A stretch of DNA of 64,000 nt from Spirochaetota bacterium (GTDB lineage: Bacteria; Spirochaetota; Spirochaetia; CAKZLE01): NCBI GenBank assembly GCA_051745285.1, contig JBNJDX010000001.1, forward strand, positions 67,150 to 131,149, in the 5' to 3' direction. The position numbers and the translations under genes are program-made. Positions 1-64,000 of the stretch are shown here, piece by piece; position 1 is the first letter of the stretch; every line of letters starts with the position of its first letter. A model generated the notes under the pieces. The model made no database searches and was not told the origin of the DNA. It was given only the letters and a program-made list of their open reading frames with translations.

Positions 1-444
1 GCATATGAAAACAATATCCAAGGTCTGATAGAGCACTCCACCAAACAAGTAGGTATTGCAGTAGGTCTTCTCGTAGATTCGGCAGTGTGAAAGGTTTAGG
101 TTTGTCTCTTCCCAGACCTCTCTGTGAACTCCATTCTCCGCGGTCTCACCCGGTGCTAAAAATCCCCCGGGAAGATCTAAAGACCCTTTTTTCGGCTCCC
201 GTAATCTTTTCAGAAGTACAATTCGTTCTTCAGGGTCTTCAATCAATGCCATTGTACTAGCAGCTGCATTGATGAAGAAGGTAAAGCCGCACGCTGTACA
301 CTGGAACCTGTGAGGATAGGAAAACCCGAGCTGTTCGTTTATCTGGAGTTCGGGCTGAAATGTCTGTTTGCCGCAGGCGGGACAGAAAGAAACGGGAGTA
401 ACGGGGTAGAGATCGGCTGCTGTGGGGTAGTCGGGCAGTTGCAT
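1..444 (-). CDS. NUDIX hydrolase with N-terminal zinc ribbon (partial; C-terminus runs off the window edge)
   Basis: Hand translation of the minus strand from the ATG at 444 gives MQLPDYP...CPACG...CTACGF (two CxxC pairs). This is followed by the Nudix box GGFLAPGETAENGVHREVWEETNL. The frame stays open to position 1. It is not in the ORF track because it is open-ended. Confidence 0.75.
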   Translation of the reverse strand, partial: MQLPDYPTAADLYPVTPVSFCPACGKQTFQPELQINEQLGFSYPHRFQCTACGFTFFINAAASTMALIEDPEERIVLLKRLREPKKGSLDLPGGFLAPGETAENGVHREVWEETNLNLSHCRIYEKTYCNTYLFGGVLYQTLDIVFIC

Positions 445-738
445 GGGCTGATTATACCAGAAACTCGCGTGTGATGTAAAACAACCTGGTGTTATGTGCC
501 CTCAATCACTTCAAGGCATTAAACAAAACAGAGGCTCGCAGCTTTCCCACGGCGAGTCCAACTGGTACTCTACATGATCGCTGAGATACTACCTGCTGCC
601 AGGCTGGCCGCCGGAGTATTTGCACCGGCAGCCCGAAGTGTGGGCCTATCCGCATTGTTTCCAGGTAAAAGCTTCTTGTCCGATTACCAGCAGGAAAGTG
701 CAGACCCGGCAGTGTATACCATCCCCGGGCCTGTGTCG

Positions 739-1923
739 CTATTGGCTCCGGTTAATAGTTCCGACTATGCCCTCAACCAGGAAATCCATTGAGAGCATTT
801 CCTCGTCACTCATAACGTCTCCGTCACTGACAATGAGATTTCCCTCCTGGTCGTAGATGGGACCGGTAAAAACATCCCAGGTACCAGATTCAATCATATT
901 TCTCACATCATCAACTTCCGAGCGGACCTCTTCCGGTACAAGCGGGCTGTAATCAGAGAGCTTCACTGTCCCTTCCTCCAGGCCTCCCCAGTAGTCATGG
1001 GTTTCCCACTCTCCCTCTATCGCCTGAGTGACTGTGTCAGTATAGTAGCCTCCCCAGTCCCATACCGGCGAACAGAGAACGGTGTCACCCACAAACTTCC
1101 TCATATCGGCATCATAGCCGATGCTGTAGGCCCCACGCTCTTTGGCGGCCTTGGGGGGCTCGATTGTATCCTGGTGCTGTGCAAGAATATCAGCACCGGA
1201 ATCCAGCAGTTCGATAGCAGCCTGACGTTCCTTGGTGGGGTCATACCAGGTGTTAGTCCACACAACGCGAACCTCAACATCCGGGTTCACCAGCTGTGCT
1301 CCAAGAGTAAAAGCGTTCAGACCCCGAATCACTTCCGAGTTCGGGAAAGCAGCCACGTACCCAATCATATTGGACTCAGTCATCGATCCGGCAACAATAC
1401 CCGAGAGATAGCGCGGCTGGTACATACGGCCGAAGTAGGTAGCCATGTTGTCAGCTGTTTTAGATCCTGAACAGTGCTCAAACAGGGTGTCGGGGTAGTT
1501 CATGGCTGTCTCATACATATAATCCATATACCCGAACGAAGTAGCAAATATCATATCATACCCCTGCCGTGCATACTGGGACATGACTCGCCTTGACTCG
1601 GGTCCCTCTTCAACACTTTCGATGTAGGTGGTAGAGACCCTATCTCCTAGCTCTTCAGCCATCTCACGTCTCCCAACGTCATGCATATAGGTCCACCCGA
1701 GGTCCCCGGGAGGCCCAATATACACAAACGCCACTTTAAAGGCTTCATCTGAGGAATCAGTGGAATCTCGTTGCGTATCCCCATCCTGCTCGACTACTTC
1801 AGAAGGTTGTTCATCAGGGACCGATTCGCTTTCTGCCGGTTGTTGAGTCTCCTTCGAGCAGCCGGTGAGGGCAAGGATGAACAACACCCCGGCCACAAGC
1901 CACAGGAAACTTATTTTTCTCAT
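739..1923 (-). CDS. BMP-family (PnrA/Med-like) ABC transporter substrate-binding lipoprotein
   Basis: The 412-aa ORF was trimmed to the internal Met MRKISFLWLVAGVLFILALTGC, which has a signal peptide and an LTGC lipobox. An AAGGAG RBS precedes this Met. The body (AFVYIGPPGDLGWTYMHD...) is typical of the Bmp family. Confidence 0.85.
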   Translation of the reverse strand: MRKISFLWLVAGVLFILALTGCSKETQQPAESESVPDEQPSEVVEQDGDTQRDSTDSSDEAFKVAFVYIGPPGDLGWTYMHDVGRREMAEELGDRVSTTYIESVEEGPESRRVMSQYARQGYDMIFATSFGYMDYMYETAMNYPDTLFEHCSGSKTADNMATYFGRMYQPRYLSGIVAGSMTESNMIGYVAAFPNSEVIRGLNAFTLGAQLVNPDVEVRVVWTNTWYDPTKERQAAIELLDSGADILAQHQDTIEPPKAAKERGAYSIGYDADMRKFVGDTVLCSPVWDWGGYYTDTVTQAIEGEWETHDYWGGLEEGTVKLSDYSPLVPEEVRSEVDDVRNMIESGTWDVFTGPIYDQEGNLIVSDGDVMSDEEMLSMDFLVEGIVGTINRSQ

Positions 1924-2021
1924 AAAACACTCCTTTTCATCTCTAGAAAGAAACATGGTACTGATTCGCTCCAGCAACCTGCGTGATGCGCTGTGAAAAA
2001 TTCTAGCGATACGTTACTGTA

Positions 2022-2759
2022 TCACAAAAACCGCCTTTTTCGGGAACCTTTTCTCCCCCTTTTCTCAATCCTGCTTGGCTCAGCTTCTTTTTTTACTCTC
2101 TGATCACGATTCATACGCCACACATAGACCGAAGCGGCAATCTCCTCGTCAAGGGCAATATTTGAACCGTCGCATTCAATAACAATCGAAGGGGATATCT
2201 GATGTACCTGTACCACGACCCCTGGGCGAATCTGCAGAAGTTCAAGCAACTGCAGTTGATGCGAATCATTGCAGTGGACCGCAGCTACCCTCCCGGACTC
2301 TTCCGGCTTGAGTTCCAGCAGGGAAAGGGAGGGGCTCCTGAAGGTTTTCTGTTCCCTCCGACAGCATTCACCTGTTGGTATCGGTAGGCCATCCGGGCAT
2401 GTACGCGGATGGCCAAGCAGCGTGCACAGCGCATCGATAAGATCAGTATCAATGATGTGTTCGAACTCACAGGCGGCTAATTCATATGAATCAATCTTGA
2501 GTACATCATGCAGCAAACGTTCCGCAAGACGGTGGGCTCGGATAATGTTCCTCCCGATCTCTTCTCCCTGCCCTGAATAGCTTATTTCCCCGCTTTCCTC
2601 ATCAATGTAGATAAGCTTTCTATCAACTAGTTCCTGCGTGAGGTTTCGGTCATATTCAGAGCCAACATAATCTGCGAGCGTCTCAAGGCTTGCATGTCCC
2701 CGCTCAAGGAGAATCCATACGGCCTCAATGTATTCATCAGCAGTATTAAAGCGATCCAT
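2022..2759 (-). CDS. DtxR/MntR-family metal-dependent regulator with C-terminal FeoA (SH3-like) domain
   Basis: The N-terminus has a winged helix and a dimerisation region (AHRLAERLLHDVL, HPRTCPDGLPIP). The C-terminus has a FeoA-like segment (GRVAAVHCND...LQIRPGVVVQV). The gene lies directly downstream of feoB on the same strand. Confidence 0.8.
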   Translation of the reverse strand: MDRFNTADEYIEAVWILLERGHASLETLADYVGSEYDRNLTQELVDRKLIYIDEESGEISYSGQGEEIGRNIIRAHRLAERLLHDVLKIDSYELAACEFEHIIDTDLIDALCTLLGHPRTCPDGLPIPTGECCRREQKTFRSPSLSLLELKPEESGRVAAVHCNDSHQLQLLELLQIRPGVVVQVHQISPSIVIECDGSNIALDEEIAASVYVWRMNRDQRVKKEAEPSRIEKRGRKGSRKRRFL

Positions 2760-2783
2760 TGCAACTCCTTTTTCAACATGAAC

Positions 2784-4745
2784 TTAACCCAACATGCCCT
2801 GAAATGCAAGCAGTATCCAGTTGAGTATCCCGGCTAGAAAAATAGTTGAAGCATTTATTGCCAACAGCATCGCTGCTCCTGCGCGGGGCCCCGCCTCCTT
2901 AAACATGGCTACTACGTTGGCAAAACAGGGGACAAACATAGTGGTAACAACTACAGCTATGATACTCTGTACAGCAGTCAGCATACCAGCATCTGAGAGC
3001 CGCAGTATGAGTCCCGCAGCTGCCTCTTCCCTGGCAATAAGCAGAATCAGCGCCTCAACCATTTCGATGGGGAGGCCCATCCAGGTGACAACAACTGGTC
3101 GGAGAACCCCCTTGAGCAGATCAAGGAAACCGATCAGATCCATCACGTAGAGAACCGCGGCAGCCCCGACGAAAACCGGTATTGCCTCCTTAAGAAACCA
3201 CCACAAGCGAAACAGGGTTTTCTTAAGCACCTCCCGAACAATCGGCCGGCGGAAAGGTGGAAGCTCCTGGATAAAACTTGAGGCCCCATCATCCTTGATT
3301 ACCAGATTCAAAACTTTTCCGGCTGCTACCTCCACAAGAATAAGAAAAAGACCGGCAATAAAGAGGGGAATGATACCAGCTTTCCCGAGTATCGCTATAT
3401 TCAGTGCAAGCTGCGGCGAACAGGGAAGAGCAAAGGCAATCAGGTAGATGGCAATCAGCCGCTCTTTACGGGAGGAGAGCGAACGGGTAGTCAGTGTAGC
3501 CATGGTTTTGCAGCCAAAGCCCAAGATAATTGGCATAATAGCCCTGCCTGAAAGCCCGATCTTGTTGAAAAAGCGCCTGAGCAGCACCGATAAGTTGGGA
3601 AGATAACCAATATCCTCTATAACGCCAAAAATCAGGAAAAAAACCGAAAGAATAGGAAGTACCGTAAAAATTGCGTTGAACAGTCCCAAAGTGAGCAGGC
3701 CAAACTCGCCAATAAGCACATCCTGGAGCATGGGTGCTGTTATGGCCCCCTCCAGAAAAGCCACAGCGGGAATCAGCAGTGTATCCTCTAGAAAACCAGA
3801 TATACGGCCGGCAACCACAACAACTCCCACATATGTCACAGCCAGGAGAGCGGCCAGGAAGACAAGCCCGTAGAGCGGATGCCGGCTGTAATAAGCTAAC
3901 CGGGCAGCACTGTCGCGTTTTTGCTTACGGGGGGCCCCTCCGCTTACAATTCTACTATAGAGTTCATCTGTCCATTTGGCCCGTGCTCTGTTTATGTGTA
4001 ATTGGATTTCTCCTTTTACCTGTTTCCTGGTTTCTGCGACCACCTCTTGAATATCGTCTGCCGCCTGCGCAGCCTCCCCGTACACCTTCGAATTAAGTTC
4101 TATCTCCGGCACATGAGAATCTCCGAGTAGTAACTGGAGAGCAACTTTCCGCTTCGAAATCAACGTCGGGGGTAGATGGGCCTCTATGGCGGAGAGAGCC
4201 GCCTCCTGCTCTTCAGAATAGGCAATCCGCGAGCCGGGAACTTCAGCCTGGAAGAGGGCTTCCTTCAAGTCATACATCCCCACACCCTCACGAGCAACGG
4301 TTTTGACAACCGGAATCCCAAGGACTCTCGAGAGCCGTTCTGCGTCTATGGTGTAACCCTTTTTTGCCGTCTCATCTATAGCATTGAGACTAAGGACCAT
4401 GGGTATCTCCAGTTCAAGAAGCTCACTAGTCAGTCGCAAAGACTGCCTGATTCTATTTGAATCAATACACTGGATAATGACCTCTGGTCTCTCGGCAACG
4501 AGGGTTCTCCTCACAAGCAGCTCTTCAGCAGAATTCTCCCCCAGGGCGTTCACACCGGGGCTGTCAAACAGCTTCCACCGCACCCCTTTGAAGTCAAAAC
4601 TCCCCGTAGCCAATTCAACGGTCGTCATAGGATAGTTGGCCACCAAGTTATAATCACCAGTGAGCTGGTTGAAGATCTGAGTTTTTCCTGAATTTGCCAG
4701 ACCGATGATACACGCTTTACGGGTCTCAGTAGACTGTTTCACCAT
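2784..4745 (-). CDS. feoB: Ferrous iron transporter FeoB
   Basis: 653 aa. The N-terminal G domain (GLANSGKTQIFNQLTG, DSPGV) is followed by a polytopic membrane domain. Confidence 0.95.
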   Translation of the reverse strand: MVKQSTETRKACIIGLANSGKTQIFNQLTGDYNLVANYPMTTVELATGSFDFKGVRWKLFDSPGVNALGENSAEELLVRRTLVAERPEVIIQCIDSNRIRQSLRLTSELLELEIPMVLSLNAIDETAKKGYTIDAERLSRVLGIPVVKTVAREGVGMYDLKEALFQAEVPGSRIAYSEEQEAALSAIEAHLPPTLISKRKVALQLLLGDSHVPEIELNSKVYGEAAQAADDIQEVVAETRKQVKGEIQLHINRARAKWTDELYSRIVSGGAPRKQKRDSAARLAYYSRHPLYGLVFLAALLAVTYVGVVVVAGRISGFLEDTLLIPAVAFLEGAITAPMLQDVLIGEFGLLTLGLFNAIFTVLPILSVFFLIFGVIEDIGYLPNLSVLLRRFFNKIGLSGRAIMPIILGFGCKTMATLTTRSLSSRKERLIAIYLIAFALPCSPQLALNIAILGKAGIIPLFIAGLFLILVEVAAGKVLNLVIKDDGASSFIQELPPFRRPIVREVLKKTLFRLWWFLKEAIPVFVGAAAVLYVMDLIGFLDLLKGVLRPVVVTWMGLPIEMVEALILLIAREEAAAGLILRLSDAGMLTAVQSIIAVVVTTMFVPCFANVVAMFKEAGPRAGAAMLLAINASTIFLAGILNWILLAFQGMLG

Positions 4746-4767
4746 ATCAGCACAGTAAATCCATGCG

Positions 4768-4781
4768 GTTGATTAGTCAAC
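4768..4781. promoter_or_regulatory. Candidate metalloregulator operator upstream of feoB
   Basis: The sequence GTTGA-TTAG-TCAAC has perfect 5-bp inverted arms with a 4-nt spacer. It sits 23 bp upstream of the feoB start codon, and a DtxR-family gene lies in the same operon. Confidence 0.3.
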
Positions 4782-4843
4782 GAGCAAAGACCCCATTCTT
4801 TGCCTTACCAGGAACGATTTGGTGCACTCACACCGAGTCACCG

Positions 4844-4870
4844 GCACCCTTCCTTGAGGGTGCTAATTTT
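4844..4870 (+). terminator. Terminator-like hairpin in the leader of the oad operon
   Basis: GCACCCT-tccttg-AGGGTGC forms a 7-bp stem followed by TAATTTT. It sits in the 303-bp spacer between divergent feoB and oadG, with no upstream plus-strand gene to terminate. Confidence 0.35.
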
Positions 4871-5048
4871 CCCTGTAATGGGGGAGAATAATACTTTCAA
4901 ACAATTGGCGAGCCTTGAAAGGAAAAACAAGAATCGATATAGTTACCGTGAACGATTTTGCGCCCGCAGGTGTAGGCTGTATGCGTTTGAAAACGCGCAT
5001 CGCAGTTATCTTACACCGAGCGCTACTATATATCGTAAGGAGCGCACA

Positions 5049-5306
5049 GTGTCATTTGTCGAACAAGGTTTAGTTCTGATGATAGTAGGGATGGCTGTTG
5101 TTTTTTCCTTCCTGATTATTTTGGTTTTCAGCACCAAACTACTTTCCTCCTTCATACACAAATTCTTCCCAGAAAAAGAACAGGTCGTGAAGAAGCGAAC
5201 ACAGCCCGCCGGAAAGCCTGCCCCCACCGGGGGATCCGGGGCAAGCTCATCTGATGCCGAAATCGCCGCAGCCGTAGCCGCTGCTGCAGCCTATTCAAAA
5301 CGTTAA
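5049..5306 (+). CDS. oadG: Oxaloacetate decarboxylase gamma subunit (small membrane anchor)
   Basis: A GTG start lies 6 nt after an AAGGAG RBS. The N-terminal TM helix is QGLVLMIVGMAVVFSFLIILVF, followed by an Ala/Pro-rich tail. The gene is immediately upstream of oadA. The longer track ORF (start 4800) is rejected as an unsupported 5' extension. Confidence 0.6.
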   Translation: MSFVEQGLVLMIVGMAVVFSFLIILVFSTKLLSSFIHKFFPEKEQVVKKRTQPAGKPAPTGGSGASSSDAEIAAAVAAAAAYSKR

Positions 5307-5321
5307 ACAAAAGGAGCTTTC

Positions 5322-7172
5322 ATGAAAAAACGAATAAACTTTATGGTTACGGCATTCCGGGACGGTTTTCAGTCTGTCTACGGCGCCCGTGTATTCACCA
5401 AAGATTTCATGCCGGCAGTTGAGGCTGCTGCTAACGCAGGTATTGACCATTTTGAAGCTGGCGGAGGAGCACGATTTCAGTCCCTCTATTTCTATTCAAA
5501 TGAGGACGCCTTTGAGATGATGGACCAGTTCCGAGAGGCTGCAGGTCCCGACGCTAATTTACAGACCCTTGCACGAGGCGTGAACGTGGTGGGACTTGAT
5601 TCTCAGCCACGTGATATCATCAAACTACACGCCGACCTGTTTAAAAAACACAGCATTACCACCATACGAAATTTTGACGCCCTTAATGACGTGAACAATC
5701 TCATCTACTCCGGCCAGTGCATCCACGATGCAGGGCTGAAGCATGAAGTGGTTGTCACGATGATGGCGCTTCCCCCCGGAGCCTCGGGTGCACACGACCC
5801 GGACTTTTACGAGGGCGTACTGAAAAAAATTCTTGATGCGGGGATCCCCTACAGCTCCGTCTGTTTTAAGGACGCCTCGGGAACATCTACCCCAAAAGTT
5901 GTCTATGAAACCATCAAGCGCGCCAGAAAAATGCTTGGCGACGATACAAAGATAGTGTTCCATACCCATGAAACGGCAGGAGTTGCAATTCTACAGAATA
6001 TGGCTGCCATTGAAGCCGGTGCCGACCAGGTAGACCTCTCCCTCGCTCCAGTTTCAGGCGGCACCTGTCAGCCTGACCTGATCACGATGTGGCACGCCCT
6101 CCGAGGCACCGACTACGATCTGGGTATCGATATTGACAAAGTCATGGAAGCCGAAGAGATTTTTAAGGAATGTATGCAGGACTACTTCATGCCGCCTGAG
6201 GCGACTATGGTTAATCCTATTATTCCGTTCTCCCCACTACCCGGGGGAGCGCTTACTGCTAACACACAGATGCTCCGTGACAATGACATGATGGATAAAT
6301 ATCATGAGATAACCATGGCCATGGCGAAAGTTATTGAACGGGGTGGTTTTGGTACCTCTGTAACACCAGTTTCTCAGTTCTATTTCCAGCAGGCCTTCAA
6401 CAACGTAATGTTCGGTCCCTGGAAGAAAATTGCTGAGGGTTACGGGAAGATGGTGCTTGGCTATTTTGGCAAGACACCGGTGAAACCGGATCCCGAAATC
6501 GTGAAAATTGCTGCCGAGCAGATGGGCCTTGAACCCACCGAGGAACTTGTTGTGGACCTGAATGACAAAGATCCAAAGAAGGGAGTGAAAGCTGCAAAAG
6601 CGGCTCTGGACAAAGAAAATCTTCCGGTGAACGATGAAAATATTTTTATTGCTGCAGCATGCAAGGAAAAGGGCATCCAGTACCTGAAAGGAGAAGCCCG
6701 CGTCAATGTCCGGAAGCAGGAGAAAAAAGAGGAAAAACCAACGGCTCCGGCTGCTGACGGCTATACAGTTACGGTTAACAATAGGCCCTATGGTGTGAAG
6801 CTTGAGGGGAATAAAGCCGTAGTAAACGGCGTTAGTTATGATATCTCGGTACAAGAGGGCATTGATGAGAAAGCTATGCAGGCTTCAGAGTCAAAGCCCG
6901 CTCCCACCCAACAGGCAGCACCTGCCCCCGCTCCAACTGCTTCTTCTTCGGATGGTTCCGGTACAGAGGTGAAAGCCCCCATGCCAGGACTTATACTCCG
7001 TATTGAGAGTAAAGTAGGTGAAAGCGTTGCAGATGGAGATCTCATCCTGGTTATGGAAGCCATGAAGATGGAAACCGAGATTTTTGCCCCCTGTGCCGGC
7101 ACAATCCAGGCGATTAACGTCTCCCAGGGTGACCAGTTGAAAGCTGGCGATGTACTGGCTGTCATCAGCTAA
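5322..7172 (+). CDS. oadA: Oxaloacetate decarboxylase alpha subunit (carboxyltransferase plus biotinyl domain)
   Basis: 616 aa. It has an HMGL-like TIM-barrel N-terminus, an Ala/Pro linker, and a C-terminal biotin attachment motif, EAMKMET. Confidence 0.9.
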
Positions 7173-7183
7173 AGGAGAGTTGC

Positions 7184-8344
7184 ATGAATCTATTCTATGC
7201 TCTACGAGAATTTTGGATGTCTACCGGCCTCATGAATTTCACCTGGGGCCAGCTTGTGATGATCCTTGTTGGCCTTGTGCTGCTTTATCTCGCAATAAAT
7301 AAAAAGTTTGAGCCTCTTCTCCTCGTCCCCATCGGCATGGGCGCAATCCTGTCGAATATCCCGCTTGCAGAAATTGCTAATGTTGAGGCGGATGGGTTTA
7401 TCGGGATTCTCTACGAATCCGGTGTTGCACCAGGGCTCTTCCCGCTTCTGATCTTCATGGGTGTGGGGGCTATGACCGACTTCGGCCCGCTGATCGCTAA
7501 TCCAAAAACGCTGTTGCTCGGAGCTGCTGCGCAGTTTGGTATCTTTTTTGCCTTAGTGGGCGCTGTACTGCTGGGAACTACTCCGTATATTGACTTTAAC
7601 CTGTTCGATGCCGGTTCCATTGGAATCATTGGAGGCGCCGACGGGCCGACAGCGATTTATGTTACCAGTCGTCTCTCGCCTGACCTATTAGGCCCGGTCG
7701 CGGTAGCTGCCTACTCATATATGGCGTTGGTTCCGATCATCCAGCCACCGATCATGCGTGCTCTGACGACGAAAGAAGAGCGCATGATCAAGATGGAGCA
7801 GCTTCGCCACGTGACCCAGCTTGAGAAGATACTCTTTCCCATATCAGTTTTGATACTGTGTATTATCCTCCTGCCATCTGCGACCCCGCTTGTTGGTTCC
7901 CTGATGTTCGGAAACCTTGCGAAAGAAAGTGGAGTCGTGGCCCGACTTTCAGATACCATGCAGCACGCGTTGATGAACATCGTAACGATCTTTCTCGGTT
8001 TGTCTGTCGGTTCAAAGATGCAGGCGGATCAGTTTCTCAAACTAGAGACACTTGGTATTCTAGCTCTGGGTCTGGTGGCCTTCTCAATTGGAACAGCAAC
8101 TGGGTTGCTACTTGCTAGGCTCATGAACAAACTCACAAAACATGAACCGATTAATCCCCTCATTGGCGCAGCGGGAGTTTCTGCAGTCCCTATGGCCGCA
8201 CGTGTTGCCAATAAGGTCGGACAGGAAGCGAATCCTCACAACTTCCTACTCATGCATGCGATGGGTCCCAACGTAGCAGGCGTCCTGGGTTCATCTGTCG
8301 CCGCTGGTGTGCTTTTAGCCATTGTTCCCGTTATTGGCGGGTAG
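7184..8344 (+). CDS. oadB: Na+-translocating decarboxylase beta subunit
   Basis: 386-aa polytopic membrane protein that follows oadA after an 11-nt gap. This matches the classic oadGAB order. Confidence 0.9.
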
Positions 8345-8397
8345 CAAAGCGCACTGCTCTGCACAGGCTTTACGGCCTGTCAGATTCACATAGAATG

Positions 8398-8440
8398 GAA
8401 GCTGCTGCAGTCGAAACATACTGCAGCAGCTTCTTTTTGT
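8398..8440 (+). terminator. Rho-independent terminator of the oad operon
   Basis: Perfect 14-bp stem GAAGCTGCTGCAGT / ACTGCAGCAGCTTC with an 8-nt loop, followed by TTTTTGT. Confidence 0.85.
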
Positions 8441-8509
8441 ATGCTTGCAATTGTAGATCACGCTAACCCGTGGTATGCTTTTTGGCACATACAAAACCGG
8501 AGGCCGCCT

Positions 8510-9010
8510 GTGCGTCTAAAGAAACGAAACGATTACATCAGTTGGGACGAGTATTTTATGGGAGTTGCTATCCTTTCTTCCAAACGAAGCAAGGATCCCT
8601 CAACCCAAGTGGGAGCCTGCATTGTCAGCGAAGATAAAAAGATCGTCGGAGTTGGTTACAACGGATTCCCAATCGGCTGTGACGACGATGTGCTGCCCTG
8701 GGACAGGGAGGGAGAGTTCCTTGAGACCAAGTACCCGTATGTGTGCCACGCCGAACTCAATGCAATACTTAACAGTATTTCACGGGATTTGCGGGGATGC
8801 ACCATCTATGTTGCCCTCTTTCCCTGCAATGAATGCACAAAGGCGATCATCCAGTCCCGCATCAAAGAGGTTGTCTATCTTTCTGACAAGTACGCGGATA
8901 CCGATATTGTCAGAGCATCAAAGCGGATGATGAATCAGTCGGATATCGCTTATCGCCAGCTCAACCTCAAAGATCGTCATCTGACTATCGATTTTTCCGT
9001 GGACGATTAA
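8510..9010 (+). CDS. dCMP deaminase (ComEB/CMP-dCMP deaminase zinc-binding family)
   Basis: SWDEYFMGVA..., the HAELNA zinc/catalytic motif and PCNECTKAI are present. A GTG start at 8510 lies 6 nt after a GGAGG RBS. The track ORF begins at 8441. Confidence 0.85.
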   Translation: MRLKKRNDYISWDEYFMGVAILSSKRSKDPSTQVGACIVSEDKKIVGVGYNGFPIGCDDDVLPWDREGEFLETKYPYVCHAELNAILNSISRDLRGCTIYVALFPCNECTKAIIQSRIKEVVYLSDKYADTDIVRASKRMMNQSDIAYRQLNLKDRHLTIDFSVDD

Positions 9011-9148
9011 ATTCCTGATTCTACCTCTTGATACGTGGCAAGCAAGAGAGTTCCTCCTGTCTGATGCCCTCGTTTGACAGGCGGCCCGTGTCAGAAGGGT
9101 ATGATCTGGACCTGTAGCTTTAAGGGGAACAACCTGTACGGAGGTGGT

Positions 9149-10072
9149 ATGGAAGGGAAACAAATCCTTGCTGTCTGTTTAAACCCGACATTTCAAAAGA
9201 CTCTGGTGTTTACTTCTTTTTTAGAGAATGAAGTAAACAGGGCTGACGAGCACTTTGAGGATGCTGGGGGCAAGGGACTCAATACTGCCAGAGTTCTCAG
9301 TCAATTAGGAGTACCCTCTGTTCATCTCACCCATATCGGGGGGCCTCAAAAGGAACTGTATCTGGATTACAACCACAGAGACAGCATCGGCATTTCCTGC
9401 CTTGAAGTTCCCACACCCATTCGTACCTGCTACACTGTTATCAATAAAAGAAACCAGACGGTCACAGAATTGGTCGAAGAAGCCTCAGCAGTGCCTTCCG
9501 GAACTGCAGAAAGGGTCCTTACGCTTTTTGAGGAGTTGGTATCCAGGAGCGGGATCGTTGTTTTCTCAGGGTCAATCGCCCCGGGCTACCCCGATTGGCT
9601 CTATCCTCACATGGTCCGTATTGCAAAACAAGCTGGTGCCCGTGTCATACTTGATGTACGAAAAGAGACTCTTTTAGCATGCCTTGAGTATAAGCCGGAT
9701 ATTATCAAGCCCAATGTCAATGAATTTATTCAAACGTTTTTCCCTTCTGCAGTACTGGGAGAACATGATGCAGATGAGAACATCCTCTCTGCAGTCGACG
9801 AAAAAATGGTTAACCTGCAAAATGCCTACGGAGTGGTGACGATACTGACCCACGGGAGCAGACCTACTCGTTACCTTGATGATAATCGGGTACAATTGCT
9901 TCCAGTTGAGACCAGCATAAACGTGGAGAACACCGTAGGCTCAGGAGATGCCTTCACAGCAGGACTCGCAGCTTCCCTGTATCGCGGTCAGTCTATAAAA
10001 GAAGCCGTAAAAAAGGCCCAGGAATGTGGGCAGTTGAATGCTGCCCACATTCGGCCGGGAAGGATTGCGTAG
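9149..10072 (+). CDS. PfkB-family sugar-phosphate kinase (1-phosphofructokinase / tagatose-6-P kinase type)
   Basis: An internal ATG follows a GGAGG RBS, giving MEGKQILAVCLNPTFQKT. The C-terminal nucleotide motif VGSGDAFTAG is present. Confidence 0.75.
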   Translation: MEGKQILAVCLNPTFQKTLVFTSFLENEVNRADEHFEDAGGKGLNTARVLSQLGVPSVHLTHIGGPQKELYLDYNHRDSIGISCLEVPTPIRTCYTVINKRNQTVTELVEEASAVPSGTAERVLTLFEELVSRSGIVVFSGSIAPGYPDWLYPHMVRIAKQAGARVILDVRKETLLACLEYKPDIIKPNVNEFIQTFFPSAVLGEHDADENILSAVDEKMVNLQNAYGVVTILTHGSRPTRYLDDNRVQLLPVETSINVENTVGSGDAFTAGLAASLYRGQSIKEAVKKAQECGQLNAAHIRPGRIA

Positions 10073-10074
10073 TC

Positions 10075-11502
10075 TTATAGGTCCTCCTGCCCCATAACAT
10101 CCTTATCAGGGTCTTTTGTCAGAGGCCTGGAGGTGTAGGTTTTTGGAAGTATAATATTCAGGAATATGGCAGAGAGCCCGCCTGTGGTTATTGGGCTGCC
10201 AAACATATTAGAAAGAAAAGGGCCAAGCTGGGAGAGCACCTCCGGAACAAGGACTACTCCCATCCCAAGACCAAGACTAATGGCAATAATGAGTACACCG
10301 CGCCGGTTGATCGTGCTTGTGGCGATGATACGTATTCCGCTTGCTGCAATCGTACCAGCCATAATGATCATAGCCCCGCCGATAACCGGATTGGGTATAA
10401 CACTGAATAAACCGCCTACAATGGGGAACACACCAAACAGAACAAGCAGGCCGGCAATGTACATGCCGACGTATCGGCTGGCGACACCAGTCATCTGGAT
10501 CACTCCATTATTCTGGCTGAAGGTTGTATTGGGAAAACTGTTAAACGCCCCGGCAATCGCCGAGTTTATACCATCGCCAAGCACACCGCCAGAGATACGT
10601 TTGAGATAGAGTTTCCCTTCAACAGGCTGGCCGGAAATCATACTGGTAGCCGTAAGATCTCCCATGGACTCCACCGTAGTGATCAGATACAGCAGGGCCA
10701 TTGGCAGCACATACGGCCAGGAAATTGATAATCCGTATTTAAAGGGTATCGGAACGGTGACCCAACCCAAGGTGCCCATGGAAGAGAAATTCACTTTACC
10801 CATAAGACCTGCAACAATATAACCAACCATCATTCCAAGAAAAATTGAGCCCATCCGAAGCCACTTATTCTTGCTGCGGTTAAATATGACCACACAAACA
10901 AGAACTATGGCCGCCAGTAGGAGATTGTCCCAGGAACCGAACAGCTCGGTTTTATTTTCCAGAAGCCAGGCTCCGCCTCCAACATCGGTTATGCCAACTT
11001 TAATGAGATTGAATCCTATGAGCAGCACAACGACTCCACTTACCAGCGGAGTGATGATCCTGCGAAGGAATGGTATAAAACGGCTGAAACCGATTTCTAC
11101 TACGGAGCATAGCATGACCGTACCGAAGATACTTGCCATCATCTCTTCCTGGGTCCCCCCAGCAGCTTTCACGTAGAGTCCCATACCGATTATGGTCGCC
11201 AGAAACGTGAAACTCGTCCCCTGTATTGACAGAAGGCCTGAGCCGACCGGCCCGAACCTTCGGCACTGAATAAACGTTGCTACTCCAGAGACAAGCAGCG
11301 ACATGGAAATCAAATACCCCTTCATAGACTGGTCGACGCCAAGGGCGCCGGAGATGACGATTGCCGGGGTGATTATGCCAAGAAAAATCGCCGCAAGATG
11401 CTGCAGGGCAGAAACAATTGCCTCCCCCACAGGCGGATTATCATGCAGCTGGAAAATCAGCTCGTCTTTTGCCTCGTGGACCACAGTACTTTCACCACTC
11501 AT
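10075..11502 (-). CDS. NCS2-family nucleobase (xanthine/uracil) permease
   Basis: Polytopic membrane protein, trimmed to MSGESTVV after an AGGAGAG RBS. NCS2-like segments are present (FLGIITPAIV, NTTFSQNNGVIQMTGV). Confidence 0.85.
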   Translation of the reverse strand: MSGESTVVHEAKDELIFQLHDNPPVGEAIVSALQHLAAIFLGIITPAIVISGALGVDQSMKGYLISMSLLVSGVATFIQCRRFGPVGSGLLSIQGTSFTFLATIIGMGLYVKAAGGTQEEMMASIFGTVMLCSVVEIGFSRFIPFLRRIITPLVSGVVVLLIGFNLIKVGITDVGGGAWLLENKTELFGSWDNLLLAAIVLVCVVIFNRSKNKWLRMGSIFLGMMVGYIVAGLMGKVNFSSMGTLGWVTVPIPFKYGLSISWPYVLPMALLYLITTVESMGDLTATSMISGQPVEGKLYLKRISGGVLGDGINSAIAGAFNSFPNTTFSQNNGVIQMTGVASRYVGMYIAGLLVLFGVFPIVGGLFSVIPNPVIGGAMIIMAGTIAASGIRIIATSTINRRGVLIIAISLGLGMGVVLVPEVLSQLGPFLSNMFGSPITTGGLSAIFLNIILPKTYTSRPLTKDPDKDVMGQEDL

Positions 11503-11663
11503 AGTTTTTTTCTCTCTCTCCTGATTTTTTGGAATATCGTGATTGTACCATGGTTTTTTCGGCACTAATAGAAAAACCGTCAAACTCCTTTTTGCTACAT
11601 ACTATTTCTGATTGAGTTCCCCCTGGTTCTCGTATAAACTGAAGCGGTATAGGAGTATCATAG

Positions 11664-13922
11664 ATGAGCACACAGAGAGCCTTCAGAAACGACGGTTATG
11701 CAAAAGTCACCGGCAGAGCACAGTATGCCGACGACTTTCTTTTTGCCGGGACACTGCATATGGTGCCTGTATATGCAGACTATGTGGCTGCTGAACAGGT
11801 GAAGGTAGCATACGATCAAGCCCTGTCTGTTTCGGGTTGTGTGGATGTTCTTACCGCCGAACATGTTCCAGGCTCATCTATGTTTGGTCAGATTGTGAAG
11901 GATTATCCAATTCTGGTCTCAGATACTATTCGGTCCTGGGGTGATGTCCTCGCCCTGGTCGTGGGGGAAAGTCGGGACGCGGCTTTAGAGGCAGCTGCTG
12001 CTGTTTCGGTGACAGCCAAACCGATTAAGCCAATTCTGACCATTGAGCAGGCTATGCAGCCGTATGCCCGGGTGGTCTCCTCCTGGGGAGACTCAAACAT
12101 AGTAAATCACCACACCATGCAGCATGGAGAGATCGGCTCTGCGTTCGATGGATGTGAATTGGTTGTCGAGGAAGATTTTGAAACCCAGCCCATTGAACAG
12201 GCCTACATGGAGCCTGAGTCGGCAGTCTGTGTCCCCCGGCACGACGGGGTGATCGAAGTATACGGGAGTATGCAGCACCCGTTCAGTACACGACGGTTTG
12301 TGGCTGCTTTTCTGGGAGAACCTCTATCAAACATCGAAGTATATACCATAGCTGTGGGCGGAGGGTTTGGCGGAAAGGACGACACGGCAGCAGCTGTGTG
12401 CGCCCGCGCCGCCCTGGGAGCCAGGCTGCTGCGTAGACCAGTCAAAATGACCTACACCAGAGAGTGGTCTATCCGGGAATCGTATAAGCGCCATCCGTAC
12501 ACCATGCACTATAAGGTCGGCCTCTCAAGTGAAGGAAAAATCATGGGAGTTGATGCCCGTATTTATGCAGACTCTGGGGCTTACCTCTCAGTCACTCCAT
12601 GGGTTACCTGGCGCTCAACTGCTCAATGCTTCGGACCCTATGCTGTTGATAACGTCCACGCTGAGGTCTATGGTGTTGCTACCAATAACGTATTCAACGG
12701 GGCGATGAGGGGCTTTGGATCACCCCAGGTTAACTTTGCCGTCGAGCAGATCATGGATATTGCCGCTGAACGGCTCGGCATTCATCCCCTGGGGATTCGT
12801 AGAATTAACATGGTCAAACAGGGAAGCACTACCATTACCGGACAGGTTTTGGACCAGCATACTGTCAGCATGGAAGAGGTTATGAACAGCACTGTGCATG
12901 CAGTGGGGTATCGCAAGAAGTATGAAGCATGTTCACGCGGGAAAAGTGAAACCGACGAGCTGTACGGCATCGGTCTCTCTGTGAGTTATCGTGGGTCCAG
13001 CCTCGGGGCTGAGGGAATGGATTTCTGTTCCTGTATCATTAACGGACAATATGACGGTTCATTGCTGCTGGAGACAGGTATCCATGAAAATGGTCAGGGC
13101 TCCGAATCGGTCATGATGCTGGTACTATCTGAGGAGTTGGGTATCAATCTGGGGCGCATTCGATACAGACGATCATCCACGAGTAATATACCAGATAGCG
13201 GCACTACGGTCGCCACCAGAGGAACGGTCATGGGAGGCAGTTCAGTCGTTGTTGCAGCCCGAAAACTTAAGGAACTGCTTTCTAAGCACCTGGCGGACCG
13301 ACTTAAGTGTGCTCCCGAGCAGGTGAGATTCCACAGTGATAAAATCTGGGGACTGACATTTGATCAGAGCCTGACCTGGGAAGAAGCCATGAGGGAACTC
13401 TATCTGCAGCGTATTACCCCATACGCATTCGGCACCTACCAGGCACCTTCGGTGAGCTGGGATGACACCACGGGGCAGGGAAACGCTTACTTCACATATG
13501 TCTACAGCTGTCAGGCTGTAGAGGTATCAGTGCATAAAAAGAGTGGGAAGATCACCCTGCTGAATATTGTCGCCTCGCACGATATTGGCAAGGCGATCAA
13601 TCGAGCCATGGCTATCGGACAAATGCACGGGGGAATCACCCAGGGCATCGGGTATGCGCTGATGGAAGAAGTCAAGCGTGAAGAAGGTCGGATAACCTCA
13701 CTAAACTTTGATAGCTACCGCATTCCCAGAATAACGGATGTTCCTGAAATGACAGGGATCATTGTTGAAAACAGCGACAAGATGTCCCTGACCGGGGCTA
13801 AAGGAATCGGGGAACCGGCTATTGAACTGATTGCTCCGGCAATTGCGAATGCCGTCTATAATGCGACCGGCATTCGCTGCAAAAAGCTGCCAATTACTCT
13901 CAATCCGGAGGACCTATCATGA
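11664..13922 (+). CDS. Xanthine dehydrogenase-family molybdopterin-binding large subunit
   Basis: 752 aa with motifs typical of aldehyde oxidase/xanthine dehydrogenase a/b-hammerhead and MoCo domains (GGGFGGKD, MRGFGSPQ, GIGEPA). Confidence 0.9.
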   Translation: MSTQRAFRNDGYAKVTGRAQYADDFLFAGTLHMVPVYADYVAAEQVKVAYDQALSVSGCVDVLTAEHVPGSSMFGQIVKDYPILVSDTIRSWGDVLALVVGESRDAALEAAAAVSVTAKPIKPILTIEQAMQPYARVVSSWGDSNIVNHHTMQHGEIGSAFDGCELVVEEDFETQPIEQAYMEPESAVCVPRHDGVIEVYGSMQHPFSTRRFVAAFLGEPLSNIEVYTIAVGGGFGGKDDTAAAVCARAALGARLLRRPVKMTYTREWSIRESYKRHPYTMHYKVGLSSEGKIMGVDARIYADSGAYLSVTPWVTWRSTAQCFGPYAVDNVHAEVYGVATNNVFNGAMRGFGSPQVNFAVEQIMDIAAERLGIHPLGIRRINMVKQGSTTITGQVLDQHTVSMEEVMNSTVHAVGYRKKYEACSRGKSETDELYGIGLSVSYRGSSLGAEGMDFCSCIINGQYDGSLLLETGIHENGQGSESVMMLVLSEELGINLGRIRYRRSSTSNIPDSGTTVATRGTVMGGSSVVVAARKLKELLSKHLADRLKCAPEQVRFHSDKIWGLTFDQSLTWEEAMRELYLQRITPYAFGTYQAPSVSWDDTTGQGNAYFTYVYSCQAVEVSVHKKSGKITLLNIVASHDIGKAINRAMAIGQMHGGITQGIGYALMEEVKREEGRITSLNFDSYRIPRITDVPEMTGIIVENSDKMSLTGAKGIGEPAIELIAPAIANAVYNATGIRCKKLPITLNPEDLS

Positions 13923-14425
13923 GTGATTCCATGTTGACAATAAACGGCCGACCGGTTCCAGTCTCACAAAACGAGCTGGAGCTGTCACTGCTGGATTATC
14001 TTCGGGAGCAGCGGCTGCTGCATGGGGTTAAAAATGGATGCAATACAGGCTTATGCGGAAGCTGTACAGTTGCAATGGATGATAAAGCAGTTCGATCCTG
14101 CCGGATCAAGGTCTCAGCAGCAATCGGCACTTCCATCATCACTATCGAAGGTATGGAATACCGCGATGGCACGCTCCACCCCCTTCAGCAAGCCTTCCTG
14201 GACGCCGGAGCAGTTCAGTGCGGCTTTTGCACCCCCGGTATGATTATGTCTTCGTATGTACTGCTGCGTAAAACTCCGGACCCAAGCCGGGAGGCAATCC
14301 GTAAGGCACTCAAGGGGAACCTGTGCCGATGCACTGGTTACCAGCACATCATCGACGCAGTAGAGCTTGCTGCCTCGTATATAAGGGAGCGTAATCTTTC
14401 CACGGAAGCAGGCTCATTACTCTAG
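13919..14425 (+). CDS. (2Fe-2S)-binding small subunit of the xanthine dehydrogenase-family enzyme
   Basis: Both cluster motifs are present: CNTGLCGSCTV and CGFCTPGM...CRCTGY. The start overlaps the large-subunit stop (ATGA), which suggests translational coupling. Confidence 0.9.
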   Translation: MSDSMLTINGRPVPVSQNELELSLLDYLREQRLLHGVKNGCNTGLCGSCTVAMDDKAVRSCRIKVSAAIGTSIITIEGMEYRDGTLHPLQQAFLDAGAVQCGFCTPGMIMSSYVLLRKTPDPSREAIRKALKGNLCRCTGYQHIIDAVELAASYIRERNLSTEAGSLL

Positions 14426-14639
14426 GTTCTGCTTAAAACAATTTCGACGGAGAATTCTTCTGCCCAGCCAGGAGAGCCCAACTGCACGGACAGCTTTCTA
14501 TCATATGAAAACAAGGTAAACCCTGCACACACATGTTGCATACACCTGATCACAAGTGACGTACTACGCACACGGTACACAGGAAACTCCCCCTGGCAAC
14601 TGTAGATTATTAAAAGCTTCCTTTTGCCATGGCAATATA

Positions 14640-14664
14640 AAGCCGCCCCTAACCAGGGCGGCTT
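14640..14664. terminator. Hairpin between the convergent xdh small-subunit and pck genes
   Basis: AAGCCGCCC-ctaacca-GGGCGGCTT forms a perfect 9-bp stem about 25 nt past the pck stop. The flanking U-tracts are weak. Confidence 0.5.
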
Positions 14665-14689
14665 AGTGCCATGTCAGAACTTGTATCGC

Positions 14690-16618
14690 TTAGCAGCAGC
14701 AGTCAGAGCCACAGCCAGGCCGACAGTAATCACCAGGTTTAATCTCAGCGCCACACTTCTCTTTTGCTTCCTGAATCCGACCAATATATTCATCCCATTT
14801 GTTAAAGATAAATTCTGGGCAGTCAGGATCCATTTTTGCAAAGTAAGCCTTTGAACGCTCAAGCTTCTCCAGCCACTTGTCGCAGCGGAAGGTAAACTGA
14901 TACATATACCCTTCGAGTTTATAATCGATATCAAGCAGTTTTTTGAACAACACTCTCAAATCCTCATACAGAGGAATCTTTCCCGTGGGGGTGTCGAGTG
15001 CGTCGTACTCACCGTTGATGCGTCCCTCCGCCCAATGAAGCCAAACCTTCTTAGCAATTTTCTCATTGCAGAATTTGCCTTCGGGAGTCAGCAGGAAGTA
15101 GTTTGTGGAGTATATCTTGGGGACTTCCTTCATTCCTTCGACAAATTTGATGTTGTTTACCGTGTACTCTCCGAGCGGATAGGATACAAAGTCCATATTT
15201 GCCATCGGACTAGGCTTTCGCTGTCCCTCGGCTCCCAGTGTGGCAGAAGTCGTCTCTGACTCAAGCGTACAGGCTTTCAGCAGGATACCCTCCTCCCAGC
15301 TGGCTGATTCTTCCACAGGAACTGTCGTATCACTGTCTCTACCGCCGTAGAGTACGCCCTGTACCTGTACACCTTCTTTTGCATCAAATCCCTCTTTGTC
15401 AAAGTTATCGAGGTAGTCAAGGCGCATAGTATACCGTGCATTCCCATGAGCAACCCCAATTTCATTTCCTTTGGAATCCTTTTTTCCTTTATACCAGTTA
15501 GGACCGGAGTGATTATCACCTGTATCTGGAGTCTCGAGACCCGATCCAAGCCAGTACGGGTTGTTGTCCGGACCGCGGAGTACATTGGAGAAGATAGCCT
15601 CCTGCGGTAACATGAGATTCTTAAAAATAACAGGATCATCTTTTTCATTTACATCCTTGATGATACCGAAGATGCCCTGTTCAACATTGACAGCCCGAAA
15701 AACACCATCTATGTTGCGGAAGTAGGCAATATCATCACCGACAATTTTCTCCCCGGGGATCATTGCTGTAGATGTCTTCCCACATGCAGATGGGTAGGCA
15801 CCGGCGAAATAGGTTTTTCGGCCTTCCTCTTCATTTATGCAGGCCATAACGAACATGTGTTCACATAGCCACCCTTCCTGTCCGGACTTGTTGATAGCCA
15901 GGCGCATTGCATGCTTTTTCAAGCCAACCGAGTTTCCGGCATACTGGGCATTCATTGAGTAGACAATGTTATTTTGGGTGTCCATATAAATTCGACGTTT
16001 GTCGAGATTTTTGGAGCAGTTTCGCTCATCAAGCTCGCCAGCTGAATGTATGAATCTGAAAAAATCATCCTTTTCTGCCGATTTCATATTCTTGAAATGC
16101 TCATACGCCGGGCGGTAGAGGATAGTCTCGGAGTGAGCAACATACCACGAGTCGGTGAACTGAATACACGGAATAGTAAATTCTGAAAACGCGGGGCCCT
16201 CACAGAAGAATTTGACCACGGCATCTTTGCCCTCCATGACATTCTTCGCAATGCCCATGATCTCATCCAGACCGTCTTTGTAGGAGACTGAATTCAATGA
16301 CTTCATCTTTTCAAGGTTTTCCTCGTACACCATGTACTTGGTATTAGCCTTGTCACGCGCCTGGTCCCCATAACCATCCCAGTGAATAGTCTGCCCTTCT
16401 TTAGCAAGTTTAAACTCCTCACCTTTTTCCAGCGCTTTGTCCCGAATGTACTGTTCATCCTCCAGACTGTCGTCGCAGACGTACACACTTGCCGGGTTAC
16501 AGTGCTCTGTAAACAGCCCTACAAAATCCATGACTTTTTCATTCTCGAGTACAGCAAGCCTTTCAAAGCTTGTTTTACTCATTTTGCCTTTAAGCAATTC
16601 CGCATACTTCGAATTCAT
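14690..16618 (-). CDS. pck: Phosphoenolpyruvate carboxykinase (GTP-dependent) with Cys-rich C-terminal tail
   Basis: 642 aa with the GTP-PEPCK kinase-1a region GAYPSACGKTS and conserved blocks throughout. The ORF ends in ...KCGAEIKPGDYCRPGCGSDCCC. Confidence 0.9.
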   Translation of the reverse strand: MNSKYAELLKGKMSKTSFERLAVLENEKVMDFVGLFTEHCNPASVYVCDDSLEDEQYIRDKALEKGEEFKLAKEGQTIHWDGYGDQARDKANTKYMVYEENLEKMKSLNSVSYKDGLDEIMGIAKNVMEGKDAVVKFFCEGPAFSEFTIPCIQFTDSWYVAHSETILYRPAYEHFKNMKSAEKDDFFRFIHSAGELDERNCSKNLDKRRIYMDTQNNIVYSMNAQYAGNSVGLKKHAMRLAINKSGQEGWLCEHMFVMACINEEEGRKTYFAGAYPSACGKTSTAMIPGEKIVGDDIAYFRNIDGVFRAVNVEQGIFGIIKDVNEKDDPVIFKNLMLPQEAIFSNVLRGPDNNPYWLGSGLETPDTGDNHSGPNWYKGKKDSKGNEIGVAHGNARYTMRLDYLDNFDKEGFDAKEGVQVQGVLYGGRDSDTTVPVEESASWEEGILLKACTLESETTSATLGAEGQRKPSPMANMDFVSYPLGEYTVNNIKFVEGMKEVPKIYSTNYFLLTPEGKFCNEKIAKKVWLHWAEGRINGEYDALDTPTGKIPLYEDLRVLFKKLLDIDYKLEGYMYQFTFRCDKWLEKLERSKAYFAKMDPDCPEFIFNKWDEYIGRIQEAKEKCGAEIKPGDYCRPGCGSDCCC

Positions 16619-16677
16619 GTATTACTCCTCTGATTAAAGTTATCCATATTGATACTACCTGTTGTAGAGCAACAAAT

Positions 16678-17523
16678 TCAATAGGTTTCCCCTACACCAG
16701 ACTGAATTTGGTAGGGCTTTGACGTCTCACAACTACCGGACAACCACCGCTTTAATCGCTCAACTCTCCAGAGTGGCAGACCAGCTCCTGTCGTGAGGTA
16801 GGACTCAAATGAGGTGTATTCGCTACGTACGGTGTTAATCATCTCCCGTATCGACTGCTCGTTCACTGTTAAAAAGGGCAGGACGACCTCTTCAGGAATT
16901 TCCAGGCCATAGGTTCCCCGGAACCGTTCAAGATATCGCTGCAGGACCTGCTGATCTTCTAGTGCTGTGCGCTTACTTGCCATGTAATCCCGCACGATCT
17001 CATCGTCCGAAACTCCCACGGCTCCGAGCAGCACAGCAACTAAAAATCCGGTTCTGTCCTTTCCTCCTGCACAATGAATTAAGACTACTGCATCATCCCT
17101 GTCAGTTATCAGCTCAACAGCCCGTTTCACCTGCTGCGTGCACATTCTCGGCATCCGTTGGTAACTCTCTTTTATGTAGGCCTCTCCATCAGCGTCTTCG
17201 GGGTGCTCCGCAGCCCAACGGTAAAACTCAATCACCTGATCAAGCCCAAGAAGACCGCAGCTGAAGTCAATTGAATGCTCCCGGGCTTCAGGGAGAGATA
17301 CATCTGGCTGTGCTGAGCTCTCTGTTGCAGAACGTAAGTCAAGGACATCTGTTATCCCCAGGCTTGTAAGGTAGTCGCAAGCCCACTGAGAAAGCTGATA
17401 CAGTTTGCCCATACGGAACAGCTTTCCCCCCGCAACAGCAGGCACTGAAAAATACTTTGAAACATATTCCCCGACATCCCGGAAGTTTCTATCTTTCGCC
17501 AATTGTTCGACTGTCGTAATCAC
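16678..17523 (-). CDS. Protein tyrosine/serine phosphatase (Y_phosphatase3-like)
   Basis: The CX5R active-site loop HCAGGKDRTG is present. Confidence 0.75.
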   Translation of the reverse strand: MITTVEQLAKDRNFRDVGEYVSKYFSVPAVAGGKLFRMGKLYQLSQWACDYLTSLGITDVLDLRSATESSAQPDVSLPEAREHSIDFSCGLLGLDQVIEFYRWAAEHPEDADGEAYIKESYQRMPRMCTQQVKRAVELITDRDDAVVLIHCAGGKDRTGFLVAVLLGAVGVSDDEIVRDYMASKRTALEDQQVLQRYLERFRGTYGLEIPEEVVLPFLTVNEQSIREMINTVRSEYTSFESYLTTGAGLPLWRVERLKRWLSGSCETSKPYQIQSGVGETY

Positions 17524-17617
17524 GAAGTCCTCCTGAAGATTGATCTATCCCATACTTTCTTATCACTGATACCGACAATTGTAAACTCTCAGGAGACGAC
17601 TATCCCTTCTGTGCATA

Positions 17618-19834
17618 TTGCCCAGAAGAGATCAAAACCCTACAATGATCCCCATGGAAATTATGTCCCCCGCCGGCAGCTTCGACGCAGCCGTTCAAGC
17701 TTTTGCATTCGGTGCAGATGCGGTATATACCGGGCTACAGCGTTTTTCTGCCAGAAACGCCGCTAAAAACTGCTCGCTGGAAGACATACGCAGAATTAAA
17801 ACTCTGGCTGTCGAACAGCACAAACGCCTCTATATCGCCGTCAATACCATCATCAAAGAGGATGAACTAGTAGATGTTGTACAAATGCTCCACTACCTGA
17901 CTCTTCTGGAAGTCGACGGCATCATTGTTCAGGACCTTGGAGTGGCCCACATTGCACGTAAGTATTTTCCCGAACTGCCGCTGCACAGCTCTACCCAACT
18001 GGCTGTCCACAATGCTGAGGGGGTGCGGTATCTTCATTCGATTGGCTTTACCCGGATTGTCCTTGCCCGGGAACTTACCTTGGAGGAAATACATCGTATC
18101 AGAGTGGAGTGTCCCGAACCTGAACTGAAAGTATTTATTCATGGCGCACTCTGTTATAGCGTTTCAGGGCTCTGCCTGGCATCAGGGTTACTGCTTGGCA
18201 GATCGGCGAACAGGGGGCTCTGCGGACAGGTGTGCAGAACCTGGTTCTCTCTTCACAACGGGGAGGATACAGATGCCCCACCAAACGGGTACTTCTTTTC
18301 AATGCGGGATCTTGCTTTGAATGAACATATTGCATCGCTTAAAACCATCGGGGTGGATGCTGTAAAGATTGAAGGCCGGATGAAAACTCCTGAGTACTCA
18401 GCATGGACATCGCACCACTACCGCTCTCTCATCGATACCGGGCAGTCCACTGACGAAGAGAAGACTGCCCTCACCTTCTCCCGCATGCAGAACACAGGAT
18501 GGAGTGTTGGCTGGAAACGTCCAGACCTTGCAAACAGTAGTGACACCCTTACCTCTCCTGCATATCCAGGGCATGTTGGCCTTCTGGCAGGCAAGGTTCT
18601 TGCCTCGGAACATCATAGTGTGCAGGTACAATTAACCCGTCCCCTAGCTATCCGTGATGGAGTACAGGTGTTCCTGCCTGATACTCAGCATCCCGGACTG
18701 CTTGAACCGGTAGCTTTTGCCGTCCGTGCCCTGGAGGACAAAAATCGTAAGGTTCTCCTCTCAGCAGATGCTGGGGCTCTTGTCTGGATTAGCTCCCCCC
18801 GTCGAATACCTGTTGGAGCATCCGTGTATATCACCTCGCGACACGATATGGGGCTCCCTGCAACTAATCCTGCTTCAATCTCACCGTACAGACTCCCTCT
18901 GAGTGCTCAATTTGCAATTGGCAAGCGACACATCAGTGTTTCTGTGAAAGTAGAACAAATCTCATTTCACCATGAATACACCTTTGACCTTACCCCTGAG
19001 CATGCGAACAAATCCAATCCTTTTCGCGAGGTTCTTGAAAACCATTTTTCAAGTTCCAACCGGCAGTTCTGGTTTACCATCAGCACGGAATTAATCTCTA
19101 ACACCAGCGGTTATGAAGATGACCGCCTGTTTTATCCTCCGAAGGAACTCAAGCGACTAAAACACGATCTGCTTGCATCCCTCCAGGAACAGATTGAGAA
19201 ACACATAGAAGCACGCTCATACCAGATTACCGCACCCCGGAACAAACAACCGGCTCAAAGGGCTCAGCTCCCCCCCAGAAGCCGCATTACTCAGACGGGC
19301 ACGGTCTTTGGCGATGGTGTCTACCTCGCCCTGCCCCCGCTCCAGCTTCCGGGCACTGCTTCACTGAAGGAGATAGAATTTACCCTGAAAAGGCTGCGGA
19401 CTGACTATCCCGACAAACAGATCGTGGTAGGCATCAGCAATGTCGGACAGATTCCATGGTACCAGAAACAAGAGGGTATCCAGTGTTTTATTGACGGGTA
19501 TCTCTACTGCTCCAACCATGCTACCAGTGAGCTGCTCAGGCGCGAGTTGCCTGACTGCCTAGGCGGATACTACTGGCCGGAAGAAAGCATCGGCAGCGAA
19601 AAGCTCCTTTCAGTCCCCTGGAGTATCCCCATGCAGGAGGTCGACCGCCCTGCTATCTATCCTCTCTTTATCAGCCGTTCCTGCTTCAGGAGGGACAGTC
19701 TCAACCTTCCCTGCAGCTCCTGCAGACATGATAAACATCACATCTACCACCTCAGACAACAGCAGAAAACGTTCACGGTAGTGGTTGACCACTGTATAAC
19801 GAGTGTTTATCTCGAAGAAGAAAACAAACCATAG
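17618..19834 (+). CDS. Peptidase U32-family protein, long form (probable Fe-S dependent hydroxylase-type enzyme)
   Basis: The N-terminus has U32 blocks (ADAVYTGLQRFSAR, EGRMK). The Cys motif CYSVSGLC-X15-CGQVC fits CX6CX15CX3C. At 738 aa, it carries roughly 350 aa of C-terminal extension. The true start may be the internal Met at 17645 or 17654. Confidence 0.8.
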   Translation: MPRRDQNPTMIPMEIMSPAGSFDAAVQAFAFGADAVYTGLQRFSARNAAKNCSLEDIRRIKTLAVEQHKRLYIAVNTIIKEDELVDVVQMLHYLTLLEVDGIIVQDLGVAHIARKYFPELPLHSSTQLAVHNAEGVRYLHSIGFTRIVLARELTLEEIHRIRVECPEPELKVFIHGALCYSVSGLCLASGLLLGRSANRGLCGQVCRTWFSLHNGEDTDAPPNGYFFSMRDLALNEHIASLKTIGVDAVKIEGRMKTPEYSAWTSHHYRSLIDTGQSTDEEKTALTFSRMQNTGWSVGWKRPDLANSSDTLTSPAYPGHVGLLAGKVLASEHHSVQVQLTRPLAIRDGVQVFLPDTQHPGLLEPVAFAVRALEDKNRKVLLSADAGALVWISSPRRIPVGASVYITSRHDMGLPATNPASISPYRLPLSAQFAIGKRHISVSVKVEQISFHHEYTFDLTPEHANKSNPFREVLENHFSSSNRQFWFTISTELISNTSGYEDDRLFYPPKELKRLKHDLLASLQEQIEKHIEARSYQITAPRNKQPAQRAQLPPRSRITQTGTVFGDGVYLALPPLQLPGTASLKEIEFTLKRLRTDYPDKQIVVGISNVGQIPWYQKQEGIQCFIDGYLYCSNHATSELLRRELPDCLGGYYWPEESIGSEKLLSVPWSIPMQEVDRPAIYPLFISRSCFRRDSLNLPCSSCRHDKHHIYHLRQQQKTFTVVVDHCITSVYLEEENKP

Positions 19835-20817
19835 ATCTCGGCCCCGCAGGCCCTACAGCGACCGGATTGCAGGGACTGCTCTACTTGGATCGCGGCTTCA
19901 CCGCCGTAACTGTGGCTGGAAAAGAGCTGTCTACCACACTGCGGACACACGGTCTTATCCCAATCTTTGTTTGCGCTGTTGCCTCCGTATACAAACGGGA
20001 TACCCGCATCGGCTGCAGTCTCCAGGCAGGCGCTGAGGAACTGCTCTCTCGTCGGCTTTCTGTCCGACATGCGGTAATACGGAAAAAAGCGTGAGAGATG
20101 CCATACCTGCACCCCTGCATCCAAAAGTCTTTTGCCCAACTCCGCTATATCTTCGGTGCTGTGCAGCCCCTCGATGACCAAGGTAGTCACCTCCAGCACT
20201 TTTCCAGGCGTCTTAGCAATCGTTTCAATTGACCGCATCACCGGGTCCAACATCCCCGCACACCAGGTTCGGTAAAATGAATCATTTCCTTTGAGATCAA
20301 CATTAAAACCGTCAATGAGCTCAAGTGAACGCTGAAGGGATGACGGGGAAAACGATCCGTTGGTAACCATGCAGTTCAGTCCGCCGGACTGGCGTACAAG
20401 CGTTGCTGTATCAAGCATATAATCCTGCCACACAATGGGGTCTGAGTAGGTGTAGGTCATGATGCGGGTTTTAGAACTTTGCATAGCAGCTGTCAGTTGT
20501 TCCGGAGAGTAGAACTGCTTCATCCGACTGCTGCCTTCATTCTGGGGAGACAGTCGGCTCTCCGGCTGCGATATTTCACTGTTCTGGCAGCTTGCACACC
20601 GGAAATTACACCCAAACATTGCTACAGAAAGGGTTCTGCTGCCCGGTAAGAAATGATACATCGGCTTCTTCTCAATGGGATCTACGCCTACCGAGACAAG
20701 CTCTCCATATCCAAGAGTGACTAACTCACCCCCCTGATTAGCACGGACTCCGCACCAGCCAATCTCTCCCTCTCTGATGCGGCACATTCTCCAGCAAAAA
20801 TCACACCGCTGATCCAC
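19807..20817 (-). CDS. AmmeMemoRadiSam-system radical SAM enzyme
   Basis: The CNFRCASCQN (CX3CX2C) radical SAM motif is present, along with an N-terminal CDFCWRMC...WCG and DPIEKKP. I trimmed the ORF to the GTG at 20817, which lies 6 nt after a GAGGAGG RBS. The track ORF starts at 20913. Confidence 0.85.
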   Translation of the reverse strand: MDQRCDFCWRMCRIREGEIGWCGVRANQGGELVTLGYGELVSVGVDPIEKKPMYHFLPGSRTLSVAMFGCNFRCASCQNSEISQPESRLSPQNEGSSRMKQFYSPEQLTAAMQSSKTRIMTYTYSDPIVWQDYMLDTATLVRQSGGLNCMVTNGSFSPSSLQRSLELIDGFNVDLKGNDSFYRTWCAGMLDPVMRSIETIAKTPGKVLEVTTLVIEGLHSTEDIAELGKRLLDAGVQVWHLSRFFPYYRMSDRKPTREQFLSACLETAADAGIPFVYGGNSANKDWDKTVCPQCGRQLFSSHSYGGEAAIQVEQSLQSGRCRACGAEIYGLFSSSR

Positions 20818-21406
20818 GGTAATCCTCCTCGCTGAACACTTCAGCCTGAAACACCTCAAAAGAACAGCTGTCATTCTTCCATGCCTCAGGAGGAAGGCCG
20901 GCTTTGAGTGCAAGGTGGGTTAGGGTTGTTTCCAAATCCCAGCCCTGTTCAACTGCGACTTGGGGGAGAAAGACAGCATGCCGTCCATTGCAGTTAAGCA
21001 GGATACCGTCCCTGCCGATGCGTATGTCCCGGTATGAAGAGACCGCCTGCATTGGCGTTAAAACCGATATCTCAAACAGCAGGCCTTCCCACTCATCCTG
21101 GGAAACTGGCGGAAACCGGGGATCATGAAAGGCTGCTTCAACAGCAAGCCGCATCACCTCTTCATAGAGGCGAGAGGAACCTATCAGGCTTCCGATACAC
21201 CCGCGAAGCGAATTCACAGTACTGTCAGGGCGACTTGTTTTGAGTGTCACGAAAGCCCCCCGTCTCTCACGTAGGATCGGATACCTACGGTAGAGCTCCT
21301 CGAGCTGCTGTTTTGTTCGCACCCCTGCAGAAGAGCCAGCCAGCTTGCTCTTCACGCTCTCTCGAGCATCTGCAAGTAGTAGTTTTTTCTCCACATCATG
21401 TAGCAT
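20801..21406 (-). CDS. AMMECR1-domain protein (AmmeMemoRadiSam system protein A)
   Basis: 201 aa with AMMECR1 blocks (GAFVTLK...LRGCIGS, DPRFPP). Confidence 0.85.
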   Translation of the reverse strand: MLHDVEKKLLLADARESVKSKLAGSSAGVRTKQQLEELYRRYPILRERRGAFVTLKTSRPDSTVNSLRGCIGSLIGSSRLYEEVMRLAVEAAFHDPRFPPVSQDEWEGLLFEISVLTPMQAVSSYRDIRIGRDGILLNCNGRHAVFLPQVAVEQGWDLETTLTHLALKAGLPPEAWKNDSCSFEVFQAEVFSEEDYRGSAV

Positions 21407-21435
21407 AGTAGTTACCTCAAACTCTTAACAGGTTT

Positions 21436-22332
21436 CTACTCCCATAATACAGTGCTGTAAGAAACAAAGTCGGGAAGCGGGTTCTGTGCGAAGTTATTTG
21501 AGTTATAGTAGTCGACTACTTTTCCGGAAAACCCCAGGTGAGAAGCAATAGACGAGGCTAACAAGGCTGGTGCAAACCCGCATATGGTGGGGTGCTCCTT
21601 CCGGCACCTTTCGAACACCTCAGCAACCTGTCCACTGGCAAATCCTACAGCGTAGCTGCGGTCTTCCTGCTCAACTTGTTTTGTCACCGCATCCAAGTCC
21701 CCGGTCCCATAGGGGGCATGTCCAAAACGCATTCCGTAATGGGTGAAATCCGAACTGGCGATGAGAACCGTACGGCCGTCTTGTAGCTGCTCCTCTCCAA
21801 TACACTCCATCAGGGATTCAGCAAATTCCTTGATGTTTTCAACTGAAGAGAAACGGGAAACAAGGCCCAGGGCAACCGATATATCGTTACCGCGCTGCTC
21901 TGCAACCCGCGCTATAAACGGCAGGAACATCTCCACAGCATGTTCTTCCTTCACAGCCCGCACGCCGTCGACAGTCAGATATCCCGGCAAGCGCCCGCAC
22001 ATCGGGTCATAAGGAAGATTCCCGATGGGGGTCTCTACAAACGAGTAATCAGCCGCAGCAAGCTTATCTTCTGGAAGATACTCGTAGTGAGATGGAGCTA
22101 GAATACATATACGTTTTGTTTGCTCCGGAAGACATGCGAAAAAATGGGCAATGCCCCGACCTGAGTAAAACAGACCGGCGTGAGGAAGTAATCCAATGCG
22201 GGGAAAATAGTCAGTGGGCTTAGTTTTACTTGCTGTTATATACCCGTCTATCTCCGATCTCAACAGTTCGGGGTTATCAGAGTACCAGGCTCCGGCAAAT
22301 CGTGCTTTTCTGTAAGGAAGTTCTCTACTCAT
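21436..22332 (-). CDS. Memo-like protein (AmmeMemoRadiSam system protein B)
   Basis: 298 aa with MEMO1-family features (AGAWY, LPHAG..YSG, SSDFTHYG). Confidence 0.85.
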   Translation of the reverse strand: MSRELPYRKARFAGAWYSDNPELLRSEIDGYITASKTKPTDYFPRIGLLPHAGLFYSGRGIAHFFACLPEQTKRICILAPSHYEYLPEDKLAAADYSFVETPIGNLPYDPMCGRLPGYLTVDGVRAVKEEHAVEMFLPFIARVAEQRGNDISVALGLVSRFSSVENIKEFAESLMECIGEEQLQDGRTVLIASSDFTHYGMRFGHAPYGTGDLDAVTKQVEQEDRSYAVGFASGQVAEVFERCRKEHPTICGFAPALLASSIASHLGFSGKVVDYYNSNNFAQNPLPDFVSYSTVLWE

Positions 22333-22418
22333 ATGAACACCTCCTGTTTATACGGTAGAGGCGCACCCGCCACACTGCCAGTATACTACAGAGCCCGGCT
22401 GGATGTAAGGGGTAGCGC

Positions 22419-23354
22419 CTAATTCAGGTAGCCGGACTCAATCTCCCGTATCTTTTTGAGGGCGTTCGTATTTTCCGGAACAGAGAGGTGATACTGATCA
22501 GCCTTCTGGATAACAAACCCTCCGAAAAGCTCTACTTCAGTCTTTCTCTTCGCCTCAACATCCTGCAGCATTGAGGTTTTTCCCCTGGGGTTCATGGTTG
22601 CCAATACCTGAACCCATGTATCGAAGTCCTCCTGTGAAAGCGGTGTTTCGGTAAACTTTGACAGGGCGATCACCTCCATCATCAGCGCCTTCATATAGTC
22701 GAACGCCTCACCCGATTGTGCCAACGTTCCGTAATCAGCGCGATGAATAACAGAACTCTGGTTTGCCCCCGTATTGACCATAAGTTTCCACCACAGTCGC
22801 TGCATTGTCTGCCTGGGGACTTCCACATCCACCCCTGCGACTTCGAAAAACTGTTTAATCGCTCGAACACGTTCAGTAAGTCGGTTGGGATCGTTATATT
22901 TTTCACCGAATACGATTTTTCCGGGAGCCTGATAGGTTATCTCATTTCCGATTCTAACTGCATCCTGTCTGTAGGTAAAACCATAGAGGACATGCTCGGA
23001 CCCGTAACGGGCCAGCAGCTCCTCTTCGCTGGCAAGTCCATTCAAAAGAGAAAGAATCTGGGTCTGCTCACCAACAAATCTGTCAGCCAGCGTGAGAGCT
23101 GACTGAAGCTGGTGATATTTCACCGCTATAATCAGCAGATCACACGGGCTTGATGCAGGTTTCTGTCCGTCATCCACGGAAGGAAACCAACTTCTACCGT
23201 TGATCACAAAACCTCGTTCCCGATATCGCTTGGCGCGCTCATCGGCGGCGGCCAACATCACCTTCTCACCGTACGATTGCCACAGCAGTTCTCCAATGGA
23301 CGCTCCCACAGCGCCGGCACCCAACAATACGCAGCTATCAACGTTATTAGTCAT
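22419..23354 (-). CDS. panE: 2-dehydropantoate 2-reductase (ketopantoate reductase family)
   Basis: The N-terminal Rossmann motif LLGAGAVGASIG and the ApbA/PanE C-terminal domain are present. The ORF is trimmed to the internal Met MTNNVDSC. Confidence 0.7.
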   Translation of the reverse strand: MTNNVDSCVLLGAGAVGASIGELLWQSYGEKVMLAAADERAKRYRERGFVINGRSWFPSVDDGQKPASSPCDLLIIAVKYHQLQSALTLADRFVGEQTQILSLLNGLASEEELLARYGSEHVLYGFTYRQDAVRIGNEITYQAPGKIVFGEKYNDPNRLTERVRAIKQFFEVAGVDVEVPRQTMQRLWWKLMVNTGANQSSVIHRADYGTLAQSGEAFDYMKALMMEVIALSKFTETPLSQEDFDTWVQVLATMNPRGKTSMLQDVEAKRKTEVELFGGFVIQKADQYHLSVPENTNALKKIREIESGYLN

Positions 23355-23576
23355 AATGCATCCCCCGGTGAAGGGGAGTATACCAGGATTACCAGTCCGG
23401 TTAAAGTACATCCGTCAGTAAGCCGAGCCCCCTGAGAAACATTGACACCGTGTATCCCATACCCTACCATAAGGATACCACAGTGAGTTTTGGTTGCGAG
23501 ACCCCGTGGTGCAAGAGTGCGTACCGGTCATTTCTCTAGCCGATAGCGCTCAATCGCGAAGAAGGAAAGGAACGTG

Positions 23577-25223
23577 ATGGAGTCCAATGAGCAGCAGCCC
23601 CGCACGGGCATTCGACGATTTTTTGATATTCACGCACCGGTTTTCTGGCCGACGGTTATTCTTCTGGCGTTGTTTGTCGGCCTCGTTCTAGCTTCCGGTG
23701 ACCAGCTCGAGCAGACTTTTGCAAACATCCAAAATTGGATATCTGATAATTTTGGCTGGTTTCTTATTGCTGCGGTGAATTTTTTCCTGATAGCAGTGAT
23801 CTACTTTGCTTTTTCCCGTTTTGGGGATATCAGACTCGGAGGCAGAACGGCTGTACCTCAATTCAGCAGGATGGCCTGGTTTTCCATGCTGTTCAGTGCA
23901 GGTATGGGTATAGGGCTCCTGTTCTGGAGCGTTGCTGAGCCGATCTACCACTTTACCGAACCACCCATCACGCGGGCGGGAACCCAGGAGGCTGCTCAGG
24001 AAGCAATGAATTTCACCTTCCTCCACTGGGGGTTACATGCCTGGGCAATTTATACCCTCGTTGGCCTAGCCTTGGCGTTCTTTGCCTTCAACCGCAACAT
24101 GCCTCTTGCCTTCCGTTCGGTCTTCTATCCAATGATCGGCAAGAGAGTATACGGTTGGGCGGGAAATATAATCGACGTGCTGGCCGTTTTGGCAACGCTT
24201 TTTGGACTGGCGACTTCGCTTGGGTTCGGGGTACAGCAGGTAGGTGCCGGACTGGCTCATCTTTTTGGTATCCCAAATACCCTGCCAGTGAGAATACTTC
24301 TGATAGCCCTCATCACCGGGGCGGCGACCGGTTCGGTTGTGTTGGGGCTTGATCGAGGAGTTAAACGCTTGAGTGAACTGAATATTCGCCTTGCGGGGGT
24401 ATTGCTGGCCTTCCTCCTCGTCCTCGGACCGACAGTGTTTATAATAAGTTCCTATATCCAGAATATCGGAGGCTACTTGAATGACTTCTTCCATTTGAGT
24501 TTCTGGGCTGAAAGCTACCAGGCTAGCACCTGGCAGAACAACTGGACGGTCTTTTACTGGTCCTGGTGGATATCCTGGTCTCCCTTTGTAGGAATGTTTA
24601 TTGCCAGAATCTCACGAGGCAGAACCATTAAGGAATATGTTCTCAGTGTACTCATTGTTCCAACAATTCTTACCTTTTTTTGGATTACCGCTTTCGGAGG
24701 GTCAGCGCTCTCTCTCGAACTACAGGGGGTAGCTGACATTGCTGCTGGTATCAAGGAGGAGGTTGCAACCTCTATCTATGTGCTCTTTGAACAGTTTCCT
24801 TTTGCAGCTGTAACAAACTTTGCCGCCGTCGCCCTGGTGATCAGCTTTTTTATTACCTCCAGTGACTCCGGATCCCTGGTCGTTGACGCCTTTACTTCCG
24901 GGGGTAAGCTCAACTCACCCGTAGCCCAGCGCGTATTCTGGGCTTCAATGGAGGGTCTTGTTGCGGCGATACTCTTAATCGGGGGTGGCCTTCAGGCCTT
25001 GCAGACTGCTTCAATTATTACCGGACTACCCTTTGCCATCATTCTCATGCTGATGTGCTTCAGTCTCTATAAAGGGTTGAACAAAGAATATGAAGCCCTG
25101 CAGGCACGCAAGGAAACCAAAGAGCGTGAGTCCTACCGGGAACTGATCCAAAAGACGGTTGGCAACAGCCAAACTGAAGATGATATGCACAAGGGGGATG
25201 ACCATGACAACCACACATCTTGA
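23577..25223 (+). CDS. BCCT-family compatible-solute transporter
   Basis: About 548 aa and polytopic. The Trp-rich BCCT signature region is present (WTVFYWSWWISWSPFVGMFIARISRGRTI). Confidence 0.9.
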   Translation: MESNEQQPRTGIRRFFDIHAPVFWPTVILLALFVGLVLASGDQLEQTFANIQNWISDNFGWFLIAAVNFFLIAVIYFAFSRFGDIRLGGRTAVPQFSRMAWFSMLFSAGMGIGLLFWSVAEPIYHFTEPPITRAGTQEAAQEAMNFTFLHWGLHAWAIYTLVGLALAFFAFNRNMPLAFRSVFYPMIGKRVYGWAGNIIDVLAVLATLFGLATSLGFGVQQVGAGLAHLFGIPNTLPVRILLIALITGAATGSVVLGLDRGVKRLSELNIRLAGVLLAFLLVLGPTVFIISSYIQNIGGYLNDFFHLSFWAESYQASTWQNNWTVFYWSWWISWSPFVGMFIARISRGRTIKEYVLSVLIVPTILTFFWITAFGGSALSLELQGVADIAAGIKEEVATSIYVLFEQFPFAAVTNFAAVALVISFFITSSDSGSLVVDAFTSGGKLNSPVAQRVFWASMEGLVAAILLIGGGLQALQTASIITGLPFAIILMLMCFSLYKGLNKEYEALQARKETKERESYRELIQKTVGNSQTEDDMHKGDDHDNHTS

Positions 25224-26091
25224 AGAGCCTCTACAGACCCTGCTTGTCTGCCTGGACTTAACAGAGATTGATCAGCACCTCATTGACTACAGTCTCTTTC
25301 TGGGTAACAAGCTTTCAGTAGAGCATGTCATTTTTTTCCATGTGATTCAGGCCTATGATCTTCCTAGTCAGCATGAAGAAGAGTACGAAAACCTGGAACG
25401 TGACCTGATCGCATCAATTGATAAGCAGGCTCAGGAGGCTAAGAATCGACTAGGGCTAAAAGACCTGCATACGCAGACAGTTGTCCGCACAGAACAGGAA
25501 GATGCCGCTGAGGTGGTCGTCTTGTTCACACAGGAGCATAAGATTGACCTGACCCTTATCGGTAACAAGTCTGGGGAAGAACGGACTGGCTACTACGGAA
25601 AGAAAATTATTGGGCAGGTGCGCAGTGACATTCTGTTTGTTCCCGTAGAGCCTGAGCATTCTCTTGAACAGATTCTCTGTCTGCTTGACTTTTCTTCCGC
25701 TAGTACAAGGGCGTTCAAACGAGCCTTAAGCATTCAGAAGAATACAGAGTGCCAATTAGCCTGTCGCTACGTGCAAGACAGCTCTTCAAGCTACTTTCCC
25801 GACTCTACAACACGTACGATTGCTGACCTGTCCAAAAAAGCAGAGAAAACCATCAAGGAGTTTCTTGCCGGGTTCGGCCTCGGGCAGGAGCAAGTACCCT
25901 GCACTATTGATGTTCAAAAACCTATACAGGAACACATTTCCGAGATAAATCGTTTAAAGCCCACCCTGGTTATTATCGGCGTCTCCGGCCAGGCAGCGTC
26001 CGTTACGACGCTGCTGGGTAATATCGCAGAGACTGTTCGACGGGAAGAGATCACAAACCCGGTTATGATTATGAAGAACAGCGAAAGGTGA
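25198..26091 (+). CDS. Universal stress protein (tandem USP-type)
   Basis: Two USP-like halves are present (LLVCLDLTE..., ILCLLDFSSAS...VIIGVSG). The start overlaps the BCCT 3' end after an AAGGGGGA RBS. An ATG at either 25198 or 25204 is possible. Confidence 0.65.
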   Translation: MTMTTTHLEEPLQTLLVCLDLTEIDQHLIDYSLFLGNKLSVEHVIFFHVIQAYDLPSQHEEEYENLERDLIASIDKQAQEAKNRLGLKDLHTQTVVRTEQEDAAEVVVLFTQEHKIDLTLIGNKSGEERTGYYGKKIIGQVRSDILFVPVEPEHSLEQILCLLDFSSASTRAFKRALSIQKNTECQLACRYVQDSSSSYFPDSTTRTIADLSKKAEKTIKEFLAGFGLGQEQVPCTIDVQKPIQEHISEINRLKPTLVIIGVSGQAASVTTLLGNIAETVRREEITNPVMIMKNSER

Positions 26092-26095
26092 AATG

Positions 26096-27115
26096 TTACC
26101 GCAGGGAATATCTTTGTACAAAAGCCTCGGCGTTCTGAATCGACCCGCCGGCTGCACCCTTGACCACATTGTTCACCATGAGCATGAATCCAATTTTATT
26201 ACCGCGTTTCTTTACTCGACCGGTATAGACCACCATGCCTTTCGGATCTCCCCAGAAGGCATATTTCGGTTGGGGAAAGGTGTTATCAGATGAATACACT
26301 ACCGGTTTGGTCGCAGAGGAGGGAAGCCCGGCCTCGTCAATGACAAAGTCATCCCACGCGCCAATGATATCTTCAATACCGACAGTCTCCTTCAACGTCA
26401 GCCAGACGGCCTCTAGATGGCCAAACATAACAGGTACTCGGACGCTGTAGGCAAACACCTCAGGGTTGAATGTCAGGATCTTCTTAATCTCCTTCTCAAT
26501 CTTCTCCTCCTCCTGAGAGATATAGGGGATAACATTGTCTGTTATGTCAAACGAAGAGAGGCCTGGATACCCGGCTCCACTGACAGACTGGTAGGTGGAT
26601 ACCGAAATTTCCTCGATCCCAAATTGTTTCAGGGGGGCAAGAGCCATGGCCAAACCGGTCGTCACACAATTTGCATTCGTGACGACAAAACCTGAATCGG
26701 GATAACCCTGTTTTTCGATGAGGGAAAGGGAGTCCAGGTTGGCTTCCGGGATAAGAATTGGAACATCTTTCTCGTATCGCATTGCCCCTGCGTTGGAGAA
26801 CACATAGAACCCATGCTCGCGCAGTTCAGGTTCAGCCGTCTTAGCCACGTCAGCCGGCATCGCTGAAAAGACGATTTGGATCCCTGCCGCCCGCATAGCT
26901 TCAAGGTCGTAATCTCGAATCTCAATCTCTTTGATTGTATCGGGGATTTCAAATGGAATTACCCAGTGTACTGAATTCCCGTACTTCTGGCCGATCCTTG
27001 CAGCAGAAGCTGTGATGTATTCAATCTCGAACCACGAATGATCTGAGAGCATCCACATAAAAACCTGCCCCACGGCACCTGTAGCTCCAATAACTGCAAC
27101 TTTCATTTTTTCCAT
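26096..27115 (-). CDS. Aspartate-semialdehyde dehydrogenase family protein, archaeal/fungal-type branch
   Basis: The N-terminus reads VAVIGATGAVGQ. The active-site Cys lies in VTNANCVTTG, with QSVSGAG and VPVMFGHLEA also present. It is clearly divergent from the second asd at 38560. Confidence 0.75.
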   Translation of the reverse strand: MEKMKVAVIGATGAVGQVFMWMLSDHSWFEIEYITASAARIGQKYGNSVHWVIPFEIPDTIKEIEIRDYDLEAMRAAGIQIVFSAMPADVAKTAEPELREHGFYVFSNAGAMRYEKDVPILIPEANLDSLSLIEKQGYPDSGFVVTNANCVTTGLAMALAPLKQFGIEEISVSTYQSVSGAGYPGLSSFDITDNVIPYISQEEEKIEKEIKKILTFNPEVFAYSVRVPVMFGHLEAVWLTLKETVGIEDIIGAWDDFVIDEAGLPSSATKPVVYSSDNTFPQPKYAFWGDPKGMVVYTGRVKKRGNKIGFMLMVNNVVKGAAGGSIQNAEAFVQRYSLR

Positions 27116-27293
27116 TCTGTCCCTCCTAATTGTTCAACGTTTCTGTTTCTCTGATGAGTACTGATTTTTTGTCTCATTGGATACAAAGTGTTGCTATAAT
27201 AACTGTATGTTATCTTTATGACAATATGTTATAAAATATTTTTGTACTTTTTCCGGCGTTTACAGACGGTTCACATAATGATATACTTAACGG

Positions 27294-28493
27294 ATGATAA
27301 GCTCCGGTAAAGCGCAGCTGCCGTTACACTACGGAAGAGTCCCCTCTTGGCTGTACGAACGAATGGAAAAAATCGGCACATCCATCACTGAACTGCTGCT
27401 TGAAGAACATGGCAGCAAAGGTTTCCTCTCAAGGATCAGCAATCCCTACTGGTTTCAGGCTCTTGGTTGCGTCATGGGAATGGATTGGCACTCATCAGGG
27501 ATTACAACCTCCGTTCTAGGAGCTCTCAAACGGGGAATAAATAAAAACAGTGCTACGTTCGGACTTCATATCTGCGGAGGAAGAGGTAAACAATCCAGGA
27601 ACACTCCAAATGAACTCGTCCGGATTTCTGGACAATTTGGCATTGAGTCAGAGGGACTGGTGCACGCTTCCCGTCTCAGCGCAAAAATCGACAATACCTG
27701 CATTAATGATGGCTACCAGCTCTACCTGCACACCTGCATAGTCGACCGCGACGGAAACTGGTCGGTAGTCCAGCAAGGGATGAATACAGCCGAGAAGATG
27801 GCCAGACGCTACCATTGGCACTCTAGTCAAGTCACATCATTTGTAGACAATCCTCACAGTGCAGTAGTAGGTCCGAATCGGGGTGTTATCATGAATATGG
27901 TCGACACAAGAGCGGCAGCCTCCAGGGATGCAGTCATCGATTTTATCAGTCAATCTCCCGGCAGGCAGCACAGGGAGTTGGCTGCCCTGGGACTCTGCAA
28001 CCCGCCCACTGGTCAACTGGACCTGTTCATGCCGGCAGAACATGAAGTAGGCAGTCAGGATGTGGATGCTGGCCGCCTGGGTGCAGTACTTGCTCTTGCC
28101 CATAGCAGGGGTGCCCGTGAATTTACCGATACGCTGTTAACCCCGGGGGTTGGACCGAGAACCGTTCAGGCGCTTGCACTGGTGAGTGAAGTGGTCTACG
28201 GGAAACCGAACCGCTTCTCTGATCCGGCTCGCTTCTCTTTTGCACACGGAGGCAAAGACGGTCATCCCTTTCCAGTCCCCATAAAAACGTACGATGAATC
28301 GATCAATACGCTCTCACGAGCAGTCAGAAAGGCAAAATTAGGTAACGACGGGGAAAAATCCGCTTTGAAACGACTTTCAGAGCTAGCAAAAGAACTTGAG
28401 GATAATTACGCACCGAGTGCTGATATTCAGCAGACAATCGCCCATGAACGACGCATCTCTTCCTCCCTCGGAGGAAAGACCTGTTTCAATTAG
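27294..28493 (+). CDS. DUF763-family protein of unknown function
   Basis: 399-aa soluble protein. I recognise the conserved blocks (WFQALGCVMGMDWHSSG, ICGGRGK) as DUF763-like. A helix-hairpin-helix-like segment, LLTPGVGPRTVQALALV, is also present. Confidence 0.6.
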   Translation: MISSGKAQLPLHYGRVPSWLYERMEKIGTSITELLLEEHGSKGFLSRISNPYWFQALGCVMGMDWHSSGITTSVLGALKRGINKNSATFGLHICGGRGKQSRNTPNELVRISGQFGIESEGLVHASRLSAKIDNTCINDGYQLYLHTCIVDRDGNWSVVQQGMNTAEKMARRYHWHSSQVTSFVDNPHSAVVGPNRGVIMNMVDTRAAASRDAVIDFISQSPGRQHRELAALGLCNPPTGQLDLFMPAEHEVGSQDVDAGRLGAVLALAHSRGAREFTDTLLTPGVGPRTVQALALVSEVVYGKPNRFSDPARFSFAHGGKDGHPFPVPIKTYDESINTLSRAVRKAKLGNDGEKSALKRLSELAKELEDNYAPSADIQQTIAHERRISSSLGGKTCFN

Positions 28494-28577
28494 TTGAACA
28501 TGATAAGAGGCTCATAAAAACCCTTCTAATTTATTGACACCCATGGCTTTTCTTTATATGCTACTGCTTAGATTTTC

Positions 28578-28651
28578 GGGGGTGTAGCTCAGTTGGCTAG
28601 AGCGCGTGAATGGCATTCACGAGGTCAGGGGTTCAATTCCCCTCACCTCCA
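28578..28651 (+). tRNA. tRNA-Ala (anticodon GGC)
   Basis: I folded a 74-nt cloverleaf by hand. The acceptor stem is GGGGGTG/CACCTCC with the G3:U70 alanine identity pair. The D arm is GCTC/GAGC, the anticodon stem is CGTGA/TCACG with loop ATGGCAT, and the T arm is AGGGG-TTCAATT-CCCCT. No CCA is encoded. Confidence 0.9.
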
Positions 28652-28757
28652 AAATCACATCAATTCAGCATATCGCTTCTCAAACAAATACGGCCAGAGC
28701 CCGCACTCAGACGAACTCTGGTCTGCTTATCAATCGTGTGCATCTGCCACCTGTCTG

Positions 28758-30074
28758 TTAGGAGACAAGAGAAACCAGGGTCTTGACTGTCTCGTTGTAT
28801 GCTGCCACCTCTACTGCTAAAAGCATCTTCACAGGCGTATTCCCTGCGATTACTGCGGGGTAGATAGATTTTTTCCGCAGTGCTCCAACAACTTCTTCAA
28901 GCAACCGGGGTAACTCTGCAATTCCCTCTCCTACAATGCCAACTAATGCCAGCGGCTTAGACACATCACAGACATCGGCCTCCAATTCATTCACAATCTG
29001 TTCCTTGAGGCGCTGGGCGGTAGGCTCAGCCATCTCGGCAGCCAGGTAGAAAACCATCGCATCAAAGGCATCAACTACTACGTCAGCAGTAACGTTATGC
29101 TGCTGCAGAATGGACCTGAGTTTTCCGGGCACTTCCGGATAGCGATCCAGCATGAACTTTTCCATAACCAGTTTTCGATAGGGCTTCTTTCCGGAGACGC
29201 CTACGATCTGCTGCTTTGCAGCATCACGCTCGGGAGTAATCAGGGTTCCACTAGCCTGCGGATCATTGGTGTTTTTTATAGTGATGGGAACACCGGCCCT
29301 ACGAACCGGGGCAATAGCATCCTCATGAAATACATTGGCACCAATGGATGCCAGCTCTCTGATTTCCCGGTAGGTTATCTCAGCGACCGGCCCGGCCTCA
29401 TCTGCGATTCTCGGATCAGCCATATAGATACCGGACACATCGGTCCAGTTCTCATACATATCAGCGCCTACAGCTCTCGCAGCAATAGCACCTGTTATGT
29501 CTGACCCCCCGCGAGAAAACGTTTTTACAACCCCTTGCCGATTGGATCCAAAGAACCCTGGAATGACATACATGCGCTGTGGGTCACTCAGTTTTCCAGC
29601 AACCTGTTCGTAGGAGGAATCATCCACCCTCCCGTCATCAGTCAGTATGATTACATTCTCAGTATCAACAAACTCAGCACCCAGATATTCTGCAAACATG
29701 AGAGCATTCAGATACTCCCCTCGACTGGCTGCAAAATCAGGAGTCTTCTCCTTTGGCAGGCGGCTATAGACCGTATCAAGTTCCTGCTCAATTCGGCTGC
29801 CGACTCCCAGAGCTTCGGCGATATCTAAAAAGCGTTTTTTGATAATAGCGAAGGTGTCTTCATAATCCCCGCCCCGAGAGGCAAGCTCATGACATCGATA
29901 GAGAAGATCGGTAATTTTTGTGTCTTCTGGATGCTCCTTTCCCGGCGCCGAGACAATTACTACCTTTCTTCTTTCGTCAGAAAGGACAATATCACGCACC
30001 TTCATTATCTGCCGAGCATTGGCAAGCGAGGTTCCGCCGAATTTACACACCCAAAGTTCATTCTCTCTCTTCAT
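28758..30074 (-). CDS. Aspartate kinase
   Basis: WVCKFGGTSLA gives the kinase N-terminus, and ACT-type regulatory domains sit at the C-terminus. The ORF is trimmed to MKRENEL after an AGGAG RBS. Confidence 0.9.
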   Translation of the reverse strand: MKRENELWVCKFGGTSLANARQIMKVRDIVLSDERRKVVIVSAPGKEHPEDTKITDLLYRCHELASRGGDYEDTFAIIKKRFLDIAEALGVGSRIEQELDTVYSRLPKEKTPDFAASRGEYLNALMFAEYLGAEFVDTENVIILTDDGRVDDSSYEQVAGKLSDPQRMYVIPGFFGSNRQGVVKTFSRGGSDITGAIAARAVGADMYENWTDVSGIYMADPRIADEAGPVAEITYREIRELASIGANVFHEDAIAPVRRAGVPITIKNTNDPQASGTLITPERDAAKQQIVGVSGKKPYRKLVMEKFMLDRYPEVPGKLRSILQQHNVTADVVVDAFDAMVFYLAAEMAEPTAQRLKEQIVNELEADVCDVSKPLALVGIVGEGIAELPRLLEEVVGALRKKSIYPAVIAGNTPVKMLLAVEVAAYNETVKTLVSLVS

Positions 30075-30241
30075 TGACTTAACTCCTATCATCTAAACTT
30101 GTTTGCTCTGTTAAAACATTGCCACGATACCGTTGTGTAAAGCGCAAGGATATCCTACAGGCAACTGCTTTTTCAACACCTGTATCGTCCAGTTGTGTAT
30201 AAAAGCACTTGCATGCACTCGTTAAAAGCCCATTACCTGAT

Positions 30242-31243
30242 TCAAAGGGATATGTGTGTGCCGGTATTATTGGTTTGAGCTAACTCATACGCCTTCAGAG
30301 CAATCATTGTGTCCTGCACCCCCACCCCCGTTAAATCGCAAACGGTAATCTGCTTTTCATCTGCTCTGCCGGAGTGTTTTCCTCGAATAATGTCTCCCAG
30401 CTCCAAAACAGGAGTATGCTCAGTGACCACCTTGCTGCTTATCGCCGAACGGAGTTCTCCCAGACGGAGACTCTGTGTCCTCAGATCGCAGGCTATAACA
30501 TCAATGGCACTGAAAACTTCCGGCTTGAGCTCCTGTTTTTCTTCTGTATCACTACCCATAGCTGTAATATGCAGGCCTGGGTGCAGCCAGTCAGCCTGCA
30601 GAAAGCCTTCGCGTGATGGTGTGGCAGTGATGACCACCGAGCAATTGGCAACCACCTCGTTTCCGCTTTCTGCCTGAACAACCTCAACACCAAGTTTTTG
30701 AGCTATTCTCTGGGCAAATGCTTCTTTCTTCTCCCGTGTACTCGTACTGAACAGGTACACCTTATCGAATGCACGCACAAGAGCGAGAGCTTCCAACTGA
30801 TACTCAGCCTGGACTCCACTGCCAAATACTCCGACGCACTCAACGTTTTTTGGCGCCAGGTATTTTGCAGCAACCGCACCAGCCGCTGCGGTTCGAACCT
30901 GAGTCAGGTACCCGTTGTCGAGCAGAACAGCTTGAAGAAAACCGGTTTCCGCGCTTAACACCAGCATCTGTCCGCTCTGAGAGGGAAGGCCCAGGTTGCT
31001 ATTGTTAAAAAACCCCGAGGCAATTTTTACCGCTAGACTCGGCAGTCCCTGAATATAGGCACTCTTTATGTCTACCTCGCCCCGCTGATCCGGGACAGGA
31101 ATCATCATGATTGGGGGAACTGCGGCCTTCCCGTCAGCCAAGAAAGCAAATCCCTGTTCAACAGCTTCCACCACCCCAAGATCTAACTTCACAAGTTTTT
31201 GAAGTTCCCTTTCTGTTAAAACCAAAACATTATTCGGTTTCAT
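30242..31243 (-). CDS. Ornithine cyclodeaminase/mu-crystallin family enzyme (EutC-like)
   Basis: OCD-family fold with the Rossmann motif VGVFGSGVQA. The start overlaps the 3' end of the upstream PLP-dehydratase gene by 14 nt. Confidence 0.7.
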   Translation of the reverse strand: MKPNNVLVLTERELQKLVKLDLGVVEAVEQGFAFLADGKAAVPPIMMIPVPDQRGEVDIKSAYIQGLPSLAVKIASGFFNNSNLGLPSQSGQMLVLSAETGFLQAVLLDNGYLTQVRTAAAGAVAAKYLAPKNVECVGVFGSGVQAEYQLEALALVRAFDKVYLFSTSTREKKEAFAQRIAQKLGVEVVQAESGNEVVANCSVVITATPSREGFLQADWLHPGLHITAMGSDTEEKQELKPEVFSAIDVIACDLRTQSLRLGELRSAISSKVVTEHTPVLELGDIIRGKHSGRADEKQITVCDLTGVGVQDTMIALKAYELAQTNNTGTHISL

Positions 31244-32234
31244 ACTTCTCACGCTCCTTTTCGGCCATGAGGGTCAGATACGCCCGTACATCAACATTTC
31301 GTCCGGTGAGCGGAACGACAATACTCCGGCCCTCTGTTTTTACGGCTCCGCTGCGCATTGCTGCCAAGGTTACAACGGCTGCTCCCTCTGCAACCAGTCC
31401 CTCGTGGGAAAGGAGATAGTACATACTCTCAAGAATTTCAGGCTCATCGACAACTACATGTTCATCGACGTATCTGCTTACCATATCCATAGTAAAACGA
31501 TTTTTACTCCCGATTCCGCCGAGCAGGGAATCTGCGAGTGTGTCCTGCTCATCGATGGTAACAGGTCGCCCTGCGCGCAAACTATCCAGCATCACAGTTG
31601 AGCAACGCACGGAAACACCAATCACACGTACAGAGGGCTTCAGAGCCTTTATGGCTGAGGCCATTCCTGCAAGAAGCCCTCCGCCGGAAAGCGGTACCAG
31701 AATGGTGTCAACCTCGGGCGCCTGGTGAAATATCTCCCAGGCAATCGTACCCTGTCCGGCAATGATCATCGGATCATCAAAGGGAACCACTGGAAGAAAA
31801 CCTGCGTCTTTTCGTAACTGTTCGTAGTGTTCTTGAGCCTCATCCTGCGAGTGGCCGCAAACTGCCAGTTCTGCCCCCAGCCGCTTTACAGCCTCCATCC
31901 GATACGCAGCTACATGCCGGGAGAGGCAGACGACAGCTTGGACCCCAAGCTGTCGGGCAACATAGGCTACAGCCAAACCATGATTACCGGTTGAAAAAGT
32001 GATTACCCCCTTCTTCCTCTCTTCCGGTGTCAGTGACACTAAGAGGTTTGCTGCACCCCGCACTTTAAACGAGCCGGTCGGCTGCAGTGTTTCCAGTTTC
32101 AGAGAAACACTGCGAGCATGCACCTCTTCAGTCAGCCCAACAAGCCGGTGCAGGGGCGTCCGGGGCAGCAGCGGCGCAATACGCACAGCTGCTGCACGCA
32201 CATCCTCTAAAGACGGCAAATCAGACCGATCCAT
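31230..32234 (-). CDS. PLP-dependent threonine-dehydratase-like enzyme (EutB-like)
   Basis: The PLP-lysine motif SFKVRGA and the GNHG and GGGL loops are present. There is no C-terminal ACT regulatory domain. Confidence 0.7.
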   Translation of the reverse strand: MDRSDLPSLEDVRAAAVRIAPLLPRTPLHRLVGLTEEVHARSVSLKLETLQPTGSFKVRGAANLLVSLTPEERKKGVITFSTGNHGLAVAYVARQLGVQAVVCLSRHVAAYRMEAVKRLGAELAVCGHSQDEAQEHYEQLRKDAGFLPVVPFDDPMIIAGQGTIAWEIFHQAPEVDTILVPLSGGGLLAGMASAIKALKPSVRVIGVSVRCSTVMLDSLRAGRPVTIDEQDTLADSLLGGIGSKNRFTMDMVSRYVDEHVVVDEPEILESMYYLLSHEGLVAEGAAVVTLAAMRSGAVKTEGRSIVVPLTGRNVDVRAYLTLMAEKEREKYETE

Positions 32235-32239
32235 GTCCT

Positions 32240-33415
32240 TTACTTGTTGTAAATAATATCGATGGGATACTCATACAGGGGGGCATATCCATCTTCGGTT
32301 ACATAGATGGAGGCATCAATTTCGAACCCAACGTCATCATACCAGATTCCCGGGATGAGATGCAAAGCCATATTTGGCTGAAGCACAGTCTTATCACCCG
32401 GGCGGAGACTTATCGTCTGTTCACCCCAGTCCGGTGGATAGTTTACCCCGATGGAGTATCCGAGGCGAGACTCCTTGACTACCGTTGAGTGACTGATAGC
32501 CTCTCTCCACTTTGCTTCAACCTGTTCTGCGGTAATTCCCGGTTTAATGAAATCGAGCGTTGCCGCTAATCCGTCAGAAACGACCTTCGCTGTATCAGTC
32601 ATCAGTTCGGGAGGGTTGTCCCCGAGAAAAATCGTCCGAGCGATTGGAGCATGGTAATGTTTGTATACGCCTGAGAGCTCCAGCAGTACAGCCTCATCAG
32701 CTTGAAAGGGTTTATCCGACCAGGTAAGGTGCGGCGTTTTGGTAGCCTCCCCTGCCATCATAAGCGGAACAATTGCGGGATAATCCCCCCCGTACTCACT
32801 AGTCCCAGCATACTGAGCCTCCACAATTTTGGAAGCTGCATCACATTCCCTGACGCCGGGTCTGATATGCGTGGCTGCCGCTTCCATAACTTTGAGAGTA
32901 ATCTGTCCGGCTCGGCGCATCATCTCCAGTTCAGCTTCTGATTTTATTACCCGTACCCAGTTCACCAGGATATTTGCATTCACAAATTCAGCGTTAGGGA
33001 GACTCTTCTCCAGTACTACATACGAGTAATGGGTGAAGTAGAACTGATCAGACTCTACACCGATGCGTTTTTTATCCCAGCCCTTTTGTTTTATGATGTC
33101 AGCGACAAATTCCATTGGATGTTTGACTAGCGAATGCACATAGTCATCAGCATATTGATAGATATTCTCATCTGAAAGAAACGAGGTAATACGGGCTCCG
33201 TTGGCATCCATCCCTCTTCCTATCCAGACGGGTTCTTCAGCATCTAGGGAGACAAGCACGCACTGGTGCACATAAAAACTCCAGCCGTCGTATCCAGTCA
33301 AATAATTGAGATTTGCCGGATGGCTGACAAGCAACACATCTATATGCTTGGATTGCATCAGTTCTTTAGTCTTCTGTATCCGCTGTTGATATTCCTCTTT
33401 TGTAAATACTGGCAT
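32240..33415 (-). CDS. M24-fold creatinase/prolidase-like hydrolase (EutD/DoeA-like candidate ectoine hydrolase)
   Basis: 391 aa with a creatinase-type N-domain and a pita-bread C-domain. The block LTGYDGWSFYVHQC matches what I recall for ectoine hydrolases. The stop lies 5 nt from the EutB-like start. Confidence 0.6.
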   Translation of the reverse strand: MPVFTKEEYQQRIQKTKELMQSKHIDVLLVSHPANLNYLTGYDGWSFYVHQCVLVSLDAEEPVWIGRGMDANGARITSFLSDENIYQYADDYVHSLVKHPMEFVADIIKQKGWDKKRIGVESDQFYFTHYSYVVLEKSLPNAEFVNANILVNWVRVIKSEAELEMMRRAGQITLKVMEAAATHIRPGVRECDAASKIVEAQYAGTSEYGGDYPAIVPLMMAGEATKTPHLTWSDKPFQADEAVLLELSGVYKHYHAPIARTIFLGDNPPELMTDTAKVVSDGLAATLDFIKPGITAEQVEAKWREAISHSTVVKESRLGYSIGVNYPPDWGEQTISLRPGDKTVLQPNMALHLIPGIWYDDVGFEIDASIYVTEDGYAPLYEYPIDIIYNK

Positions 33416-33434
33416 TCATTCCTCCTTGGACAAC

Positions 33435-34175
33435 TCACATGTTGCCTGTGTATCGGTGCTTTACAACCGCATTGTACACATAATTAATCATCGTTATATA
33501 ATCAAATACTGGCAGGCCCGTTGCCTCCTGGACAGCAGCCCCGTAGGGAGGCAGCAAACTGCACTCAAGCAGCAGAGCCCCCGGCTCTCGCTCTCTTTGG
33601 ATATCTAAAGCGGTCTGAACGGTACAGGCCTCTATCGCCTCACTGTCTAGCTCCCCCCGTTCCTCTACAACCGCTTCAGTGAAGGCTCCGCAGCTCTCCA
33701 ATCCTCGGATAGCCAACCGCCTTTGGGTAGCCCGATCAACTCCGGCGCCATCAAGAACTGAAGCATCTAGTGCAAGGCTGTTAGCGGTTATAACACCGAT
33801 CGGGCGGTTCGGACTTATTATCTGGCCGATAAAGCCCAACTGCATGAGACTGGAGAGGAACACTGGAATTTTGAGTTCTTCTGCCAGTTTTTTCTGATAG
33901 ATAGCAAGAAATCCACAGTCGCCGGTTACAGCGCGAACCCCTTCTCGCTTCAGCTGCATTGCCGCTTCTTTCACCTGCGTATACATAGTTTCATCATGTT
34001 CAAACAGATGCTTTGCCGTCAAATCAGGTATGCGTTGGAAACGCACCGGAAACGTGTAAGTCGAGGCATTAGCGGTATCACCGGGGATAAACGGGACAAA
34101 GTTTTCAATCAACAGTATCCCGATTGCCTCCCCGTAACTAACCTGTCCAGCATTAGCTGCATATCTCATCAGCAC
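33435..34175 (-). CDS. Asp/Glu/hydantoin racemase-superfamily protein (EutA-like)
   Basis: 246 aa. Two Cys-containing pseudo-symmetric half-site motifs are present (TGDCGF and LLECSLLPPY), as in racemase/arylmalonate decarboxylase-type enzymes. Confidence 0.5.
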   Translation of the reverse strand: MLMRYAANAGQVSYGEAIGILLIENFVPFIPGDTANASTYTFPVRFQRIPDLTAKHLFEHDETMYTQVKEAAMQLKREGVRAVTGDCGFLAIYQKKLAEELKIPVFLSSLMQLGFIGQIISPNRPIGVITANSLALDASVLDGAGVDRATQRRLAIRGLESCGAFTEAVVEERGELDSEAIEACTVQTALDIQREREPGALLLECSLLPPYGAAVQEATGLPVFDYITMINYVYNAVVKHRYTGNM

Positions 34176-34203
34176 ATTCCTTTAAGCTTCACTGCCTTAT
34201 GCT

Positions 34204-35481
34204 TTATATACCTGCAATCGATGGTAAAAAGGTTGCAATCTGCGGAAACATAATTAACAGGATTGTTGAGAACACCAGAATCAGGACAAACGGCGGGGTC
34301 TTCCTGATAACTTCCAGATACGGGCGCCTGAAAATGAGTTGCGCAGTGAATATGTCACACCCGAATGGCGGTGTTGCAGAACCGATGGCAGCCTGGAGAA
34401 CAATCAGCGTACCAAGAAATACGGGATCGATACCGGTCATTACGACGTACGGTTGAAAAATCGGACTCAGCACGTATATTGCCACAATTGGGTCTACAAA
34501 CATGCAGGCAATGAAGTATGATATGACAACCACGATAATCAGCGATAATTGTGTGGGGTCAGTACCGATAATGTTGGGCATTATCTCCTGAGGCAGCCGC
34601 AAAAAGCTGATTACCCAGGAAAACACCTGTCCAGCTCCTACAAGGATAAATACCACTCCGGTAACAACACCTGCATCGAGAATTGCCTTTACCAGATTCT
34701 GGCGCGTCAATGTTTTGTAGATAAGTCCCTCTAGAACCAGCGCATAGGCCACACCAGCTGCTGCAGCTTCAGTAGGGCTGAAGATACCTGCGTAGATACC
34801 ACCGACAACAATGATCGGGAAACCCAGCACAAGATAGCCGTCTTTCAGGGCTTGCCACCGCTCTTTCGGCGTACTTTTCTGCATGATCGCAATCTTTTTG
34901 ATCTTTGAGTAGAAAAATACAAAGATCGAAAACAGGGTAAAGATCAAAATACCAGGTCCAATACCTGCTAAAAAGAGTTTTCCAATTGAGGTGCTTGTTA
35001 CAACTCCGTAGACAATAAAACCGATACTCGGCGGTATAAGCAGGGCGATATCACTGGCATTGATAATTAAACCAAGAGTAAATGAGCTTGAGTATCCGGC
35101 CTTCAACAGCATCGGCCGCATCGTTCCACCAATTGCTGATACGGTTGCCTGGGTCGAACCTGAGACAGCACCAAACAAGGTACAACTTGCATTCGTCGTA
35201 ATGGCAAGTCCTCCAGGGATATGACCGACATACACGCGGATCATTTCCACCAGTTTTGCGGCCGCCCTTCCGGAAGTCATGATGTTGGCTGCCAGAATAA
35301 ACATCGGCACACACACAAGCGCTGGAGCGCTAAACCCATTAATCACCTGTTGAATGACTACCTGCAAATCCATCAGCGGCATTTCTAAACCGAAGAACAT
35401 CAGCAGCGGTCCGAGTATCACAACCATAAAGGGGAACCCAAGCAGCAGCATCAGCACCATTGAAATCCACATAACGTTCAT
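34204..35481 (-). CDS. TRAP transporter large permease (DctM family)
   Basis: About 425-aa polytopic protein. The ATG lies 1 nt after the DctQ stop. Confidence 0.9.
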   Translation of the reverse strand: MNVMWISMVLMLLLGFPFMVVILGPLLMFFGLEMPLMDLQVVIQQVINGFSAPALVCVPMFILAANIMTSGRAAAKLVEMIRVYVGHIPGGLAITTNASCTLFGAVSGSTQATVSAIGGTMRPMLLKAGYSSSFTLGLIINASDIALLIPPSIGFIVYGVVTSTSIGKLFLAGIGPGILIFTLFSIFVFFYSKIKKIAIMQKSTPKERWQALKDGYLVLGFPIIVVGGIYAGIFSPTEAAAAGVAYALVLEGLIYKTLTRQNLVKAILDAGVVTGVVFILVGAGQVFSWVISFLRLPQEIMPNIIGTDPTQLSLIIVVVISYFIACMFVDPIVAIYVLSPIFQPYVVMTGIDPVFLGTLIVLQAAIGSATPPFGCDIFTAQLIFRRPYLEVIRKTPPFVLILVFSTILLIMFPQIATFLPSIAGI

Positions 35482-35482
35482 A

Positions 35483-36118
35483 CTACTTTTCCCCCTCTGT
35501 CTTGATTTCAACTCTCTCAAGCATCTTTATTGCATCAGCAGTCATGGTAGCCTCGTCCTCATACTCGCTCTGCTGTTCGGGAGAGAGCCACACATCCTTT
35601 TCGGCAATATTTTTGAAAAATGTCCTGATATACTGGAACCCGGCCATAAAAAATCCTACCGGAGCGACGATGAGAAAATACCAATACGGCATATTGAGAG
35701 ACGGTGTTCTCTGCCCGCTTATTTGCGTTGCCATCATATAGCGCCAGGAATGATATGCTAAGATCATGAGCACCACGGCACTGACGGCTGAAATAATCAT
35801 AACCATTATTTTCTCAAGTTTGGGTGGAAACGCCTCCAATATGGCCCCCATGCGAATATGTCTTGCTCTTCTCGCAGCATAGCTTGTGCCAATAAAAGTG
35901 ATAAGCATAACAAAGAAGGATGCTACTTCTTCTGAAAAATAGAGGCTGCGGTAGAATGTACGCGCTATAACGTTGGCAATCAGGAGTACAGCCAACATGG
36001 CAGTCGACCCGGTAATAATTCCTACTTCAATCCGGTCGACAGCTTTCGTAAATATGTCCCATGCACGTTGCAAGAATCCAACTATCCCGGGCTTGAAATC
36101 CTTCTTTTGTTCATTCAT
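35483..36118 (-). CDS. TRAP transporter small permease (DctQ family)
   Basis: 211 aa with four predicted TM helices, positioned between the SBP and DctM genes. Confidence 0.8.
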   Translation of the reverse strand: MNEQKKDFKPGIVGFLQRAWDIFTKAVDRIEVGIITGSTAMLAVLLIANVIARTFYRSLYFSEEVASFFVMLITFIGTSYAARRARHIRMGAILEAFPPKLEKIMVMIISAVSAVVLMILAYHSWRYMMATQISGQRTPSLNMPYWYFLIVAPVGFFMAGFQYIRTFFKNIAEKDVWLSPEQQSEYEDEATMTADAIKMLERVEIKTEGEK

Positions 36119-36139
36119 AGATTTTGCCTTTTCAAGTCA

Positions 36140-36166
36140 GGGTCCGGGAGATCTACCCCCGGACCC
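36140..36166 (-). other. Intercistronic stem-loop after the TRAP substrate-binding gene
   Basis: GGGTCCGGG / CCCGGACCC forms a perfect 9-bp GC-rich stem with a 9-nt loop, in the 65-bp gap between the dctP-like and dctQ-like genes. No U-tract follows it. The position fits an mRNA-stabilising or attenuating element that would raise SBP stoichiometry. Confidence 0.4.
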
Positions 36167-36183
36167 CGTCTATTTGTGCTTTA

Positions 36184-37263
36184 TTACATGCCTAGGGCAT
36201 CTTTTGCATTTTCGATGTCATTAAGGAGAGCTTCTAGCATCTTAGCTGCATCGTCTCCTCCGGTTTCAGGAAACCTCGGATACACTTCCTCTTCGGCTTT
36301 CTCTCGGAGCTCTGCAACCTGATCCTCGTTGAACTCTACAAACTTGATTTCAGGACGCTCTTCCTCGATTTTTGCACGATCACTCGAGTTTCTCTCATTA
36401 ATCCACTGAGCCGACTCTACTGAAACGTCTACCCAGTAGTCGCGCATGAGCTGCTGCTGTTCGTCAGAGAGTGATTCAAAGAACTGCATATTCACAGAGG
36501 GAATACCCAAAAAGGGCTCAGCCCAAAGTTGTGCAAAGTGGTCAGCCACTTCATAGAAGCCCATACTGTAGTTGGCGAACATCGGTTGAATCTGAGCATC
36601 AATTAGGCCGGTCTGGAGACCACTGTAAATCTCTCCATAAGCCAGCGTGGTCGGGTCCATATCATAAGCACGATAATCCATGCTCAACTGTTTTGAACCC
36701 ATGATTCTTGTTTTCAGTCCTTTCAGATCGTCCGGGCCATTGATAGGTTCTTTAGAAGTAATCCACTGCCAGCCTTCATACAGGATGCCCAGCGGGACAA
36801 GACCGTTTTGACGGAATTTTTCTTCTAGCATAGGCATGTAGTCGCCGTTACGTACAACCCACTCAAGAACTTCAGCGATGTTTTCACGCGGCCATACATA
36901 GTGCAGAGCCAGAGCGTTCGCCTGGGATACAAAAGCACTTATCCATGCGTAGTCAGAAAATACAAACTCAACAACACCAAGCTGTGCGAGTTCGTTGATA
37001 TCCCGGTTTCCCCCCAACGTTCCGTAGGGATATACGGTAATATCAATTCCGCCATCCGTTTCTTCCCGCATGTAGTCGGCAAAGTTGTTTGCCCAGACGG
37101 TCATAAAATCACCCTCAACCTCTTCGGAAACAAGCCGGGCTTCGATAACCTCACCGTCTGTTGACTCCTCCTCACCAGCGTCCTGCTGTCCTTGAGCGAA
37201 GAGTGCCGTAGTTGATACTAACAGTATTAGTACCAGAACTATTAGCTTCATAGTCTTTTTCAT
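36184..37263 (-). CDS. TRAP transporter substrate-binding protein (DctP family; TeaA/UehA-like candidate)
   Basis: A signal peptide (MKKTMKLIVLVLILLVSTTALFA) precedes a DctP-type periplasmic domain. Confidence 0.85.
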   Translation of the reverse strand: MKKTMKLIVLVLILLVSTTALFAQGQQDAGEEESTDGEVIEARLVSEEVEGDFMTVWANNFADYMREETDGGIDITVYPYGTLGGNRDINELAQLGVVEFVFSDYAWISAFVSQANALALHYVWPRENIAEVLEWVVRNGDYMPMLEEKFRQNGLVPLGILYEGWQWITSKEPINGPDDLKGLKTRIMGSKQLSMDYRAYDMDPTTLAYGEIYSGLQTGLIDAQIQPMFANYSMGFYEVADHFAQLWAEPFLGIPSVNMQFFESLSDEQQQLMRDYWVDVSVESAQWINERNSSDRAKIEEERPEIKFVEFNEDQVAELREKAEEEVYPRFPETGGDDAAKMLEALLNDIENAKDALGM

Positions 37264-37353
37264 AAACTCCTCCTATTAAAGTTATAAAAAATAATTGTCT
37301 CTTTATCGCGTTACCAAGATCGTATCGAATTCACCTCCTTACTTGTTGTGCGA

Positions 37354-38556
37354 TTACGCCTTTCGCTGAGAACCCGATGGATTTTCAGTAAAGTAACGCA
37401 TGGCGCCTCGAACGAGAAACTCCACTCCTGTGGGGAGTGTCTGTTCATCAATGGTAAATTGTGCGTTATGATGCGGGTAGGTGCTTGCTGTCTTCTCGTT
37501 TGCAGTTCCGATGAATGCAAACACTGCGGGAACAGCTTCCCCAAAGGCGGCAAAGTCCTCACATGCCATTGAGGCATGTTCTAGCACATTCTGCCTGCCT
37601 ACTACCTCTCCTGCGGCCTTGTGTGCAAGAGCTGTCATGGTGCTGTCGTTGACCACAGCATCATTTTCATGACTGATATCAAAGCTGCAGGTGCACCCAT
37701 ACAGGGTGCAGACATCCGTAACCAGCTGTGTAAACTTATTGGTGGGGTTATCATCATCTCCAGGCTTGGTTGCATACAGATACCGGATGGTCCCCTCCAG
37801 GACGACAGAATCCGGTATAATATTATTCTTACTTCCCCCGTTAATCTTACCGAACATCAATGCAATTGGCTTCATGGGGCTGACCAATCTGGTCTGGATT
37901 ACCTGAGCCTGCTGAATGACAGCTGCGGCGGCGATGACAGGATCAACCGCACTCTCAGGATATCCGGTGTGCCCGCCCCGTCCGCTGATAGTAACCTTAA
38001 ACACATCCATTGAAGCGGTCACTGCGCCGGATTTCACCCCAATGGTACCGCTTGGAAGTGGGGACCAGATATGAAGTCCCATAGCTGCACTGACTGCGGG
38101 ATTCTCAAGGACTCCGTCATCTATCATCACCTGAGCGCCGGCAACTTCCTCATTTGGCTGGAAAACAAACTTGATATACCCGTCAAACGAGTCTCGCATA
38201 CCGGTGAGCACTTTAGCAGCGATTAGCATCATCGCCATGTGGGCATCGTGCCCGCAGGCGTGCATCACTCCTTTGTGCTCAGATGCAAAGGGCAAACCGG
38301 TCTGCTCCTCGATTGGCAGCCCATCCATATCTGCACGCATGAGCAGCACCGGTCCGTTATCTGTGCGACCTTTCAGCACAGCAGTCACCCCCGTCTCTGA
38401 AACCCGCTTTGTAACGAGTCCCAGGTTCTGGAGGTACTGTTCTACCTTCTCTGCCGATCGGTACTCCTGAAACCCAAGTTCAGGAGATCTGTGGAAATCT
38501 CTCCGCAAAGCTATAAGTTCGTCGGTATACGCACCAACTGCTTTTTGGAAATCCAT
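37354..38556 (-). CDS. M20/M40-family amidohydrolase (N-acyl-amino-acid deacylase type)
   Basis: 400 aa with M20D features (MHACGHDAH and the dimerisation-lid region). The start lies 3 nt after the asd stop. Confidence 0.85.
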   Translation of the reverse strand: MDFQKAVGAYTDELIALRRDFHRSPELGFQEYRSAEKVEQYLQNLGLVTKRVSETGVTAVLKGRTDNGPVLLMRADMDGLPIEEQTGLPFASEHKGVMHACGHDAHMAMMLIAAKVLTGMRDSFDGYIKFVFQPNEEVAGAQVMIDDGVLENPAVSAAMGLHIWSPLPSGTIGVKSGAVTASMDVFKVTISGRGGHTGYPESAVDPVIAAAAVIQQAQVIQTRLVSPMKPIALMFGKINGGSKNNIIPDSVVLEGTIRYLYATKPGDDDNPTNKFTQLVTDVCTLYGCTCSFDISHENDAVVNDSTMTALAHKAAGEVVGRQNVLEHASMACEDFAAFGEAVPAVFAFIGTANEKTASTYPHHNAQFTIDEQTLPTGVEFLVRGAMRYFTENPSGSQRKA

Positions 38557-38559
38557 TGG

Positions 38560-39576
38560 CTACACCAAATCCCTCTTTATGAGCGTCTCGGCAATCTGAA
38601 CAGCGTTCAGAGCGGCCCCTTTTCGAATATTATTGGAAACAACCCACAGGTTGAGACCATTGTCTATCGTGGTATCTTCCCGCATTCTTCCGACCATCGT
38701 AAGGTCTTCATCATTGCTCATGATCGGTGTTGGATAGGTTTCAGTGGCGGGATCATCAATGATCTTAATGCTCTCTTCCCCGCCGAGGATATCCCGGACC
38801 TGTTCAACAGTCAGTTTTTTCTCTGTTTCAATGTTGATCGATTCAGAGTGCCCATACCAGACGGGAACCCTGACACAGGTGGCTGTCACTTTGATATTCG
38901 GATCCAGCATCTTTTTGGTCTCGTTGACCATCTTGTACTCTTCCTTAGTGTAGCCACCTTCCTGAAATACATCGATATGGGGCAGGCAGTTAAAAGCAAT
39001 CTGCTGCTTGTAGGCCTTGGGCTCACTGACACCACCACTTTGTAGCTGCTCCTCGGATTCTTCCCGCAGTCCATCGATAGCCTTTTTCCCCGAACCGGAC
39101 ACCGCCTGGTAGGTTGAAACTACCACGCGTTTGATGTTCGCTGCTGCATGCAGCGGTTTGAGTACCACCAGCATCTGAATGGTCGAACAGTTCGGATTGG
39201 CGATGATTCCTTTGTGCCAGTCCAAATCCTCCGGATTTACCTCGGGCACCACCAACGGGCAATTGGGATCCATCCTCCATTGAGCGCTATTATCTACAAC
39301 AACAGCTCCCTCTTCGACTGCAATCGGGGCAAGCACTTTACTTGCTTCTCCGCCTGCAGAAAAGATGGCAATATCTACGCCCTGAAAAGCACCTTTCTTA
39401 GCCTCTTTGGTTACCCATTTCTTTCCCTGGAACTCTACCTCTTTTCCAGCCTGGGAGGCCACATCAAGCGGTACAAGCTCAGAAACAGGAAATTTTCTTC
39501 TCTCCAATGTTGCCAGCATCTCCGTTCCAACCACTCCGAGTGCACCGACAACTGCAACAGTATATGTTTTCGCCAT
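38560..39576 (-). CDS. asd: Aspartate-semialdehyde dehydrogenase (phosphorylating, bacterial short type)
   Basis: VAVVGALGVVG, the active-site sequence IANPNCSTIQ and STYQAVSGSG are present. The ORF is trimmed to MAKTYTV after an AAGGAGG RBS. Confidence 0.9.
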   Translation of the reverse strand: MAKTYTVAVVGALGVVGTEMLATLERRKFPVSELVPLDVASQAGKEVEFQGKKWVTKEAKKGAFQGVDIAIFSAGGEASKVLAPIAVEEGAVVVDNSAQWRMDPNCPLVVPEVNPEDLDWHKGIIANPNCSTIQMLVVLKPLHAAANIKRVVVSTYQAVSGSGKKAIDGLREESEEQLQSGGVSEPKAYKQQIAFNCLPHIDVFQEGGYTKEEYKMVNETKKMLDPNIKVTATCVRVPVWYGHSESINIETEKKLTVEQVRDILGGEESIKIIDDPATETYPTPIMSNDEDLTMVGRMREDTTIDNGLNLWVVSNNIRKGAALNAVQIAETLIKRDLV

Positions 39577-39596
39577 AACCCTATCCTCCTTAGACA

Positions 39597-40979
39597 CTAA
39601 CTGAGCTTTCCGCTCTCAAGATCAGCAATAACACCCTCAATAATCTCAATCCCTTTCATCAGAAGTTCTTCAGAAATAACCAAGGGCGGAAGCAGTCTTG
39701 CTACATTGTTGTGGTGACCACCGACTTCTATCATAACGCCCCGCTGGTGGGCATACTTTCTAATCTTTTTAGCAATATCCGCAGAGGGCTTTTTGCTCTT
39801 GGAATCCTCTACCATCTCGAGGGCAAGCATCAATCCAATTCCGCGGGCTTCACCGAGAGTGTCATGTTTTTTCTCCATCTCTTTGAGACGGGCCATTGCC
39901 TTTTCACCAAGTTCAGCTGCTCTTTGCGGAATCTTATGTTCTACCATCCAGTTTAGACCCGTGGCACCAGCTGCAAATGCAACCATATTTCCGCGGAATG
40001 TGCCGATTGTCTTACCAGCCGGCCAGGTATTGAGCTCCTCCCGGTAAGCAATAGCTGAAATGGGAAATCCAACTCCACCGAGAGCTTTACTCATCGTTAC
40101 AATGTCGGGAACGATTCCAGCATGCTCGAAGGCAAACATCTTCCCTGTTCGGCCGAGTCCTGACTGAATCTCATCACAAATCATCAACACCCCATGTCTT
40201 TCAGTTATCTCGCGTACTCTTTGCAGGAACCTAGGTGAAGGGATAATAGTTCCGCCCTCACCCTGCACTGACTCAAGAATAACAGCAGCTGGTTTTGAAA
40301 AACCGGAGTGGGAATCCTCCAGGATCCGCTCCAGGGTGTTTGCAGCCTGATCGTTCACCTGGTCGTCCGGACAGCCGAACGGGTTGCGGTAAGTGTAGGG
40401 AAACGGAATAAACTGGATTCCAGGGACAAGGGTCCCAATTCCATCCCGGTGACTGCTATCGGAAGTCAGTGCCAACGCAGCTCCTGTCATCCCGTGATAC
40501 GCCCCTTCAAAGGCAAGGATCCCATTACGGCCGGTGTTGTACTTTGCCAGTTTCAAAGCCTGTTCAACAGCATCCGAACCAGTCGGTCCGCCAAAGAACA
40601 CCCGGTTGAGTTCTTTCGGCAACAGGGTGGCAAGGGTCTCCACCATCTTCTGCCGTGTTTCAGTAGGGATATCAAGTGAATGAGTAACCTTGTCAATCTG
40701 CTCATGTGCTGCTCTGAGTACTTCCGGGTGCCCATGACCAAGCGCCATAACGCCAGCTCCCGCAAACAGATCTATATAGACATTACCGTCAACGTCCTCC
40801 AGAGTAGCTCCTTTTCCTCTTGCCAGGGCCATCGGCATCCCCTTGGAATAGGAAACTGCAGAACTCTCATGTTCTGCCTGATAGGTTAAAATTTCTTTTG
40901 ATTTCGGTCCGGGTGGTACCATATGTATTTTCGGCGCCCCCTCAATCGACATCTGTTCAAACATCTTCTCATTGTCCAT
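39597..40979 (-). CDS. Class-III PLP aminotransferase (diaminobutyrate/4-aminobutyrate transaminase type; DoeD/EctB-like)
   Basis: Family blocks GSDAVE, DEIQSGLGRTG and the PLP-lysine region TMSKALGG are present. The ORF is trimmed to MDNEKMF after an AAGGAG RBS. Confidence 0.85.
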   Translation of the reverse strand: MDNEKMFEQMSIEGAPKIHMVPPGPKSKEILTYQAEHESSAVSYSKGMPMALARGKGATLEDVDGNVYIDLFAGAGVMALGHGHPEVLRAAHEQIDKVTHSLDIPTETRQKMVETLATLLPKELNRVFFGGPTGSDAVEQALKLAKYNTGRNGILAFEGAYHGMTGAALALTSDSSHRDGIGTLVPGIQFIPFPYTYRNPFGCPDDQVNDQAANTLERILEDSHSGFSKPAAVILESVQGEGGTIIPSPRFLQRVREITERHGVLMICDEIQSGLGRTGKMFAFEHAGIVPDIVTMSKALGGVGFPISAIAYREELNTWPAGKTIGTFRGNMVAFAAGATGLNWMVEHKIPQRAAELGEKAMARLKEMEKKHDTLGEARGIGLMLALEMVEDSKSKKPSADIAKKIRKYAHQRGVMIEVGGHHNNVARLLPPLVISEELLMKGIEIIEGVIADLESGKLS

Positions 40980-41007
40980 TTCTACTTCTCCTTTGCGCTT
41001 CTCCGCC

Positions 41008-41814
41008 CTACAAGGCAGATCCGCTCGCATTATGTACCATTTTTTCAGTTATCTGCTTTGCCGCATCTTTCAACGGCTCAATCAGTTCATTAATTTTCTC
41101 TTCAGTCAGTCGCATCGCTGGCCCGGATATTGAAACAGTGGCCATGACCTCTTCTCTCTCGTTATAAATCGGGGCGGCAACACTGTTGAGATCGTCGGCA
41201 AATTCAAGTATTTCCGTAGCATACCCATCTCTGAGAGCCTTCTGTACTGCCTGCTTAAACGCCTGGGGATCGGTAATGCTGTGATCGGTCCGCCGTCTAT
41301 AATTCAGATTCCTCAGGTAGGAATCCAGTTTCTCCTGGGGCCAGCAAGAAAGGAGTAATTTGCCAGAAGCACAGGTATTTACCGGATAGGTGTAGGTTAC
41401 ATCCGGATTGAGCACTACGTGGTGCGAACTCTTTACCTCTTCAATGGCTATCACTACATCATCCGAAAGCACCGTCAAATAGATATTCTCACGAGCAACT
41501 TTTTCAAGATCATACATCTTGGATTTGGCCAAATCTCGAAGCTTCTTTTTAACTGGGACAGTACTCCCAAGCTGAAACAGCTTAAAACTCAGCTGATATC
41601 CATCATCTGTTTTCTCCACATACCCTATGTGCACGAGCGTCGCTAACAGTCGGTGCACATTGGCCCGGGTCAGACCAAGCCCTTTGCAAATAGTAGAAGG
41701 CTGTACCGGTTGGTTGGCAGCAATAAACTCAAGTAGGGAACTTGCTTTTATCACAGTAGTCGCCAATGGGTAGCTTGTATCACTATTTGAACAACTGTTT
41801 ATTTGTTGAGACAT
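41008..41814 (-). CDS. IclR-family transcriptional regulator
   Basis: An N-terminal wHTH (ICKGLGLTRANVHRLLATLV) precedes a C-terminal IclR effector domain. It is the first gene of the minus-strand island. Confidence 0.85.
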   Translation of the reverse strand: MSQQINSCSNSDTSYPLATTVIKASSLLEFIAANQPVQPSTICKGLGLTRANVHRLLATLVHIGYVEKTDDGYQLSFKLFQLGSTVPVKKKLRDLAKSKMYDLEKVARENIYLTVLSDDVVIAIEEVKSSHHVVLNPDVTYTYPVNTCASGKLLLSCWPQEKLDSYLRNLNYRRRTDHSITDPQAFKQAVQKALRDGYATEILEFADDLNSVAAPIYNEREEVMATVSISGPAMRLTEEKINELIEPLKDAAKQITEKMVHNASGSAL

Positions 41815-42153
41815 ACCTTATTATGAGGCGGGCTTTTTTCATTTGTCAAGAGAAGATTTTCATAATTTCTGATTTTATTGCTCAGCTTTCTGCGGGAAAC
41901 AGCAAAAAAATGGGTATAGGGAGGGGAAGACCGCGTTATTACACAGCTGAAATTACTCTTTCGGCATTGTCGGTCTTCTCTAACGACCAGCTCTGTTTTT
42001 ACCGCGAGTTTGGCCCCGGTAAACGAGATGGTTAACCATATAGGCAGGCAGTTTGCTTAGAGGGGTATCACGCGTGAGGGATGGTGTCTTGCCTCAATGC
42101 ACCTGCAGTAGATCTCAGCATTCATCCCATTATGCTAGAAGAGGGGTCTGCTC

Positions 42154-42432
42154 TTATTTTTTGTGCTTTCGTCTGAAAATTGGATGGAAATACTTATCCA
42201 TGTCTACGTGCCGGGAGATGTATTTGATCAGTAGTGTATACAGACCATAGGTCCCTACAATTGAAACAACAAAGGAGAGCAGCATAAACAGTTGAACGGC
42301 TGCCGGCGAGGTATCTTCAGTCAGGAATATCCCCAGTACAGCCAGTACCAGGATAAAGAGCACTATCATCATCACGACGTTTAGTACTGAAGCCACAAGC
42401 ACGAATAGTGCAGTATTTACCTTCTTATTCAT
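42154..42432 (-). CDS. Small hypothetical membrane protein (2 TM helices)
   Basis: 92 aa with two hydrophobic helices and a basic tail. The start overlaps the lspA stop (ATGA). Confidence 0.5.
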   Translation of the reverse strand: MNKKVNTALFVLVASVLNVVMMIVLFILVLAVLGIFLTEDTSPAAVQLFMLLSFVVSIVGTYGLYTLLIKYISRHVDMDKYFHPIFRRKHKK

Positions 42433-42953
42433 AATATTCGTTCCTCTTTTTTCGAACCCAGCAGTGATAGCACGAGGAGAATCCCTCCCACTACAACTGA
42501 TGAGTCGGCAACATTAAACGTCGGCCACCGCTCAAGACCAAAAATCCCAAAAAACTTCACGTCTATGAAGTCCACAACTCCGCCGGGACGAAATATCCGG
42601 TCTATGAGATTTCCTATTCCCCCTCCAATCATGAGGGCAATAGCCCACCGCTGGAAGGAGGAGAATTCATCGCTTCTGCACATGTAGACTATCACACCGA
42701 CTATGATCAGCAAAGGGACAACAATAAATAGAATAAGTCGAGCTGCATCGGGTAGAGTGTCACCGAGACTGAAAGCAACCGCCCGGTTCCGCACGTGAAT
42801 AATGCGAAGCAGTTCTCCCGGTCCGGAACTCCAGGCAACGGCATAGTGGGCAATATGGTCGACCACCAGAAATTTGGTCAGCTGGTCGAGAAAAATCACC
42901 AAAGCCGTTGCTATAAAAGGCAATGCCTTCTGCCTGCTAGTCACCACGATCAC
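42429..42953 (-). CDS. lspA: Lipoprotein signal peptidase II
   Basis: 174 aa and 4 TM helices, with the conserved blocks FLDQLTK, NRGVAF-like NRAVAFS, and FNVADS. Confidence 0.9.
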   Translation of the reverse strand: MIVVTSRQKALPFIATALVIFLDQLTKFLVVDHIAHYAVAWSSGPGELLRIIHVRNRAVAFSLGDTLPDAARLILFIVVPLLIIVGVIVYMCRSDEFSSFQRWAIALMIGGGIGNLIDRIFRPGGVVDFIDVKFFGIFGLERWPTFNVADSSVVVGGILLVLSLLGSKKEERIL

Positions 42954-43708
42954 AGCCCCGTCGGAACATCAACAAACACGGTCTCAAGTTCCAGTTCTTT
43001 TTCAATTCTCACTGCCAGTGCTTTAGGACCGAACACTTCAGTGGCATAATGTCCGCCTGATATCACGTTGAGCCTCTCTTCTAAACAGGTGTGGTAGACT
43101 TGGTGAAGCAGCTCTCCAGTTATAAACAGATCAGCGCCAGCTGAAACCGCCTCAGAGACAGCCGAAGAGCCGCCGCCGGAGACAAGAGCTACCCGCGAGA
43201 CCTCCTGAGAGAGACCAAAGGAGAATACCGGTGAGTCTGCTGGAAAACCCAGTGCACGACGAACCTCCTGAAGTTGCATAGGGAAGGGAAGCTCCCCCAT
43301 GATACCGATGGTAACTCCGTGATACCGGCCAAAGGGTTCTCTCTTCTGAAGACCGAGTATATCGGCCATAGCAGCATTATTTCCTACTTCCCAGTGTGCA
43401 TCGAGAGGCAGATGGGAAGCATACACTGCCAGATCGTGTTCAATTGCCGTGGCCACCCGTCCGTAGTGCATACCGGCGATAGCCAGCGGGCTACCCCAGA
43501 ACAGTCCGTGGTGAACAACCAGCATGTCAGCACCGAGCCCTGCCGCTCGTTCAAAACTTTCTCTACATGCATCCACTGCAAACGCTATCTTGCGTATTTC
43601 GGGGTTCTTTCGTGCAATCTGCAACCCGTTCAGCGAAACATCACTGTCAGAGAAGTCGGCAACATGTAAAAACCCATCCAACCATTTTGTTAAATCATCA
43701 AGTTTCAT
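42950..43708 (-). CDS. Nif3-family dinuclear metal centre protein
   Basis: MKLDDLTKWLD..., VVHHGLFW and GGHYATE are present. The ORF is trimmed to an internal Met. Confidence 0.85.
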   Translation of the reverse strand: MKLDDLTKWLDGFLHVADFSDSDVSLNGLQIARKNPEIRKIAFAVDACRESFERAAGLGADMLVVHHGLFWGSPLAIAGMHYGRVATAIEHDLAVYASHLPLDAHWEVGNNAAMADILGLQKREPFGRYHGVTIGIMGELPFPMQLQEVRRALGFPADSPVFSFGLSQEVSRVALVSGGGSSAVSEAVSAGADLFITGELLHQVYHTCLEERLNVISGGHYATEVFGPKALAVRIEKELELETVFVDVPTGL

Positions 43709-43848
43709 GCCCCCCATTATCGGGAAAACCTGTATTCTATACAAGACCTGTACGCTTTAGTACCCGCAATCATTTTTGCCCCTTCTCAGGGAGAAAGTCC
43801 TGCCCCCTAGGCTGCGAGCTTGACAGCATTCCAGCACAGACCTATAGT

Positions 43849-45912
43849 ATGAGGCCCATGGCAGATCTTGATTTTTCCATTCACGAAATAACATATGAAG
43901 AGGCCAGCTTTTCTTATAGTGAAAAGCATATCTCCCGATATACCCCGGCAACAGGTTTCAGCGACATCATCGGGCAACCCCGAGCTGCTGCGGCGATAGA
44001 AATGGGCATACAAATCTCCGGGAAAGGGTACAACATCTTTGTTTCCGGTGAGTCTGGGTCCGGACGCACAACCGCTATACAGAACATTCTGAAAAAACAG
44101 CCGTTTAGACCTGACCGGCTGCGTGATATTGCCCTTGTTCACAATTTTATCAAACCGGAGAATCCAATCCCTGTGTACCTGACGCCGGGGAGAGGACAGG
44201 AACTCGTCCTCTCCATGCGATCAATTGTTCACACGCTTAAAGAATACATTCTTGACAGCATACTCCAGGGTACTGCTACCTTTGACGGGGAAAAACTCTC
44301 TGAGCTCATCAGGCCAGAGACAGACAAGCTCCGTAGCAAATACAGCGATTCGACCATGAGTGCTTACCTTGCACAGGTACTGCTGGACATAGAAACCTCT
44401 GGATATGTCTTCAATGGGCTCTCAGCGGAAATGGTGCGCACATCTTCCTTTTTTAACCGATACTCAGTGAATCTGCTCGTAGATCACAGTACTACAAGCA
44501 CCAACCCGATCGTGGTTGAAAACCACCCTACTTTCACCCAGCTGATCGGGTCCATTGATCCGCAGCAGTCCCTCCCGTTTCTTGCCATTCATGCCGGATC
44601 TCTGCTTGAAGCTTCAGGAGGATTTCTTGTCCTTGATGCTGAGGAAATCCTCAAGGAGGAACACCTGTGGGACAAGATCAAACAAATTCTCAAGACCTCG
44701 CGTTTAAGTGTCCAAAACCCTACTTCTACCACTAATCAGTCGAGCAGTATCCGACCGGAACCGATTGAAGTTGACATAAAGGTGCTTATGCTCGGTTCTG
44801 ATGATATGTATGACTATCTGTACAGCGAGGATCCTGACTTCCACAAGCTGTTCAAGGTTACCGCCGAATTTGACTTTTCCATGCCATCGAACTCTGAGAA
44901 TATCGGCAAATATCTGAGCTATATCGACATGATTACAGGCAATGAACAGCTTCTCCCAGTTGATACAGCGGGGAAGACCGAAATCCTGCGATACGGTTCT
45001 TACCTGGCAGAACACCGTGAGGAGTTAAGCACACAGTTTTCTCTTATCGCCGACCTTATCCGTGAATCCCATTATCAGGCGGTCAGCGAAGGGGCCGCTT
45101 CCATTACAGCAGGAGCAGTAAAAGCAGCCCAAAGGGCCCGCAACTATCTCTCCAGCCTCACAGAGGCAAAAATAACTGAGCAGATTCTCGCCGGAGAGAT
45201 GCTTGTGCATCTGGAGGGAAGCAAAGTCGGGGTGGTCAACGCTTTAGCAGTACTCGATCGCGGTTATTACAGTTTTGGCATTCCGGCTGTCATATCGGCA
45301 ACCGTTGCACCGGGAAGTGAGGGAATTGTCAATATTGAGCACGAGGCCGGACTCTCCGGGGAGATCCATGACAAAGGACTCCTGATACTTGAGGGCTACC
45401 TCCGAAAGATGTATGCCAGAAACTTCCCGCTATCCATATACGCGGGGATTTGCTTCGAGCAGTCCTACGCAGAGGTCGACGGCGACTCAGCCTCCTCTAG
45501 CGAACTGTATGCACTGCTTTCCGCTGTGGGCGATATCCCCATTCGACAGGAAATATCCGTGACCGGATCAGTAAACCAGATGGGTGAAATTCAGCCGGTA
45601 GGCGGGATCAACGAGAAAATCACTGGGTTTTTTCGGATCTGCTCCCGAAAGGGCCTCTCAGGACATCAAGGAGTCATTATCCCCAGGAAGAATATCAGAA
45701 ATCTTATTCTTCCCGAAGATGTGCTGAATGCCATATCACGTCGTGCCTTTCACATCTACCCTATCGATACCATCGACGACGGGATGCAGATTCTCACCCT
45801 CCGAAAAGCTGGTGAGCGAGGTGCAAAGGGGACCTTCCCGCCAAATACCGTGAACCGAATCATAGAGGATCGGCTTAAGCACTTGTCCTCTCTCTCCAGA
45901 CAGAATAATTAA
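43849..45912 (+). CDS. Lon-like protease with degenerate AAA-like module (LonC/Lon-related type)
   Basis: The C-terminal Lon protease domain carries VDGDSASSSE (catalytic Ser) and IIPRKN (Lys). The N-terminal P-loop reads GESGSGRT (Arg in place of Lys), and Walker B reads LVLDAEE. The ORF is trimmed from 43567 because that extension overlaps the Nif3-family gene on the opposite strand. Confidence 0.8.
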   Translation: MRPMADLDFSIHEITYEEASFSYSEKHISRYTPATGFSDIIGQPRAAAAIEMGIQISGKGYNIFVSGESGSGRTTAIQNILKKQPFRPDRLRDIALVHNFIKPENPIPVYLTPGRGQELVLSMRSIVHTLKEYILDSILQGTATFDGEKLSELIRPETDKLRSKYSDSTMSAYLAQVLLDIETSGYVFNGLSAEMVRTSSFFNRYSVNLLVDHSTTSTNPIVVENHPTFTQLIGSIDPQQSLPFLAIHAGSLLEASGGFLVLDAEEILKEEHLWDKIKQILKTSRLSVQNPTSTTNQSSSIRPEPIEVDIKVLMLGSDDMYDYLYSEDPDFHKLFKVTAEFDFSMPSNSENIGKYLSYIDMITGNEQLLPVDTAGKTEILRYGSYLAEHREELSTQFSLIADLIRESHYQAVSEGAASITAGAVKAAQRARNYLSSLTEAKITEQILAGEMLVHLEGSKVGVVNALAVLDRGYYSFGIPAVISATVAPGSEGIVNIEHEAGLSGEIHDKGLLILEGYLRKMYARNFPLSIYAGICFEQSYAEVDGDSASSSELYALLSAVGDIPIRQEISVTGSVNQMGEIQPVGGINEKITGFFRICSRKGLSGHQGVIIPRKNIRNLILPEDVLNAISRRAFHIYPIDTIDDGMQILTLRKAGERGAKGTFPPNTVNRIIEDRLKHLSSLSRQNN

Positions 45913-45985
45913 CCGGGACACAAGATATCTGAGATGATTTCTGTATAGATAGTAAATCATACTTTTCATATTATACATATTTTTC

Positions 45986-46014
45986 TTGACAATTCCATTT
46001 GCGCTGATTATGTT
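45986..46014 (+). promoter_or_regulatory. Candidate sigma-70-type promoter for the glutaredoxin-like gene
   Basis: TTGACA, a 17-nt spacer, then TATGTT, in an AT-rich spacer about 48 nt upstream of the ATG. Confidence 0.4.
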
Positions 46015-46061
46015 TTCGATACATAAAAACAACAAACAAAACCAAGAAAAGGAGAAATGAT

Positions 46062-46292
46062 ATGGCAGTAAAAATCTATACTACCCCCTCATGCGGGTAC
46101 TGCAGATTAGCAAAGGATTGGTTTAAGAAGAATAACATACCCTTTACCGAGTACAACGTGGCTCAAGACATGAAGCGGGCTGAGGAGATGGTCCAGAAGT
46201 CCGGTCAGATGGGTGTTCCCGTTGTGGATGTGAACGGGAAGATTGTTGTCGGCTTCAATAAACCTGCTATTGAGAGCGCCCTTAAGCGTTAA
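46062..46292 (+). CDS. Glutaredoxin-like protein (YruB/NrdH-like)
   Basis: 76 aa with a CGYC redox motif at the N-terminus of a thioredoxin fold (GVPVV). An AAGGAG RBS is present. Confidence 0.85.
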   Translation: MAVKIYTTPSCGYCRLAKDWFKKNNIPFTEYNVAQDMKRAEEMVQKSGQMGVPVVDVNGKIVVGFNKPAIESALKR

Positions 46293-47098
46293 GATTTTAA
46301 GATGCATGCCTGATACCAGGCATGCATAATGATACCAAAGGCAACCGAGACATTCAGTGAACCTTTCGTTCCTCCCAGGGGGATTGATACAAACCCCAGA
46401 CTTCTGCGAGCTATCTGAGCAAGTTCAGGACTCACTCCCAGCTCCTCTGAACCGACAACCATGGTACCCTGCTGAGGAAAAGGAAACTCGTTGATAGGGG
46501 TACCCCCCAATTCGAGCGCAAAGACCGGGCCATCTAATATATCGTATATTTCCTGTTCAGCAACACTCTGCCACTCAACACTACCCTCGCAGCCCCGCGC
46601 ACTCCTTTTGGCTCTAGGGTGTTCGGGGGAAGCACTCCCTTCACCCAGTAATATCTTATCAACCCCAAAAGAATCAGCAGTCCTGAAAATAGAGCCCACA
46701 TTAAATGGACTTCTGAGCCTGTCCAAGTAGACATGAAACGGTAAAACGGTACGACTGCTGCGGCTCAGCTCTATGCGGGAATCTCTCTGCTCAGTCATAT
46801 CCCAGTCAGCCGGTGATGCACCAATCTCCGAGAGTAGCGCATAATACAGGTCATCAAACACGAATATAAGATAGCGGCTCGTACGTTCAGCGGGTTTACA
46901 GGCGAGAAGCAGCAACCGCTCAGCGGTGGGCTGCGATACAGCGGCGTGAAGCTCGGACATATGAGCCAGCCGGCTGACATACTGCCAGTCAATCTGTTCA
47001 CCGGCCTCAAGGGCGAGACCAAAGGAATGGAACAGGTAGGCAGCCTTCTTGACCAGGAGCTTAGGTGGTAACCTTGAGAGCTTACGGAGTGTTATCAT
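46289..47098 (-). CDS. SpoU/TrmH-family RNA 2'-O-methyltransferase
   Basis: SPOUT motifs are present (VGSEELGVS, IPLGGTKGSLNVSVAFGI). The ORF is trimmed to MITLRKL. Its 3' end overlaps the grx stop by 4 nt. Confidence 0.75.
   Translation of the reverse strand: MITLRKLSRLPPKLLVKKAAYLFHSFGLALEAGEQIDWQYVSRLAHMSELHAAVSQPTAERLLLLACKPAERTSRYLIFVFDDLYYALLSEIGASPADWDMTEQRDSRIELSRSSRTVLPFHVYLDRLRSPFNVGSIFRTADSFGVDKILLGEGSASPEHPRAKRSARGCEGSVEWQSVAEQEIYDILDGPVFALELGGTPINEFPFPQQGTMVVGSEELGVSPELAQIARRSLGFVSIPLGGTKGSLNVSVAFGIIMHAWYQACILKS
46302..46327 (+). terminator. Perfect hairpin just 3' of the glutaredoxin-like gene, inside the convergent trmH 3' end
   Basis: ATGCATGCCTG-atac-CAGGCATGCAT forms a perfect 11-bp stem starting 10 nt after the grx stop. 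No T-tract follows. Confidence 0.4.
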
Positions 47099-47807
47099 CG
47101 GTATCAACGCCTTTTTCTGACGGGGAAATGAGCAGGGTACACTCACCTTTCAGAGTTGATCTAGAGGCAAAGTTGTCGTAGACCTCAGCCGCACTGCCTT
47201 CAACATACTCTTCAAAGGACTTGGTCATCTCCCGTCCCACGAGCACTCTTCTCCCCGGAGCCAGTTCACTGAGACTGGCGAGTACTTTCACAATACGGAA
47301 TGGCGATTCGTAGAGAACAAAAGCCTCGTCTCTCGAGAGAAGCTCCTTTAGTCTGGTGGTTCGTTTACCCGCCTTTGGGCTCAAAAACCCCTCGAACAAA
47401 ATACTTTTCCCCGTATATCCAGCAATCGAGACTAAACTCGTCAGAGCCGCAGGACCGGGGATAGGTATGACCTCGTGTCCATGAAGTCGTACCTGGGAAA
47501 CCAGTCTGCTGCCGGGGTCACTGATACCGGGAGTTCCAGCATCACTCACGTAGGCTAGCGTGTTACCCTCATCGAGTAATTTAACAATTCCCCGTGCAGA
47601 CTGCTGCTCATTGTGTGCGTGACAGGCAATGAGACGATTGCGTATCTCATATCGAGCAAGCAGTTTCTGGGTTCTGCGTGTATCCTCGCAGGCTATGACA
47701 TCAACAGTTTTTAATATCTCTAAGGCCCGTATGGTTATATCTCCAAGATTTCCAATCGGCGTTGCAACCATGTATAGTGTACTCATGTCCGGTATTGTAC
47801 TGCTCAT
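47082..47807 (-). CDS. rsmI: 16S rRNA (cytidine1402-2'-O)-methyltransferase
   Basis: LYMVATPIGNLGDIT...ACEDTR is present. The ORF is trimmed to an internal Met so that it does not run into the psp upstream sites. Confidence 0.85.
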   Translation of the reverse strand: MSSTIPDMSTLYMVATPIGNLGDITIRALEILKTVDVIACEDTRRTQKLLARYEIRNRLIACHAHNEQQSARGIVKLLDEGNTLAYVSDAGTPGISDPGSRLVSQVRLHGHEVIPIPGPAALTSLVSIAGYTGKSILFEGFLSPKAGKRTTRLKELLSRDEAFVLYESPFRIVKVLASLSELAPGRRVLVGREMTKSFEEYVEGSAAEVYDNFASRSTLKGECTLLISPSEKGVDTDDNTP

Positions 47808-47854
47808 GCTACCTCGAAGCAAGGGCTTCGGAAGCGAACCCCATCCGCAATAAA

Positions 47855-47886
47855 GGTATATCATACCAAGGTTGGTAATAAATACC
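47855..47886. promoter_or_regulatory. Tandem dyad sites (candidate PspF UAS) upstream of pspA-1
   Basis: GGTATATCATACC and GGTAATAAATACC fit GGTWW-N3-WWACC, with centres 19 bp apart. They lie about 60-80 bp upstream of the -24 element. Near-identical sites occur at 50020-50052. Confidence 0.45.
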
Positions 47887-47937
47887 ACGACTAAAATCCA
47901 TACCTGCGTTCTGTCACTGCAAAGTCCAATTCAAAAT

Positions 47938-47953
47938 TGGCACAGTTTATGCT
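47938..47953 (+). promoter_or_regulatory. Sigma-54 (-24/-12) promoter of pspA-1
   Basis: TGGCAC-AGTTT-ATGCT. GG lies at 47939-47940 and GC at 47951-47952, giving the exact 12-nt register of the consensus TGGCAC-N5-TTGC. Confidence 0.75.
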
Positions 47954-47995
47954 CTGTAGAACATATACACTATGTTTTCCAGATTGGAGGAAGAA

Positions 47996-48664
47996 ATGAG
48001 AAATATAAGAAGATTGAAAGACATTATTCATGCAAACGTCAATTCAGCACTGGACAAGGCTGAAAACCCAGAAAAACTGATCCGCTACATGATCGGTGAG
48101 ATGGAAGAATCCCTTACTGACTTAAAGTCATCCTGTGCTGCAAAAATAGCCCAGAAAACCCGGACAGAGCAGGACATCGCTCGGTTGCAGGAAACTGCCT
48201 CCAGATGGAACGAACGGGCTGAACTTGCCGTTGAGAAAGGAAAGGATGAGCTCGCACGAGAAGCACTGGTAGAAAAAAACCGCGCCGAACGTGAACTGGA
48301 AGCAGCAAAAAACTCCTTAAGCAAACTTGAGACCATTATCAGTGAGTGCCGGTCAAATACAAAGGAACTTGAACAGAAGCTACAGTCTGTGCGGGAAAAA
48401 CAGCGGACCCTCATTGAACGCGGTATTCACGCGAGAGAGACTCTCCTCACGAGAGAGCAGATTCGCGAGGCAGAGGGCGAAGATGCCTACCGGAGATTCA
48501 GCCAATTCGAGCAGCGTATTGAGCGTATGGAGGCAGAGGCAGAAATGGCCGGATTTGGCACAAAACCATCAGAAGACTCCTTCAGCTCCATGGAGCACGA
48601 GGATGAGATCGAAGATCAGCTGTCCAAGCTGAAGAAAAAAGCCAAGTCAAAGACGAAGGCGTAA
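47996..48664 (+). CDS. pspA: Phage shock protein A (PspA/IM30 family), copy 1
   Basis: The coiled-coil protein begins MRNIRRLKDIIHANVNSALDKAENPEKLIRYMIGEMEE. The ATG lies 5 nt after a GGAGG RBS. The track start at 47972 has no RBS and would sit about 9 nt from the predicted transcription start. Confidence 0.9.
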   Translation: MRNIRRLKDIIHANVNSALDKAENPEKLIRYMIGEMEESLTDLKSSCAAKIAQKTRTEQDIARLQETASRWNERAELAVEKGKDELAREALVEKNRAERELEAAKNSLSKLETIISECRSNTKELEQKLQSVREKQRTLIERGIHARETLLTREQIREAEGEDAYRRFSQFEQRIERMEAEAEMAGFGTKPSEDSFSSMEHEDEIEDQLSKLKKKAKSKTKA

Positions 48665-48677
48665 GGAGTACAAACTG

Positions 48678-48950
48678 ATGAAGACAAACCAAAGCACGCA
48701 AAGAAAAAGGTTGTACCGCTCACGAGATGGTATTATCTGGGGAGTCTGCCAGGGACTGGCTAACTGGCTTGAGATACCTGTCGGTATTGTAAGAGGAATC
48801 TGCATACTTTCATTCATACTGTCGGGATTTCTGCCGATTGCCGGGTTGTATGCTGCAGCCGCCGTCCTACTCCCCCTTGAACCGGCTAGAGGATTCAGCA
48901 GCCGCTATTACAATACCGAACACGATTGGGACCGCCGCTTCTATCGCTAA
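48678..48950 (+). CDS. pspC: PspC-domain membrane protein, copy 1
   Basis: The PspC N-terminal motif LYRSRDGIIWGVCQGLANWLEIPVGIVR is followed by a TM helix. Confidence 0.8.
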   Translation: MKTNQSTQRKRLYRSRDGIIWGVCQGLANWLEIPVGIVRGICILSFILSGFLPIAGLYAAAAVLLPLEPARGFSSRYYNTEHDWDRRFYR

Positions 48951-48986
48951 CGATTCGTGCAGTTCCCTTGAAATGCTATACCCTCT

Positions 48987-49016
48987 GCAGGCCGCCGAAA
49001 GGCGGTCTGCTTCTGT
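48987..49016 (+). terminator. Hairpin between convergent pspC-1 and pspF
   Basis: GCAGGCCGCC-gaaa-GGCGGTCTGC forms a 10-bp stem with one G-U pair and a GNRA-like loop, followed by TTCTGT. Confidence 0.45.
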
Positions 49017-49017
49017 A

Positions 49018-50019
49018 TCAGCTCTGCAGTCTGGACTGGTATTTTCTATAGAGTCCGCGGAATTGGTCATAGCTGAGACCGAGCAGACTTGCAGCTGTTT
49101 TCTGGTTCTGCTGGGAGCGCGACAAGGCTTTTTGGAGAAAGGCTAAATCAAGGTCTTCCCTGGCCTGAAAGAACTCATCAAGCCCATACTGAGAAAGCAG
49201 TCCCCCGGAGGTCTGTATGTCCGACTCTCCAATCTCATAGGGATTTTTGAACGGATCGGTTTCGATTGCTGCAATGACCTGCTGATCACTACGATATACT
49301 GCCCGCTCGACACTGTTTTTCAACTCGCGTATATTCCCCGGCCAGTCATACTGCAGCATGCTATCAACTGCCTCTTGTGAAAACAGCGGTTCTTGTTCCC
49401 AGCCGCACTCAAAAGCCATCCGTGCAGCAAAGTGGTTAGCCAGAAGCAGAATATCTTCTCCCCGAACCCGGAGGGGAGGCAGAAAGAGCACTTCGAAAGA
49501 TAGCCGATCAAGCAGGTCCTGCTTGAATTTCTCCTCTTTGCAGAGCTTTGGAAGGTCTGCATTGGTGGCACCAACAATGCGGACATTCACTTCAATCGTC
49601 TTAGATGAGCCTACCCGCTCAAAACAACCATACTCAACGACCCGAAGGATTTTCTCCTGTACCTCGAGCGGTATGAGACCGATCTCATCCAAGAACAGGG
49701 TTCCGTCATCTGCTTCCTCAAAACGGCCTTTCCGAGTTTTTGAGGCCCCGGTAAAGGCTCCAGCTTCATGCCCAAACAGCTCAGTCTCAATGAGACTGGG
49801 GGGCAGGGCTGCTAAGTTGATAGCTACAAACGGCTGCTGCCACCGAGGAGAAAGGTAGTGAATACGAGAGGCTGCCAGCTCCTTGCCGCTGCCGCGCTCG
49901 CCAATGACCAGCACAGGCCGATCGACCTTTGCAGCTCTGCTGATCTCCTGCTGAAAATTCAGAAATACCTCAGACTCGCCGAGGGGAGCCTCACGTCTAA
50001 CTTCGTCTACTTGTATCAT
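49018..50019 (-). CDS. pspF: Sigma-54-dependent activator without a receiver domain (PspF type)
   Basis: 333 aa. The AAA+ core carries Walker A GERGSGKE, the sigma-54 contact loop GAFTGA and Walker B LFLDEI. A C-terminal HTH (QKTAASLLGLSYDQFRGLYRKY) is present and there is no N-terminal sensory domain. The gene is divergent from pspA-2. Confidence 0.85.
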   Translation of the reverse strand: MIQVDEVRREAPLGESEVFLNFQQEISRAAKVDRPVLVIGERGSGKELAASRIHYLSPRWQQPFVAINLAALPPSLIETELFGHEAGAFTGASKTRKGRFEEADDGTLFLDEIGLIPLEVQEKILRVVEYGCFERVGSSKTIEVNVRIVGATNADLPKLCKEEKFKQDLLDRLSFEVLFLPPLRVRGEDILLLANHFAARMAFECGWEQEPLFSQEAVDSMLQYDWPGNIRELKNSVERAVYRSDQQVIAAIETDPFKNPYEIGESDIQTSGGLLSQYGLDEFFQAREDLDLAFLQKALSRSQQNQKTAASLLGLSYDQFRGLYRKYQSRLQS

Positions 50020-50052
50020 GGTTTATCATACCATCACTCGGTTATAATTACC
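50020..50052. promoter_or_regulatory. Tandem dyad sites (candidate PspF UAS) between pspF and pspA-2
   Basis: GGTTTATCATACC and GGTTATAATTACC have centres 20 bp apart. The first site abuts the pspF start codon. The spacing to the -24 element is about the same as at pspA-1. Confidence 0.45.
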
Positions 50053-50104
50053 ATAGTTGGACATCCTTCACCCCATCACACCCTTCTATGATTGGGATAA
50101 AATT

Positions 50105-50120
50105 TGGCACACTTCCTGCT
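50105..50120 (+). promoter_or_regulatory. Sigma-54 (-24/-12) promoter of pspA-2BC
   Basis: TGGCAC-ACTTC-CTGCT. GG lies at 50106-50107 and GC at 50118-50119, which is the correct 12-nt register. Confidence 0.75.
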
Positions 50121-50170
50121 TTTAAACTTGTGGAAAGGACAAAAGCATACTACCATTCAGGAGGAATGAC

Positions 50171-50836
50171 ATGGGAGTTTTTACACGATTTAGAGACATA
50201 ATAAATGCAAACATCAACTCGATGCTTGACAAGGCTGAAAACCCGGAGAAAATGATCAGGTTAATGATGCAGGAAATGGAGGATACTCTTATAGACCTCA
50301 AATCCTCCTGTGCCGCAAAGATGGCTGGAAAGGCTAAGGCCCAACGCGAGTTGAAGGAAATCCAGTCGAAGGTTGACCGCTGGCACAACCGGGCTGAATT
50401 GGCCGTCAGCAAAAAACGGGACGATCTTGCCCGGGAAGCGCTGGTAGAGAAAAAGCGTGCTCAGCAGGATGCTGAAGCTCTGCGCAGTGACGTCGAGCAG
50501 TATGACAGGCTGATAGAGGAGTGCAAGGCAAATATTGTGCAGCTCGAGGAAAAACTGCAATCTGTACGCCAGAAGCATAAAATACTGGTACAAAGAAGTC
50601 TGCATGCACAGGAACAGAAGCAGGCACGTACAACAACCCGTCAGGCTGAAGGCGATGAGGCGATGAGGCGATTTTCTGACTTTGAAAGTAAAATTGAACG
50701 CATGGAAGCCGATGCCGAGATGACCGGTTTTGGAGAAACCAGTACAGTAGAGCAGGAGTTTTCCAAACTGGAATCCTCTGACGAGATTGAACAGGAACTG
50801 AGCAACCTAAAAAAACATTTTGATGAAAGGAAGTAA
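50171..50836 (+). CDS. pspA: Phage shock protein A (PspA/IM30 family), copy 2
   Basis: MGVFTRFRDIINANINSMLDKAENPEKMIRLMMQEMED..., with a coiled coil throughout. It is clearly paralogous to copy 1. Confidence 0.9.
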   Translation: MGVFTRFRDIINANINSMLDKAENPEKMIRLMMQEMEDTLIDLKSSCAAKMAGKAKAQRELKEIQSKVDRWHNRAELAVSKKRDDLAREALVEKKRAQQDAEALRSDVEQYDRLIEECKANIVQLEEKLQSVRQKHKILVQRSLHAQEQKQARTTTRQAEGDEAMRRFSDFESKIERMEADAEMTGFGETSTVEQEFSKLESSDEIEQELSNLKKHFDERK

Positions 50837-50844
50837 TATATATC

Positions 50845-51066
50845 ATGGATGGGGCGTTAATAGTTTTTATCGTAATCGGTCTTCCGGTTATCTGTTTGAC
50901 GATTCTCTTTCTAGCAAAGATAATCATCCGGCAGGGTAACGAGAAGAAAAAGAACAATCAGAATGAGGATGAAGCTGTGATCGAAGAAATTTACCACGGA
51001 CTGCGTGACTTACGCAGACGGGTAGAGAATCTAGAGACAATCTTGCACAGCCAGGACAGAGGATAG
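50845..51066 (+). CDS. pspB: PspB-like small membrane protein
   Basis: 73 aa. A single N-terminal TM helix is followed by a C-terminal amphipathic helix (LRDLRRRVENLETIL), matching PspB architecture and its position between pspA and pspC. Confidence 0.7.
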   Translation: MDGALIVFIVIGLPVICLTILFLAKIIIRQGNEKKKNNQNEDEAVIEEIYHGLRDLRRRVENLETILHSQDRG

Positions 51067-51077
51067 AGGGTATCGCT

Positions 51078-51461
51078 ATGACGAGAACAAATAGAATATA
51101 TAGATCAAGACACGGAGAACTGCTGGGGGTATGTCAGGGAATTGCTGACTGGAGAGAGCTTCCCGTTGGCCCCATTCGACTTTTACTCATTATTCTGGCT
51201 CTTTCGACTGCCGTTGTACCTATCCTTATCATATATGTACTGGCAGGTATTCTCATGCCGCTCGAACCAGCTGAGGGTGGTTTTAAAGCGGGCGAATACG
51301 ATGAGGATATCCGGGGTAAATATCGGGAAAACCGTCACCATACTGTCCATGATATCAAACGGGAATTCGACGACCTGAAAGAAAAAGTAACAAACATGGA
51401 AGACGATGTGTTTGACCGTGAAAAAGAATGGGACAACAAGTTCCGCTCCAAACAGTCCTAG
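51078..51461 (+). CDS. pspC: PspC-domain membrane protein, copy 2
   Basis: IYRSRHGELLGVCQGIADWRELPVGPIR is followed by a TM helix and a C-terminal coiled-coil/leucine-zipper-like tail. Confidence 0.8.
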   Translation: MTRTNRIYRSRHGELLGVCQGIADWRELPVGPIRLLLIILALSTAVVPILIIYVLAGILMPLEPAEGGFKAGEYDEDIRGKYRENRHHTVHDIKREFDDLKEKVTNMEDDVFDREKEWDNKFRSKQS

Positions 51462-51477
51462 GTTGAGGTTGCATCCC

Positions 51478-52407
51478 ATGAAACCGTTCAAAGCGCTGGC
51501 ACTTGTTTTGACAGGATTCTTAGCAGCAGCCACCCTTCCGGCGGTGGGTATCCAGGAGACCCTGGGAAGATTCGGTTTGCGCCAGATCGAGGAGTCCGCC
51601 GCCGGTTCCCTTTCTGATCAACAAACTCTCTCGATCTCAACAAAGGCGGCTGATATTCGTATTATCCGATCCGAGGCTCCCGGAACTACCTCAGCAGCCC
51701 TGACTGGCTACGCCTCGGCACCAATCAAACTCCAACTGAAGGAAGGACCGCGAAAGACCTTTATTGAGACCAAGTGGAACCGGTCACCCGGCACGCATAC
51801 TGAAGACCTGCAGCTTGATGTCCGTATTCCCGAAGATTTCTCTGGTAGCCTTGAACTTCTTTCTGCTTCCGGTGCTGTAGAAATCCCAGAGGGCGCATGG
51901 ACGGCTTTGACCGCTGATAGTGCTTCAGGATCGATTTTCATTAATGAACCTACCGCAGATAGGTTGAAAGCTTCCTCTGCATCTGGTTCAATCACAATTC
52001 AACGAGCCACTGTGCCGGTCATACAAGTCAGTACGGTCTCCGGGAAGGTAAGACTCAACACTGAAAAGAGCAGTGAAATTACAACCCGTTCCGTATCAGG
52101 TGCGATCAATCTCTCTGGAACCTTTAGCAGTATCTCAGTGACATCGGTATCAGGAGCTGTGCTTATCCAGCCGAATACTATTTTTGAAGACATAGCTGCA
52201 TCTACAATCTCGGGAACGATCAGCGTGGAACTCCCGAAGGGAGCAGAGACATACGGTCAGATTTCTTCTGTCAGCGGCGGCCTCACTCTGAACATTGATG
52301 GCGCTGAAAAACAGACAGAAAGGCAGTCCCTTGCCTGGAACTCGGGAGAGGCTCTGCGGCGAATAGAGGCAGAAAGCGTCTCTGGTTCCATCCGTATATC
52401 AGAGTAA
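51478..52407 (+). CDS. Secreted DUF4097-like beta-helix repeat protein (LiaG-like)
   Basis: A signal peptide (MKPFKALALVLTGFLAAATLPAVG) is followed by repeated S(A/V)SG(A/S)(I/V) strands (SASGAVEI, SASGSIFI, SASGSITI, TVSGKVRL, SVSGAINL, SVSGAVLI, TISGTISV, SVSGSIRI). The ORF is trimmed to the ATG after a GAGG RBS. Confidence 0.7.
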   Translation: MKPFKALALVLTGFLAAATLPAVGIQETLGRFGLRQIEESAAGSLSDQQTLSISTKAADIRIIRSEAPGTTSAALTGYASAPIKLQLKEGPRKTFIETKWNRSPGTHTEDLQLDVRIPEDFSGSLELLSASGAVEIPEGAWTALTADSASGSIFINEPTADRLKASSASGSITIQRATVPVIQVSTVSGKVRLNTEKSSEITTRSVSGAINLSGTFSSISVTSVSGAVLIQPNTIFEDIAASTISGTISVELPKGAETYGQISSVSGGLTLNIDGAEKQTERQSLAWNSGEALRRIEAESVSGSIRISE

Positions 52408-52449
52408 CAAATATTGTATAATTTCGTATGACATGGTACTATCCGGCCC

Positions 52450-54231
52450 ATGAAAACAATGAAACGAAGCACTACCTGCGGGGCGTTGAACGCCTCCGAT
52501 GCAGGCAAACAAGTAACCCTTAATGGGTGGGTCCACCGAAACAGAAATCACGGTGGGGTCCACTTCATAAACCTCCGGGATAGATACGGAATCACCCAGC
52601 TTGTTATCGATGAAGACGCCCCGGATCAGTTGCGCAAACAAGCTGAGCAACTTAAGCTTGAGTTCTGCATCGCTGTAGAAGGAACTGTACGTGTTCGCCC
52701 TGAATCAATGCGAAACACCGCGATGCCAACCGGTGAAATTGAAATCGCAGTACAGAAGCTGGAAGTGCTCTCTTCGTGCAACACCCTTCCCTTTATGATT
52801 GAAGAGGAGACAGAAGCGAAGGAGGAACTTCGTCTTGGCTACCGGTATCTGGATCTCAGGTCTGCCGGCATGCAGCGAAGAATCAAACTGAGAAGTGATT
52901 TCACCTTTGCCATTCGTGAATACCTGATCAAACAGGACTTCTATGAAATAGAAACGCCAACACTCATCAGATCAACACCTGAGGGGGCCCGCGACTTTTT
53001 GGTTCCCTCCAGGATACAGCCGGGGAAATTTTATGCCCTGCCTCAGTCACCGCAGCTTTTCAAACAGATTCTCATGGTGTCAAACTTCGATAAGTATTTC
53101 CAGGTCGCACGCTGCTATCGGGACGAGGATGCCCGTGGGGACCGGCAGCTGGAGTTCACCCAGGTAGATCTGGAAATGAGCTTTGTCAGCCGGGAAGACG
53201 TGTTTTCTGTTACAGAGGGGATGTTCCAGCATGCCTTCGAGAAAACGTTGGGAATAACACTTCCTGCGACATTCAGGCGTCTCTCCTACCAGGATGCCAT
53301 GAACACCTATGGGAGTGACAAACCTGATCTTCGCTTTGAGATGCAGCTGCACGATATTTCTGACATCGCCTCCGAAAGCACATTCAATGCGTTCAAACAG
53401 ACTGTCGAGGCAGGAGGCTTCGTCAAAGCCGTAGTAGCCCCCGGCTGCGGTGGGTATTCGAGAAAACAAATCACCCAGCTTGAGGATACTGCCAAGATCT
53501 ATAAAGCCAAAGGGCTTGCCTGGATGAAGGTAACTGAAAACGGTCTGGAAGGAGGAGTCTCAAAATTTTTCACTCCTCAGCAAGATGATCTGCTGGAAAA
53601 ACTTGGAGCATCAGCCGGCGATCTTATCCTTATGGTCGCCGACAACTGGATTACCAGCTGTACAGCGCTTGGAGCAGTCCGCAGCCAGCTTGGCAAGGAA
53701 CTTGGTCTGCTTGATCCCGCCCAATTTGAATTCTGCTGGATCATCGATTTCCCCTTGTTCGAGTATAATGAAGAGGAATCACGCTGGGAGGCAGCTCACC
53801 ATATGTTCTCCATGCCGCAGGAAGAATACCTCGAGACTATGGAAGAACATCCCGGTGAAGTAAAGGGAGATCTGTATGACCTTGTCCTCAATGGATATGA
53901 GGTAGCATCGGGCTCTATTCGTATTCATGACCCGGAAATCCAGAAAAAGATTTTTCGCATCGTGGGCTTTTCTCAAGAAGTAGCTGAGGAACGTTTCGGT
54001 TTTCTCTTGAAAGCCTTCAGCTACGGAGCACCTCCTCACGGGGGAATTGCGCCGGGTTTAGATCGGATACTAATGGTCATCAGCGGACAGACTTCTATTA
54101 AAGAGGTCATCGCCTTTCCAAAGAACTCAGCTGGCATTTCTCCCATGGATGATTCGCCTTCCCCTGTGGATGAGAAACAACTGCAGGATCTTCATCTGGC
54201 ACTCAATCTTCCTGAAGAAGACAAGAGCTAG
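52450..54231 (+). CDS. aspS: Aspartyl-tRNA synthetase
   Basis: 593 aa. An OB-fold N-terminus (GWVHRNRNHGGVHFINLRDRYG) is followed by class II motifs (FQVARCYRDED, GGIAPGLDR). Confidence 0.95.
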   Translation: MKTMKRSTTCGALNASDAGKQVTLNGWVHRNRNHGGVHFINLRDRYGITQLVIDEDAPDQLRKQAEQLKLEFCIAVEGTVRVRPESMRNTAMPTGEIEIAVQKLEVLSSCNTLPFMIEEETEAKEELRLGYRYLDLRSAGMQRRIKLRSDFTFAIREYLIKQDFYEIETPTLIRSTPEGARDFLVPSRIQPGKFYALPQSPQLFKQILMVSNFDKYFQVARCYRDEDARGDRQLEFTQVDLEMSFVSREDVFSVTEGMFQHAFEKTLGITLPATFRRLSYQDAMNTYGSDKPDLRFEMQLHDISDIASESTFNAFKQTVEAGGFVKAVVAPGCGGYSRKQITQLEDTAKIYKAKGLAWMKVTENGLEGGVSKFFTPQQDDLLEKLGASAGDLILMVADNWITSCTALGAVRSQLGKELGLLDPAQFEFCWIIDFPLFEYNEEESRWEAAHHMFSMPQEEYLETMEEHPGEVKGDLYDLVLNGYEVASGSIRIHDPEIQKKIFRIVGFSQEVAEERFGFLLKAFSYGAPPHGGIAPGLDRILMVISGQTSIKEVIAFPKNSAGISPMDDSPSPVDEKQLQDLHLALNLPEEDKS

Positions 54232-54398
54232 TTCAGTCTGGAATTTTCCCTCCTCCCGGGAGAGCCTAACTTCCGGGAGGACTCCTATCCTACTGTTCAC
54301 ATTAATACAATTTAACCTTCCCGACTCTCGAATCTTAATCAGCTTCCTGTAGATTACTCCGATACACACTGCATCCAGCATGCATAAGGAGAAATGGT

Positions 54399-54881
54399 AT
54401 GAAACGAAAACTAGTCCTAGCAATCTTGTTGATCACACTGACTTCTGTTACCGCTGTGTTTGCCGCCGGAAATCAGGAAAACCGCGGCCGAAACACACCC
54501 CTTTTGGGAGAACAGATTGAATTAACTGGTACTCTTGAGGTAACCGACACAGAAGTAGTCTTGAACACCAGGCAAGGAAGCTATTCTCTCTCAGCCCGGG
54601 GCGGCAGACTCATCAATCTTGATGGGCTTGACGGGGAGCAAGTCACAGCTGGAGGATACCTAAGCTCAACAAACGAGTGTATCAACAACCTCGATGGGCA
54701 TCTCTTTGTTGAACATGCCCAGTCAGGAGACCAGGAATATGCAGGGTTTACCCCCGGGAGTAACCGGCAGGCGCCTCAGAGAGCAAAAGGACAACCTTCT
54801 CAGCCCCTCCAGGGCGGTAGAGGTCCACAGTCTCCAGGCGGTACCCGAACGGGAGGGAGAGGACCTAACGGAGTTATCTAA
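54399..54881 (+). CDS. Hypothetical secreted protein with Gly/Pro/Gln-rich tail
   Basis: The signal peptide is MKRKLVLAILLITLTSVTAVFA. I recognise no domain. An AAGGAG RBS is present. Confidence 0.5.
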   Translation: MKRKLVLAILLITLTSVTAVFAAGNQENRGRNTPLLGEQIELTGTLEVTDTEVVLNTRQGSYSLSARGGRLINLDGLDGEQVTAGGYLSSTNECINNLDGHLFVEHAQSGDQEYAGFTPGSNRQAPQRAKGQPSQPLQGGRGPQSPGGTRTGGRGPNGVI

Positions 54882-54931
54882 GGAGTGAACAACACACGGC
54901 AGATAATAATAGCCATCTGTCGTGTGTCTCG

Positions 54932-56959
54932 TTAATCACTGAAAGGCAGCATGTAGGATGTCTCTTCATCGGCCTTTCGCACGCAGCCAAGAAGCTGTTC
55001 ATCTGTATATTCAGCAAAATCCCCAAGCCTGACTGAGATGTCAGGATCTATCTCGTAACTATACTGCACGTAGGTTACCGGGTAAAACGTCAGCCGTTTT
55101 TCTTCGTGAACGCTTTTTTCCAACAGGCGCTGAGCCCCCTGACGGAGCAACCGCAACTTATTCAGCAAATCATCGTGGGACTCAACACTCCATACGCCAA
55201 GTAATATCGCACGATCATGATCATTCAGGTCGCCGATCATCTCGCCCCGCAGCAGGCGGTCCCGGGGCTTGCCCAGGTAGGGAACAAAATCAAGGTGTTC
55301 AGCTAGTTTCCTGTCAGTTGCAAAAAATCTTCCGTTACGGGGATCGAGCGTAAAGATTATCACGTGATCAACAGCCTGGCCATAACTGCGAAACAGAGGT
55401 CCCCGGTAGCGCTTGGGGTTGATAACTGAGAACAGCTGATCAGACTGTTGCTTAATCATGACTGCCGTACCGTAAAGCCAGCGCTGGAACACTTGTTGAT
55501 CACTTTTGAGTTTGTCGATTTCCCCCTTGAAGGCGGCATCCGTTACCTCGTTCTGAAAATAGCGAAGTACCAGACGGTAGACCTCTCTGATATTATAACG
55601 TTTACCAAAGAGGGAAATAACATCATACAAAAATATTTCCATCTTTCTCAGCTGCCAGATAAAGGCAATTACATCAGTACGTGAAGTGGAGCCCCCCACA
55701 TGGTGCATCTCAATGAGATCCTCAAATTCGTGATACCTGCGCTCAAGCTGAGAAAACCAGCGTTCAGCGCCTTTGTGAGGTCTGTCTAGCAAAATGGTCC
55801 AGGACGTTCCATAATCTCTCCGGCTTTCAACGGTTATGTGATCGGGACCAAACGTTTCATACACCTGCACGGTCCCCAGCCCTTCTCCGACCTCTCGTTC
55901 CTTTGATGTCTGCCCGACAAAAAGCGGAATGCCATCTTCGTTGCGTGTCAGCAGGCTCTCTTCTATACCGATACCATTATCCCGCACGGTAAGAATGACC
56001 TGTTCTTCAGAATCCTCAAGCTCGATTGCAAGCAGCCCTTTCACTCCCCGCTCTTTGATTGCTTCCATGGCGTTGGAAACAATATTGATCAACGCACGGC
56101 TGTGGCTCAGGTAGTAACCGAGCACCATTGGATCACGAGTGTTGAGTGTCAGCTGAATCTTACAGTCCGCTGAAGAATTATGGATGTAAGGCACAATCCG
56201 CTCAAGAATGAGTTCCTGTACATTTATTTCGTGTGCACTGCTGAGTTTGTCCCTGAATTCGTTGAGTATGTTTATCAGTGTGGTTGTCTCACGGTTGATA
56301 TCCTCAATGATGCGCCCTGCATTTGCCTGTCCCAGCGTGTCCACAAGATGGGAAAGCAGTCGAATAGTTTTCCTAGCATCATGACGTGTTTTCCCAATAT
56401 CCTCTTTCGACTCCGGGTCACTCTCACCTGAGAGCGCCATTCTGGCTCTCTCAAGGATTTTCAGGGCGGAGGATGCCAGATGGTAGTACCGTCGATTCCG
56501 GTAGATGACCGGTTCGAGAACCTGGAAACCTTTCTGCTGAAAATACTCTATCGTGTCACGTTGCTTCTCCCAGAGATACAGATAGATATCAGCTTGTTCA
56601 CAGACCTGCTCGGCGAGATGTTCAATGAAAGAATTCCCGATCCCCCGTCCTCTTCCGAATGGACTGGTGACAATTTTATAAATGTGAAAATTAAGTTTTT
56701 CTCGATCAGAATACACCAGCATGTATCCAAGTATCTCCCCCTCTTCTATCCAGACATAGCTGTGCTGAAAATCTTTCTCAATTTCGGTGTCCCGAATGTA
56801 GGGAGACGGTATGACAAAGGTGTCAATGTTCAATAGCGGATTGGTCTGGATACTCTCCTCGGTGTCGGGGGTCAGCTGGTGAATACAGTTGTGATTCTTG
56901 CACTTCATACTTCTATTATTCACGGCTTCAGCCGGGAAGACAAGGTAGTTGCACCCCAT
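54932..56959 (-). CDS. GNAT acetyltransferase fused to a histidine-kinase-like ATPase and an unknown ~270-aa C-terminal domain
   Basis: The GNAT acetyl-CoA loop is FGRGRGIGNSFIEH. A possible H-box reads GKTRHDARKTI. The HATPase_c N-box is NIVSNAMEA, G1 is RDNGIGI and G2 is GEGLGT. I recognise nothing in the C-terminal third. Confidence 0.7.
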   Translation of the reverse strand: MGCNYLVFPAEAVNNRSMKCKNHNCIHQLTPDTEESIQTNPLLNIDTFVIPSPYIRDTEIEKDFQHSYVWIEEGEILGYMLVYSDREKLNFHIYKIVTSPFGRGRGIGNSFIEHLAEQVCEQADIYLYLWEKQRDTIEYFQQKGFQVLEPVIYRNRRYYHLASSALKILERARMALSGESDPESKEDIGKTRHDARKTIRLLSHLVDTLGQANAGRIIEDINRETTTLINILNEFRDKLSSAHEINVQELILERIVPYIHNSSADCKIQLTLNTRDPMVLGYYLSHSRALINIVSNAMEAIKERGVKGLLAIELEDSEEQVILTVRDNGIGIEESLLTRNEDGIPLFVGQTSKEREVGEGLGTVQVYETFGPDHITVESRRDYGTSWTILLDRPHKGAERWFSQLERRYHEFEDLIEMHHVGGSTSRTDVIAFIWQLRKMEIFLYDVISLFGKRYNIREVYRLVLRYFQNEVTDAAFKGEIDKLKSDQQVFQRWLYGTAVMIKQQSDQLFSVINPKRYRGPLFRSYGQAVDHVIIFTLDPRNGRFFATDRKLAEHLDFVPYLGKPRDRLLRGEMIGDLNDHDRAILLGVWSVESHDDLLNKLRLLRQGAQRLLEKSVHEEKRLTFYPVTYVQYSYEIDPDISVRLGDFAEYTDEQLLGCVRKADEETSYMLPFSD

Positions 56960-57115
56960 ACACGGGACCAGAGCGCTGATGGAGTATGTACTGGTTGCAT
57001 TGTAAGCAAAATGAGACTCATGTTACAGATAAGCCACTCCGAAGAATGCTGCATAAAAAGGACTAGACCGCCTAAAACACCTGGTTTTAAGCGGTCAGGA
57101 AACGGCGGTAACTGT

Positions 57116-58372
57116 TTAACCGGGCTGCCTGAGCCACTTGAGCATCTCTCGAAACGAGTAGCGCTTCCCGTGGAGAAGAATTCCTATGCGAAAGATCTTA
57201 CCGGCTGCTGTTATCATCAGGTAAATGGAACATAGTAAAATTGCAAAACAGAGGATCAGTTCCCAAGCCTCAGGTCCGTGAACCAGTACCCGCGTAAACA
57301 TAACCACCGGGGAGGTCATTGGGAAATAAGAGAGTATCTGCACAAACAGTGAGGTGGGGTTCATGATAATCGGAGAAATCATGACCATAGGGATGACCAG
57401 AAAGGTAATCAGTGGCCAGGAGAGTTGCCCGAGGTTCTGCTCGTCTTCTGCAGCTGCCCCGAGGGCTGCGTACGCCCCGGCATACAATGCAAAAGCAGCC
57501 AGAAAAAAGACAACTAAGTACAAAAGCGTAACAGGATTGATGCTAGCAGGTAAAGTGAGATCGAAAGCTGGTCCTATGCCCAGAACCAATACCAGTGCAG
57601 CGGAGACCCAGATGGCATATTGAAGCAGCCCGGCTCCACCGATCCCGATAATTTTCCCAAACATAATCTCACTTGAACGTACAGAAGAGAGCATAATCTC
57701 TACTGTCTTTGAAGTCTTTTCAGTTACTATCGACCTTCCAATCATCTGACCATAGAGAATGATTGTCATATACAGAAGGAGAATAAAGGAAATGGTCGTT
57801 ATCATGATACCGAAAAAATCTCCGCTTTGTTCATCCCCAGAGCTGCTGAGCTTCCTAACCTGTAACTCAGGAGCTTGAGATAACTGCCGAATCTGTTCGG
57901 GTTCAAAACCTGCCTCTCGCATACGAAACGATACAGCAATTGCTCCCAGTGCCGATTTGAGCATCTCAGATACCGCGAGGTCGGTTCCCGTCTCTGAGTA
58001 ATATGTGAAAGACTCGACCGTCGTGATATCTCCCGGGATTTCGAGAATTCCCTTCACGTTTGTACCTTCAAACAGCTGCTGTTTGGCCGCTTCGAGGTCC
58101 TCGGTCTCAACAATGAGTAATCCCTGATCCTCAACTGCCTCCTGAAGTGGAACCAGTACTTCTTCACCAGCGCCCACCACGGCAATTTTTGAGCCCTCCT
58201 CTACACCGTCCATCTGCCTGCTAAGCAGGCTGGGGAGCACAGAGATTGCAAAAATGAGAATCGGTCCGATAATGGTCATTATGAGGTAGGCCTTCGTAGA
58301 GGTTATTCCCCGAAATTCCTGTTTTCCGATAATTGCTATATTCCTGCTTCCTCTCATACCCTTGTACCTCAT
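57116..58372 (-). CDS. ABC-2 family permease (NatB-like)
   Basis: 418 aa. An N-terminal TM helix is followed by a large extracytoplasmic loop and then 5 TM helices. The start overlaps the ATPase stop. Confidence 0.8.
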   Translation of the reverse strand: MRYKGMRGSRNIAIIGKQEFRGITSTKAYLIMTIIGPILIFAISVLPSLLSRQMDGVEEGSKIAVVGAGEEVLVPLQEAVEDQGLLIVETEDLEAAKQQLFEGTNVKGILEIPGDITTVESFTYYSETGTDLAVSEMLKSALGAIAVSFRMREAGFEPEQIRQLSQAPELQVRKLSSSGDEQSGDFFGIMITTISFILLLYMTIILYGQMIGRSIVTEKTSKTVEIMLSSVRSSEIMFGKIIGIGGAGLLQYAIWVSAALVLVLGIGPAFDLTLPASINPVTLLYLVVFFLAAFALYAGAYAALGAAAEDEQNLGQLSWPLITFLVIPMVMISPIIMNPTSLFVQILSYFPMTSPVVMFTRVLVHGPEAWELILCFAILLCSIYLMITAAGKIFRIGILLHGKRYSFREMLKWLRQPG

Positions 58373-59262
58373 GCCTGCTTTTTTACGAGCGATATAAAAA
58401 TATTATGGAGTGATGGAGCTACAATTTCGAACTTTCGGATCGAAATGTTTCCTGCAAGCTGTGTAAGCAACGCATCAGGATCGGCTCCATCGACTAATGC
58501 AATTTCTATGTAGCGCGGGTAGGTTATCACTTTTTCCACCTGTGGGAGGGTGTGTATAAAGGAACCATCCCCGGAAAACTCCACAATGACAGAACGACGC
58601 CCAAACTGATCTTTCACCTCATCTAATGGCCCAGCGACAACTTTCTTCCCCGCATTGATGAGAAAAATGGTGTCGCATATCTTCTCAGCCTGCTCCATGA
58701 TATGTGTCGAAAAAAGCACTGTCTTTTCCTGCCGAGCTAGATCAGATATTGTCTCCCGAAGCATATCGGTACTCACCGGGTCCAGGCCTGAAAAGGGCTC
58801 ATCAAAAAAGACAATCTGAGGATCGTGCGCCACTGAGGCAATAAACTGAATTTTTTGGGACATCCCCTTGGAGAGTTCCTCAACTTTGTTGAATTTCCAC
58901 TTGCTCAGCTCAAAATAATCGAGCCATCTGTCGATGTTTTCCAGCAGCTCACTATCTTCTTTCCCTTTCAGTCTGCCGAGATAGAGCAGCAGCTCCCCCA
59001 CTTTCATTTTCTTATAGAGTCCGCGTTCCTCAGGCAGATAACCAATACGATCCTTATCCTGCTCTCGCATGGGACGTCCATCAAACAAAATGGTGCCTTC
59101 ATCCGGTGCTATGATATTCATAATCATCCGGATGGTTGTTGTCTTTCCTGCTCCGTTAGGACCAAGCAGGCCGAATATTTTCCCTTTCTCAGCGGTAAAA
59201 GAAATCCCGTCAACGGCGGGAATCTTCCCATAGTGTTTAACAATATTCTGGAGCTCTACCAT
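58369..59262 (-). CDS. ABC transporter ATP-binding protein (NatA-like)
   Basis: Walker A is GPNGAGKTT, the signature is LSKGMSQK and Walker B is VFFDEP. The ORF is trimmed to MVELQNI after a GGGAG RBS. Confidence 0.9.
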   Translation of the reverse strand: MVELQNIVKHYGKIPAVDGISFTAEKGKIFGLLGPNGAGKTTTIRMIMNIIAPDEGTILFDGRPMREQDKDRIGYLPEERGLYKKMKVGELLLYLGRLKGKEDSELLENIDRWLDYFELSKWKFNKVEELSKGMSQKIQFIASVAHDPQIVFFDEPFSGLDPVSTDMLRETISDLARQEKTVLFSTHIMEQAEKICDTIFLINAGKKVVAGPLDEVKDQFGRRSVIVEFSGDGSFIHTLPQVEKVITYPRYIEIALVDGADPDALLTQLAGNISIRKFEIVAPSLHNIFISLVKKQA

Positions 59263-59447
59263 TACTAATCTCCCTGAAGGTATCCTTTTGCTCAAATTCG
59301 AGATATGCTATCACGACTCTGAATAGAGCGCAATAGCTCCAAAGCAATTTTTTGTACCCACACACTACAGCAGTTGACATGCATTTTTCCAAATCAATAC
59401 ACTGAACACAGACTCCAAACGTGGTGATACATGGAGGTAAAAAAAAC

Positions 59448-59990
59448 ATGGCCAAGAAAACTGTTTCAGGGGTAACCATCGAATGTTTACAGGGTGATAT
59501 TGCTAGCCAGAGTGATATGGCAGCAGTAGTAAACGCCGCCAATGCCGAACTTAAACCCGGTGGAGGCGTGGCAGGGGCCATCCACAGAACTGCTGGGCCA
59601 GAACTAGAGAAGGAGTGCCGTCCCCTAGCTCCAATACAACCTGGGGAAGCAGTCATTACGGGCGCCCACGGACTTCCGAATCAGTATGTCATTCACTGCC
59701 TCGGGCCAGTCTACGGTGTGGACGAACCTGCCGATGAACTACTTGCTTCCTGCTACAAGAGAGCTCTTGAACTTGCCGAGAAGAACAGCGTTGAATCGAT
59801 TGCCTTCCCGGCGATCTCAACCGGAGCCTTCGGGTATCCCCTGGAGGAGGCTACTAAAACCGCATTTTACACGATAAAAAAGGTTCTTCCCCAACTGCAG
59901 CAGGTTAAGACTATTCGATTTGTGCTCTACAGCAAACGGGACCTGCAGGTGCATGAACACTATCTTGAGGCAATAGTATCTAAGCAGTAG
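59448..59990 (+). CDS. Macro-domain protein (O-acetyl-ADP-ribose deacetylase/ADP-ribose binding type)
   Basis: AVVNAANAELKPGGGVAGAIH and AFPAISTGAFGYP are present. Confidence 0.85.
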   Translation: MAKKTVSGVTIECLQGDIASQSDMAAVVNAANAELKPGGGVAGAIHRTAGPELEKECRPLAPIQPGEAVITGAHGLPNQYVIHCLGPVYGVDEPADELLASCYKRALELAEKNSVESIAFPAISTGAFGYPLEEATKTAFYTIKKVLPQLQQVKTIRFVLYSKRDLQVHEHYLEAIVSKQ

Positions 59991-60022
59991 GCGGATAGGG
60001 AGAATTATGATAGCCTGGCCGG

Positions 60023-60700
60023 ATGAAAAAGACATTCAATTCATACGATGTGTATATATTCGACCTCGACGGAACGTTGACTGATTCATCACAGGGCATC
60101 ACTCAGGGAATCCGTCGAATGCTTGACTATCTCGATATAGAGATCTCAGCAGAGGGGCTTACCGAGTGGATCGGACCGCCCATCAAGCAGAGACTGACAC
60201 ATGAGTACGGTATCGGATTACAGCAAATCGATGAAGCTATTGCCGTTTTTCGATCATACTACTCTAAGCAGGGATATCGGGAAAACCGGCTCTACCCTGG
60301 GGTTAGAGAGCTTTTGAGAACTCTCAGAGAGCAGGGAAAGCAAACGCTCATTGCAACCTCCAAGCCGGAACAACATGCCATGCAAGTTCTTACTCATTTT
60401 GATCTGCTTCATATGTTTGATTTTATCGGCACAAATACAGACGATAATATGCGACCGACGAAGACTGACGTATTAGCGCATGTGCTAGAGGCCGCTGATA
60501 TAAGCAGGCAAGCTCGGGCAGTGATGATAGGAGACCGCTCCTTTGACACGTGCGGGGCCCGGGAGTGTTCGATCGATGCTGTAGGGGTCCTCTACGGCTT
60601 CGGTTCTCCTGAAGAATTTGACCATTGCCCCCCGAAGGCTCTCGTTGAGCACCCTGAAGACTTGCTGCCGCTTCTTTGCGGAGAGCGGGTTTACAGCTAA
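60023..60700 (+). CDS. HAD-IA family hydrolase (phosphoglycolate phosphatase-like)
   Basis: Motif I is FDLDGTLTDS. The ATSK and GDRSFD motifs are also present. Confidence 0.8.
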   Translation: MKKTFNSYDVYIFDLDGTLTDSSQGITQGIRRMLDYLDIEISAEGLTEWIGPPIKQRLTHEYGIGLQQIDEAIAVFRSYYSKQGYRENRLYPGVRELLRTLREQGKQTLIATSKPEQHAMQVLTHFDLLHMFDFIGTNTDDNMRPTKTDVLAHVLEAADISRQARAVMIGDRSFDTCGARECSIDAVGVLYGFGSPEEFDHCPPKALVEHPEDLLPLLCGERVYS

Positions 60701-60735
60701 CTCTCGAACCCTTATGTTACCAGGAGGTTCGCTCC

Positions 60736-61464
60736 ATGGCCTTTTATCAGTCCATTTCCCACCTGTATGACTATATTTTCCCCTTCTCTCCTATTCAGAG
60801 GGACTTTGTGTTACAACACCTAGAGACCCCCGAGGACACTACCCTACTGGAAATTGGCTGTGCTACCGGTTCATTGGCGCACCGGCTTGCTCAGGATTGC
60901 GCAGAAGTTACCGGTATTGATGCTGATGGGCAGATGATTATTCGGGCTCGGGAAAAGATGAAAAACTATAAAACCCCGGCTCATATCATGAAGCTCGACA
61001 TGCAAAAGATCGGTTCCGCGCTCTCCCCTCGTCAGTTTGACGCAGTTATTTCCTTTGGAAACACCCTCGTGCATCTGTCTTCCCTGCCCGAAATGCAGCA
61101 TGTGCTGGGTTCCGTCAGGACCTTGCTGCGAAATGGCGGAAAGCTGATGCTGCAGATTATCAATTATGACAGAGTTCTTGATCAGCAACTATCCCAGCTC
61201 CCGACCATAGAAAACGACTACATCCGCTTTGAACGGCACTACCACTATGTGGCAGGGCAGCACAAGATAGCCTTCACCACCATACTGACCGACAAGCACG
61301 CAGGAGAATCCTCAAAGCAGGAAGTTCTCCTGTATCCGCTTCGGAGGGGAGAACTCAGCCAGCTTCTGTCTGAGGCAGGGTTTACCAGCTGCCAGTGGTT
61401 TGGAGGATTTGACGGATCTCCGCTCACCCCTGAGAGTGCTCCACTCGTTGTTACCGCCACCTAG
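60736..61464 (+). CDS. Class I SAM-dependent methyltransferase
   Basis: The SAM motif LLEIGCATG is present. The ATG lies 8 nt after an AGGAGG RBS. Confidence 0.8.
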   Translation: MAFYQSISHLYDYIFPFSPIQRDFVLQHLETPEDTTLLEIGCATGSLAHRLAQDCAEVTGIDADGQMIIRAREKMKNYKTPAHIMKLDMQKIGSALSPRQFDAVISFGNTLVHLSSLPEMQHVLGSVRTLLRNGGKLMLQIINYDRVLDQQLSQLPTIENDYIRFERHYHYVAGQHKIAFTTILTDKHAGESSKQEVLLYPLRRGELSQLLSEAGFTSCQWFGGFDGSPLTPESAPLVVTAT

Positions 61465-61567
61465 GCATCTCCGATCATTCCTGTCATTACAGGTTGTCCA
61501 AACACCCATATTCTGTTACTCTGCCGATACATATGCACACTCAACATTAGTACACAGGAGTATGACG

Positions 61568-63304
61568 ATGAGAATGTCAAGGCTGTTTTCACGAACCCTT
61601 CGTGAAGTCCCTGCAGGAGCGGAAAGCAAAGGGTATGAATACCTGCTGCGTGCCGGTTATATTCGACAACTAGGAACAGGTATTTTTTCCCTGCTTCCCC
61701 TTGGGCTGAAAACAGTTCGCAATATTGAGGCCATCATAAGGGAAGAAATGGAGGCTATTGGCGCCCAGGAGATTCAGATGCCCGTTGTCAATCCAGCCGA
61801 AATCTGGAAAGAGACTGGAAGATATTTCAGCATTGATCGGGAGTTGAGCAGGTTTAAAGACCGAGTTGGGCGGGATATGGTCCTTGCCATGACTCATGAA
61901 GAAGCTGTGACCGATATTGCCCGCGGCGAGATTGATTCCCATCGGAACCTGCCTTCGCTCGTCTATCAGATCCAGACAAAATGGCGAGACGACCCCAGGC
62001 CACGTGCAGGACTGATCAGGGTCCGGGAATTTACCATGAAAGACAGCTACAGCTTTGATAAAGATTACGAAGGTCTTAAAAAACAGTACAAAGCACACTA
62101 CGACGCCTATTTTCGCATTTTTGGCCGCTGTGCCCTCCCGGTTATTGCTGTTGGGTCTGACTCGGGTATGATGGGAGGAAAGGTCGCCCATGAATATATG
62201 TACCTCTCTCCTATCGGCGAAGACACTATTGTTCGTTGTCCCGCCTGCGGAATGACAGCGAACAGACAGGTTGCTCAATTCAGCAAAACATACGTTACCG
62301 AAGAGCCGAAGCCTGTGGAGGAAGTCGCTACTCCCAATACGAGGACAATAGAGGAACTTACCTCCCTGCTTGACATACCGGCAACCCGGACGGCTAAAGC
62401 AGTCTTCACCATCGGGACCTATACTGGAGAAGATGGAACCGAGGAAGAAAAACTAATCGTGGCCGTTATTCGCGGAGACTTCGATATTGAAGAGGCAAAG
62501 CTGCAGAAAGCCACCGGAGCGAATCGTCTGAGGCCAGCCCGTGATGAAGAAATCACTGCAGCGGGTATGTCACCCGGCTATGGCTCTCCCATTGGGGGAA
62601 GAGCAGGGCTAATCATTGTTGATGACAGCGCTGCCAAGTCCAACAATCTGGTCGCGGGGGCCAATAAGAACGGCTACCACCTGCTTCATACCAATTACGG
62701 TCGCGATTACGAAGGAACTGTTGCCGATATTGCTACCGCTACGGAAGGGGCAGCTTGTCCAGAGTGCGGAGAGCCTCTATCGGTAGTCAAGGGTGTTGAA
62801 GTCGGAAATATCTTCCAACTGGGAACCCGCTATTCTGAAACCATGGGATGCATGTTTCAAACAGAAGACGGACAACGCAAACCAGTTGTAATGGGGTCTT
62901 ACGGCATCGGCGTGGGACGCCTCATTGCCTGTATAGCCGAAGAACATGCGGGGGAACGGGGTATGGAGCTACCGATTACCGTAGCCCCATACCAGGTCCA
63001 TCTAGTCAGTCTGGCAGGGGACAAAACAGTTCCCGAACAGATGTACAACGATCTGCAGAGTGCGGGTATCGAAGTTCTCTACGACGACCGCAAAGGTTCT
63101 GCAGGAGTCAAGTTCAATGATGCGGATCTTATTGGCGTTCCAATTCGAATCACCATCGGAAATAAAGGATTGAAAGAGGGAATCGCTGAGGTTAAGTCCT
63201 CTCTACATGATGAAAGCATTAAGGTTCCGTTTGACCAGGCGGTTGCAAAAATAAAAGAGATTATTTCTTCGCATATTCAGAAAATCCATGATAGAATGGT
63301 GTGA
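61568..63304 (+). CDS. proS: Prolyl-tRNA synthetase (bacterial type with editing insertion)
   Basis: MRMSRLFSRTLREVP... and class II motifs (FRDDPRPRAGLIRVREF, GSYGIGVGR) are present. The ORF is trimmed from the track start at 61400 to the ATG 7 nt after an AGGAG RBS. Confidence 0.95.
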   Translation: MRMSRLFSRTLREVPAGAESKGYEYLLRAGYIRQLGTGIFSLLPLGLKTVRNIEAIIREEMEAIGAQEIQMPVVNPAEIWKETGRYFSIDRELSRFKDRVGRDMVLAMTHEEAVTDIARGEIDSHRNLPSLVYQIQTKWRDDPRPRAGLIRVREFTMKDSYSFDKDYEGLKKQYKAHYDAYFRIFGRCALPVIAVGSDSGMMGGKVAHEYMYLSPIGEDTIVRCPACGMTANRQVAQFSKTYVTEEPKPVEEVATPNTRTIEELTSLLDIPATRTAKAVFTIGTYTGEDGTEEEKLIVAVIRGDFDIEEAKLQKATGANRLRPARDEEITAAGMSPGYGSPIGGRAGLIIVDDSAAKSNNLVAGANKNGYHLLHTNYGRDYEGTVADIATATEGAACPECGEPLSVVKGVEVGNIFQLGTRYSETMGCMFQTEDGQRKPVVMGSYGIGVGRLIACIAEEHAGERGMELPITVAPYQVHLVSLAGDKTVPEQMYNDLQSAGIEVLYDDRKGSAGVKFNDADLIGVPIRITIGNKGLKEGIAEVKSSLHDESIKVPFDQAVAKIKEIISSHIQKIHDRMV

Positions 63305-63344
63305 GGAAGCCTGTAAATTTTTTCTGCTTCATCCGCTATACGTT

Positions 63345-63383
63345 AAATGGCTATCCCCTCGACCCGGGATAGCCATTTTTTTT
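63345..63383 (+). terminator. Rho-independent terminator of proS
   Basis: Perfect 13-bp stem AAATGGCTATCCC / GGGATAGCCATTT with an 8-nt loop, running into an 8-T tract. Confidence 0.9.
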
Positions 63384-63520
63384 GCTTCTACAGCTAGTAA
63401 AACAACCTATTACCAGTTACAATGCGCAACTGTTAAAATAACTCCTTTGCTTTTCATTGTTTTTACACAAGTGCTCGATTGCACTAAGCAGGGAGAACTA
63501 CATGTTTAGAGGTGATAGAT

Positions 63521-64000
63521 ATGATTGGATTGGTTGTTATAGCGGCTCTTGCCGCTCTTACTTTTGCCATTATTCACTTTTTCAGCGTAAAAAGGAAATC
63601 TCCGGGCACTGAACAAATGCAGCAGATCGCCGGGGCAATTCAAGATGGTGCCGGCGCATTTCTTCGTCTCGAGTACTCCCTGATAATCAAAGTCTCAATT
63701 GCTATTCTCATACTGCTCACAGTTCTCATATCCTGGACAAGTGCGGTAGCGTTCCTCCTCGGAGCGCTCATGAGCGCCAGTGCGGGCTGGATTGGTATGC
63801 GCATTGCGACAATCTCAAATGTGCGAGTTACCAATGAAGCCCGACTGACAAGGAGTCTTGGTAAAACCCTTCGGGTAGCTTTCAAGGGGGGAAGCGTAAT
63901 GGGCTTGTCTGTAGGAGGCTTCGCGCTCTTAGGGCTGGCTATTATTTATGTTGTTTTCGGACTGGTGCTCAAGCAGGCCCATCCTGAAAACCTTACTTTT
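63521..64000 (+). CDS. hppA: Membrane-bound proton/sodium-translocating pyrophosphatase (partial; N-terminal 160 aa)
   Basis: Hand translation gives MIGLVVIAALAALTFAIIHFF...MQQIAGAIQDGAGAFLRLEY..., the typical H+-PPase N-terminus. The frame is open to the window end. A GAGGTG RBS is present. It is absent from the ORF track because it is open-ended. Confidence 0.85.
   Translation, partial: MIGLVVIAALAALTFAIIHFFSVKRKSPGTEQMQQIAGAIQDGAGAFLRLEYSLIIKVSIAILILLTVLISWTSAVAFLLGALMSASAGWIGMRIATISNVRVTNEARLTRSLGKTLRVAFKGGSVMGLSVGGFALLGLAIIYVVFGLVLKQAHPENLTF

Follow-up and report, generated by a model that had tools for sequence, protein, structure and literature searches.

Genes of the locus

Within the window, by which the whole analysed stretch of 64,000 nucleotides from a Spirochaetota bacterium is meant, what could be observed directly is which genes are present and in what order, to which families they belong and how far they are conserved. 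Twelve genes lie on the minus strand between positions 28758 and 41814, as a conserved operon of 13 kb: eleven from an IclR regulator to an ornithine-cyclodeaminase (OCD)-like gene, where the initial annotation had counted twelve, and an aspartate kinase. All the open reading frames listed there are present, and profile searches place them in the same families. From the regulator to the kinase, the features are as follows.

41820..41849, minus strand, promoter-like site (TTGACA, 18 nt, CATAAT), immediately ahead of the start codon of IclR
41008..41814, minus strand, IclR-family transcriptional regulator (Pfam HTH_IclR and IclR_C)
39597..41030, minus strand, class-III aminotransferase of the diaminobutyrate (DABA) type (likely start 40979)
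38560..39597, minus strand, phosphorylating aspartate-semialdehyde dehydrogenase (Asd) of the bacterial asd_B type (likely start 39576)
37354..38556, minus strand, M20 amidohydrolase (passes the TIGR01891 amidohydrolase model, 326.7 against 153.75)
36184..37263, minus strand, TRAP substrate-binding protein DctP of the TeaA/UehA (ectoine-binding) type, by PDB matches and pocket signature
35483..36118, minus strand, TRAP small membrane subunit DctQ (Pfam DctQ)
34204..35520, minus strand, TRAP large membrane subunit DctM (likely start 35481; passes TIGR00786; Pfam DctM)
33435..34175, minus strand, Asp/Glu-racemase-fold protein of family PRK07475 (likely start 34169; passes NF005679, 257.9 against 231)
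32240..33415, minus strand, M24 hydrolase with a creatinase-type N domain, EutD/DoeA-like (by TIGR02993, DoeA in the PDB and EutD columns)
31230..32234, minus strand, PLP (fold type II) dehydratase, EutB-like (best NCBIfam match EutB, NF005680)
30242..31252, minus strand, OCD/mu-crystallin family enzyme, EutC-like (likely start 31243; passes NF006141, "cyclodeaminase", 435 against 408)
28758..30092, minus strand, aspartate kinase, last gene of the unit (NCBI start 30074; passes TIGR00657, 233 against 208.7)
28694..28721, minus strand, terminator-like hairpin (11-bp stem with 6 G-C pairs, 37 nt past the kinase stop codon)

Start codons were selected by homologue length (aminotransferase 460 aa, Asd 338, DctM 425, racemase-like protein 244, OCD 333, kinase 438), which gives intergenic distances, from IclR to the kinase, of 28, 20, 3, 90, 65, 1, 34, 19, 5, -14 and 167 nt. 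An overlap of 14 nt where the PLP and OCD genes meet was thus found again, but both gaps flanking dctP exceed what the initial annotation implied. The gap of 149 nt reported before the kinase is correct from the first ATG and becomes 167 nt from the ATG of the identical NCBI protein (P0241); it holds a weak promoter-like site. The site ahead of IclR is the best match of the region (11 of 12 positions) and a candidate only, the total number of such sites in the region being no higher than in shuffled sequence; likewise, the hairpin is a consensus match only, with a total hairpin count equal to the shuffle expectation.

Conservation and regulation

The order IclR, aminotransferase, Asd, M20, DctPQM, racemase-like protein, M24, PLP, OCD, (second M24), aspartate kinase is found again in no fewer than ten further genomes, most of them from Spirochaetota, and because it recurs in this way the arrangement is not due to chance. 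Its carriers include Sediminispirochaeta smaragdinae, a Pleomorphochaeta sp. and several Spirochaetota MAGs. The second M24 gene of these relatives is absent from the window, which has lost it. The term "island", with its implication of recent transfer, does not suit the locus: GC content is flat at 0.47-0.50 throughout the window, and synteny with a related metagenome contig (L092), at 65-70% nucleotide identity, covers the cluster as well as its flanks.

The clusters of the relatives are likewise headed by an IclR gene, with 49-67% identity within Spirochaetota. The protein, which reaches none of the NCBIfam equivalogs searched, is presumably the pathway regulator, and neither EnuR nor AsnC takes this role here, as had been proposed.

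Transporter and hydrolytic core

The best PDB matches of DctP are the ectoine-binding proteins 3gyy/2vpn (137 bits) and 3fxb (128 bits), while the first binding protein of an unrelated kind follows at 82 bits. Its pocket signature, EWRYQFAF, compares with EFRWNFWF and EFRWNFFF in two solved ectoine binders, so that Glu, Arg and the aromatic box are retained, whereas W188 is non-conservatively replaced by A and N184 is Q in this lineage. The pattern E-W-R-Y-N/Q-F-A-F is common to about 30 M24-linked loci, and an unrelated SiaP-like protein has T-F-R-F-N-T-T-D at the same positions.

The M24 protein has TIGR02993 as its best NCBIfam match (466 bits, cut-off 613) and matches the solved DoeA (6twk/6twj) at 365 bits against 91 bits for the next M24 structure; it is 44% identical to DoeA of S. 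meliloti. Out of 108 columns that are invariant across eight canonical EutD proteins it retains 99 (92%), compared with 41-46% in distant M24 paralogues, which suggests an ectoine ring hydrolase. In a neighbour-joining tree it falls in an M20-linked clade that lies next to the EutE-linked clade but outside it, and the EutE-linked clade is itself nested among M20-linked clades. The members of this sister clade, the M24 protein of the window included, are putative ectoine hydrolases.

An M20 gene accompanies M24 in 66 of 80 non-EutE loci. The M20 protein of the window belongs to the N-acyl-amino-acid amidohydrolases of TIGR01891, a family that also takes in NCBI's DoeB2 model; it aligns with that model (NF038260) end to end at 262, below the cut-off of 550, and its best PDB match is YxeP. 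No similarity to EutE of S. meliloti was detected and no EutE/DoeB homologue was found within the window, in agreement with the deacylase swap suggested earlier, in which M20 would act as the N-alpha-acetyl-diaminobutyrate deacetylase in place of EutE/DoeB.

The racemase-like protein had been equated with EutA, an identification that does not hold: there is no TIGR02990 match and no BLASTP match, the hhalign probability is 6%, and the two proteins have only the Asp/Glu-racemase fold class in common. It has no Pfam match. Its AF2 model (pLDDT 91.7) has as top Foldseek matches arylmalonate decarboxylase and aspartate, allantoin and hydantoin racemases (TM about 0.6), and C87 and C205 are invariant across 32 homologues. 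The gene travels with the M24/M20 core and not with the EutB/EutC-like pair.

Among the family matches, EutB comes first for the PLP enzyme and EutC for the OCD-like enzyme. The PLP enzyme scores 379.5 with EutB (NF005680), under the cut-off of 413, with 282 for the next family, and is 44% identical to EutB of S. meliloti; the OCD-like enzyme, which is probably an imine reductase or cyclodeaminase, scores 372.7 with EutC (TIGR02992), under the cut-off of 471.65, and is 45% identical to EutC of S. meliloti. The M24, PLP and OCD proteins, which had been aligned with EutD, EutB and EutC, therefore all lie below the curated NCBI cut-offs, and none of the curated equivalogs EutD, EutB, EutC, EutA, DoeB and DoeB2 is reached by a protein of the cluster.

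Aminotransferase, Asd and aspartate kinase

The three best NCBIfam matches of the aminotransferase are DABA transaminase models, of which TIGR00709 ("dat") is passed (418.8 against 401.6), although its PDB matches do not discriminate, with GABA-AT, EctB and racemases all at 258-282 bits. The enzyme would convert L-2,4-diaminobutyrate and 2-oxoglutarate to aspartate semialdehyde and glutamate. It adjoins Asd in all eleven clusters (10 surveyed Asd loci and the window).

Asd passes the equivalogs PRK14874 (470 against 223) and TIGR01296 (438 against 324). It is a bona fide phosphorylating enzyme, and no aldehyde dehydrogenase was found in the window, so the swap at the semialdehyde step stands as first described. 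It is also a second copy: an archaeal-type asd with 25% identity lies 11 kb off at 26096-27115, and the same distance separates an archaeal-type asd from the cluster Asd in L092. Loci with Asd (10) and loci with aldehyde dehydrogenase (17) show zero overlap. Beside EutD-like genes, the enzyme acting on aspartate semialdehyde is Asd in Spirochaetota, homoserine dehydrogenase together with aldehyde dehydrogenase in Bacillales, and aldehyde dehydrogenase in proteobacterial clusters.

The best PDB match of the kinase is aspartokinase 3tvi (318 bits). Although it was presented as a gene that follows after a gap, it is more than a mere neighbour, since in relatives it tightly follows the second M24 gene, 10-28 nt behind it. 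It stands at the cluster end in seven loci (L003, L007, L012, L015, L016, L018 and L092) and inside an extended cluster in L090/L091; counted over the Asd loci, it ends or lies within the cluster in 7 of 10 and in the window, in two phyla, and a linked kinase is absent from three. The cluster-linked kinases are not monophyletic, and kinases with 46-47% identity occur in unrelated contexts.

The reaction of Asd is reversible, and the equilibrium of aspartate kinase lies toward aspartate and ATP. Formally, the pair resembles glyceraldehyde-3-phosphate dehydrogenase (GAPDH) and phosphoglycerate kinase, in which an aldehyde and phosphate give an acyl phosphate that then phosphorylates ADP; this is a functional analogy only and the substrates differ. 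In structure and mechanism Asd is related to GAPDH, and the Asd of the window gives a weak match to the GAPDH-I profile. To our knowledge, Asd and aspartate kinase are known as a pair only in the biosynthetic direction.

Relation to known ectoine clusters

The Ruegeria pomeroyi cluster uehABC-usp-eutABCDE-asnC-ssd-atf with enuR and the Sinorhizobium meliloti cluster ehuABCD-eutABCDE (PMC8739950) have in common with the window an importer with a high-affinity binding protein (of the TRAP type in Ruegeria), an M24 ring hydrolase, a EutB-like dehydratase and a EutC-like OCD (with 44%, 44% and 45% identity), a diaminobutyrate transaminase and, as proposed for the window, aspartate as end product. 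They differ in having MocR-type EnuR and AsnC instead of IclR, EutE instead of M20, EutA at the place of the PRK07475 protein, and the aldehyde dehydrogenase Ssd where the window has phosphorylating Asd and aspartate kinase; unlike the canonical hosts, that of the window is an anaerobe. The doeABX-doeCD genes and TeaABC of Halomonas elongata follow the same logic of hydrolase, deacetylase, transaminase and semialdehyde oxidation, and the solved TeaA and DoeA are the best structural relatives of DctP and M24. Homologues of DoeB and DoeC are absent from the window, and the Halomonas transporter is under osmotic control and encoded apart from the doe genes, whereas that of the window lies within the operon.

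The variant, regarded earlier as uncharacterised, has received some notice before. Putative clusters of the same type have been described in Thermodesulfobacteriota, Bacillota, Actinomycetota and Halobacteria, each a run of 9-13 genes in one direction with a TRAP transporter, in most cases with two eutD homologues, and with neither eutE nor ssd (Boas Lichty et al., 2026; PMC13188858), and NCBIfam holds the M20-type DoeB2 model NF038260. The survey around the same M24 family recovers these lineages; the window differs in lacking a second eutD copy. Boas Lichty et al. do not refer to Spirochaetota, IclR, Asd or aspartate kinase, nor do they account for the additional genes.

Another comparable pair is BhcB/BhcD of the beta-hydroxyaspartate cycle, a fold-II PLP dehydratase and an OCD-family imine reductase. 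Their models match the PLP and OCD proteins at 208 and 190 bits, far lower than EutB and EutC (379 and 373-435 bits), and their substrate is hydroxyaspartate, whereas that of the window is presumably a hydroxylated diaminobutyrate.

Proposed pathway and alternatives

The most likely reading of the cluster is an uptake and catabolic operon of the ectoine/hydroxyectoine type. To this extent, and for its three swapped modules, the initial annotation is upheld, unlike its curated Eut membership, EutA identity and island status. The substrate, each reaction and the directions of Asd and the kinase are predictions. In an anaerobic, fermenting spirochaete, the operon would be substrate-inducible under IclR control and would turn ectoine, and probably 5-hydroxyectoine, into acetate and aspartate. 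The solute would be imported through the TeaA/UehA-type TRAP transporter, its tetrahydropyrimidine ring opened to N-alpha-acetyl-diaminobutyrate by the EutD-like M24 enzyme, and the acetyl group cut off by the M20 amidohydrolase in place of EutE/DoeB, with the two-cysteine racemase-fold protein acting somewhere within this M24/M20 core. The class-III aminotransferase would convert diaminobutyrate to aspartate semialdehyde, from which Asd, standing in for the aldehyde dehydrogenase of aerobes, would form beta-aspartyl phosphate with phosphate and NADP+, and the reversed aspartate kinase would pass the phosphate to ADP, yielding aspartate and one ATP by substrate-level phosphorylation. In a hydroxylated branch, by analogy with BhcB/BhcD, the EutB-like dehydratase may convert 3-hydroxy-diaminobutyrate to an imine, which the EutC-like reductase may reduce to diaminobutyrate. 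As drawn, the pathway is incomplete, because it assigns no step to the racemase-fold protein, which belongs to the core.

For ectoine-type catabolism via diaminobutyrate and aspartate semialdehyde a probability of about 0.7 is estimated. It is an unlikely alternative that the cluster serves a different related solute, such as another cyclic amidine or an N-acylated diamino acid, with the M24, racemase-fold and M20 proteins acting on a substrate of their own and the Eut/Doe likeness reflecting ancestry only. The sub-threshold scores of every Eut-type protein, the position of M24 outside the EutE-linked clade, the racemase-fold protein that the ectoine scheme leaves unaccounted for and the W188 to A exchange in the binding pocket fit such a solute, as do the many related clusters in which the aminotransferase is absent and a GDH-like gene and RidA are present instead. 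Against it, M24 retains nearly all EutD-invariant residues, the binding protein keeps the Glu, Arg and aromatic box of ectoine binders, and the DABA-type aminotransferase, Asd, homoserine dehydrogenase and aldehyde dehydrogenase point to diaminobutyrate and aspartate semialdehyde derived from ectoine.

That ectoine-type catabolism leads to aspartate with Asd replacing the aldehyde dehydrogenase is considered probable, and an oxidative role of Asd in it is slightly favoured; an ATP gain through the linked kinase is put at a little under even odds. The kinase may be the ordinary aspartate kinase of the cell, and it is conceivable, if rather doubtful, that ectoine is degraded while the kinase and possibly Asd are biosynthetic, the semialdehyde going to lysine, threonine or methionine or being oxidised without ATP conservation. 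The scatter of cluster-linked kinases among those of unrelated contexts, the gap with its weak promoter-like site and the three Asd loci without a kinase would agree with this, whereas the tight spacing in relatives, the linkage to EutD-like clusters that Spirochaetota and Desulfuromonadales-type genomes share despite differing intervening genes, the clearly extra copy of Asd and its one-for-one exchange with aldehyde dehydrogenase speak for a dedicated role; moreover, aspartyl phosphate and ATP would be equilibrated by any active kinase. Kinase, Asd and aminotransferase are also the exact first steps of ectoine biosynthesis, and a dedicated aspartokinase is present in certain ect clusters (PMC5924519), but an anabolic role, with diaminobutyrate made from aspartate as it is for ectoine or siderophores, is highly improbable, given that EctA, EctC and a decarboxylase were not found in the window, that the genes sit among an importer and two hydrolases, and that catabolic aldehyde dehydrogenases hold the same position in other lineages.

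If the reading as ectoine-type catabolism is true, the replacement enzymes may give this fermenting bacterium one ATP from the breakdown of ectoine.

Gene cluster and its surroundings

ORF calling gives an uninterrupted series of minus-strand open reading frames between positions 28758 and 41814, and for the whole row Pfam and NCBIfam agree with the gene families proposed in the initial annotation. The row stands as it was listed there, with a total of eleven genes plus the kinase in place of the twelve that had been counted ahead of it.

Genes of the cluster in row order (28758-41814, minus strand; Pfam, NCBIfam)
IclR regulator
class-III aminotransferase
Asd (38560-39597)
M20 amidohydrolase (37354-38556)
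TRAP transporter DctP, DctQ, DctM
PRK07475-family, racemase-like protein (33435-34175)
M24 hydrolase with a creatinase-type N domain (32240-33415)
fold-II PLP dehydratase
ornithine-cyclodeaminase (OCD)-family protein
aspartate kinase (28758-30092)

With start codons picked by agreement with homologue lengths, the intergenic distances are 28, 20, 3, 90, 65, 1, 34, 19, 5, -14, and 167 nt, which bears out the 14-nt overlap and the mostly tight packing described earlier. The top promoter-like site of the region, matching at 11 of 12 positions, lies directly upstream of the IclR gene, and an 11-bp hairpin with a T-rich tail is found 37 nt past the kinase stop codon; both are to be read as consensus matches only, because the totals of such sites do not rise above those of shuffled sequence. 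No riboswitch or other known RNA scored above threshold in the window, where a single tRNA reached it. A candidate short hydrophobic ORF, read by eye, seems to be located at about 42150-42431 on the minus strand, with an ATG near 42431, in the stretch that separates lspA from the IclR promoter. Horizontal acquisition of the cluster as an island was ruled out by the flat GC content and by the synteny of the locus and its flanks with L092, a related contig of metagenomic origin.

Other genes of the window
4800-8344, plus strand: complete Na+-translocating oxaloacetate decarboxylase (gamma, alpha, beta)
10075-14425: xanthine/uracil permease adjoining a molybdopterin hydroxylase large subunit and a [2Fe-2S] subunit
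14690-16618, minus strand: GTP-type PEP carboxykinase
19807-22332, minus strand: radical SAM, AMMECR1, and Memo-like trio, in synteny with L092
23574-26091, plus strand: BCCT-family transporter (betaine/carnitine/choline type), then a tandem universal-stress-protein gene
26096-27115, minus strand: second asd, archaeal/EA type (TIGR00978, 338.7 vs 301.2)

At the position of the BCCT gene, L092 carries a MatE gene instead. The BCCT protein adds a second transporter for compatible solutes near the proposed ectoine operon, and universal-stress-protein genes also accompany the ectoine TRAP systems of Ruegeria and Halomonas. The region 10075-14425 looks like a purine-type catabolic module that is unrelated to the ectoine cluster.

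Relationship to known ectoine enzymes

Relatives of the M24 protein number in the thousands. On TIGR02993, the model of EutD/DoeA, it scores 466 bits, below the curated equivalog cut-off of 613, which is also missed by a homologue from Priestia (530.9) and by the second M24 copy of the relatives described below (448.5). Against the solved DoeA chains 6twk/6twj it reaches 365 bits, and the next M24 structures, which are prolidases, reach 91 bits. It shares 44% identity with the DoeA of S. meliloti, the reference for which was taken from the annotated ehu-eut cluster of pSymB, and it keeps 99 of the 108 columns that are invariant in eight EutD proteins linked to EutE or EnuR, of which distant M24 paralogues keep 41-46%. 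The protein is thus closer to the characterised and solved DoeA than to other M24 enzymes, with the family-invariant residues conserved. In trees built by neighbour-joining from HSP translations with midpoint rooting, which are indicative only, the EutE-linked M24 clade is nested among M20-linked clades.

Among solved proteins, the binding protein of the TRAP system, DctP, is matched best by binders of ectoine/hydroxyectoine, 2vpn/3gyy at 137 bits and 3fxb at 128 bits, with the next protein at 82 bits. At the eight positions that we take to be the ligand contacts of TeaA (E9, F66, R144, W167, N184, F187, W188, F209), where the residue types agree with the chain, the series is E, F, R, W, N, F, W, F in TeaA and E, W, R, Y, Q, F, A, F in the protein of the window. 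The two agree at four of the eight (E, R, F, F), three exchanges are conservative (W for F, Y for W, Q for N), and one contact is lost (A for W). The pattern E-W-R-Y-N/Q-F-A-F is common to about 30 M24-linked binding proteins, and an unrelated SiaP-like protein reads T-F-R-F-N-T-T-D.

The PLP enzyme scores 379.5 (NF005680) and 338.3 (TIGR02991) on the EutB models and misses the cut-off of 413, with EutB still its best family and the next at 282. The OCD-family protein scores 372.7 on the EutC model TIGR02992, under its cut-off of 471.65, and passes only NF006141, "cyclodeaminase" (435 vs 408). Both are 44-45% identical to S. meliloti EutB/EutC. The earlier expectation that the M24, PLP, and OCD proteins would fall inside the curated Eut families is therefore not borne out (466 vs 613, 379.5 vs 413, and 372.7 vs 471.65), and because these equivalog cut-offs are unmet, the proteins are filed here as EutD-, EutB-, and EutC-like and not as demonstrated members. 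By analogy with BhcB/BhcD, the EutB/EutC-like pair probably handles the hydroxylated branch; the exact roles of EutB and EutC are open even in the model organism (PMC8739950).

The fourth assignment, that of the racemase-like protein to EutA, was rejected: it has no TIGR02990 match, no BLASTP match to EutA, and an hhalign probability of 6%; the two have the fold class alone in common. S. meliloti EutA, for comparison, scores 458 bits on TIGR02990, and no EutA homologue was found in the window. The protein belongs to the PRK07475 family and has no Pfam match. Its AlphaFold (AF2) model has a pLDDT of 91.7, and Foldseek pairs it, with a probability of 1.00 and TM values of 0.55-0.61, with arylmalonate decarboxylase and with the racemases of aspartate, allantoin, and hydantoin. 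The predicted fold is the two-domain one of the Asp/Glu racemase superfamily with a cysteine in each half, C87 and C205, and these are invariant in 32 homologues. The model matches and the two invariant cysteines together point to an enzyme of the two-base racemase or epimerase type, in the superfamily to which EutA also belongs. Its gene is found with the M24/M20 core at loci that lack EutB/EutC-like genes as well.

The proposed exchange of the regulator and the deacetylase is upheld by the searches of the window. A tblastn search with S. meliloti DoeB gave no EutE/DoeB match, the M20 protein not being similar to it, and EnuR, the regulator of S. meliloti, has no homologue there either, the neighbouring regulator being an IclR protein by Pfam. 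The M20 protein passes the broad N-acyl-amino-acid amidohydrolase model TIGR01891. It also aligns over its full length with the NCBI "DoeB2" model NF038260, at 262 bits, missing the cut-off of 550 and with CpsA scoring higher (356), so that an M20-type N-acetyl-diaminobutyrate deacetylase has a database precedent.

Aminotransferase, Asd, and aspartate kinase

The aminotransferase passes the diaminobutyrate subfamily TIGR00709 (418.8 vs 401.6) and does not reach the PRK06938, PRK06931, and EctB models. A phosphorylating Asd as the semialdehyde enzyme, as first proposed, is confirmed by two curated equivalogs, PRK14874 (470 vs 223) and TIGR01296 (438 vs 324). This Asd is an extra copy, 25% identical to the second one, and L092 likewise has both. 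The second asd lies 11 kb from the bacterial-type asd of the cluster, with DUF763 (27294-28493) and tRNA-Ala(GGC) (28578-28651) beside it, and in the syntenic L092 the same pair of asd and DUF763 follows the cluster.

The aminotransferase adjoins Asd in the window and in all ten Asd-bearing loci found in other genomes, and these ten do not overlap with the 17 loci that carry an aldehyde dehydrogenase. The kinase passes TIGR00657 (233 vs 208.7) and narrowly misses the equivalog PRK09034 (408.6 vs 434). Besides the window, a linked kinase is present in seven of the ten Asd loci, and it closes the cluster in six of them, as it does in L092. The extended clusters of Desulfuromusa kysingii and of the "tcs-42" MAG contain a kinase of 48-49% identity, with other genes intervening. 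The idea that the cluster-linked aspartate kinases form a catabolic clade of their own was rejected, as they are polyphyletic in the neighbour-joining tree and three further homologues, 46-47% identical, stand in unrelated contexts, which counts against a dedicated kinase.

Conservation and lineage variants

The closest named relatives are Pleomorphochaeta sp. and Sphaerochaetaceae MAGs. Sediminispirochaeta smaragdinae and Pleomorphochaeta sp. have an identical order, IclR-aminotransferase-Asd-M20-DctPQM-racemase-like-M24-PLP-OCD-second M24-kinase; in S. smaragdinae the whole cluster is found at 585,936-607,108 of CP002116. The second EutD-like M24 of the relatives, 49% identical to the first copy, sits between the OCD-like gene and the kinase (13178-14368 in L003 and 13185-14354 in L007, two loci from other genomes, and 6890-8059 in L092), and the kinase follows it after 10-28 nt. 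In the 167-nt gap at this place in the window (30075-30241), tblastn and low-stringency blastn against L092 gave chance matches only, and the window has apparently lost the second M24 without trace. Where both are present, one paralogue may serve ectoine and the other hydroxyectoine.

A survey covered 78 further loci from species-representative genomes, typed by tblastn with the proteins of the window and of the reference systems.

Genes at the 80 loci without a EutE homologue (lower bounds, because many contigs are incomplete)
M20 of the window's type: 48 loci
TRAP permease: 47 loci
EutB-like gene: 46 loci
racemase-like gene: 38 loci
EutC-like gene: 30 loci
IclR: 29 loci
second M24: 23 loci
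second M20 type: 18 loci

The smallest recurring module, IclR-M24-racemase-like-M20-DctPQM, is found in Desulfobacterota. The downstream module consists of the aminotransferase and Asd in Spirochaetota and one "Deltaproteobacteria" MAG; of a cystathionine-gamma-synthase-like enzyme, homoserine dehydrogenase, and aldehyde dehydrogenase in Bacillales; and of a divergent glutamate-dehydrogenase-like gene with RidA in Clostridia, Halanaerobiales, and many Desulfobacterota. The last arrangement suggests a different downstream route. At nine loci (L005, L020, L022, L030, L054, L069, L070, L071, and L086), which are without aminotransferase and Asd, the glutamate-dehydrogenase-like gene (421.8 bits, cut-off 750), often with RidA, adjoins M24, and in Haloferax M24 adjoins gdhB.

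Other variants were also seen. In L090 (Desulfuromusa kysingii) and L091 ("Deltaproteobacteria bacterium tcs-42"), which have no EutB/EutC-like genes, the genes between M24 and the kinase encode an NAD-GDH-type protein of 1000 aa, a member of the proline racemase family, and an FAD flavoprotein together with an Fe-S/CCG subunit. An aerobic Gram-positive variant is present in Bacillales (L010, L034, L039, L044, L046, L047, and others, including a plasmid of Priestia megaterium), comprising PucR, EutB, M24, often in two or three copies, cyclodeaminase, the cystathionine-gamma-synthase-like enzyme, M20, homoserine dehydrogenase, and aldehyde dehydrogenase; two enzymes that use aspartate semialdehyde thus stand where Asd would.

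Proposed pathway and its significance

From homology and gene context, a substrate and a direction can be proposed for the operon. On the reading that fits best, the TRAP system would import the solute, M24 would open the ring, M20 would deacetylate the product, and transamination would lead to aspartate semialdehyde, which Asd would oxidise with phosphate to beta-aspartyl phosphate, the phosphate then being passed to ADP by the aspartate kinase. The last two steps draw on established biochemistry, since the Asd reaction is reversible and the kinase equilibrium favours aspartate and ATP, and the pair formally resembles GAPDH and phosphoglycerate kinase. Aspartate from the operon, after transamination to oxaloacetate, would have possible outlets in the oxaloacetate decarboxylase and the PEP carboxykinase. 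An anaerobic lifestyle is inferred from the taxonomy of the relatives, and the Na+-translocating oxaloacetate decarboxylase, which is typical of anaerobic energy metabolism, and FeoAB elsewhere in the window are consistent with it. An aldehyde dehydrogenase in aerobic lineages and Asd in fermenting spirochaetes is the distribution expected if ATP conservation matters. That anaerobic spirochaetes ferment ectoine with a new substrate-level phosphorylation, in which a dedicated second Asd yields beta-aspartyl phosphate and a reversed aspartate kinase yields ATP, is a tentative reading, to which a probability of roughly 0.4 is given.

Ectoine catabolism studied by experiment is proteobacterial and aerobic (PMC8739950; PMC7192451). 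The variant was put forward as uncharacterised in an apparently anaerobic host. A report already lists similar, untested clusters of Thermodesulfobacteriota that have a pair of eutD homologues and lack both eutE and ssd, as well as other variants in Bacillota, Actinomycetota, and Halobacteria; Spirochaetota, IclR, Asd, and kinases go unmentioned in it (Boas Lichty et al., 2026; PMC13188858). Literature searches on anaerobic ectoine degradation, on a catabolic Asd/kinase pair, and on DoeB2 returned nothing relevant beyond this report. As far as gene lists go, the finding is therefore anticipated in part, and it adds one new, testable mechanistic idea.

The tight linkage of the racemase-fold protein and the hydrolase opens a new approach to the puzzle of what EutA, EutB, and EutC do, and the M20 deacetylase, the racemase-fold partner, and the IclR switch are natural alternatives for metabolic engineering. 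Asd and aspartate kinase in place of an aldehyde dehydrogenase would mean a concrete, testable gain of ATP for a fermenter and, if confirmed, would join the few substrate-level phosphorylations as a new one. In saline habitats, ectoines rank among the most abundant organic osmolytes, and the operon would show, together with its relatives in Clostridia, Halanaerobiales, and Desulfobacterota, how this pool is recycled without oxygen. If the proposed pathway is true, aspartate kinase would act in catabolism and conserve energy, and ectoine would serve as an energy substrate in anoxic saline sediments.

What the first reader, a model, noticed from the sequence alone, without database searches (positions are those of the whole stretch)
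38560..39576. Phosphorylating Asd in the DoeC/Ssd position, with aspartate kinase at the island end: possible ATP-yielding reversal
In known ectoine catabolism, aspartate semialdehyde from the DABA transaminase is oxidised irreversibly to aspartate by an aldehyde dehydrogenase.

Here the gene immediately downstream of the transaminase, and 3 nt upstream of the M20 gene, is a bona fide phosphorylating Asd with active site NPNCSTIQ. An aspartate kinase closes the same-strand island at 28758-30074.

Both reactions are reversible. Running them backwards would convert ASA + Pi + NADP+ to aspartyl-phosphate, and then aspartyl-phosphate + ADP to aspartate + ATP. That would conserve energy by substrate-level phosphorylation, which would make sense for a fermenter.

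A second, divergent asd at 26096-27115 could cover the biosynthetic role.
Basis: inference. Interest (0 to 1): 0.65.

Follow-up and report, generated by a model that had tools for sequence, protein, structure and literature searches.

The report
Phosphorylating Asd in ectoine-breakdown island
An anaerobic spirochete's ectoine-breakdown gene island ends with a special aspartate-semialdehyde dehydrogenase that makes an energy-rich acyl phosphate where known pathways use an ordinary aldehyde dehydrogenase, so it could yield ATP; the neighbouring aspartate kinase, however, is the cell's ordinary one.

Summary
Window 38560-39576 (-) encodes a complete asd_B-type Asd (NPNCSTIQ). It lies 20 nt after a DABA-type transaminase and 3 nt before an M20 amidohydrolase, inside an IclR-controlled ectoine/hydroxyectoine uptake and breakdown island. 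An aspartate kinase and a terminator-like hairpin close the island. The host is a Sphaerochaetaceae spirochete from a salt lake.

- **Asd, strong support.** AT-Asd-M20 is conserved in about 50 non-redundant spirochete islands. No aldehyde dehydrogenase was found in the window or in the island neighbours examined.
- **A distinct Asd clade.** It keeps the Cys/His/phosphate-Arg machinery. The NADP 2'-phosphate/adenine pocket (T11, S37, R39, S40 of S. pneumoniae Asd) is replaced, with an invariant Asp at the end of strand beta2. This is a classic NAD signature.
- **Second asd.** The archaeal-type asd is the lineage-wide housekeeping copy.
- **Expression.** Salt-lake metatranscriptome contigs put island asd at depth 110-300, the second asd at 0-3 and ask at 1-22.
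- **Ask, weaker support.** Island-free relatives carry the same ask at the same site, and several islands lack it. It is the ordinary ask, not an island gene.

Reading: oxidative, phosphorylating use of ASA is likely. ATP recovery through Ask is plausible but unproven. This is a new variant of ectoine catabolism.

The parts
41008..41814 (-). IclR-family regulator, first gene of the island. A promoter-like site (TTGACA-18-CATAAT) lies at 41849-41820.
   Evidence: Pfam HTH_IclR + IclR_C. Promoter scan. Conserved at the head of spirochete islands.
39597..41030 (-). Class-III aminotransferase of the diaminobutyrate-2-oxoglutarate transaminase family (DoeD/Atf role): DABA to aspartate semialdehyde.
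   Evidence: TIGR00709 dat 418.8 bits against cut-off 401.6; PF00202. Immediately upstream of 44/49 D-type Asd genes.
38560..39576 (-). Island Asd: a phosphorylating aspartate-semialdehyde dehydrogenase, asd_B type, with an NAD-like coenzyme pocket (L13, D38, V39, S41, Q42 in its own numbering).
   Evidence: Metatranscriptome contigs join it to both M20 and AT.
37354..38556 (-). M20 amidohydrolase, the inferred N-acetyl-DABA deacetylase (DoeB/EutE role). Its start lies 3 nt after the asd stop.
   Evidence: TIGR01891 326.7 bits against 153.75. DoeB2 model NF038260 262 bits, below cut-off 550. Downstream of 42/50 D-type Asd genes.
34204..37263 (-). TRAP transporter: DctP 36184-37263, DctQ 35483-36118, DctM 34204-35520. 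The binding protein is closest to the ectoine binders TeaA and UehA.
   Evidence: Pfam. PDB 2VPN/3GYY/3FXB are the top hits. DctP contig depth 500-2600 in salt-lake metatranscriptomes.
33435..34175 (-). EutA-like protein (Asp/Glu-racemase-like, PRK07475).
   Evidence: NF005679 257.9 bits against cut-off 231. Faint PF01177 on the orthologue.
32240..33415 (-). Ectoine hydrolase EutD/DoeA (M24).
   Evidence: TIGR02993 466 bits, below cut-off 613. 365 bits to solved DoeA 6TWK.
31230..32234 (-). EutB-like PLP dehydratase (hydroxyectoine branch).
   Evidence: NF005680 379.5 bits, below cut-off 413.
30242..31252 (-). EutC-like cyclodeaminase/reductase (hydroxyectoine branch).
   Evidence: NF006141 435 bits against cut-off 408; TIGR02992 372.7 bits.
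28758..30074 (-). Aspartate kinase, the lineage's ordinary ask, lying at the island's 3' end, 167 nt after eutC.
   Evidence: TIGR00657 233 bits against 208.7. PDB 3TVI 318 bits over the full length. Synteny and tree. One 3245-nt metatranscriptome contig spans ask, eutC and part of eutB.
28694..28721 (-). Terminator-like hairpin (11 pairs, T-rich tail) after ask.
26096..27115 (-). Archaeal-type Asd (asd_EA), the lineage-wide housekeeping copy. It is not part of the island.
   Evidence: TIGR00978 338.7 bits against 301.2. 1YS4 229 bits with the Cys/His/Arg kept. Homologues in Sphaerochaeta and Pleomorphochaeta isolates. Depth 0-2.6.

Best explanation
The island imports ectoine and hydroxyectoine through a TRAP system. 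It opens the ring (EutD, preceded by the EutA-like protein, EutB and EutC for hydroxyectoine), removes the acetyl group (M20) and transaminates DABA to aspartate semialdehyde (ASA).

The dedicated island Asd then oxidises ASA with phosphate, probably using NAD+ rather than NADP+, to beta-aspartyl phosphate. This is the biosynthetic reaction run backwards and is mechanistically like GAPDH. The cell's aspartate kinase, which in many of these genomes lies directly behind the island, can then pass the phosphoryl group to ADP, giving aspartate plus ATP. That would be substrate-level phosphorylation, which is useful to a fermenter.

**Shown**
- Gene content, order and conservation.
- The intact phosphorolytic active site.
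- The clade-wide change of the coenzyme pocket.
- Transcript-contig depth for the island well above the organism's other genes in salt-lake samples.
- The housekeeping status of the second asd and of ask.

**Inferred**
- The direction of flux through Asd.
- NAD preference.
- The M20 substrate.
- Coupling to Ask with net ATP gain.
For: 1. **Conserved synteny.** IclR-AT-Asd-M20-TRAP-EutA-EutD-EutB-EutC occurs in Sphaerochaetaceae, Pleomorphochaeta and Sediminispirochaeta loci, in several different chromosomal contexts.
2. **Tight association with the island.** Among non-redundant Asd genes of this clade, 44/49 have the class-III transaminase directly upstream and 42/50 have M20 directly downstream. 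For NADP-type Asd genes of similar identity the figures are 0/12 and 0/11.
3. **No rival enzyme.** No Pfam aldehyde dehydrogenase was found in the annotated ORFs of the window (all of 100 aa or more but six, each under 270 aa, too short for one), or in the island neighbours examined.
4. **Active site intact.** The catalytic Cys, His, substrate Arg/Glu and phosphate Arg99/Lys are conserved, so the product must be the acyl phosphate.
5. **Coenzyme pocket changed.** Five solved asd_B enzymes have T/S11, A/G36, S37, R39, S40. All 119 clade members have L/M/C/H11, D36, a hydrophobic residue at 37 (I or V in 117), no R39 and mostly Q/N/H at 40.
   - Only about 3% of 150 wider representatives have an acidic residue there.
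   - The AF2 model (pLDDT 88) puts D38 as the last residue of strand beta2.
   - PMC3276109 names Ser37 and Arg39 as adenine-pocket residues of S. pneumoniae Asd, and shows that loss of the Arg relaxes NADP specificity in the M. jannaschii enzyme.
6. **A housekeeping Asd exists.** The asd_EA type is lineage-wide, which frees the island copy for catabolism.
7. **Expression in situ.** Depths are M20/asd 105-300, DctP 500-2600, other genes of the organism 0-45, asd_EA 0-2.6. Contigs bridge AT-asd and asd-M20.
8. **Link to ask.** Ask lies within 10 kb of 27/60 D-type Asd genes and 0/22 NADP-type ones (p = 3e-5). The arrangements include Sediminispirochaeta (a 34-44 nt gap), L005, L048/L120, L131, L143, L144 and L162.
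9. **Reversibility.** Both reactions are measurably reversible, and Asd is routinely assayed in the ASA-oxidising direction (PMC2694679, PMC4751538, PMC3276109).
10. **Possible downstream route.** A Na+-pumping oxaloacetate decarboxylase operon lies in the same window at 4800-8344.
Against: - **Ask is a resident gene.** Island-free relatives have SerC-AsnC-Ask-DHOdh with the orthologous ask (57% identity), and the island sits between AsnC and Ask.
- **No dedicated Ask clade.** Island-free Asks interleave with island-linked ones in the tree.
- **Islands without adjacent ask.** L004/L028, L013, L014, L031, L034, L046, L061 and L079 have Asd but no adjacent ask.
- **Low ask expression.** Ask contig depth (1-22) is at background level and 10-100 times below asd. 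Only one run gives a contig joining ask to eutC. Contig depth is a poor measure of expression, and DNA may be present in these libraries.
- **Independent promoter possible.** A 167-nt gap with a weak promoter-like site precedes ask.
- **Regulation could interfere.** Ask keeps a full-length C-terminal regulatory region, so feedback inhibition could block the reverse reaction as well.
- **Exception.** One spirochete island (L029) lacks Asd altogether.
- **Untested chemistry.** NAD preference and flux direction are inferred from sequence only. Aspartyl phosphate is labile and could simply hydrolyse.
Confidence: 0.55

Rival explanations
1. Asd does oxidise ectoine-derived ASA to aspartyl phosphate, but no energy is conserved. 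The labile acyl phosphate hydrolyses, spontaneously or through an acylphosphatase. The ask next to the island is a historical accident of the insertion site.
For: - Ask is resident in island-free genomes at the same site.
- Several islands lack an adjacent ask.
- Ask depth is at background level and far below asd.
- PMC4751538 notes the instability of aspartyl phosphate.
Against: - A non-phosphorylating aldehyde dehydrogenase would do this job more simply and is what other lineages use. Here the phosphate-binding residues are strictly kept.
- Every organism that makes Lys/Thr/Met has an Ask, which would equilibrate with the acyl phosphate.
- D-type Asd is enriched for a nearby ask, including in contexts outside the Sphaerochaetaceae insertion site.
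Confidence: 0.22
2. The island asd is essentially a biosynthetic or housekeeping gene that travels with the island. For example, it might balance the ASA pool or work in the forward direction. Ectoine-derived ASA would then leave by another route, such as homoserine dehydrogenase, or an aldehyde dehydrogenase encoded elsewhere.
For: - The enzyme has every feature of a normal Asd.
- The asd_EA copy is barely expressed in situ, so the island copy could be the working biosynthetic one.
- Bacillales clusters carry thrA and adh for ASA (PMC13188858).
- L029 manages without an island Asd.
Against: - The clade is restricted to positions next to a DABA-type transaminase or an ask.
- The NADP pocket typical of biosynthetic Asd is lost in all 119 members.
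- asd_EA is the conserved lineage copy, including in isolates without the island.
- When ASA is supplied directly from DABA, forward Asd flux is not needed.
- No hom or aldehyde dehydrogenase gene lies in the island or the window.
Confidence: 0.1
3. The island acts on a related solute rather than on ectoine itself, for example N-acetyl-DABA, hydroxyectoine only, or another cyclic amidine or DABA conjugate. The Asd logic would be unchanged, but the 'ectoine' label would be wrong.
For: The EutD, EutB and M20 scores are below the NCBIfam equivalog cut-offs (466 against 613, 379 against 413, 262 against 550). D-type Asd also occurs with other upstream enzymes (OTCase-like, amidohydrolase, TPP enzyme).
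Against: - EutD scores 365 bits over its full length to solved DoeA.
- The binding protein's best PDB hits are the ectoine binders TeaA and UehA.
- The full EutA/B/C/D set is present.
- The source is a salt lake.
Confidence: 0.1

Closest known systems
[quoted passage not shown]
   Same: - Ectoine hydrolase of the DoeA/EutD family.
- EutA/B/C-type genes for hydroxyectoine.
- A TeaA/UehA-like TRAP uptake system.
- A DABA transaminase that gives ASA.
- Aspartate as the end product.
   Different: - The last step uses a phosphorylating Asd instead of the DoeC/Ssd aldehyde dehydrogenase.
- The deacetylase is an M20 amidohydrolase, not DoeB/EutE.
- The regulator is IclR, not EnuR/AsnC.
- The host is an anaerobic spirochete. 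The 2018 review PMC5924519 held that consumers were restricted to Proteobacteria and that catabolic enzymes differ from the biosynthetic ones.
Putative ectoine clusters of Bacillota, Actinomycetota and Thermodesulfobacteriota (PMC13188858, 2026)
   Same: EutE is absent and an M20-type amidohydrolase (abgB) is present. There are often two eutD copies. EnuR is absent. Synteny differs from that of Proteobacteria.
   Different: Those clusters carry thrA (homoserine dehydrogenase) and adh (aldehyde dehydrogenase) to deal with ASA. No asd or ask is reported, and Spirochaetota are not listed. The Firmicutes and Desulfotignum relatives fetched here also lack AT, Asd and Ask.
Biosynthetic Ask/Asd pair, and the specialised Ask_Ect of ectABC(D) clusters
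   Same: The same two enzyme families and the same chemistry. A precedent exists for an ask linked to ectoine genes.
   Different: Here there is no ectA or ectC, and the neighbours are hydrolases and an uptake system. The proposed direction is the reverse one. The Asd has lost the NADP pocket. The ask is the ordinary one, not a dedicated paralogue.
GAPDH plus phosphoglycerate kinase (glycolytic substrate-level phosphorylation)
   Same: Cys-thioester oxidation of an aldehyde with phosphorolysis to an acyl phosphate, followed by kinase transfer to ADP. PMC3276109 notes that GAPDH catalyses the analogue of the reverse Asd reaction by the same mechanism.
   Different: The substrate and the protein families of the kinase differ. 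ATP formation by aspartate kinase in vivo has not, to my knowledge, been described.

Membership tests
Aspartate-semialdehyde dehydrogenase, asd_B type (EC 1.2.1.11) | Whole-protein score above the curated equivalog cut-off | tested here: met
   NF011456 470.3 bits against 223; TIGR01296 438.2 bits against 324.2.
Aspartate-semialdehyde dehydrogenase, asd_B type (EC 1.2.1.11) | Catalytic Cys (NPNCSTIQ), His, substrate Arg/Glu and phosphate-binding Arg/Lys | tested here: met
   Alignment to 2QZ9 and 2GYY. Arg99 is present in 119/120 clade members.
Aspartate-semialdehyde dehydrogenase, asd_B type (EC 1.2.1.11) | NADP-type coenzyme pocket (T11, S37, R39, S40 in S. pneumoniae numbering) | tested here: not met
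   The window has L, V, S and Q at these positions, and D at position 36. The same pattern holds in 119/119 clade members, whereas all five solved enzymes keep the NADP-type pocket.
Aspartate-semialdehyde dehydrogenase, asd_B type (EC 1.2.1.11) | Enzyme activity and its physiological direction | not testable with these tools
   Needs an enzyme assay.
Ectoine catabolic cluster (doe/eut) | Ectoine hydrolase DoeA/EutD | tested here: inconclusive
   TIGR02993 466 bits is below the cut-off of 613. However, the protein scores 365 bits over its full length to solved DoeA 6TWK.
Ectoine catabolic cluster (doe/eut) | DoeB/EutE-type N-acetyl-DABA deacetylase | tested here: not met
   No such gene is present. 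An M20 amidohydrolase stands in its place. The DoeB2 model scores 262 bits, below its cut-off of 550.
Ectoine catabolic cluster (doe/eut) | DABA transaminase DoeD/Atf | tested here: met
   TIGR00709 418.8 bits against 401.6.
Ectoine catabolic cluster (doe/eut) | DoeC/Ssd aldehyde dehydrogenase | tested here: not met
   No Aldedh-family ORF was found among the annotated ORFs of the window or in the island neighbours examined.
Ectoine catabolic cluster (doe/eut) | Ectoine-specific uptake system | tested here: inconclusive
   The TRAP binding protein's best PDB hits are TeaA (2VPN, 3GYY) and UehA (3FXB), at about 130-137 bits. Ligand binding was not tested.
Ectoine catabolic cluster (doe/eut) | EnuR/AsnC regulators | tested here: not met
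   The regulator is of the IclR family.
Aspartate kinase | Whole-protein score above the family cut-off | tested here: met
   TIGR00657 233 bits against 208.7. The equivalog NF006540 scores 408.6 bits, below its cut-off of 434. 3TVI matches over the full length at 318 bits.
Ask_Ect (specialised aspartokinase of ectoine clusters) | A dedicated paralogue co-located with ectABC(D) | tested here: not met
   There are no ectA or ectC genes. The ask is orthologous to that of island-free relatives at the same locus.

The most novel reading that the evidence does not exclude
A clade of NAD-type, phosphorylating Asd enzymes is a dedicated catabolic ASA dehydrogenase. Together with aspartate kinase it forms a previously unrecognised substrate-level phosphorylation step (ASA to aspartyl phosphate to aspartate plus ATP). 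Anaerobic spirochetes would use it to ferment ectoine, and other operons that funnel DABA-type compounds into ASA would probably use it as well.
Probability: 0.4. Interest if true: 0.8.

Novelty: new variant of a known kind. Interest (0 to 1): 0.68.

Why it matters
- **Ecology.** Ectoine is one of the most abundant osmolytes released in saline habitats. Its anaerobic fate is almost unstudied, and Spirochaetota are absent from published surveys of ectoine consumers.
- **Energy conservation.** Only a short list of reactions conserves energy by substrate-level phosphorylation. Adding aspartyl phosphate/aspartate kinase would be a real addition to anaerobic bioenergetics.
- **A usable marker.** The NAD-type Asd signature gives a simple sequence marker for finding such catabolic modules.
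- **Engineering.** It also offers a naturally NAD-linked Asd for engineering aspartate-family pathways.

Tried and rejected
- **Exact-sequence look-ups.** Both possible Asd starts found nothing. Context came from homologues instead.
- **Ask as a dedicated island paralogue.** Rejected: island-free orthologues sit at the same site and the tree is interleaved.
- **Loss of Pfam-detectable ACT domains as a sign of a deregulated island Ask.** Rejected: the island-free L088 Ask lacks the hits too, and 3TVI aligns through the C-terminal region.
- **An aldehyde dehydrogenase replacing Asd in the Asd-less island L029.** None was found; the neighbours are aconitase-type genes, a regulator and Lnb.
- **Hidden ectA, ectC or aldehyde dehydrogenase in the window.** None was found among the ORFs annotated.
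- **The L162 Asd-short-Ask pair as independent recruitment.** Left as a lead only. From memory, asd-dapG adjacency is also a common biosynthetic arrangement in Firmicutes.
- **Literature.** Eight searches found no report of asd or ask in ectoine catabolism, and none of ATP-yielding aspartokinase.
- **Whole-genome copy counts of ask and asd.** These could not be obtained with the tools available.
Full report
**1.

The minus strand of window 28.7-41.8 kb carries a tight same-strand array:

| Gene | Coordinates |
|---|---|
| IclR regulator | 41008-41814 |
| Class-III aminotransferase, DABA-transaminase family | 39597-41030 |
| Asd | 38560-39576 |
| M20 amidohydrolase | 37354-38556 |
| TRAP DctP / DctQ / DctM | 36184-37263 / 35483-36118 / 34204-35520 |
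| EutA-like protein | 33435-34175 |
| M24 ectoine hydrolase EutD/DoeA | 32240-33415 |
| EutB-like dehydratase | 31230-32234 |
| EutC-like cyclodeaminase | 30242-31252 |
| Aspartate kinase | 28758-30074 |

- Asd starts at ATG 39576, behind a GGAGG, 20 nt after the transaminase stop. Its stop is 3 nt before the M20 ATG.
- The protein contains NPNCSTIQ. It passes both Asd equivalog models by a wide margin.
- It aligns end to end with V. cholerae Asd2 and S. pneumoniae Asd. The catalytic Cys, His, substrate Arg/Glu and phosphate Arg/Lys are all in place.
- EutD scores 365 bits to the solved DoeA.
- The TRAP binding protein's best solved relatives are the ectoine binders TeaA and UehA.
- A strong promoter-like site precedes IclR, and a terminator-like hairpin follows ask.
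- A second asd, of the archaeal type, lies at 26096-27115 and passes TIGR00978.
- No aldehyde dehydrogenase, ectA or ectC turned up among the window ORFs annotated, which are all of 100 aa or more but six, each under 270 aa.

**2. Who and where**

Asd, Ask and asd_EA homologues place the window in the Sphaerochaetaceae, which are non-spiral, fermentative spirochetes. Salt-lake metatranscriptomes hold up to 97% of the island's sampled words.

**3. Asd is a fixed part of the spirochete ectoine island**

- Close Asd homologues (71-83% identity) sit in the same AT-Asd-M20-TRAP-EutD array on long contigs with different flanks.
- A genome scan with EutD returned 80 loci. All spirochete loci that cover the position carry AT-Asd-M20, with one exception, L029.
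- The related islands of Firmicutes (Alkaliphilus, Gudongella, Soehngenia, Tindallia, Syntrophomonadaceae) and of Desulfotignum lack AT, Asd and Ask. They carry other genes instead.
- A metagenome scan with Asd gave loci at 58-83% identity.
- Pooled and made non-redundant, Asd genes of this clade have the transaminase directly upstream in 44/49 cases and M20 directly downstream in 42/50. For ordinary Asd genes of similar identity the figures are 0/12 and 0/11.

**4. The island Asd is a distinct, probably NAD-linked, clade**

- Five solved asd_B enzymes share T/S11, A/G36, S37, R39 and S40 (S. pneumoniae numbering).
- The window enzyme has L, D, V, S and Q at these positions.
- Among 119 clade members, position 36 is always Asp, 37 is hydrophobic (Ile or Val in 117), 39 is never Arg, and 11 is never Thr or Ser. 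The phosphate-binding Arg99 is kept.
- Only about 3% of 150 representatives of the wider family have an acidic residue at position 36.
- The AlphaFold model (pLDDT 88) places this Asp (D38 in the window protein) as the last residue of strand beta2. By general knowledge of Rossmann folds, this is the classic position that binds the adenosine ribose hydroxyls of NAD and repels the 2'-phosphate of NADP.
- The Asd review PMC3276109 names Ser37 and Arg39 as adenine-pocket residues of the S. pneumoniae enzyme. It attributes the relaxed NADP specificity of the M. jannaschii enzyme to loss of the Arg.
- A switch to NAD while keeping phosphorolysis is what one expects of an enzyme working in the oxidative, catabolic direction. 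It remains an inference.

**5. The second asd is the housekeeping gene**

- asd_EA homologues at 68-83% identity occur in Sphaerochaeta associata, in a multi-species Sphaerochaeta entry and in complete uncultured Sphaerochaeta genomes.
- They also occur on the 4.3-Mb contig whose ask locus has no ectoine island nearby.
- They occur in Pleomorphochaeta sp. DL1XJH-081, which also carries the island with its own Asd.
- The island-type Asd was seen only next to a transaminase or an ask.

**6. Expression in nature**

Values are assembler depths of contigs from four salt-lake metatranscriptomes.

| Region | Depth |
|---|---|
| DctP | about 500-2600 |
| M20 and the 3' part of asd | 105-300 |
| AT and IclR | 3-115 |
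| EutA and EutD | 6-100 |
| eutB, eutC and ask | 1-22 |
| asd_EA | 0-2.6 |
| Other genes of the organism | 0-45 |

- Contigs bridge asd-M20 (for example 37250-38946) and AT-asd (38917-40187).
- One 3245-nt contig spans ask, eutC and part of eutB (28753-31973).
- Contig depth is a crude measure, and DNA carry-over cannot be excluded.

**7. Ask is the ordinary ask**

- L088-L090 encode an Ask 57% identical to the window's. Their order is RecJ-S21-MetB-HTS-SerA-SerC-AsnC-Ask-DHOdh-acyltransferase, with no island.
- L001-L003, L006-L012 and L077 have the same flanks with the island inserted between AsnC and Ask.
- L004/L028, L013 and L061 have the island followed directly by DHOdh, with no Ask.
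- L014, L031, L034, L046 and L079 also lack an adjacent ask.
- In a neighbour-joining tree the island-free Asks (L086, L087, L088-90) interleave with the island-linked ones.

So Ask is not an island-specific paralogue. In the main Sphaerochaetaceae group its position is explained by where the island landed.

Some linkage signal remains.
- In the window itself both flanks differ from that group, yet Ask is still attached.
- In Sediminispirochaeta, Ask follows EutC or EutD2 by 34-44 nt and is the last gene before a strand switch.
- L005 and L048/L120 have other arrangements that still include Ask.
- D-type Asd genes outside ectoine islands are again next to an Ask (L131, L143, L144, L162, L115).
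- Overall, 27/60 D-type and 0/22 NADP-type Asd loci contain an ask (p = 3e-5). This test ignores phylogenetic relatedness.

**8. Mechanism**

- With an intact phosphate site, oxidation of ASA must release beta-aspartyl phosphate.
- Asd is routinely assayed in exactly this direction (PMC4751538). It runs close to equilibrium in vivo, and both AK and ASADH are measurably reversible (PMC2694679).
- From my own knowledge, not from a tool result: the aspartokinase equilibrium lies far towards aspartate plus ATP. The pair is energetically analogous to GAPDH plus phosphoglycerate kinase.
- Any Ask in the cell could therefore harvest the acyl phosphate. Adjacency is not required.
- The Na+-pumping oxaloacetate decarboxylase operon in the window (4800-8344) suggests a further route: aspartate to oxaloacetate to pyruvate. 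This is speculation.

**9. Comparison with what is known**

- The 2018 review PMC5924519 states that ectoine consumers are restricted to Proteobacteria. It describes DoeC/Ssd as a succinate-semialdehyde-dehydrogenase-like enzyme, and says that catabolism retraces biosynthesis with different enzyme types.
- A 2026 survey (PMC13188858) adds Thermodesulfobacteriota, Bacillota, Actinomycetota and Archaea. In Bacillales it reports abgB (M20), thrA and adh. It mentions no asd, no ask and no Spirochaetota.
- Eight full-text searches found no report of the arrangement described here.

**10. Verdict**

- The Ask half is only partly supported.
- This is a new variant of ectoine catabolism, with a credible but unproven energy-conserving step.

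Noticed in passing
L032, L037, L050, L057 (Firmicutes); L062, L068 (Desulfotignum): Related M20-TRAP-EutA-EutD islands in anaerobic Firmicutes and Desulfotignum have no transaminase, Asd or Ask. The Firmicutes islands carry a conserved trio: a PanB-like protein (about 284 aa), an unknown protein (about 312 aa) and a Glu/Leu/Phe/Val-dehydrogenase-like protein (about 411 aa). In Desulfotignum a class I/II aminotransferase stands in the dehydrogenase's position. This probably marks a different, undescribed route for DABA.
   Followed up: partly
L131 (4845-13570), L121, L133: A D-type Asd lies in a tight operon with an acetolactate-synthase-like TPP enzyme, an NMT1-type ABC transporter, a class I/II (aspartate-type) aminotransferase, an Ask and a TetR regulator. 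The gaps between Asd, the aminotransferase and Ask are about 20 nt. The substrate is unknown.
   Followed up: partly
L162 (1296-12013); L140 and L152: - **L162:** Amidohydro_3, a Liv-type ABC transporter, an FCD-GntR regulator, a D-type Asd and an abutting short (331 aa) Ask of the PRK08210 class.
- **L140 and L152:** a class-III transaminase, a D-type Asd, an OTCase-like carbamoyltransferase and aconitase X, with a TRAP transporter upstream in L152.

Both suggest that the D-type Asd serves several catabolic operons.
   Followed up: partly
window 4800-8344 and 14690-16618: A complete Na+-translocating oxaloacetate decarboxylase operon (gamma, alpha and beta subunits) and a GTP-dependent PEP carboxykinase. 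They are moderately expressed in the salt-lake metatranscriptomes (depth about 4-45). They could provide a downstream route for aspartate carbon.
   Followed up: partly
window 36184-37263: The TRAP binding-protein mRNA is by far the most abundant transcript of the region (contig depth 500-2600, against 0-45 for genes outside the island). This points to active scavenging of the solute in situ.
   Followed up: yes
L001-L014, L024, L030 and others, between EutC and Ask; absent from the window (30075-30241): Most related islands carry a second, divergent M24 gene (EutD2, 45-53% identical to EutD) after EutC. The window lacks it and has only a 167-nt spacer before ask. Two eutD copies are also noted for Thermodesulfobacteriota in PMC13188858.
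   Followed up: no
L029 (3325-6110): One spirochete island has the transaminase followed directly by M20, with a 155-nt gap. It has no Asd, no Ask and no aldehyde dehydrogenase nearby.
   Followed up: partly
window 41815-42428: A 92-aa ORF (42154-42432) lies between the island's IclR gene and lspA. It matches only the middle of DUF2232, below the gathering score. It may be a gene remnant at the island boundary.
   Followed up: no
window 19807-22332; L037 14492-16885: An AMMECR1 / radical-SAM / Memo trio lies about 6.5 kb beyond ask. A fused LigB/Memo-AMMECR1 gene plus a radical-SAM gene lies about 3 kb from the Firmicutes island in L037. This is probably a coincidence.
   Followed up: no
window 8441-14425 and 47972-50836: A purine-type salvage or catabolism group: a deaminase, a PfkB kinase, a xanthine/uracil permease and a molybdenum hydroxylase with a 2Fe-2S subunit. 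Separately, two PspA/IM30 genes flank a sigma-54 activator.
   Followed up: no
window 54932-56959; L048 193-2169: A protein of about 660 aa with GNAT and HATPase_c domains occurs in the window. A protein with the same architecture lies directly upstream of Ask in the rearranged island L048. Its significance is unknown.
   Followed up: no
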